DNA from: Thermoproteota archaeon
GTDB lineage: Archaea; Asgardarchaeota; Jordiarchaeia; Jordiarchaeales; Freyrarchaeaceae
NCBI GenBank assembly: GCA_029258835.1
Contig: JAPDJY010000044.1
Location: 1 to 17,289, forward strand
Direction of reading: 5' to 3'
Length of the DNA stretch: 17,289 nt
In this document: in pieces, positions 1 to 17,289 of the stretch
How positions within the stretch are numbered: position 1 is the first letter of the stretch
Layout of the letters: each line of letters begins with the position of its first letter
The notes under the pieces: generated by a model
Databases searched by the model: none
Told to the model about the DNA's origin: nothing
The model's input: the letters and a program-made list of their open reading frames with translations, nothing else
Program-made: the position numbers and the translations under genes

Positions 1-146
1 GGGCAATCATGGACTGGCTTCCAAACCCGCGAGCCATGAAATGAAATCCCTCCAAGAAGCCATCAACCCCATATCAGCGACAAAATAACAAAATAATATT
101 TCCTTTTCTCTGGGTTAGGATGGTTGTCCGATAGAAGCAAGCCTTC

Positions 147-159
147 GAAACCTTTAAAT
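147..159 (+). promoter_or_regulatory. Putative archaeal BRE/TATA promoter of the 191-406 gene
   Basis: GAAAcc-TTTAAAT about 30 nt upstream of ATG 191; GAGGGGG RBS-like motif just before the start. Confidence 0.5.
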
Positions 160-190
160 CAAGCTAAGGAGGAGCAGTGGAGGGGGAAAG

Positions 191-406
191 ATGCTGGACG
201 TGTTTCCTGCACAGTTCTTCATGGCCAGCCTGCTCATGGTTGTATGGATAATAGTTGTTGGCGCTTTGATCGTTGTTGATGTGATAATAGCAGTGTGGGT
301 TTACAGGGACGCAAGGGATAGAGGAATGGAGGCTGAACTCTGGCTGATAATGGTCCTCCTCACCGGGCTAATAGGACTCATAATATACTTAATAGTCCGA
401 GAGTAG
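191..406 (+). CDS. Small two-TM membrane protein, stand-alone PLDc_N-like (phospholipase D N-terminal) domain
   Basis: 71 aa; pattern VWVYRDARDRGM..WLI.VLLTGLIGLIIYLIVR resembles the PLDc_N helix-turn-helix membrane module; own TATA and RBS. Confidence 0.75.
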   Translation: MLDVFPAQFFMASLLMVVWIIVVGALIVVDVIIAVWVYRDARDRGMEAELWLIMVLLTGLIGLIIYLIVRE

Positions 407-571
407 CCGCCGAAGCCAGCTAGCCGTGTTAAATATTCGGTGACCCCTTGAACGCCCGGTGTCCCGCCGTCCCTAGACAGCTAACAGGTTCCCCGTCTTG
501 ACGCTTAAATAGGCGTGTTTGATGGGAAGGAGTTAAATAGTTGCCGAAAATGTTATGTTCGGGTGATTTCC

Positions 572-1912
572 GTGTGCGACACCCTTGTGGCTTTGGGTAA
601 TTCCACCGAGGATGGCTCCGTGGTCTTAGGGAAGAACAGTGACAGGGATCCTAACGAGGCCCAGGTTCTCAGGTACCTCCCTAGGATGGAGCACTCTGAG
701 GGTGAAACCGTTAAGTGCACTTACATTGAGATCCCTCAAGTCCCTAAAACCTACGAGGTAGTCCTCTCCTGCCCGTACTGGATCTGGGGGGCTGAAATGG
801 GAGTTAACGAGTTTGGCGTCGCCATAGGAAACGAAGCTGTCTGGTCTAAGGAGCCCTACAGGGAGACGGGGCTCCTCGGAATGGATCTCCTCAGGCTTGC
901 GCTTGAAAGGGCTGAAACGGCACGTAAAGCATTAGAGGTTATAGTCGAGCTGATTGAGAAGTATGGTCAGGATGGCTCCGCAAACCCGAACTTCCAGCTT
1001 ATGTACCACAACTCGTTCATAATCGCCGACCCACGTGAGGCGTGGGTTCTCGAGACCGCCGACAAGTACTGGGTGGCTGAGAAGGTTAGGGACGTGCGTT
1101 CCATCTCGAACTGTTACACGATAGGTGAAAGGTGGGATCTCGCCTCCCCCGGGCTCGTGGAGCACGCGGTCGAGAAGGGATGGTGCGAGTCCCGAAAGGA
1201 TTTCAACTTCGCAAGGTGCTACGGGGACCGTGAAATGGAGTCCATAGCGATGGCCGCCGGCAGGCTTGCAAGGTCGATGAATCTGCTCAGGGAGAACAAG
1301 GGTAGGATAAACGTCGAGTTAATGATGGACTTTCTGAGGGATCACGGGGGAGGAGGCTGGGACCCCTGGACGCAGGAGGAAGCGACGATCTGCATGCATG
1401 CGGGCCCCGGCGTTGTGAGCAACACCGCTGGAAGCTACGTCGGCCACTTGACAGACGAGGAACACTTACACTGGTTTGCCCCATCGTCCTCCCCATGCAT
1501 AAGCCTCTACATACCGGTATACATGGGAGGGGTTGGAGTCCCCGAGGAGCTGAGCAGGGGTGAGGGAAAGTATAGCGGGGATTCCCCATGGTGGGTTCAC
1601 GAGAAGCTCGCCAGAATGATCCACATGAAGGGGTATAGTCGCCTAGCTGGAGAGGTGAGAGCCGAGATCGAGTCCCTCCAGAAAAGGTTCCTAGACGAAG
1701 CCTACGGGGCGAGAAGGGAGTGTCTTGGGGCTTCAGGAGGAGGGAGAAGGAGAAAGCTGAGGGAGGTAACTGACAGATGCTTTAGGGCGGCTTACGAGAA
1801 GTACCGGGAGTGGGCTGGCAATGTTGCCAAGGTAGAAGCTAAGGAGAGGCCGCCGGAGAAGTACTACGAGTACTGGTACCTTCAGAACTACGCAGCCGGC
1901 ATTAACGTTTAA
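572..1912 (+). CDS. Peptidase C69 family dipeptidase / secernin-like Ntn hydrolase
   Basis: Start refined from 515 to GTG 572 (RBS GGGTGA at 561-566), giving M-CDT with an N-terminal nucleophile Cys; motifs GKNSDRDPNEAQ, WGAEMGVNEFGVAIGNEAV, GLLGMDLLRLALER, YHNSFIIAD, ISN, ICMH. Confidence 0.92.
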   Translation: MCDTLVALGNSTEDGSVVLGKNSDRDPNEAQVLRYLPRMEHSEGETVKCTYIEIPQVPKTYEVVLSCPYWIWGAEMGVNEFGVAIGNEAVWSKEPYRETGLLGMDLLRLALERAETARKALEVIVELIEKYGQDGSANPNFQLMYHNSFIIADPREAWVLETADKYWVAEKVRDVRSISNCYTIGERWDLASPGLVEHAVEKGWCESRKDFNFARCYGDREMESIAMAAGRLARSMNLLRENKGRINVELMMDFLRDHGGGGWDPWTQEEATICMHAGPGVVSNTAGSYVGHLTDEEHLHWFAPSSSPCISLYIPVYMGGVGVPEELSRGEGKYSGDSPWWVHEKLARMIHMKGYSRLAGEVRAEIESLQKRFLDEAYGARRECLGASGGGRRRKLREVTDRCFRAAYEKYREWAGNVAKVEAKERPPEKYYEYWYLQNYAAGINV

Positions 1913-2126
1913 CCTTCCTGAGGTATTTAAGGTAGAGGACGACTGTGAATCCTCCAAGGGAGAGGGTGGTTACCAGCGTTATGGTTGCGGCGGCTAGGGG
2001 GGTCAGGTAGCCAATCCTCCTTAACGCTACGGATGCTAGCGAGCCGAGGAGGGCGGAGAGGAGGACTATTATCAGGGCTCCGTAAACGTCGTACCTCGAA
2101 ATAAGCCTGAAGAACCATTCAATCAT
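1902..2126 (-). CDS. Small two-TM membrane protein, possible accessory subunit of the adjacent NSS-like transporter
   Basis: 74 aa with two hydrophobic segments and a basic C-terminus; its ATG overlaps the transporter TGA (ATGA at 2126-2123); 11-nt convergent overlap with the C69 gene. Confidence 0.7.
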   Translation of the reverse strand: MIEWFFRLISRYDVYGALIIVLLSALLGSLASVALRRIGYLTPLAAATITLVTTLSLGGFTVVLYLKYLRKVKR

Positions 2127-3598
2127 TTTTTACTTCGCCTCCTTTCGGCGGCCCATTTAAGGGTGAAGGCGGCGGTGAGACATGAGGAGAGCCAAGCCAG
2201 CGTCGAGCAGGTGAAAATGGCTGAAACATCTTGGGGTAGAAGAGGGGTGAGAGGGGTGAGGGGCTGTGCGAGAAGGTAGACGTGAGGTAACGCTGAAAGG
2301 ACGGTTAGGGTGATCGTGGCCAGCAGGGCTGGCGTGGCTGCGAACCGAAGGATTACGTCTAGGAGCCTCTTAACGCGTGCTGTGGCTTCCACGTTGAGCT
2401 GCTTGAGTGGGCGGCTCACGCCCATAACCCATCCGACTGCCACCACCTCGGCTAGCGCCACAAGGCAAATGTTGACTCCTGCAAACCACCAGTAAAGGAA
2501 CACCAGCTGGGTCCAAGGAGAAAAAAGGGTGAAGACTAGGCTTAGAGTTGCCGCAGGAGCAGCGGATAGCGTGATGGCGCCGCTCCTGCCAACCCCAAGC
2601 TCCTCCTTGATGGTGGAGGAGGCGGAGTCGAGGGCTCCTATAACCCCCATAGCAGACACTATGGTGAACACGCATAGTAAACAGTCGACGGCAACCCGTC
2701 CCAAGAGGCCGTGACGGGTGGACAGGGTGGCTGAGGATGCAAGCCACCAGGAGAAAACCCCTAACGGGCTTACTGGTGGGAGTGCGAAGCGTTCAGCGTC
2801 CACTAGGCCTGAAGCACCTCCACCGCTAAAGAACGCCATCGAGGAGAGGAAGACGAGGCCTATGACCGCTAGGGGGTAAAGGGTTACTTGGAAGCCGACG
2901 TCTTCCTCTCCTCTGGCATGGTGGTGGAGAACTCCCATGCCGGCCCCCACGCCCAGAACAGGGAGAGATAGAAGTAAGGGTAGGAAGCAGCCAGACCAGT
3001 ATGCCTCAACAACATAGTTTATTCCTGGGTTCACTCCTCCGGGTAAAGCCACGTTTAGGGCTGCTACGAGCATGAGGGAGGCTGCGGCAGCCAGCAGGGC
3101 AGCCCTAGTTAAAACCACTCTCTTAGACGGCTTAAGAACGAAGGCTAAGACTGCAGCCGTAGCCCAGAAGGAGGCGAAGCCCACGGCGCGGTGGAATCCC
3201 GAGGACCAGAGGAGAGAAACGGTGAGGTATGTTGAAGGGAGCATTGCAGGCCATGGAAGGGTGGAGATGAGGGATTGCCCCGCCAGCAGCAACCCGGCAA
3301 CGATTGATAGTAGAGAGGAAATCCATATGGCGTTCACCAGAGCAAGCCACCCTAGGATCTCCAAGCGGCGACTCACACTTCTTAACGACCCTGGCAGGGT
3401 TGGGGATAGAGGTGACAGGGAAGCCTCGGAGAAAGCCGACGGGAACCCCACCAGCAGCGTGAGGAGGAGGAATGAGAGCACTGCTACTACACCCCCGCTC
3501 AAAACGTTAAACTCGAAAAGCCAGAGCGAGACGGCCCCTAGGGTTAATGCCACGCCGATGCATGCTAAACGCATGGCAGCCACCCATAATACCTTCAA
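2123..3598 (-). CDS. Divergent sodium:neurotransmitter symporter (NSS/SNF, SLC6-like) family membrane protein
   Basis: 491 aa with about 11-12 hydrophobic segments; remnant NSS motifs SGG...LLVGFP...E.SL (TM2), SL..LGVGAG (TM6), ALAEVVAVGWVMG (TM10), LRFAATP (TM11); start codon uncertain (TTG). Confidence 0.7.
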   Translation of the reverse strand: MKVLWVAAMRLACIGVALTLGAVSLWLFEFNVLSGGVVAVLSFLLLTLLVGFPSAFSEASLSPLSPTLPGSLRSVSRRLEILGWLALVNAIWISSLLSIVAGLLLAGQSLISTLPWPAMLPSTYLTVSLLWSSGFHRAVGFASFWATAAVLAFVLKPSKRVVLTRAALLAAAASLMLVAALNVALPGGVNPGINYVVEAYWSGCFLPLLLSLPVLGVGAGMGVLHHHARGEEDVGFQVTLYPLAVIGLVFLSSMAFFSGGGASGLVDAERFALPPVSPLGVFSWWLASSATLSTRHGLLGRVAVDCLLCVFTIVSAMGVIGALDSASSTIKEELGVGRSGAITLSAAPAATLSLVFTLFSPWTQLVFLYWWFAGVNICLVALAEVVAVGWVMGVSRPLKQLNVEATARVKRLLDVILRFAATPALLATITLTVLSALPHVYLLAQPLTPLTPLLPQDVSAIFTCSTLAWLSSCLTAAFTLKWAAERRRSKK

Positions 3599-4010
3599 CC
3601 TAATCCTTGAAAAGGATAACTGTCAACCAGCACCTAAAGACGAAGCAAAAACCCACTTGGGAGCGTTCTGCACCGGTCCATTAGGCTTCTTTAAACCTGA
3701 CCACTCCACCTCATTAAGGATGAAACGGGAGCAAGAAATGTAAGCTTTAAAAACCATGCTTTCCCTGCTAGGCGAGAACATCTGGAAAACGGTGAAGTAC
3801 AGGTAAAATGGGAGAGAGGCTGATAACAGCCATCACCGATCCCGTTCCCGTTGCCACTGAGAACTTTAGGTAGGCTTTTCCGCTGAGCCTTCGAAGCAGG
3901 AGCCGACTGAAGTGGATCATCCACCCACCTCCAAGTGGAGTTTAAGTGGGCTGCCCGGCGGCTTCAAGGCTGAGTGCTGGCCCAAGATTCTCCAGCTTTT
4001 TTAAAGGCTG

Positions 4011-4861
4011 TTATGCCTCTCTTATGAGGGATTTAATTTCTTCCTTTGGTACGCTCTTGAGGAGCTCGAGCAGGAGGTGTGGTGACATCCTCATCGGCCC
4101 GTAGAGGATGGCTTGCATCTTGGGCATGTACATGTACGCTAAGCTCCTCTTCGATATCAGCACGTCCTCTAGTTCCAGGGATATGGAGTAGTCTCCCAGT
4201 TCAACCTTCACGTTCCTAGAATTCCAGGAGGAGGCAAACTCCACCGCGTTAACCCTGAACTCGGTCCATTGAGGCTGCTTATCCATGTAAAGGTAAGTGA
4301 AGTATCTTAGTATTCGGCTTCTCTTAGCAGGGATCTTCTTCCCGGTAATGGTGAGGATGTGACTTCCCTTTTCGCTTAGCCTACATGAAAGCTCGTTCTC
4401 CGTCTCAACCCAGTCGAACTCGGCTATGAACTTAGGGAAATTGTAATAGTCGACTCCGCCCCTCAGCGCGATCTCGGTGTCAACGGGGAGGTAGTGGATG
4501 TACGTGTGGAAGATGCCTCGCCTTAGCTGGCTTAGGACTCCGCCGGCGGACGGCTGCTTAATGATGATGGCTATGGCAAGCTCGTTGTATGGCTCTATGT
4601 CCGTGTTACGGTAGTTGAAGGCGGATATTGCAACCAGGCCGACTCCGGGAATTATGGTTGCAGGCTCGTAGACGTCTGGGAGCAGGCTCCTAAGCTTCCG
4701 AGCTGAAGCTGGTAAGGCGGCAACTATCGAGCGTGCATCATAGTAGAAAATCGGGATCTTCCCCTTTTCCCCGCTATGATCGCCTCCTGCTGCGTTACCC
4801 CCTCAAAGAAATCCTTCCTCTCCGCCTCCCTCCTCCTAATCCAGTACTCGGAAGTCTCCAT
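4011..4861 (-). pseudogene. Acetoacetate decarboxylase-like superfamily protein interrupted by one frameshift (about 283 aa if one base is restored)
   Basis: ATG 4861 (RBS GGTGGGG) reads METSEYW...DFFEGVTQQEAIIAG and stops at TAG 4726-4724. The -1 frame reads GEKGKIPIFYYD...FNYRNTDIEPYNELAIAI...YIHYLPVDTEIALRGGVDYYNFPKFIAEF and runs in frame into the listed ORF 4011-4286. The PYNE Glu and the FPK Schiff-base Lys are retained. Confidence 0.85.
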
Positions 4862-4911
4862 AAACCCCACCACAACGTTGCTCAAATTAAGCAATCTACC
4901 CCGTACGTTTC

Positions 4912-4925
4912 TATTTAAAAGTTTC
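4912..4925 (-). promoter_or_regulatory. Putative BRE/TATA promoter of the ADC-like gene
   Basis: Minus strand reads GAAAC-TTTTAAATA about 50 nt upstream of ATG 4861. Confidence 0.5.
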
Positions 4926-5282
4926 GGGAGAGGTTTATTAACTTATTAACTTATTTGGTGAGATGGGAAAATGAGAATTATTTTTAGTTGTACTCCTGCT
5001 TAAACCCTCCTTCGCGAATACCGTAGCAAATCGGAGAGCAACGAAGGCAACACCAGAACGATGACTTCAATAGAAGATGGGTGTTAATTTAGTCGTTACA
5101 GAGAGGGCAGGAAGGACGAGGGAGCGAGATTCCAGATAGCAGCAGGTACGGGTTCGCCACCACAGAAACCCTTGCAAGCTCTGCATACCGCCAAACGTTA
5201 CACTAGCGATATTTGACAGAGCCGGCGACCGAAAAGTTTACAAAATAATTTCTGCTATTTCCTTTTAGGGATGGATGGTAGA

Positions 5283-5627
5283 ATGGTGAAGCTGGAGATT
5301 TGGTTTGACAGGAAAGCATACTACCGCCTGCCAAGATGTGGACGCCTTGAAGCCGCAGGAAACAGGCGCACCCTTGAGGGTTTACGTCCATACACCTACT
5401 TCACCATAACGTGCGACTGGTACATGCAGGTTTTACAGTATGAAAAGAGGAATTGCTGCACCGTCAGGTACTATATCGTTAGGGACGGGGATGACTACTA
5501 TCTCATACTCTACTCATCGGGTTGCAGCAGCCACCCTGGAATCCTTGACTACCAAAGCCTAGAACGCGAGAAAGTTGAGGAGATCCTGGAGGCTTCAAGG
5601 CGGGGAAGCCAGCCGAAAATAAGGTAG
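5283..5627 (+). CDS. Hypothetical protein (Tyr/Cys-rich, about 114 aa)
   Basis: Open frame from 5271 or 5283, lying between other genes, with an AT-rich upstream region and T-tracts after the stop (5644-5662); no family recognised. Confidence 0.6.
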   Translation: MVKLEIWFDRKAYYRLPRCGRLEAAGNRRTLEGLRPYTYFTITCDWYMQVLQYEKRNCCTVRYYIVRDGDDYYLILYSSGCSSHPGILDYQSLEREKVEEILEASRRGSQPKIR

Positions 5628-5884
5628 GGAAGAAGGGCTCACCTTTTCTTAACGATATTTTTCACACTCATAAATCCTCATGCTCCTAAAGGATACCCAA
5701 AACTTTAAGATCACACTCCGGGTTCGGCTTCTAAAGGAGTGGAGACGTCAGATTTCAGCATCATTTAAATGTGGAGATACGCCGTAAACTATGAAAAGGG
5801 GGTTAGAGTTGGTTGTGCGTCTGGCTCGGCCGCATTAGATCCAATGCTTACTAAAGGAGTGGACTCCGTTTTCAAGCTTCGTGT

Positions 5885-5914
5885 CTTCACCCATGTGAAG
5901 CGAAAAAATTTAAA
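5885..5914 (+). promoter_or_regulatory. Inverted repeat CTTCAC-N4-GTGAAG abutting the BRE/TATA of the dehydrogenase gene
   Basis: 5885-5900 CTTCACccatGTGAAG directly followed by CGAAAAAA-TTTAAA (5901-5914). Confidence 0.5.
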
Positions 5915-5953
5915 GTTCGGACGCTTTGGACATTACGGGGTGCCAGCTTGCCT

Positions 5954-7117
5954 ATGGATGTGTTGAGGGACGATATTGGCCCGGAGTATGTCGTGGAGCT
6001 GTATGATCCTGCAACAGGCACCAGAGGGTTTCTGGTGATCGATACGATGGTTTACGGCGTCGCCGCCGGCGGCGTCAGGATGCTTCCAGACGTGACGGTA
6101 GGGGAGGTATCCCATTTGGCTAGGGCTATGACCTACAAGTTTGCAACGTACGATATGCCCATCGGAGGGGCGAAGGGGGGAATCGTAGCTGACCCGTCGT
6201 CCCCGGACAGGGATAGGCACGTGGGTGCATTTGCACGCCTCGTAGCCCCATTCTTAAAACAGCTCGTTTACATTCCTGGAGCAGACATGGGAACCAGCGA
6301 CAGGGACGTGGCGGTGATGTGCGAGGTTGCTGGAATGGAGCAGTTTAAGCCGAGTGGTTTAACCCTTAAGGTTAAGGATGGAATGCCCCTGGAGGATCAC
6401 CTCACCGGCTACGGTGTGGTGGTAGCTGCCAAGACGGCGGCTGAGCTAGTCGACGTGAGCATTGAGGGGGCTAGCGTCGCGGTAGAAGGGTTCGGGAAGG
6501 TTGGAGGAGGGGTTGCAAGGTACATGGAGAAGCTTGGGGCGAGGGTTGTGGCCATATCAACCATTCACGGAGCGATATATAACCCTAAAGGGTTGGACGT
6601 GGAGGGGCTTCTGGAGGCAAGGAGGAAGCACGGTGACAGGGTGGTGCTCGAGTATAAGTACGCGGAGAGAATAGCTAAGGAGAAGATCTTCACCCTCCCC
6701 GTTGACGTGCTGGTTCCCGGTGCGAGGCCATACGTGATAGACAAGAATAATGCTGGAGACGTGAAGGCTAAGATTATCTCTCCGGGTGCGAACATTCCGA
6801 CAACTCTGGAGGCTGAGGAGATCCTGTCCAGGAAGGGTGTTCTCTCGATCCCCGACTTCGTGGCGAACGCTGGGGGGATAATAGCAGCCACCATGGACAG
6901 GATGAGCGCCACGGAGGAGAAGGCCTTCGAAGCGGTGGAGTCGAACATATCCAGCGTGACGAGGAGGATAATATCCCAGGCGATGGAAGAGAAAACTTAC
7001 CCTCTGGCGGTAGCCGTCAGAATGGCTAGGGAGAAGGTTAAGCGTGAAATGGAAAAGAAGGAAAGGATGGCGGCTGAGGAGATAGAAAAGAAGGTAAGGG
7101 AGAAGTTTGGAGTCTAA
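5954..7117 (+). CDS. Glu/Leu/Phe/Val family amino acid dehydrogenase, probably not glutamate-specific
   Basis: GGVRM, LARAMTYKFA, GGAKGGI (catalytic Lys), GADMGT, TGYG, Rossmann GFGKVG, GAN, PDFVANAGG; start is TTG 5948 or ATG 5954 after RBS GGGGTG. Confidence 0.93.
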   Translation: MDVLRDDIGPEYVVELYDPATGTRGFLVIDTMVYGVAAGGVRMLPDVTVGEVSHLARAMTYKFATYDMPIGGAKGGIVADPSSPDRDRHVGAFARLVAPFLKQLVYIPGADMGTSDRDVAVMCEVAGMEQFKPSGLTLKVKDGMPLEDHLTGYGVVVAAKTAAELVDVSIEGASVAVEGFGKVGGGVARYMEKLGARVVAISTIHGAIYNPKGLDVEGLLEARRKHGDRVVLEYKYAERIAKEKIFTLPVDVLVPGARPYVIDKNNAGDVKAKIISPGANIPTTLEAEEILSRKGVLSIPDFVANAGGIIAATMDRMSATEEKAFEAVESNISSVTRRIISQAMEEKTYPLAVAVRMAREKVKREMEKKERMAAEEIEKKVREKFGV

Positions 7118-7187
7118 GGGTTCCACGTGGCGGTCGCTCGGGAACCAGCCAAGTTCCTTTATTATCTCCTTTATGTCCGAATAATCA

Positions 7188-7695
7188 CTAGTCAACGTAT
7201 GGGCAGTTTAAGGCGTTGACCCGCGCTTCCATCCGGAAAGCTTCTGGAACTTCGCAGGAGACTTAATGTTTACGTCATAGAATATCTTCCCGGCTTCAAC
7301 CAGCGCTTCGAACGCGTCGCCCGTGACGACGCCATTTAGCAGCCAAGTCTTTCTATGACGACCTTATTCGCCGTGAACGCCGCACTCCTCGACCCTGACC
7401 CTCTTTCGCCCTGAAGTTCATGCCCCGCCTTAAGCATGCCATAAATAGCACAGTGCCCTTTGGGGTCCTTCTAAGTTTCCTCGAAACGTAGTCTACGAGC
7501 CCGTCGATCGTCTCCACGTTCTCCGGAGGCTTTTCACCAGTCTTCTCTGCTTCAAACGCTAAACCATACTTCACAACCAGCTTTTCGTAGACCGGGCCGT
7601 AAACACCCCTAACCTCCATGGCGGCCTCTCTAGCAGCTGAAATCAGCAGGTTTACGTCAGGATCCTTCGTGAACTTGTATTCGTCAAACGCTCAT
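7188..7695 (-). pseudogene. Degraded gene remnant with about four frameshifts; product unknown (C-terminal CPY.D motif is reminiscent of V4R-like domains)
   Basis: RBS GGTGAG + ATG 7695 stops after 3 codons. Protein-like segments in successive frames: AFDEYKFTKDPDVNLLISAAREAAMEVRGVYGPVYEKL... / PKGHCAIYGMLKAGHELQG...AAFTANKVVIE / LLNGVVTGDAFEALVEAGKIFYDVNIK / RVNALNCPYVD*. Confidence 0.6.
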
Positions 7696-7812
7696 TCCAG
7701 CTCACCCTGAATAAGAGGGCTTCCGGAAATTTAATTTTCACGTTTAAACCATGTGAATTACCTTCGCAAAACGGTATTTCTTTTTACGTTCTTAGTCGGG
7801 GAAAACTTTTAG

Positions 7813-7827
7813 AGAAAGAATTAAATA
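7813..7827 (+). promoter_or_regulatory. Putative BRE/TATA promoter of BKACE-1
   Basis: AGAAAGAA-TTAAATA about 45 nt upstream of ATG 7870. Confidence 0.5.
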
Positions 7828-7869
7828 GTTCATTAAGCTATTCTTCAACCGGTGAATGGAGGAGGAATT

Positions 7870-8847
7870 ATGGCGTTCTTAAGGGCTTGGAGGGAAAAGC
7901 TAATCATCACTTGTGCTTTAACAGGGTCTGCAACGATCCCTTCTCAGACGCCGTATCTCCCCATCACGCCAGACCAGATAGCTGAAGAGGCTTACAGGGC
8001 TTGGGAGGCTGGAGCAGCCGTCGTCCACGTCCACGTTAGGGATCCCAAGACCGGGATGCCGACCGCCGACCTTAACGTCTGGAGGGAGACCTTAACCAAG
8101 ATAAAGGAGAAATGTGACGTGGTGGTCTGCTGCACCACGGGCGGGGGGATGGGGATGACCGCAGAGCAGAGGATAGCCGTCGTACCAGAGTTCGAGCCTG
8201 AAATGTGCTCCTGCAACACTGAAAGCATGAACTTCACCTTGTTCCCCCTAGCGGAGAGGATCAAAGAGTGGAAGACGGAGTGGGAGAAGCCCCTGCTGGA
8301 GGCCAGCAAGGACTTCGTCTTCAAGAACACGTTCGCCGACTTGGAAACGTTCCTTAAGACAATGTACGAGCACAATGTGAAGCCAGAGTTTGAAATCTAC
8401 GGTACGAATGGTATATGGAACCTTGGAGCGTACGTCCAGTTTGGATGGGCTAAGTTCCCGCTTCACATGCAGTTCGTGCTGGGCGTCCTAGGAGGGACGG
8501 GGCCAACAGTGGAGAACTTGCTTCACCTTAAGCACACAGCTGACATGATGTTTGGACCTCAAAACTACACGTGGTCCATTATAGGCGTAGGATACCCCGC
8601 CCAGTTCCACCTTGGAGCGGTAGCCATAACCATGGGTGGCCACGTCAGGGTTGGACTGGAGGACAACATATACGTGAAGTATAAGATAAAAGATGGGCAA
8701 GTGGTCGACAGGGTTCTGGCTAAGAGCAACGCCGAACTGGTCGAGAAGATCGTGAAGATAGCGGACGAGCTAGGTCGAGAAATAGCGACGCCAGCTGATG
8801 CGAGGAGAATGCTGGGCTTAAAGGGAATGGACAAAGTAAAATTCTAA
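7870..8847 (+). CDS. Beta-keto acid cleavage enzyme (BKACE, DUF849; 3-keto-5-aminohexanoate cleavage protein family), paralog 1
   Basis: KLIITCALTG, AGAAVVHVHVRD (Zn HxH), TTGG, SMNF, KPEFE, GGHVRVGLED, SNAELV, REIATP..AR; ATG 7870 follows GGAGGAGG. Confidence 0.95.
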   Translation: MAFLRAWREKLIITCALTGSATIPSQTPYLPITPDQIAEEAYRAWEAGAAVVHVHVRDPKTGMPTADLNVWRETLTKIKEKCDVVVCCTTGGGMGMTAEQRIAVVPEFEPEMCSCNTESMNFTLFPLAERIKEWKTEWEKPLLEASKDFVFKNTFADLETFLKTMYEHNVKPEFEIYGTNGIWNLGAYVQFGWAKFPLHMQFVLGVLGGTGPTVENLLHLKHTADMMFGPQNYTWSIIGVGYPAQFHLGAVAITMGGHVRVGLEDNIYVKYKIKDGQVVDRVLAKSNAELVEKIVKIADELGREIATPADARRMLGLKGMDKVKF

Positions 8848-8857
8848 ATCTCCCTGC

Positions 8858-8879
8858 TTTTCACCCACTTTTTTACTTT
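8858..8879 (+). terminator. Oligo-T archaeal terminator after BKACE-1
   Basis: TTTT...TTTTTT..TTT tracts within about 30 nt of the stop. Confidence 0.5.
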
Positions 8880-9150
8880 CCTACACTAGTTGAAGCATTT
8901 GAAGGCGTATAAAAGTTATAGAGTTAAGGTGACTAGCTGAGGAGAGGGGTCGGCAGGGCTTAACCCGGGTTTTCATCTTCTTTCCCTCGGTTTGTTGGCG
9001 ACACGCGGCTTCCTTGGTTATGATCGTTTAACGCTTAGTTATGAGGGGGCGAATCCGGAGACGTAGAAGAGGGTTTATTGAGATAATGTTTATATTTTCT
9101 GATTTCCTTACTTACTCCTTAAACTGGAACCGGGTTTGAGGGGAGTGGAG

Positions 9151-10041
9151 TTGGCTGAGAAGAAGGAGAAGCTGATTATAACCGCCGCCGTCACGGGTGG
9201 CGACTTTGTTTCTAAGTGGTTGACGCCATACGTTCCGTCGACTGTTGACGAGATCGTTGAGGAAGTTGTCCGTGTGAGGAAGGCTGGCGCTTCCATCGTC
9301 CACCTTCACGCTAAGGATCCCGAAACAGGAGCGCCGGCAAAGGATCCCAACCCTGTCCTGAAGGAGTACGTTGAAAGAATTAGGGAGAGCGAGGCGTCAG
9401 ACATAATAATCAACATTACTACGGGTGGGGGGAGGTTCGTTGAACCAGAGAAGCTGGACGAGATCATGAGGGAGAGAACCACTTTCGGACAGGAGATGTG
9501 CTCCCTCAACATGGGCTCCCTTAACCTTTGGGAGGACATGGGAATACCCCAGCTGAGAGACATGATCTTTGGCAACCCGATCAACACGATCGTCAGGTGG
9601 GCGGGTTACATGTACGAGAACGGCGTCAAGCCAGAGCTTGAAATATACGACACAGGCATGATCAACGCTGCCAAGAGGCTGGTTGCGGAGGGGGCGCTCA
9701 AAGAGCCGCTCCACATCCAGTTCGTTATGTTCGACGGGTTGTCCTGTATGTCGCCCAACCTTAAAACGCTCCTTTACTGCGTCGAGTCTATACCGAGCAA
9801 CTGGACATGGTCTGTTTGCGCTCCGGGCAGGTACGAGATGGAGATGGCTGCAGCAGCCATAATCCTTGGAGGACACGTCAGGGTAGGCATGGAGGACAAC
9901 ATCTACCTTGAGAAAGGGGTTCTGGCTAAGAGCAACGCCGAACTGGTCGAGAAGGTGGTTAGGATAGCTAAGGAGCTTCAGAGAGAAATAGCGACGCCGG
10001 ATGAAGCAAGGAAAATTCTAGGGTTAAAGCCAAGAGAGTAA
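9151..10041 (+). CDS. Beta-keto acid cleavage enzyme (BKACE, DUF849), paralog 2
   Basis: KLIITAAVTG, AGASIVHLHAKD, TTGG, SLNMGSLN, KPELEIYD, GGHVRVGMED, SNAELV, REIATPDEAR; start TTG 9151 or 9136; TTTATAT TATA-like box at 9088-9094. Confidence 0.95.
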   Translation: MAEKKEKLIITAAVTGGDFVSKWLTPYVPSTVDEIVEEVVRVRKAGASIVHLHAKDPETGAPAKDPNPVLKEYVERIRESEASDIIINITTGGGRFVEPEKLDEIMRERTTFGQEMCSLNMGSLNLWEDMGIPQLRDMIFGNPINTIVRWAGYMYENGVKPELEIYDTGMINAAKRLVAEGALKEPLHIQFVMFDGLSCMSPNLKTLLYCVESIPSNWTWSVCAPGRYEMEMAAAAIILGGHVRVGMEDNIYLEKGVLAKSNAELVEKVVRIAKELQREIATPDEARKILGLKPRE

Positions 10042-10050
10042 GCAAACCAC

Positions 10051-10104
10051 TCTCGTTTTTCTTCTTTCCGAGTGAAAAAAAATGAGAGGAGCAAAACAAA
10101 AAAT
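10051..10104. terminator. Bidirectional oligo-T terminator region between convergent BKACE-2 and CoA-transferase genes
   Basis: T-tracts on + (10056-10067) and A-tracts, i.e. T-tracts on -, at 10075-10082 and 10093-10104. Confidence 0.55.
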
Positions 10105-10108
10105 AGGT

Positions 10109-10882
10109 TTATTTTTGTTTTCCAATAACTATCCACGCCTCTCTTATCCCTCTGAGGATCTCCAGTTCTCTTGGTGACGGCTCCTCCGTCGTCTCCACCT
10201 TGTCTGCAACTAGGAGCTCGAAGCTGGTGTTTTTCATCACGTCTTCAACCGTTACGCCCGGGTGGACGGAGATCAGCCTCATCCTCTTGGTTTCCTCGTC
10301 GAAGTCGTAGACCCCCAGCTGGGTTATCACCCTGTATGGCCCGGAGCCTTCCGGCAGCCCTGCTTTCTCCCTAGCTCCGGGGCCTGAAAGGTATCCGGGC
10401 GTGGTTATGAAGTCGACTTTCTCCACGAACCTCTGAGGGTCCTGCCTCATTATGATGATCGTCCTCCAGGCTAGGGAGCCTCCATCGTTGGCTCCGCCGC
10501 TTCCTGGAAGCCTAACCTTTGGGTTGTCATGCTCCCCTATCACCGTAGTGTTCAGGTTCCCGTACATGTCTATTTGAGCCCCTCCGAGGAAAGCGTAGTC
10601 GAAGTATCCTAGCTGTGCGCATGACATCACATAGTCCATGCTTGTAGCCATCAAAGCCTTGTAGAATGTCCTCGAGTCGCCAACCGATATCGGGAGGGCG
10701 GGGACCTCGGGTCCAAGTCCGCCAGCCTCGAAGAAGATGACCATGTTTGGTGCGTGAAGCCTCTGGGCGAGCATGGCGGCGAGTATCGGCAATCCCGTCC
10801 CGACGAAGACTATTTTCTTATCTTCAAGAAATCTGGCTGCGACACATGCCATAAGCTCGGTCATATTATACGGCTTAGACAT
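10109..10882 (-). CDS. CoA-transferase subunit B, glutaconate CoA-transferase (GctB)/3-oxoacid CoA-transferase-like
   Basis: VFVGTGLP, IFFEAGG (catalytic Glu position), FLGGAQIDMYGNLN, RLPGSGGAND, RFVEKVDFITTPG, GPYRVIT.LGV, SVHPGVT. Confidence 0.92.
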   Translation of the reverse strand: MSKPYNMTELMACVAARFLEDKKIVFVGTGLPILAAMLAQRLHAPNMVIFFEAGGLGPEVPALPISVGDSRTFYKALMATSMDYVMSCAQLGYFDYAFLGGAQIDMYGNLNTTVIGEHDNPKVRLPGSGGANDGGSLAWRTIIIMRQDPQRFVEKVDFITTPGYLSGPGAREKAGLPEGSGPYRVITQLGVYDFDEETKRMRLISVHPGVTVEDVMKNTSFELLVADKVETTEEPSPRELEILRGIREAWIVIGKQK

Positions 10883-10898
10883 CTTAACCTCATCCCCC

Positions 10899-11924
10899 TT
10901 ACTTTTTCTTTTTCTTCTCGGTCCAGGGAGCCTTCAGGGGGGCTCTAAGCTGCTCAAGCTTCTTGAGGTAGTTCAGTTTCTTCAGTCCACCTATCTTCTC
11001 AAGGTACTCTTCGAAGCTGTCAACGCTGTAAACGTACTTTTCGAAGTACTGGTCTACGCCTTCAGGGGTTCGCGACAGTTCAAGCCACTCGGCGATGTGC
11101 TCCTCGTCGAAGTAGTACATGTATGGCATGTTGCATGGATGGGAACCGTACGGGATCTCAACCACGGCGTCAACCAGGAAGTATGGTATGACCGTCCTCC
11201 AAGGCTCCCTTCTTATCTCCTCGTTCGGGATAATCTCCTCCGTGGTTACTATGAGCCTCTTCGCAGCCCTGGCAAGCTCGTAGTCCTCTATTGTTATCCC
11301 GTCTATCTGGCAGTTCCCATACACGTCGCACCTGTGAACGTGCATAAAGACGACGTCAGGGTAGCATGCCGGAAGCAGGCATATCGGCTTACCGGAGAAC
11401 GGGTCTTCGACCACCTTCGCCGAACTCCACCTGAAGGTGTCGGTTCCGAGCATGACCCTTGTCGGTATGAATGGAAGCCCCATGGCTGCAGCCTTGAAGC
11501 GCCACTGGAAGCCCGCATTACTCCACTCGGATACGACCTTGGCCTTCCCCTCCTCAACCATCCTCCTAGACGCCGGGGAGAGGCCCCTAAGCTCGTGTCC
11601 GAAACAGTAGGCTACTTCAAGCTTGTCTACAACCCCTGAAGCTACGAGAACGTCGACATCGTGGACGGCAGTCTTACCTGCGAGGGTTATGTGCCTCTTC
11701 CTCTGCCTTATCATTTCGTATATGGCGGCCATCGAGATCCTTATGTGTCCGAAGCCTCCCATTGCAAGGTAGCATCCGTCATATACAAACTTTGAAACGG
11801 CCTCCTTCAGGTCCATGGTCTTGTCGACCATGTCCCTCCTCTTGTTCTCCCTAACCCACCTTCTAGCCTCGTCGTGGTCCATCCAAGCCAGCAGCTCTCC
11901 TTTTCCCTCTTCCAAAACCTTCAT
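10899..11924 (-). CDS. CoA-transferase subunit A, GctA-like
   Basis: V.DG..LAMGGF, EWSNA..WRFKAAAMGLPF.P, DPFSG, PDV.F.HV.RCD.YGN, A.AAKRLIVT.EEI, VIP..LVDAVV..P.GSHP; ATG 11924 follows RBS GGGGGA. Confidence 0.92.
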   Translation of the reverse strand: MKVLEEGKGELLAWMDHDEARRWVRENKRRDMVDKTMDLKEAVSKFVYDGCYLAMGGFGHIRISMAAIYEMIRQRKRHITLAGKTAVHDVDVLVASGVVDKLEVAYCFGHELRGLSPASRRMVEEGKAKVVSEWSNAGFQWRFKAAAMGLPFIPTRVMLGTDTFRWSSAKVVEDPFSGKPICLLPACYPDVVFMHVHRCDVYGNCQIDGITIEDYELARAAKRLIVTTEEIIPNEEIRREPWRTVIPYFLVDAVVEIPYGSHPCNMPYMYYFDEEHIAEWLELSRTPEGVDQYFEKYVYSVDSFEEYLEKIGGLKKLNYLKKLEQLRAPLKAPWTEKKKKK

Positions 11925-12048
11925 TAAATCCCCCCAAGAACGGTGCAAATACGGTTGAGTTCCAGCAAAAATATAAGATTTATGGTTCCGTAGACTTTTG
12001 GCTCAATCTATGGTGATGCTCGTGTGCGCTAAAAGGTGAGTATGGGGT

Positions 12049-13602
12049 TCAGAACATTTCACCCTCCTTAACCCAGCTGGGGAACCACCTGTAGTATTCT
12101 GGCGGGTTGGCTTCCTTCAGCCCCTTGTATGTCGCCTTGGCTAGGGCTATCCTTCCAGCCCTGTCCCTGTAGATCTTAACCAGCCCCTTCTCCTCTAACC
12201 CTGTTAGGGCCTCCTCAAGCTTGTCCATGCTTGCAGGGTCCACCCTGAGCTCGAAGGCTAGGTCTTCGACCGTCATGAATAGTCCGGGGTTAGCCCTATA
12301 GTCCTCTGCGAGAACTTTAAGCACGTTCTCCTCGTTGACGGGCGTTCCTTCAGGCATTAACGGTTCAGCCTTGTAGTATGGTATTGGGACGCCTAGCTCC
12401 TTGTGGATCCTCCTCTTAGGAGGCTCCAGCTCCTTGGCTAGCAGCCTGAGGCCGAACCGTGCTATAAGGAGGCGTAGAACCTCGTTTGTTCCTGCCCCAA
12501 TCTCCATGATCTTAGCGCTCCTCATAGCATACTCTAACGGGTAGAACTTTGTCAGGCCGTCTCCTCCCATAACCTGTATCATGTCTAAGCATGCCTTGGT
12601 GACTGCCTCGGACCCATAAACCTTAGCGGCTGTAGCCTCTATTAGAGGCTGCTCCCCCCGGTCTACCAGGTAGGCGGCGTAGTAGGTTAGGAGCCTGTAC
12701 GTTTTCCAGCTGGCTATGACGTCGGCCAGCTTGATCATGTTCGTTTGGAACGTGGCTGTGGGCCTGTTAAATTGTATTCTCCTCTGGCTGTGGAAGACTG
12801 CGTAGGTTATGAGATCTCTGAACGTTCCAACTATGCCTGCAGCCCCCAGAGTCCTTTCGAAGTTGAGGCCGCTGATCATTATGTTCCATCCGTCCCCCTC
12901 CTCTCCAAGCCTGTTCTCAGCGGGAACTCTAACCTCGTCGAAGTTAAGGTATCCGTTTCTGACCCCGTCCCATCCGCTCAGCTCATTTATTTTTTCAACG
13001 CTGAACCCGGGGGTTCCCTTCTCCACTATGAACGCGCTAAGGTGGCGGCGGCTCGCAATGTCCTTAGGGTCGTCGCTTGTCCTAGCGTAAACCATGTATA
13101 TGTCCGCTAGCCCCGTGTTGCTTATAAACCGCTTTTTCCCGAGTATGACGTACTCGTCCCCTTCCCTCCTAGCGGTTGTCTCAACTCCACCAGCATCCGA
13201 GCCCACGAAGGGCTCGGTTAGCGTTATAGCCCCCATAAGCTTTCCCTTAGCTATGCCCGGAAGCCACCTCTCCTTCTGCTCCTCATTCCCGAAATGGGCG
13301 ATCTGGTGTGTCCCACCAAACATCGTCGTGCTGAAGGCCACGCATACGCTTCCAAGGGGAGTGGTTAACTCGGCAACTATGCAGCAAGCTGTTACGCCGT
13401 AGCGTGGGCCAAGCCCACCATACTCCTCAGGTATTATGGTTCCGAACCATCCTCTCCCACCCATCTCGTTGTATATGTCCCATGGAAACTCCTTTTTCCA
13501 GGTGGCTTCAGCCGCACGTGGGGCCTTTTCCTTAGCAAACTCCTCAACCTCATCAGCAAGTTTTCTCTGCTCCTCATTCCACCAAGGATACTTCTCAACC
13601 AT
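12049..13602 (-). CDS. Acyl-CoA dehydrogenase (isovaleryl-CoA-dehydrogenase-type active site) with a C-terminal winged-helix-like extension
   Basis: PEEYGGLG, GNEEQKERWLP, LTEP..GSDA, GKKRFISN, GEEGDGW, GLNFER, RIQFNRP, IQVMGGDG, EIGAGTNE, plus about 125 extra C-terminal residues; ATG 13602 follows GGAGGGG (ORF track start 13674). Confidence 0.93.
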   Translation of the reverse strand: MVEKYPWWNEEQRKLADEVEEFAKEKAPRAAEATWKKEFPWDIYNEMGGRGWFGTIIPEEYGGLGPRYGVTACCIVAELTTPLGSVCVAFSTTMFGGTHQIAHFGNEEQKERWLPGIAKGKLMGAITLTEPFVGSDAGGVETTARREGDEYVILGKKRFISNTGLADIYMVYARTSDDPKDIASRRHLSAFIVEKGTPGFSVEKINELSGWDGVRNGYLNFDEVRVPAENRLGEEGDGWNIMISGLNFERTLGAAGIVGTFRDLITYAVFHSQRRIQFNRPTATFQTNMIKLADVIASWKTYRLLTYYAAYLVDRGEQPLIEATAAKVYGSEAVTKACLDMIQVMGGDGLTKFYPLEYAMRSAKIMEIGAGTNEVLRLLIARFGLRLLAKELEPPKRRIHKELGVPIPYYKAEPLMPEGTPVNEENVLKVLAEDYRANPGLFMTVEDLAFELRVDPASMDKLEEALTGLEEKGLVKIYRDRAGRIALAKATYKGLKEANPPEYYRWFPSWVKEGEMF

Positions 13603-13740
13603 CCCATTTCCCCTCCAACTAGGACCCAGAAGACGAAAAACAGAAGATACATTTAGAGATATAACGTTTTTCATTGTTCCTCTCTGTAGGAGAGGCCATG
13701 CAGAAATAAAGGTAAAGTAAATTTATGATGAAAATGATGA

Positions 13741-13770
13741 GGTGGTTTTCCATTAGGCGGTTTTCCATTA
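13741..13770. repeat. Tandem 15-bp direct repeat GG(T/C)GGTTTTCCATTA x2
   Basis: 13741-13755 ggtggttttccatta and 13756-13770 ggcggttttccatta (14/15 identical), preceded by ATGATGA x2 (13725-13731, 13734-13740). Confidence 0.85.
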
Positions 13771-13838
13771 AAGTTTAGGCGGTGGCGGAGGGCGTTTCAC
13801 CTTCTTATTCGTGAGGGGCGCCGCCTTAACATGGCTTT

Positions 13839-15767
13839 TTAAGGGGAAGAAGGGATGATATCCTTTACGAGGGAGTATATTTTTTCGGGTTTTACGTCCG
13901 GCAGCCTTACGTACCTTGCTTGGGCATGCTCTACTATTGTTTGAATGTAGCTGGGCTTCCAAGGGTCAGGGCGCGTATCAACCACTAGGGTTGAGGCTTC
14001 GAGCTCCCTCAGAGCTCTTGAAAGGCGTTCAAGTTCCACCCTCACGTTTGACCCTGGGCTGAGCGGGACGTTTGCCCGTCCATCCGTTATGAGGACTACT
14101 ATCGGTTTAAGCTCACGCTTAGACAGCCTCTGCTTTCTGATCAACTCCACGGCTTGGAGAAGGGCTGACGAGAGGGGGGTTTTCCCTCCGGTTGGAAGCT
14201 CGCCTAGGAGGCGCACGGCAAGGTCGAGGTTGGATGTTGGAGGAAGCACCACCTGAGCGCTGCCACCTCTGAATGATATGAAGGCAACTTGATCCCTGTT
14301 AACGTATGCTTCGCGGAGAAGGGATAGGGCTGCGCCCTTAGCTGCCTCCATCCTCCTCAGTACTGCCATGGAGCCGCTGGCATCGACCACGAGAACTATG
14401 AGAGATGAAGCCCTAGTGAACCTCACCTTCTCTCTTAAGTCCTCGGGCTTAACGGTTAGCATGCCTCCAGTCCATCCTCCCCTAGCCGCCGCGGCTCTTA
14501 GGGTTGCGTCGATCGCTATGTCCCTCGGCGTTCCCCGTGGAATGGTACTGGCAACGTAGGCTCCCTTACCGTTTCCAGCTTTAACCCTCAGCCTCCTCCC
14601 GGTTCTAGGAGTCCCCCTCGCCTTCTCACTAAGGTTGAAGTCTAGGGAGTAGGAGGGGTCGGCTTCAAACATTCTCTCACCCGTAGGCTGCCCCTCTCCA
14701 CTTTCCCCCTCTTCAACCCTTCCAATCGATTCCCTAGCCTCCTCCAGGAGGCTTCTTATCTGCTGTGGCTCTAGGCGTGGCTGCTCGAAGGGGTGCCTCC
14801 TCACCCTGTGAGGGAGCGCTAGGCTCATGGCCTCCTCGACGTCTTGCTCGCTGACGCTTACGCGCCCGTCTAGGGCTGCTATGGTTTTAGCCGCCTTCAC
14901 TATGGCTATCTCCGCCCTGCTGCTCGTCTTCAGGCTGGCGCAGACGCTTGCAACCGTTAACAGGAGTTCATCGCTCATGGTGACTTTAGGCAGTGTTTCC
15001 ATAGCATTGGCAATCCTCTCCTTAAGGTCTTCCTGGCTATCCCTGTATTTTTCGATGAAGGTGGAGGGGTCTGCTTCGAAGGCCTCCACTCTCTTTACTA
15101 TCTCAACTCTGAGGTGGGGGTCTTCAAGGTTTTCCACGTCGACTTGAAGCCCGAACCTGTCAAGAAGCTGCGGCCTGAGCTCCCCCTCCTCCGGGTTCAT
15201 CGTGCCGACGAGTATGAACTTCGCCGGGTGGGACACCGATACCCCCTCGCGCTCAACCACGTTGACGCCGCTCGCCGCCGCATCCAGCAGGATGTCTGCC
15301 ACGTAGTCGTCGAGCAAGTTTACCTCGTCGACGTAGAGGATCCCCCTGTTCGCCTCAGCCAGCAGCCCAGGCTCGAGGGCCTTTAACCCCTCCTTCAAGG
15401 CTCTTTCTATGTCGAGTGTTCCAGCAACCCTGTCAACCGTTGCGTTGAGAGGTAAATCCACTATCCTAACCTTTCTCTTTACGGATGGCAGGGATCCCTC
15501 CTTCTCGTACCTTTCAAAGCAGTTGTCGCACATCTCCGCTGGGTTATGGGGGTTACAGTTGAAGGGGCACCCCTCAACAACCTCTATTTCTGGGAGGAGC
15601 TCCGCCAGCCCCCTGACCGCGGTTGACTTACCTGTCCCCTTCTCACCCCTTATCAGGACGCCGCCTATCCTGGGGTTGACGGCGTTTAAAACCAGCGCCT
15701 TCTTCATAGGCTCCTGGTCCACTATCGCTGTGAAGGGGTAGAGGAACCTTCTCACGTGGTGGGGCAA
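13839..15767 (-). CDS. chlD: Magnesium/cobalt chelatase subunit D/I-like protein (AAA+ ATPase fused to VWA domain)
   Basis: YPFTAIV.Q, Walker [15 protein letters not shown]...[46 protein letters not shown]; [27 protein letters not shown]; TTG start after GGTGA. Confidence 0.9.
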
Positions 15768-15910
15768 CCCATCACCATCCCGTCTTTAATAGGACGTTCA
15801 ACGTGTAATGTTAAAAATGTTTCTGAAAGTATTACCGTTTGGGCCCTAGCTGAAGCCGGGCTACGAGCTCCGCGGCCGCCGTCAACCTTCTACGGCGCCT
15901 CGCGATGCTA

Positions 15911-15924
15911 CATTGTATACAATG
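15911..15924. promoter_or_regulatory. Perfect 14-bp palindrome, probable VapB(C) operator next to the TATA box
   Basis: CATTGTATACAATG is its own reverse complement; followed by AAGAAATATATTA (BRE/TATA-like, 15928-15940). Confidence 0.65.
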
Positions 15925-15973
15925 CGTAAGAAATATATTATTTACATTTCCCATTCCTTAAGGGGTGGTGCCG

Positions 15974-16237
15974 TTGTCAACCGTCAGGGTAAGCGATGAA
16001 ACTAAGAGGATGCTTGTGCTGGTTAGCTCGAAGCTTCAGGAGATGCTTGGGAGAAGGGTAAGTTTCGACGAGGCAATACGGTTTATGGCGCAAACCTTCC
16101 TCGAGAGAGAAGGGAACGTAGCAGGCTTATTTGGCGTACTGAAAGAGGTGGAAGCCAGCGAACTACATGAAATCCTAAGGTTGGAAAGGAGGAGGGACGA
16201 GGAAGGGGTGAGAAGGGTTGAGAAGGGTAGTGGTTGA
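15974..16237 (+). CDS. vapB: VapB-type antitoxin (ribbon-helix-helix-like)
   Basis: STVRVSDETKRML...LGRRVSFDEAIRF beta-alpha-alpha pattern, LFGVL and charged tail (ERRRDEE); overlaps the PIN gene by 20 nt; start 15965, 15968 or 15974. Confidence 0.8.
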   Translation: MSTVRVSDETKRMLVLVSSKLQEMLGRRVSFDEAIRFMAQTFLEREGNVAGLFGVLKEVEASELHEILRLERRRDEEGVRRVEKGSG

Positions 16238-16619
16238 TACGGGTGCGTGGATAGAGTTTTTCACTGGAAGTAGGAGTGGGGAGAAGCTTATGAACCTCAT
16301 CAAGGGGGTGGACGTCTATGTTCCAGCGTTAGTGGTGGCTGAAATATTTTATGTTCTTTGCAGGAGGGTTGGGGAGGAGCGTGCGCTGGAAATCGTTAAG
16401 GCGTTCATTGGCTCCAACGTGAAGGTTGTCAGCGGGGTAGACCTATTCGTTGAGGCGGGCAGGGTGAAGTGTAAGGTTCCCATCGCTTTAGCCGACTGCA
16501 GCGTGCTCGCCTTAGCGTCGATGGTGAACGGCAGAGCCGTCTTCTGGAGAAGGGAGAAAGAGATTAAAGAAGCGGAGGAGAAGGGGAGGATTACGGTGAA
16601 GGTTGAGTATCTCGAGTGA
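16218..16619 (+). CDS. vapC: VapC PIN-domain ribonuclease toxin
   Basis: VVVDTGAW, VVAEIFYVL, IALADC; 133 aa; immediately downstream of a small antitoxin-like gene. Confidence 0.9.
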   Translation: MRRVVVDTGAWIEFFTGSRSGEKLMNLIKGVDVYVPALVVAEIFYVLCRRVGEERALEIVKAFIGSNVKVVSGVDLFVEAGRVKCKVPIALADCSVLALASMVNGRAVFWRREKEIKEAEEKGRITVKVEYLE

Positions 16620-16645
16620 AGGGCTTAAGCTGGGATGGTGGCTGG

Positions 16646-17289
16646 ATGACCGGGGCGGCATGGGTTAAACTCCACCTGAAACCCAAACCCCCCTTTGACT
16701 TCAACCTTAAGATGAGTTTTTCTGCGGGCGGGGGGAAGCCGACTCCTGCGGTTTTCGAAGGCGGAGTTTGGCGCAGAGCTTTCAGGGTGGAGGGTAGGCT
16801 GGTGCCCGTGGCCGCTTCATCCGCCGGGACGGTGGACGCCCCCATCCTAACGGTTTCGGTTCCCAGGGAGTTTAGGAGGGTGCTGCGTGAAGTAGCCAAG
16901 CGTGTCTCCCTCCTTCTAGGCGCTGACGGGGATCCCCGCCCCCTCTACGACTTCATGGGCCGCGACCCCGTGCTAAGGGTGCTGAAGGAGAGGCTTTACG
17001 GTTTGGGCTGCGCGGGGAGGATGTCCACGACGGTTTACGAGGGGGTGGTCAAGGCGATAATTCAGCAGCAGATATCGATAAGGGTTGCCGACAGGGTGAC
17101 CGGCAACCTTGTTGAGGCGTTCGGGGACAGGGTCCTCTACGGCGGGGAGGCATACTACGAGTTTCCCACCCCTCAAACGCTGGCTGAAGCCAGCCTTGAA
17201 GAGTTAAGGGCGTGCGGCGTCAGCTGGAGGAAGGCAGAGTACATAAGGGAGTTCTCCCGCGCCGTCAGCGAGGGAATATTCAACCCGGA
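16646..17289 (+). CDS. alkA: DNA-3-methyladenine glycosylase II (AlkA, HhH-GPD family), truncated by the window edge
   Basis: Hand translation, open from GTG 16616 (overlapping the vapC TGA) or ATG 16646 to the end: PKPPFDF..., GVWRRAF, LYDFMGRDPVL..LKERLYGLG.AG.MS..VYEGVVKAIIQQQIS, FG......YEFPTP..LA.AS.EELRACGVS.RKAEYI; from memory, closely resembles Archaeoglobus-type AlkA. Confidence 0.92.
   Translation, partial: MTGAAWVKLHLKPKPPFDFNLKMSFSAGGGKPTPAVFEGGVWRRAFRVEGRLVPVAASSAGTVDAPILTVSVPREFRRVLREVAKRVSLLLGADGDPRPLYDFMGRDPVLRVLKERLYGLGCAGRMSTTVYEGVVKAIIQQQISIRVADRVTGNLVEAFGDRVLYGGEAYYEFPTPQTLAEASLEELRACGVSWRKAEYIREFSRAVSEGIFNP

Follow-up and report, generated by a model that had tools for sequence, protein, structure and literature searches.

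A probable lineage-specific mosaic locus of a Freyarchaeon with two putative BKACEs beside a Gct-type CoA-transferase

Gene content and setting of the locus

The window, a stretch of 17,289 nucleotides from an Asgard (Freyarchaeia) contig, carries between positions 515 and 13674 all eight gene types listed by an earlier sequence-only reading: a C69-like peptidase, an NSS-like permease, an ADC-like gene, an ELFV dehydrogenase, two BKACEs, a Gct-type CoA-transferase and an acyl-CoA dehydrogenase (ACAD) (Table 1). That reading had also cautioned that the genes form several transcription units on both strands, and at least seven units were indeed recognized, with TATA-like boxes 5' of the ADC, ELFV, BKACE1, BKACE2 and CoA-transferase alpha genes. 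The products of the three small genes, the two-TM gene (whose start overlaps the permease gene stop) and the 118-aa and 88-aa hypotheticals, gave no Pfam match. The arrangement of the window genes is common to four other assemblies, from strains about 97.5% identical in DNA (measured for L033). Clustering exceeds chance for some of the genes: in the MAG (2.72 Mb, 94.7% complete), the two BKACE genes and the single ADC-family gene that was found fall inside 6 kb.

Table 1. Features of the window, with strand and supporting evidence
Feature	Coordinates	Strand	Evidence
C69/C45-like Ntn-hydrolase peptidase	515..1912	+	Peptidase_C69 PF03577 57.6 bits (cut-off 23)
Two-TM protein, 74 aa	1902..2126	-	ORF listing; 74-aa gene called in sister assemblies
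Divergent NSS/SNF-like polytopic permease	2123..3598	-	PF00209 24.6 bits, below gathering score 27
ADC-superfamily gene, frameshifted in this strain	4011..4861	-	PF06314 59.6 bits
Conserved hypothetical gene, 118 aa	5271..5627	+	57% ortholog adjoins C69 peptidase in G001
Short non-glutamate ELFV amino-acid dehydrogenase, 389 aa	5948..7117	+	PF00208 174 bits, PF02812 72 bits
Hypothetical gene, 88 aa, between ELFV gene and BKACE1	7353..7619	-	ORF listing; called in sister assemblies
BKACE1, neutral-pocket type (TGSA)	7852..8847	+	PF05853 347.5 bits; likely start ATG at 7870
BKACE2, Kce-like type, acidic residue at amine-binding position (TGGD)	9136..10041	+	PF05853 304.1 bits
Gct-type CoA-transferase beta subunit	10109..10882	-	PF01144 107.7 bits; 1POI_B E 4.9e-52
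Gct-type CoA-transferase alpha subunit	10899..11948	-	PF01144 137.2 bits; 1POI_A E 3.5e-44
Short-chain-type acyl-CoA dehydrogenase (ACAD)	12049..13674	-	three ACAD Pfam domains, residues 33-407

The BKACEs and the conservation of their partners

Both BKACEs conserve the Zn and catalytic residues, and neither has the exact TGAE motif of Kce, as had been noted before. At the position of Kce Glu14, BKACE1 has Ala, and its matches mostly have Ala, Val or Ile, while BKACE2 has Asp, and 112 of the 113 members of its clade are acidic (Glu or Asp) at this site. Glu14 of Kce binds the 5-amino group, and Trp replaces it in triacetate lyase (PMC10470551). Judged from this one aligned residue, BKACE1 probably takes a neutral substrate and BKACE2 probably a cationic, amino-bearing one. 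Orthologs of BKACE1 (58-74%) occur in Asgard lineages, Dehalococcoidia and Thermodesulfobacteriota, and those of BKACE2 reach 80-89% in Freyarchaeia.

Conservation of linkage was assessed across 20 BKACE1-type and 45 BKACE2-type loci, all outside this species and many of them shorter than 6 kb. At least four combinations of a BKACE with an adjoining Gct-type CoA-transferase were seen, in support of the earlier suggestion that a CoA-transferase recycles acetoacetate beside the BKACE. In the window, BKACE1 and BKACE2 stand with convergent CoA-transferase beta and alpha genes, and a distant archaeon (L145) repeats this convergent layout with CoA-transferase orthologs of 67-68% and two genes of the BKACE2 type. 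Another locus (L167) joins a 74% BKACE2 ortholog to a 68% alpha-subunit ortholog, a Freyarchaeia genus (g3) joins two BKACE1-type genes to a paralogous CoA-transferase (35-38%), and a BKACE also lies beside a Gct-type CoA-transferase in a Hyphomicrobiales locus (L105). Among 301 Asgard genomes, BKACE1-type genes were present in 18, the window-type CoA-transferase (alpha-subunit orthologs of 61-80% identity) in 17 and both in 10; counted by Asgard family, four had both genes, one had BKACE1 only and three had the CoA-transferase only, the families with both being interrelated. As far as these sequence comparisons reach, the pairing of a BKACE with a putative acetoacetate-recycling CoA-transferase is the only one that is evolutionarily supported. 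Near BKACE1-type genes, a thiolase and DUF35 were present in 10 of the 20 loci, several of which also had an ACAD, ECH or ADP-forming acyl-CoA synthetase.

Both CoA-transferase subunits have GctAB of Acidaminococcus fermentans (1POI) as their best solved relative; the beta subunit, whose orthologs in L145 and G016 are 67-72% identical, aligns a Glu with the catalytic one of the GctB 'ESG' motif. Unlike in that system, no 2-hydroxyglutaryl-CoA dehydratase gene lies near the window genes, and the orthologs adjoin ECH, NMO-family genes, thiolases or BKACEs. The two subunit genes are probably co-transcribed, since the beta-subunit gene starts 16 nt past the end of the alpha-subunit gene. Because the orthologs in most Asgard relatives adjoin ECH, an NMO-family gene or thiolases and not a BKACE, the primary job of this enzyme may be the activation of crotonate or short-chain acids. 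The neighbouring gene, described earlier as an IVD-type ACAD, does encode an ACAD, but a generic short-chain, IVD/Bcd-like one, with no specific support for the IVD type: its best PDB matches are 5LNX, IVD and Bcd, and its best NCBIfam match, AcrC, scores 262.7 bits against a cut-off of 640. About 130 aa extend it at the C terminus, as in paralogs on contigs C15 and C2, and comparably long ACADs are encoded next to a BKACE1 ortholog (L037) and in the vicinity of ELFV orthologs (L042, L046).

The ELFV dehydrogenase and the flanking genes

The ELFV enzyme is a member of a broad clade of uncharacterised proteins of about 390 aa from Asgard archaea, Chloroflexi and Deltaproteobacteria, and all its scores against NCBIfam GDH models are far under the cut-offs. 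Like hexameric GDHs (Thermotoga maritima 1B26/2TMG) and the Leu, Phe and Trp dehydrogenases, it has both ELFV Pfam domains and keeps the alpha-carboxylate (MTYK) and catalytic (GGAKGG) lysines at normal spacing, but it is shorter, reads GVAAGG and NAGGIIAA where GPAKGG and NAGGVxxS are expected, and has Ala at both glutamate side-chain (gamma-carboxylate) ligands, the equivalents of K89 and S380. It is one of only two ELFV genes in the 2.7-Mb MAG, and its closeness to the only two BKACEs found there could mirror a species-specific functional link that is invisible to synteny.

According to the earlier proposal, deamination of a beta-amino acid by this enzyme would supply the BKACEs, and the dipeptidase and the transporter would act upstream in the same pathway. 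The synteny comparison speaks against both proposals, since in relatives these genes are unlinked to the BKACEs: neither an ELFV ortholog nor the C69 peptidase nor the permease was found near any of the 20 BKACE1-type or 45 BKACE2-type loci, although many of these loci are so short (under 6 kb) that an absent neighbour counts for little. Orthologs of the ELFV gene (59-67% identity) lie on non-BKACE contigs in G007-G010 and G016, and one is present in G001, a 95% complete genome where no BKACE was found. The archaeal orthologs neighbour a PLP enzyme and crotonases (ECH genes), whereas three bacterial contexts combine the homolog with an IorAB-type 2-oxoacid:ferredoxin oxidoreductase, along with RidA and a PLP enzyme in two and an amino-acid permease in one; the MAG itself holds two IorAB pairs (C22 and C38). 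These conserved partners suggest conversion of alpha-amino acids to 2-oxo acids, which are not BKACE substrates. Most likely, the ELFV enzyme is an alpha-amino acid dehydrogenase that is not tied to the BKACEs, an ordinary oxidative deaminase that would act on a non-acidic alpha-amino acid, hand its 2-oxo acid to 2-oxoacid:ferredoxin oxidoreductases encoded on other contigs and meet the BKACE module at most via the common acyl-CoA pool.

The peptidase scores 73.6 bits against the NCBIfam C69 dipeptidase equivalog (cut-off 250), and its ortholog in G001 (77%) is separated by 7-9 kb from that genome's ADC-like gene. The PF00209 match of the permease is confined to residues 312-440, and its language-model features place it at 0.96 to SNF-type 'sodium-dependent transporter' clusters (99 of 100 matches); among the loci examined elsewhere, BKACE and ELFV orthologs had no such permease beside them. 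By this comparison the peptidase is a neighbour outside the conserved BKACE module, and both it and the permease appear to owe their place here to descent, in this family alone.

The ADC-like gene is present as reported, but the acetoacetate-disposal role assigned to it finds no support here: one nucleotide is deleted from a run of A (A4 at 4765-4768), which breaks the gene in this strain. It is intact (283 aa, A5) in three other assemblies, and the alignment with L033-L035 shows a single-base gap; the extra A is missing in DNA contigs (runs X1 and X2) and present in an RNA-library contig (X18). The clade keeps the Glu of 'YNE' in 45 of 46 members and the Lys of '(Y/F)PK' in 40 of 46. G003 and G004 each have an ECH-BKACE2-ADC trio, and G001 has ECH-ADC without BKACE2 in between; BKACE2 beside an ADC-like gene and ECH recurs, but within this family only. 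In sister strains, the ADC-like protein could provide an alternative sink for beta-keto acid or acetoacetate.

A proposed acetoacetate-recycling core and competing readings

Comparison with relatives portrays the listed genes as a patchwork of small, separately inherited modules, and not as one new amino-acid pathway. The reading that we prefer, with a probability of about 0.55, takes the 13-kb stretch as a mosaic, specific to this lineage, in which at least seven units have promoters of their own; its functionally coupled core would be the two BKACEs and the GctAB-type CoA-transferase. The general logic of the earlier interpretation, in which a BKACE yields acyl-CoA and acetoacetate and a CoA-transferase recycles the latter, is retained, while the ELFV-fed beta-amino acid route is not.

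The host, a Freyarchaeon, would ferment peptides, amino acids and acyl-CoA. By the family chemistry, which we infer here, a Zn-dependent BKACE would convert a free beta-keto acid and acetyl-CoA into acyl-CoA and acetoacetate; the CoA-transferase, via its conserved beta-subunit Glu, would shift CoA from acyl- or acetyl-CoA to acetoacetate, and thiolases encoded elsewhere would turn acetoacetyl-CoA into two acetyl-CoA. The acyl-CoA product could be handled by the ACAD and by an ECH just past the contig end. Carnitine cdhCAB is a known acetoacetate-recycling module of BKACE, CoA-transferase and thiolase. The same kind of module serves deoxyribonate catabolism (bioRxiv 10.1101/205583) and the synthetic CORE cycle, and BKACE is inhibited by its product acetoacetate, the cycle being closed by CoA-transferase and thiolase (PMC11961710). 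The window would follow the logic of these three modules, from BKACE through re-activation of acetoacetate by the CoA-transferase to thiolysis, but it holds no dehydrogenase making the free beta-keto acid and the thiolases are on other contigs.

A doubtful alternative assigns a Kce-like 'lower half', acting on a cationic beta-keto acid, to BKACE2 together with the ACAD, the ECH and the orthologous Gct-type CoA-transferase. The substrate, with 3-keto-5-aminohexanoate, dehydrocarnitine or a different amino-beta-keto acid as candidates, would come from some other upstream route or from cross-feeding, and BKACE1 and the ELFV gene would be later insertions. In lysine fermentation, as Kreimeyer et al. 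reportedly described in 2007, the lower half comprises Kce (structures 2Y7D-2Y7G), butyryl-CoA:acetoacetate CoA-transferase, Bcd-type ACAD, crotonase and thiolase. At this locus, likewise, BKACE, CoA-transferase, short-chain ACAD and crotonase are close together, but the CoA-transferase is Gct-type and not AtoDA-type, and the genes belong to separate transcription units. The acidic residue of BKACE2, the 80-89% conservation of this enzyme across Freyarchaeia and the recurrence of BKACE2-type genes with CoA-transferase orthologs in L145 and L167 fit this alternative, as does Kce (NF052387) being the best curated model of BKACE2. The MAG also encodes CDH/lambda-crystallin-like dehydrogenases on C29 and, next to a paralogous CoA-transferase, on C45; characterised members of this subgroup act on free 3-hydroxy acids. 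Non-pyrrolysine MttB-type quaternary-amine methyltransferases have been reported in Freyarchaeia (PMC11291895), which is also in line with it. On the other hand, BKACE2 reaches only 278.7 bits with that model (equivalog cut-off 382), most of its orthologs are solitary or among unrelated genes, and its neighbourhood showed neither an aminoacyl-CoA lyase nor a transaminase. Moreover, KamA (LAM_C), KamD and Kal, lysine-route proteins whose genes had been noted as missing from the window, had no match in the whole MAG, and neither had KamB.

A chance juxtaposition of genes without a specific common pathway, in a genome full of acyl-CoA paralogs, is improbable. The MAG has 8 ACAD, at least 10 ECH and at least 14 thiolase-like genes and 3 Gct-like pairs, so that closeness of these genes alone means little; about 16 ADP-forming acyl-CoA synthetase-like matches and seven 3HCDH genes add to this background, and gene order differs fluidly from genus to genus. 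However, the confinement of both BKACEs and the sole ADC-family gene to 6 kb and the independent recurrence of BKACE-CoA-transferase adjacency argue against it.

It is very improbable that BKACE1 is the triacetate acetoacetate-lyase of anaerobic phloroglucinol (polyphenol) degradation. Its closest curated model is of that kind (NF053538, 3,5-dioxohexanoate/triacetate type; 385.5 bits), and the cluster described from Clostridium scatologenes, which has been reported in Archaeoglobus and diverse anaerobes, includes a thiolase and an acetoacetate CoA-transferase (PMC10470551). Nevertheless, the score is under the 430-bit cut-off, Ala stands in place of CsTAL Trp16 (PMC10470551), no PGR, DPGC or TfD gene is near, no reductase or cyclase-family gene adjoins the BKACE1 orthologs with annotated neighbours, and the two cyclase-family proteins of the MAG, on C6, match only arylformamidase, weakly. 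Very little credence is left for the complete route of the sequence-only reading, from peptidase and permease through an ELFV enzyme acting on a beta-amino acid to the BKACEs and the ACAD, with acetoacetate cleared by the CoA-transferase or ADC: the containment of all genes in 13 kb, the arrangement kept in four other assemblies, the lost glutamate ligands and the unmatched kamA, kamD, kamB and kal, which demand a non-lysine substrate, are in its favor, but the unlinked orthologs, the alpha-amino/2-oxo acid partners, the retained lysines of the ELFV enzyme, the many transcription units and the frameshifted ADC-like gene weigh against it.

Returning to the mosaic with a proposed BKACE and CoA-transferase core, its archaeal BKACE clades are uncharacterised: the published screen took in 725 sequences, drawn from 337 genomes of bacteria and only 3 of archaea (bioRxiv 10.1101/2023.02.15.528638). 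Overall, the locus would represent a generic BKACE and acetoacetate-recycling logic at work in these uncharacterised archaeal clades.

Gene content and genomic setting

Every gene type that a sequence-only reading had named, and had linked into a single pathway from an amino acid through a beta-keto acid to acyl-CoA and acetoacetate, was found in the window by ORF listing combined with Pfam and NCBIfam scans (see table), while no tRNA or Rfam match was obtained there. The window is the entire contig C52 of a metagenome-assembled genome (MAG) of 2.72 Mb in 91 contigs, with 94.7% completeness and 6% contamination, assigned to the Freyarchaeia, an Asgard lineage, by the names of its database homologs. 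The window contains the two BKACE genes and the one ADC-family gene found in this MAG. The same genome also holds 8 ACAD genes, 10 or more ECH genes, no fewer than 14 thiolase-like genes and approximately 16 ADP-forming acyl-CoA synthetase-like matches, besides three Gct-like pairs, seven 3HCDH genes and two IorAB pairs, and with so many paralogs of acyl-CoA metabolism the proximity of such genes is cheap.

Principal features of the window and the basis of their assignment
Feature	Position (nt)	Strand	Basis or remark
C69/C45-like Ntn peptidase	515-1912	+	ORF listing, Pfam/NCBIfam
74-aa membrane protein	1902-2126	-	ORF listing
Divergent NSS-like permease	2123-3598	-	Under Pfam threshold; protein-atlas features support the assignment
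ADC-superfamily gene	4011-4861	-	PF06314, 59.6 bits; frameshifted
389-aa ELFV dehydrogenase	5948-7117	+	ORF listing, Pfam/NCBIfam
BKACE1	7852-8847	+	PF05853, 347.5 bits
BKACE2	9136-10041	+	PF05853, 304.1 bits
Two-subunit Gct-type CoA-transferase	10109-11948	-	PF01144 in both subunits
ACAD with ~130-aa C-terminal extension	12049-13674	-	Generic short-chain type
ChlI/ChlD-type chelatase ATPase with VWA domain, 642 aa	13839-15767	-	TIGR02442, 754 bits (cut-off 779 bits)
VapB/VapC (PIN) pair	15942-16619

A simple TATA-box pattern search, appropriate to an archaeal host, placed TATA-like boxes upstream of the ADC, ELFV, BKACE1, BKACE2 and CoA-transferase alpha genes, and only the alpha and beta genes of the CoA-transferase look co-transcribed in the window. 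Two metatranscriptome libraries of a single sample gave contigs overlapping BKACE1 in parts, BKACE2 at its 5' end, the ELFV gene at its 3' end, and also the ACAD, the chelatase and the two CoA-transferase genes; contig overlap alone shows neither transcription, nor its level, nor co-expression, and the uncovered parts carry no meaning. The window joins the end of contig C18, a junction bridged by L033, an assembly of a closely related strain. Next come genes for an ECH, for an amidase and for a TIM-barrel protein resembling sugar isomerases, then unrelated genes, and nothing further belonging to the pathway was found beyond this contig end.

Of the lysine-specific enzymes, the KamA C-terminal domain (LAM_C), KamD (Lys-AminoMut_A), KamB and Kal had no match anywhere in the 94.7%-complete MAG, although the blanks for KamD and KamB are weaker because these two models matched no control genome. 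At the far end of the window, the chelatase has no CobN/ChlH-like large subunit beside it in the window, and a split paralog lies on contig C8. In the sister strain (L033:18068-19205), the VapB/VapC pair finds a poor alignment or none, and genes of 92 and 268 aa stand in its place, marking a strain-variable spot between the chelatase and an AlkA-like glycosylase.

The ELFV dehydrogenase and the ADC-like gene

In the ELFV protein, the motifs GVAAGG and NAGGIIAA stand in place of the GPAKGG and NAGGVxxS of glutamate dehydrogenases, so that both gamma-carboxylate ligands (K89 and S380 in C. symbiosum numbering) are alanine; the lysines of MTYK and GGAKGG are kept. An assignment as glutamate dehydrogenase was rejected on the strength of these two substitutions and of the best NCBIfam model for that enzyme, which scored 193.5 bits against a cut-off of 750 bits.

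It had been proposed that this enzyme deaminates a beta-amino acid and thereby feeds the BKACEs, a step that the comparison with relatives does not support. In the genomes G001, G007-G010 and G016, its orthologs (59-67% identity) do not share a contig with BKACE genes, and in G001, which is 95% complete in 8 contigs, the ortholog is present and no BKACE was found. In Freyarchaeia genus g3 and in a matching metagenome contig, two ECH genes flank the ELFV gene, with a PLP enzyme, an M28 peptidase and a long ACAD nearby. Moreover, in three bacterial contexts a homolog of about 50% identity accompanies an FrhB-like gene and an IorAB-type 2-oxoacid:ferredoxin oxidoreductase, together with RidA and a PLP enzyme in two of the three and an amino-acid permease in one. 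These contexts are the signature of a chemistry leading from alpha-amino acids through 2-oxo acids to acyl-CoA, and a 2-oxo acid is not a BKACE substrate. In a sister genome, the ELFV ortholog (G002:C15:37309-38425) is in three pieces, one of them with an internal TGA, and may be a pseudogene or be split by short BHB-type inserts.

The ADC-like gene is interrupted in the window, where the exon bearing the ATG (from 4861) is offset from the main frame (4802-4011). The sole local difference from three other assemblies of close strains, one of which (L033) shares about 97.5% DNA identity with the window, is a run of A at 4765-4768 (minus strand), with four bases in the window and five in those assemblies, where the gene is intact and encodes 283 aa. 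A BHB intron was ruled out, the break being this single-base difference. The extra base is absent from contigs of two DNA runs and present in one RNA-library contig. The break is either a strain polymorphism or a pseudogene, and the four-base allele seems to be an inactivating polymorphism in the population. Since neither the single sequence nor a 46-member profile retrieved a solved ADC relative, the catalytic residues were read from conservation within the clade alone, in which the Glu of 'YNE' occurs in 45 of 46 members and the Lys of '(Y/F)PK' in 40 of 46, a pattern that matches the Schiff-base motif of ADC. The protein is a possible acetoacetate decarboxylase, and its PF06314 match places it in the ADC superfamily.

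Two BKACE clades and their neighbourhoods

Both BKACEs clearly exceed the PF05853/DUF849 gathering score of 24.8 bits. Residues H59, H61, E179/E181 and R266-x3-E270-D271 are invariant in the BKACE1 alignment, and the same residues of BKACE2 align with structure 2Y7D; for the Zn ligands (HxH and the Glu of GxED) and the catalytic Glu (PExE) we assume the roles described in the Kce structure paper. Neither protein reaches the curated Kce equivalog cut-off of 382 bits (265.9 bits for BKACE1 and 278.7 for BKACE2) and, as had been observed from the sequence, neither has the TGAE motif, the position of Kce Glu14 falling in TGSA in BKACE1 and TGGD in BKACE2. With Ala at this position, BKACE1 is without the Glu14 feature, and Ala, Val and Ile predominate there among its matches. 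The Asp of BKACE2 is a conservative change, and in its clade the residue is Glu in 83 and Asp in 29 of the 113 matches whose motif could be read. In Kce, Glu14 binds the 5-amino group, and triacetate lyase has Trp in its place (PMC10470551).

The model nearest to BKACE1 is NF053538 (triacetate acetoacetate-lyase), whose cut-off of 430 bits is missed by both proteins (385.5 bits for BKACE1 and 239.5 for BKACE2). That BKACE1 might be this lyase, acting in a phloroglucinol pathway, was rejected: its score is too low, Ala instead of Trp occupies the Glu14 position, and PGR, DPGC and TfD genes are missing from its surroundings. No PGR or cyclase-family gene was found beside the BKACE1 orthologs with annotated neighbours, and the only cyclase-family genes of the MAG, on contig C6, match arylformamidase only, weakly, and no specific model.

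At the 20 BKACE1 ortholog loci compared with the window proteins, neither an ELFV ortholog nor the ADC-like gene, the C69 peptidase or the permease was present. A thiolase and DUF35 occur at 10 of these 20 loci and an ACAD, an ECH or an ADP-forming acyl-CoA synthetase at several, and the annotated contexts agree. The orthologs, 54-74% identical, belong to Freyarchaeia genus g3, Atabeyarchaeia, other Asgard MAGs, Dehalococcoidia and Thermodesulfobacteriota. Genus g3 shows the layout of the window, with a tandem pair of BKACE1-type genes ahead of convergent CoA-transferase beta and alpha genes, the CoA-transferase there being a paralog of 35-38% identity. MtmB-family methyltransferase genes (L050:226-1596, contig C10 of the g3 genome G008) lie about 3 kb upstream of the tandem genes. 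Besides, the orthologs on two Dehalococcoidia MAG contigs (L053 and L054) are 71-72% identical to the Asgard protein, as near as those of other Freyarchaeia, which suggests a recent inter-domain transfer of the BKACE1 clade.

BKACE2 is 80-89% conserved within Freyarchaeia and was found in only 8 of 301 sampled Asgard genomes. In genus g2 (G003 and G004) it sits within an ECH-BKACE2-ADC trio, and in g3 amid unrelated genes; in G001 the ECH and ADC genes are still adjacent with no BKACE2 between them, and the C69 peptidase and a 118-aa ORF are found at a distance of 7-9 kb. L145, from a distant archaeon, has BKACE2-type genes with TGGE as a tandem pair ahead of convergent CoA-transferase genes 67-68% identical to those of the window, and locus L167 has the same pairing. 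The second tandem gene of L145 (8855-9722) was called as two pieces of 240 and 55 aa overlapping by about 20 nt, for which a sequencing error, a frameshift or a micro-intron could account. None of the 45 BKACE2-type loci has the peptidase, the permease or the ELFV ortholog; many of these loci are short, so that absence is weak evidence at any single locus. As these three genes are missing from every BKACE1-type and BKACE2-type locus compared outside this species, synteny argues against the single pathway first proposed. One DNA contig of sequencing run X2 joins 8711-8837 to 9528-9916, connecting the 3' part of BKACE2 to the 3' end of BKACE1 over 38 shared bases, and is either an assembly chimera of the conserved 3' ends of the two paralogs or a recombinant variant.

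The CoA-transferase is of family I, Gct subgroup, as indicated by its two subunits, by PF01144 in each (137.2 bits for alpha and 107.7 for beta) and by the beta-subunit Glu, the catalytic residue of the family, for which the Glu of 'VESG' (GctB ESG motif) aligns with that of 'FFEAG'. Its best solved relatives are 1POI chains A and B (glutaconate CoA-transferase). Among 301 Asgard genomes, 17 have a true ortholog of it (61-80% identity) and 18 a BKACE1-type gene, with both in 10; by Asgard family, both genes occur in four, only BKACE1 in one and only the CoA-transferase in three. In relatives, this CoA-transferase also adjoins an ECH, an NMO-family gene or a thiolase/DUF35, and its coupling to BKACE is therefore recurrent, not obligatory.

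The ACAD had been described as IVD-type; its best matches are a generic ACAD (5LNX) and AcrC, with isovaleryl-CoA dehydrogenase structures among many near-equal ones, so no specific likeness to that subfamily stands out. Its extension (12049-12430) lies beyond the ACAD fold and is common to paralogs on C15 (58% identity) and C2 (49%), and similarly long ACADs (516-536 aa) adjoin BKACE1 or ELFV orthologs on other Asgard contigs.

A mosaic region and its putative functional core

Altogether, the region is a mosaic, in which an ancestral, family-level block (ECH-BKACE2-ADC ... orf118-C69 peptidase) has been joined by species-level gains, ELFV-orf88-BKACE1 on one side of BKACE2 and CoA-transferase-ACAD-chelatase-VapBC-AlkA on the other. 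Gene content and neighbourhoods support a putative functional core formed by BKACE and the CoA-transferase, in which thiolases encoded elsewhere would take part and ACAD and ECH would act on the acyl-CoA product. This core follows the known scheme of BKACE with acetoacetate recycling, which makes the discovery modest; the same logic operates in the lower half of lysine fermentation, carnitine cdhCAB, deoxyribonate catabolism, the phloroglucinol cluster and the CORE cycle (PMC10470551; PMC11961710; bioRxiv 10.1101/205583).

The two archaeal BKACE clades delimited here have predicted pockets, assigned from the Glu14 position, that are neutral in one and cationic in the other. TGG[E/D] is near-universal in the BKACE2 clade, which extends over Freyarchaeia, Archaeoglobus, Hadesarchaea, Bathyarchaeia and other archaea. 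A more specific proposal, which we consider unlikely at present, is that this clade and the orthologous Gct-type CoA-transferase lie at the centre of an archaeal route, so far undescribed, for a cationic (amino- or trimethylammonio-) beta-keto acid that would dispense with lysine aminomutases and Kal. Two CDH/lambda-crystallin-like proteins of the MAG (on C29 and C45) score well under the carnitine dehydrogenase cut-offs and are a lead only. The gene on C45 (G000:C45:8192-11150, locus L140) has a paralogous Gct-type CoA-transferase pair immediately after it, with a ThDP enzyme and an acyl-CoA ligase upstream. Characterised members of this subgroup act on free 3-hydroxy acids, and the C45 dehydrogenase is a possible source of free beta-keto acids elsewhere in the genome.

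To our knowledge, BKACEs have been characterised almost solely in bacteria. The published family-wide screen included three archaeal genomes (bioRxiv 10.1101/2023.02.15.528638). The comparison presented here separates the real BKACE partners, namely the Gct-type CoA-transferase, thiolase/DUF35, ACAD and ECH, from the ELFV dehydrogenase, the peptidase and the permease, which are not partners. It keeps an unsupported beta-amino-acid pathway out of annotation and narrows the experiments on the metabolism of acetoacetate and free beta-keto acids in Asgard archaea.

Follow-up and report, generated by a model that had tools for sequence, protein, structure and literature searches.

The 17,289-nt stretch of Thermoproteota archaeon DNA analysed here (the window) carries on its minus strand a gene for an acyl-CoA dehydrogenase (ACAD) that is extended at its C-terminus by a conserved winged-helix (wH) module. 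Structure modelling makes it rather probable, in our view, that this module is an enzyme-bound winged-helix subunit, which grips both halves of the ACAD dimer and covers the side on which electrons leave the enzyme and ETF docks.

Gene and domain organization

Translation of the minus-strand open reading frame at positions 12049 to 13674 gives 541 amino acids (aa). The true start is likely to be M25, since an ATG at 13602 is preceded by GGAGG; this start yields a protein of 517 aa, a length that agrees with database entry P0002 and with the homologs, which are ACADs of 506 to 528 aa among the full-length matches listed. The Pfam scan placed the three domains of the ACAD superfamily (N-terminal helical, middle beta and C-terminal helical) on residues 33 to 407 of the 541-aa translation, all of them above the Pfam cut-offs (PF02771, 99.8 bits; PF02770, 78.7 bits; PF00441, 120.3 bits; E values from 1e-22 to 1e-34), and found no domain above threshold C-terminal to residue 407. 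The parts of the gene, together with a repeat that lies upstream of it, are the following (module residues are numbered along P0001:408-541):

12049..13602, minus strand: ACAD-wH gene, probable true coding span, 517 aa plus stop (longest open reading frame to 13674)
12454..13602, minus strand: ACAD core, with N-terminal, middle beta and C-terminal domains (Pfam; alignments to IVD 4o5m and Bcd 5ol2)
12334..12453, minus strand: linker and beta-hairpin, extension residues 1 to 40 (conservation; AlphaFold2 strands 13-16 and 23-26)
12112..12333, minus strand: winged-helix core, extension residues 41 to 114 (AlphaFold2 pLDDT 87-97; Foldseek and VIA; charge profile)
12052..12111, minus strand: aromatic C-terminal tail, P-x-E-Y-Y-x-W-F-P-x-W ... 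F (conservation; model contacts)
13741..13770, minus strand: tandem 15-nt direct repeat, TAATGGAAAACC[G/A]CC x2, upstream of a TATA-like AT-rich stretch

An earlier, sequence-only reading of this DNA had pointed to extra residues after the normal ACAD end and to an architecture unlike that of canonical ACADs of 380 to 400 aa. The span from 12049 to 12430, on which that reading was based, codes for residues 415 to 541 plus the stop, and the motifs quoted from it were all found. The extra C-terminal part is real; it comprises about 134 aa and retains 50 to 60% identity across more than 100 homologs, a level similar to that of the full-length proteins, with 16 invariant positions (R14, L45, Y52, N55, P56, G57, M60, Y109, G111, L112, A115, P117, Y121, W123, P125 and W127). 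The architecture does differ from the canonical one, in that a genuine winged-helix fold is joined to the ACAD. Within the extension, the linker and hairpin carry the conserved motif P-x-R-x-I-H-x-x-L-G-V-P, whose positions include R14 and H17; the winged-helix core follows in the order H1, H2, an acidic H3, a basic-tipped wing and K-A-T-Y-x-G-L; and in the tail Y121, W123, P125 and W127 are joined by a nearly invariant terminal F.

Judged by alignment, the core has the catalytic layout of the IVD type, with a Glu in helix G (GLNFER) and an Ala at the position of MCAD Glu376 (IGAGTNE). The GLNFER Glu (E249) is invariant in the family and aligned with the Glu of SGLDYER in IVD 4o5m, which we take to be the IVD catalytic base, and EIGAGTNE aligned with EIGAGTSE of IVD and with YEGT of Bcd and 5lnx. 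None of the NCBIfam equivalog models, that of IVD included, reaches its cut-off for the core. The IVD-type ACADs 4o5m and 1ivh share the three-domain core (E 2e-68 and 3e-59), but they stop after the last helix at about 390 aa, have neither the wH module nor the PWW N-terminus, and are ETF users. The enzymes of the VLCAD, ACAD9 and Bacillus FadE type (3b96, 8phe, 3owa, 2z1q) resemble ACAD-wH in bearing a C-terminal extension, of 130 to 200 aa; in these enzymes this part is alpha-helical and either takes the place of the second dimer or serves membrane targeting. Their alignments, however, end at about residues 391 to 418 of ACAD-wH, and none of them is among the listed PDB profile matches of the module.

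A module of a distinct archaeal ACAD clade

A database search with the extension recovered 491 proteins (297 to 947 aa) matching residues 405 to 541 at E<=0.001, and the homologs came, where the organism was named, from Bathyarchaeia/Bathyarchaeota. The source genome encodes three ACAD-wH paralogs and four ordinary ACADs, the other two ACAD-wH paralogs being 58% and 50% identical over their full length to the one in the window. Matches to the module were present in 80 of 301 sampled genomes of the phylum, with at most nine matches per genome, and an exhaustive HMM profile search of 1.8 billion representatives returned only 122 clusters. The long members of these clusters are ACAD fusions, most of the short ones are fragments that start with ACAD C-terminal residues, and a small family of standalone wH proteins is also found among them. 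At least one of the 122 clusters, represented by the 820-aa repeat protein P0231, is a weak match that looks unrelated. One truncated homolog carries the JGI label of an ArsR-family DNA-binding regulator. A feature search of the ESM Atlas with the module gave a best score of 0.85, which is below the trustworthy range, and pointed to no named family, and a full-text literature search found no description of an ACAD-winged-helix fusion, a CASP13 paper that mentions both turning out to be unrelated. A distinct clade of archaeal ACADs is marked out by this module, which is either fused to the enzyme or encoded by a gene adjacent to that of the enzyme.

The two-gene form emerged from a scan of the phylum, in which reading frames of about 100 aa matched the winged-helix core alone (profile positions 34 to 108). 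At all six split loci checked, a wH gene of 90 to 103 aa lies directly upstream, and on the same strand, of a gene for an ACAD of 410 to 416 aa, with an intergenic gap of 13 nt in L028 and L032. The ACADs of these pairs display the PWW N-terminus, NG(W/K)KRF, (I/V)EK(I/L/V)N, the Glu of helix G, RRRVQFG (KRRVQFG in L031) and GDG with D348; they share E203, I205 and N206 with the fused clade, and their last 27 aa form a tail that aligns with the start of the linker in the fused proteins. The standalone wH proteins are neutral to acidic (pI 5.3-7.0) and keep an aromatic residue at position 109 (Trp), followed by G-L. Judged by N-terminal sequences alone, the operon continues with genes that look like those of an enoyl-CoA hydratase, an SCP2-like protein and an acyl-CoA synthetase. 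Fused and split forms in permuted order are, as gene arrangements go, classical (Rosetta-stone) evidence of a physical or functional partnership. By itself, this pattern would also suit an operon autoregulator.

Fold of the module

Based on a 51-row alignment, AlphaFold2 (AF2) modelled the module with a pLDDT of 87 and a pTM of 0.79, the topology being a beta-hairpin, H1, a short strand, H2, H3, a two-stranded wing and two short helices. Foldseek matched this model to MarR-family regulators (E 1e-4, probability 1.00, TM of about 0.4 over 76 to 90 columns). With VIA, which is independent of Foldseek, the top hit (Z 10.2) was 2obp, a putative DNA-binding protein of Ralstonia eutropha, and Z values of 8 to 8.8 were obtained for MarR proteins and equally for the protein-binding winged helices of the kleisins Scc1 and ScpA. 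The best match in the PDB by sequence profile was the winged helix of CdvB/ESCRT-III (2xvc, E 0.0026), which is protein-binding. The MarR/PadR-like winged helix that had been predicted from the sequence is borne out by the AF2 model, the Foldseek probability and the VIA scores, and we regard the fold assignment as right because the AF2 topology, Foldseek, VIA and the PDB profile matches all lead to it. The Pfam matches in the extension are faint (MarR, MarR_2, Rrf2, TFIIE_alpha and DUF6432, at 12-16 bits), and both MarR models stay under their gathering scores (MarR, 12.0 vs 24.6 bits; MarR_2, 13.7 vs 27 bits).

As regards the nearest known systems, the winged-helix core superposes on the MarR regulators ZitR (5yi1), MepR and ST1710 (Foldseek E 1e-4 to 1e-3; VIA Z 7-8.6). 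The alignment is nevertheless limited to that core, the module having no equivalent of the MarR dimerisation helices; its Pfam scores are below threshold, and its H3 is acidic instead of basic or polar. The winged helices of CdvB/ESCRT-III (2xvc) and of the Scc1/ScpA C-termini (1w1w, 6qpq and 4i99; Z 8.0-8.8 for the kleisins) also match the module, and these dock onto partner proteins and not onto DNA; common descent with them is unsupported beyond the fold, and their partners are unrelated to ACADs.

Predicted docking across the ACAD dimer

For complex prediction, two copies of the core (residues 1 to 383) and the module were submitted as a three-chain job with its own alignments, the docked chains being parts of one polypeptide (a split-polypeptide case). 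The prediction scored 0.84, compared with 0.00 for the best of three controls, and the docking runs displayed at least 84% contact agreement and a partner pLDDT of at least 88. In a calibration made with pairs of single chains, scores at the 0.84 mark were obtained for 58 of 80 solved complexes and for 2 of 110 mismatched pairs, counts that apply only roughly to this prediction because of its own alignments and its three chains. The full-length monomer was modelled by AF2 with a pLDDT of 92 and a pTM of 0.87. No similar solved complex was found in the PDB profile search with the module.

In the model, the module bridges both ACAD subunits. It contacts the beta-domain of the first (residues 131-132, 141-142, 154-158, 163-165 and 195-222) and, in the second, helix A (24-36) and C-domain segments 262-296 and 348-355. 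On the module side, the interface consists of linker/hairpin residues 2-28, residues 52 and 55-61, four wing positions, and residues 108-113, 118, 121-128 and 132-134. The linker and hairpin touch helix A of the partner subunit and the aromatic tail touches beta-domain residues 203 to 205, while H2 and H3 have no listed contacts. The invariant aromatic residues would form a wedge, flanked by the beta-domain of one subunit and by C-domain loops of its partner. Of the 16 invariant module residues, 11 fall in the modelled docking site, and so do 19 of the 41 module positions conserved at 90% or more, a modest enrichment among related sequences (Fisher P = 0.03). The models indicate that the extension packs as an oligomerisation element, which is the outcome that the sequence-only reading had itself set against its DNA-binding proposal.

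The modelled docking site and the ETF landing surface

In Bcd, residues F155, E198, E210, Y340, D345 and Y346 make the contact with Etf domain II and the alpha-FAD (Demmer et al. 2017; PMC5691135). F155 of the C. difficile enzyme bridges the two flavins, and EtfA R243 is salt-bridged by E198 and D345, whose mutation drastically lowers the activity (PMC5691135). Alignment to C. difficile Bcd (5ol2_C) gave these equivalences:

Bcd F155: ACAD-wH F159
Bcd E198: ACAD-wH N206
Bcd E210: ACAD-wH Y218
Bcd Y340: ACAD-wH D348
Bcd T343: ACAD-wH T351
Bcd D345: ACAD-wH F353
Bcd Y346: ACAD-wH Y354

The core residues contacted by the module at 154-158, 199-207, 218 and 348-355 coincide with, or lie next to, the counterparts of the Bcd residues that contact ETF; the modelled docking surface aligns with the landing pad of Etf domain II on Bcd and with the residues over the Bcd FAD. 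The likeness to the Bcd-EtfAB complex (5ol2) lies in this surface, made up of F155, E198 and E210 and of Y340 to Y346 of the other subunit, which matches the modelled wH site. Its occupant is different, being in Bcd a separate, swinging, flavodoxin-like FAD domain and here a winged helix, covalent or operon-encoded, with no predicted cofactor. The residues with which Bcd pairs to ETF are also substituted: in the clade, the equivalents of E198, Y340 and D345 are conserved as N206, D348 and F353, so that these three ETF-contact residues are not kept. A comparison that uses no model shows 23 core positions that the clade conserves and that differ in all four ordinary ACADs of the genome, among them K156, E203, I205, N206, R274, D348 and F353; seven of the 23 fall in the interface, a modest enrichment (P = 0.036, with related sequences).

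Two of the ordinary ACADs lie directly upstream of etfBA operons (C24:12336-13451 and C26:12505-13623). In both, position 348 is a Tyr, position 353 is acidic and the base is YEGT, of the MCAD type; the one on C24 has in addition a Glu at 206. In contrast to these two, none of the three ACAD-wH paralogs adjoins etf. At the level of whole genomes there was no signal of independence from ETF, as ETF_alpha was present in 241 of the 301 sampled genomes, including nearly all carriers of ACAD-wH; it is because nearly all ACAD-wH genomes encode Etf that no sign of ETF-free working can be read at this level. ACAD-wH genomes in which ETF_alpha was missing include G008 (99% completeness) and G034 (94%).

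By this mechanism, the module is likely to cap or gate the electron-exit face. Such a cap would alter which redox partner reaches the flavin, and the module would probably also help to hold FAD and the dimer together. A purely structural clamp, by which the module would stabilise the dimer or tetramer and FAD binding while ETF, after a small displacement, still serves as acceptor, appears improbable to us. Its use could be thermostability or growth under low-flavin conditions, and it would suit an interface that spans both subunits and includes R274, R275 and residues 348-355 of the 346-355 loop, since R274/R275 and this loop presumably hold the FAD adenosine of the neighbouring subunit in ACADs; the presence of Etf alongside ACAD-wH in almost all genomes would also be expected under it. 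The replacement of the ETF salt-bridge and Tyr residues throughout the clade, however, suggests altered partner recognition rather than stabilisation alone, and the ordinary paralogs of the same organism manage without a clamp.

The only well-understood routes of electron exit from ACADs are, to our knowledge, ETF or, in the oxidases, oxygen. It is likewise doubtful that the wH module, fused or separate, defines archaeal ACADs without the canonical hand-off to ETF. The module would then occupy the landing pad of the ETF FAD domain, the cluster of Y52, Y109, Y121, W123 and W127 would sit over the strand that bears F159, and the exposed acidic surface of H2 and H3 would act as a docking and relay surface for another acceptor. 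At four homolog loci on long contigs and at the two paralog loci, no conserved neighbour suggesting an alternative electron-acceptor gene was found.

DNA binding and genomic context

The sequence-only reading had proposed that the protein may be an enzyme-regulator. The fold part of this proposal holds, while the part concerning DNA binding finds no support, given an acidic and variable H3 and the predicted docking on the enzyme. The equivalent of H3 (module residues 73 to 88) has Asp or Glu at positions 73, 75, 76, 77, 80 and 87 in 17 to 51 of 51 sequences, with Lys and Arg rare. The net charge of this helix in 113 homologs runs from -8 to 0 (median -3) and is never positive. Mean conservation is lowest in H2 and H3 (0.60-0.61), compared with 0.91 for residues 55-61 and 0.81 for residues 108-117, and H3 carries none of the 16 invariant residues. 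The median pI of the module is 5.9. The tip of the wing (positions 96, 98 and 99) is conserved, and basic in 44 to 50 of the 51 sequences. As no contacts of H2 or H3 are listed in the complex model, and as the conserved wing tip is basic, contact with a nucleic acid or another ligand is sterically possible.

A trigger enzyme, in which the winged helix would bind DNA, for example the upstream tandem repeat, and couple the acyl-CoA or redox state to transcription, is in our opinion unlikely. PutA is an enzyme regulator of this kind, with its own DNA-binding domain. Such a role would agree with a fold nearest to MarR-type transcription factors, with H2 and H3 lying outside the modelled interface, with the basic wing tip, with the 15-nt tandem repeat upstream of a promoter-like region, and with the wH gene standing at the head of the operon in the split form, which is the classic layout of an autoregulator. 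It is opposed by the six acidic positions, the scarcity of Lys and Arg and the negative net charge of H3, by the location of the best-conserved residues at the predicted ACAD-dimer interface and not on H3, and by the low pI of both the module and its standalone forms. The MarR and other HTH models of Pfam are, moreover, far below threshold (12-16 bits vs 25-30), the MarR structure alignments cover the winged-helix core only, with no counterpart of the dimerisation helices, and the nearest PDB sequence match, CdvB 2xvc, is a protein-binding winged helix. The repeat noted at 13741-13770 was confirmed as a 15-nt tandem repeat and may, as a sequence feature, be a candidate site for some regulator. 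Neither the repeat nor its 12-nt core is found upstream of the two ACAD-wH paralogs, and their genome-wide matches look like chance. A regulon motif built on this repeat was dropped, as it did not recur at the paralogs.

Besides ACAD-wH, the window codes for a C69 peptidase, an SNF-like transporter, a Glu/Leu/Phe/Val dehydrogenase and two BKACE enzymes, with a two-subunit CoA-transferase just downstream of ACAD-wH and an AAA+/VWA protein (642 aa) upstream, and this content fits an amino-acid catabolic cluster. The four homolog loci and the loci of the two paralogs have no partner gene in common; at two of these six, an Iso_dh gene stands next to ACAD-wH.

An alkA gene had been placed about 3 kb away, and indeed an AlkA gene starts at 16616 on the plus strand, 2.9 kb from the ACAD start. 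That ACAD-wH is an AidB-like DNA-protective flavoprotein functionally tied to this alkA is, in our judgement, highly improbable. E. coli AidB is likewise an ACAD-fold flavoprotein with an extra C-terminal domain, and JGI calls homologs of ACAD-wH 'AidB-like', though this is a generic ACAD name. The fourth domain of AidB is helical and DNA-binding, whereas the extension here is a winged helix with a beta wing and an acidic H3, and the similarity in sequence is negligible, at 18.9 bits to the AidB model NF008594 vs a cut-off of 545. The alkA gene, for its part, lies on the opposite strand to ACAD-wH, beyond the 642-aa AAA+/VWA gene, and its proximity is not conserved at the two paralogs or at the four homolog loci elsewhere, which argues against a functional link. 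The only other AlkA homolog of the genome (C44) is near neither paralog, and no AlkA-type gene was recorded beside the four homologs, L018 having a weak HhH-GPD match about 6 kb downstream.

Significance

The ACAD-wH clade is widespread in sediment archaea, Bathyarchaeia where the organism is named, which are believed to feed on amino acids and fatty acids. If an enzyme-bound winged-helix subunit does sit over the ETF site of these ACADs, it would suggest a different wiring of beta-oxidation or fermentation in sediment archaea, and would be one more clear example of a 'DNA-binding' fold recruited as a subunit of an enzyme. Domain-based annotation could mislabel ACAD-wH enzymes as regulators.

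Genomic context of the fused gene

In the window, the acyl-CoA dehydrogenase gene fused to a C-terminal winged-helix module (ACAD-wH) lies among the following features.

Features of the window
515-3598: C69 peptidase and SNF-like transporter
4011-4286, minus strand: short ORF, 91 aa
5271-5627, plus strand: short ORF, 118 aa
5948-11948: Glu/Leu/Phe/Val dehydrogenase; tandem pair of paralogous BKACE (beta-keto acid cleavage) enzymes; CoA-transferase made up of two subunits
13741-13770: perfectly phased tandem repeat, two copies of a 15-nt unit, TAATGGAAAACC[G/A]CC
13839-15767, minus strand: ChlI/MoxR-like AAA+ domain fused to a VWA domain, 642 aa

The dehydrogenase, BKACE and CoA-transferase genes form a compact set adjoining the ACAD and, taken together with the peptidase and transporter, give the region what looks like an amino-acid fermentation cluster. 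Positions 3750-5900, about 2 kb of lower GC content (0.48-0.50), hold only short ORFs, two of which are listed. Immediately upstream of ACAD-wH, and on the same strand, lies the AAA+/VWA gene, the product of which resembles Mg-chelatase ChlD in its domain layout.

A TATA-like stretch separates ACAD-wH from the tandem repeat on its upstream side, and a third half-copy of the unit, TTAGGCGGT, occurs at a distance of 22 nt from the repeat. The repeat is a candidate regulator-binding site; it was not found at the two ACAD-wH paralogs of the same genome.

Paralogs, homologs and the split form

None of the three ACAD-wH genes of this genome has etf neighbours, whereas two ordinary MCAD-type (YEGT) ACADs, lacking the module, are each followed by etfB and then etfA in operons (C24:12336-15096 and C26:12505-15248; loci L009-L014), providing an internal contrast. 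In other genomes, an isocitrate/isopropylmalate dehydrogenase-family gene adjoins ACAD-wH at two loci of otherwise unrelated gene context (L015:10200-11435 and L018:5746-6873), which may be coincidence or a pointer to the substrate.

In relatives with the split form, an operon is conserved at six loci (L027-L032; e.g., L028:1950-6234, minus strand), in the order small standalone winged-helix gene, clade-type ACAD (410 aa), enoyl-CoA hydratase-like, SCP2-like and acyl-CoA synthetase-like gene, the last three labels being assigned from N-terminal sequence alone.

Among the homologs retrieved with the module sequence, P0118, a truncated protein of 341 aa, carries the JGI label "DNA-binding transcriptional ArsR family regulator"; automatic annotation can thus already mistake the winged-helix module for a regulator.
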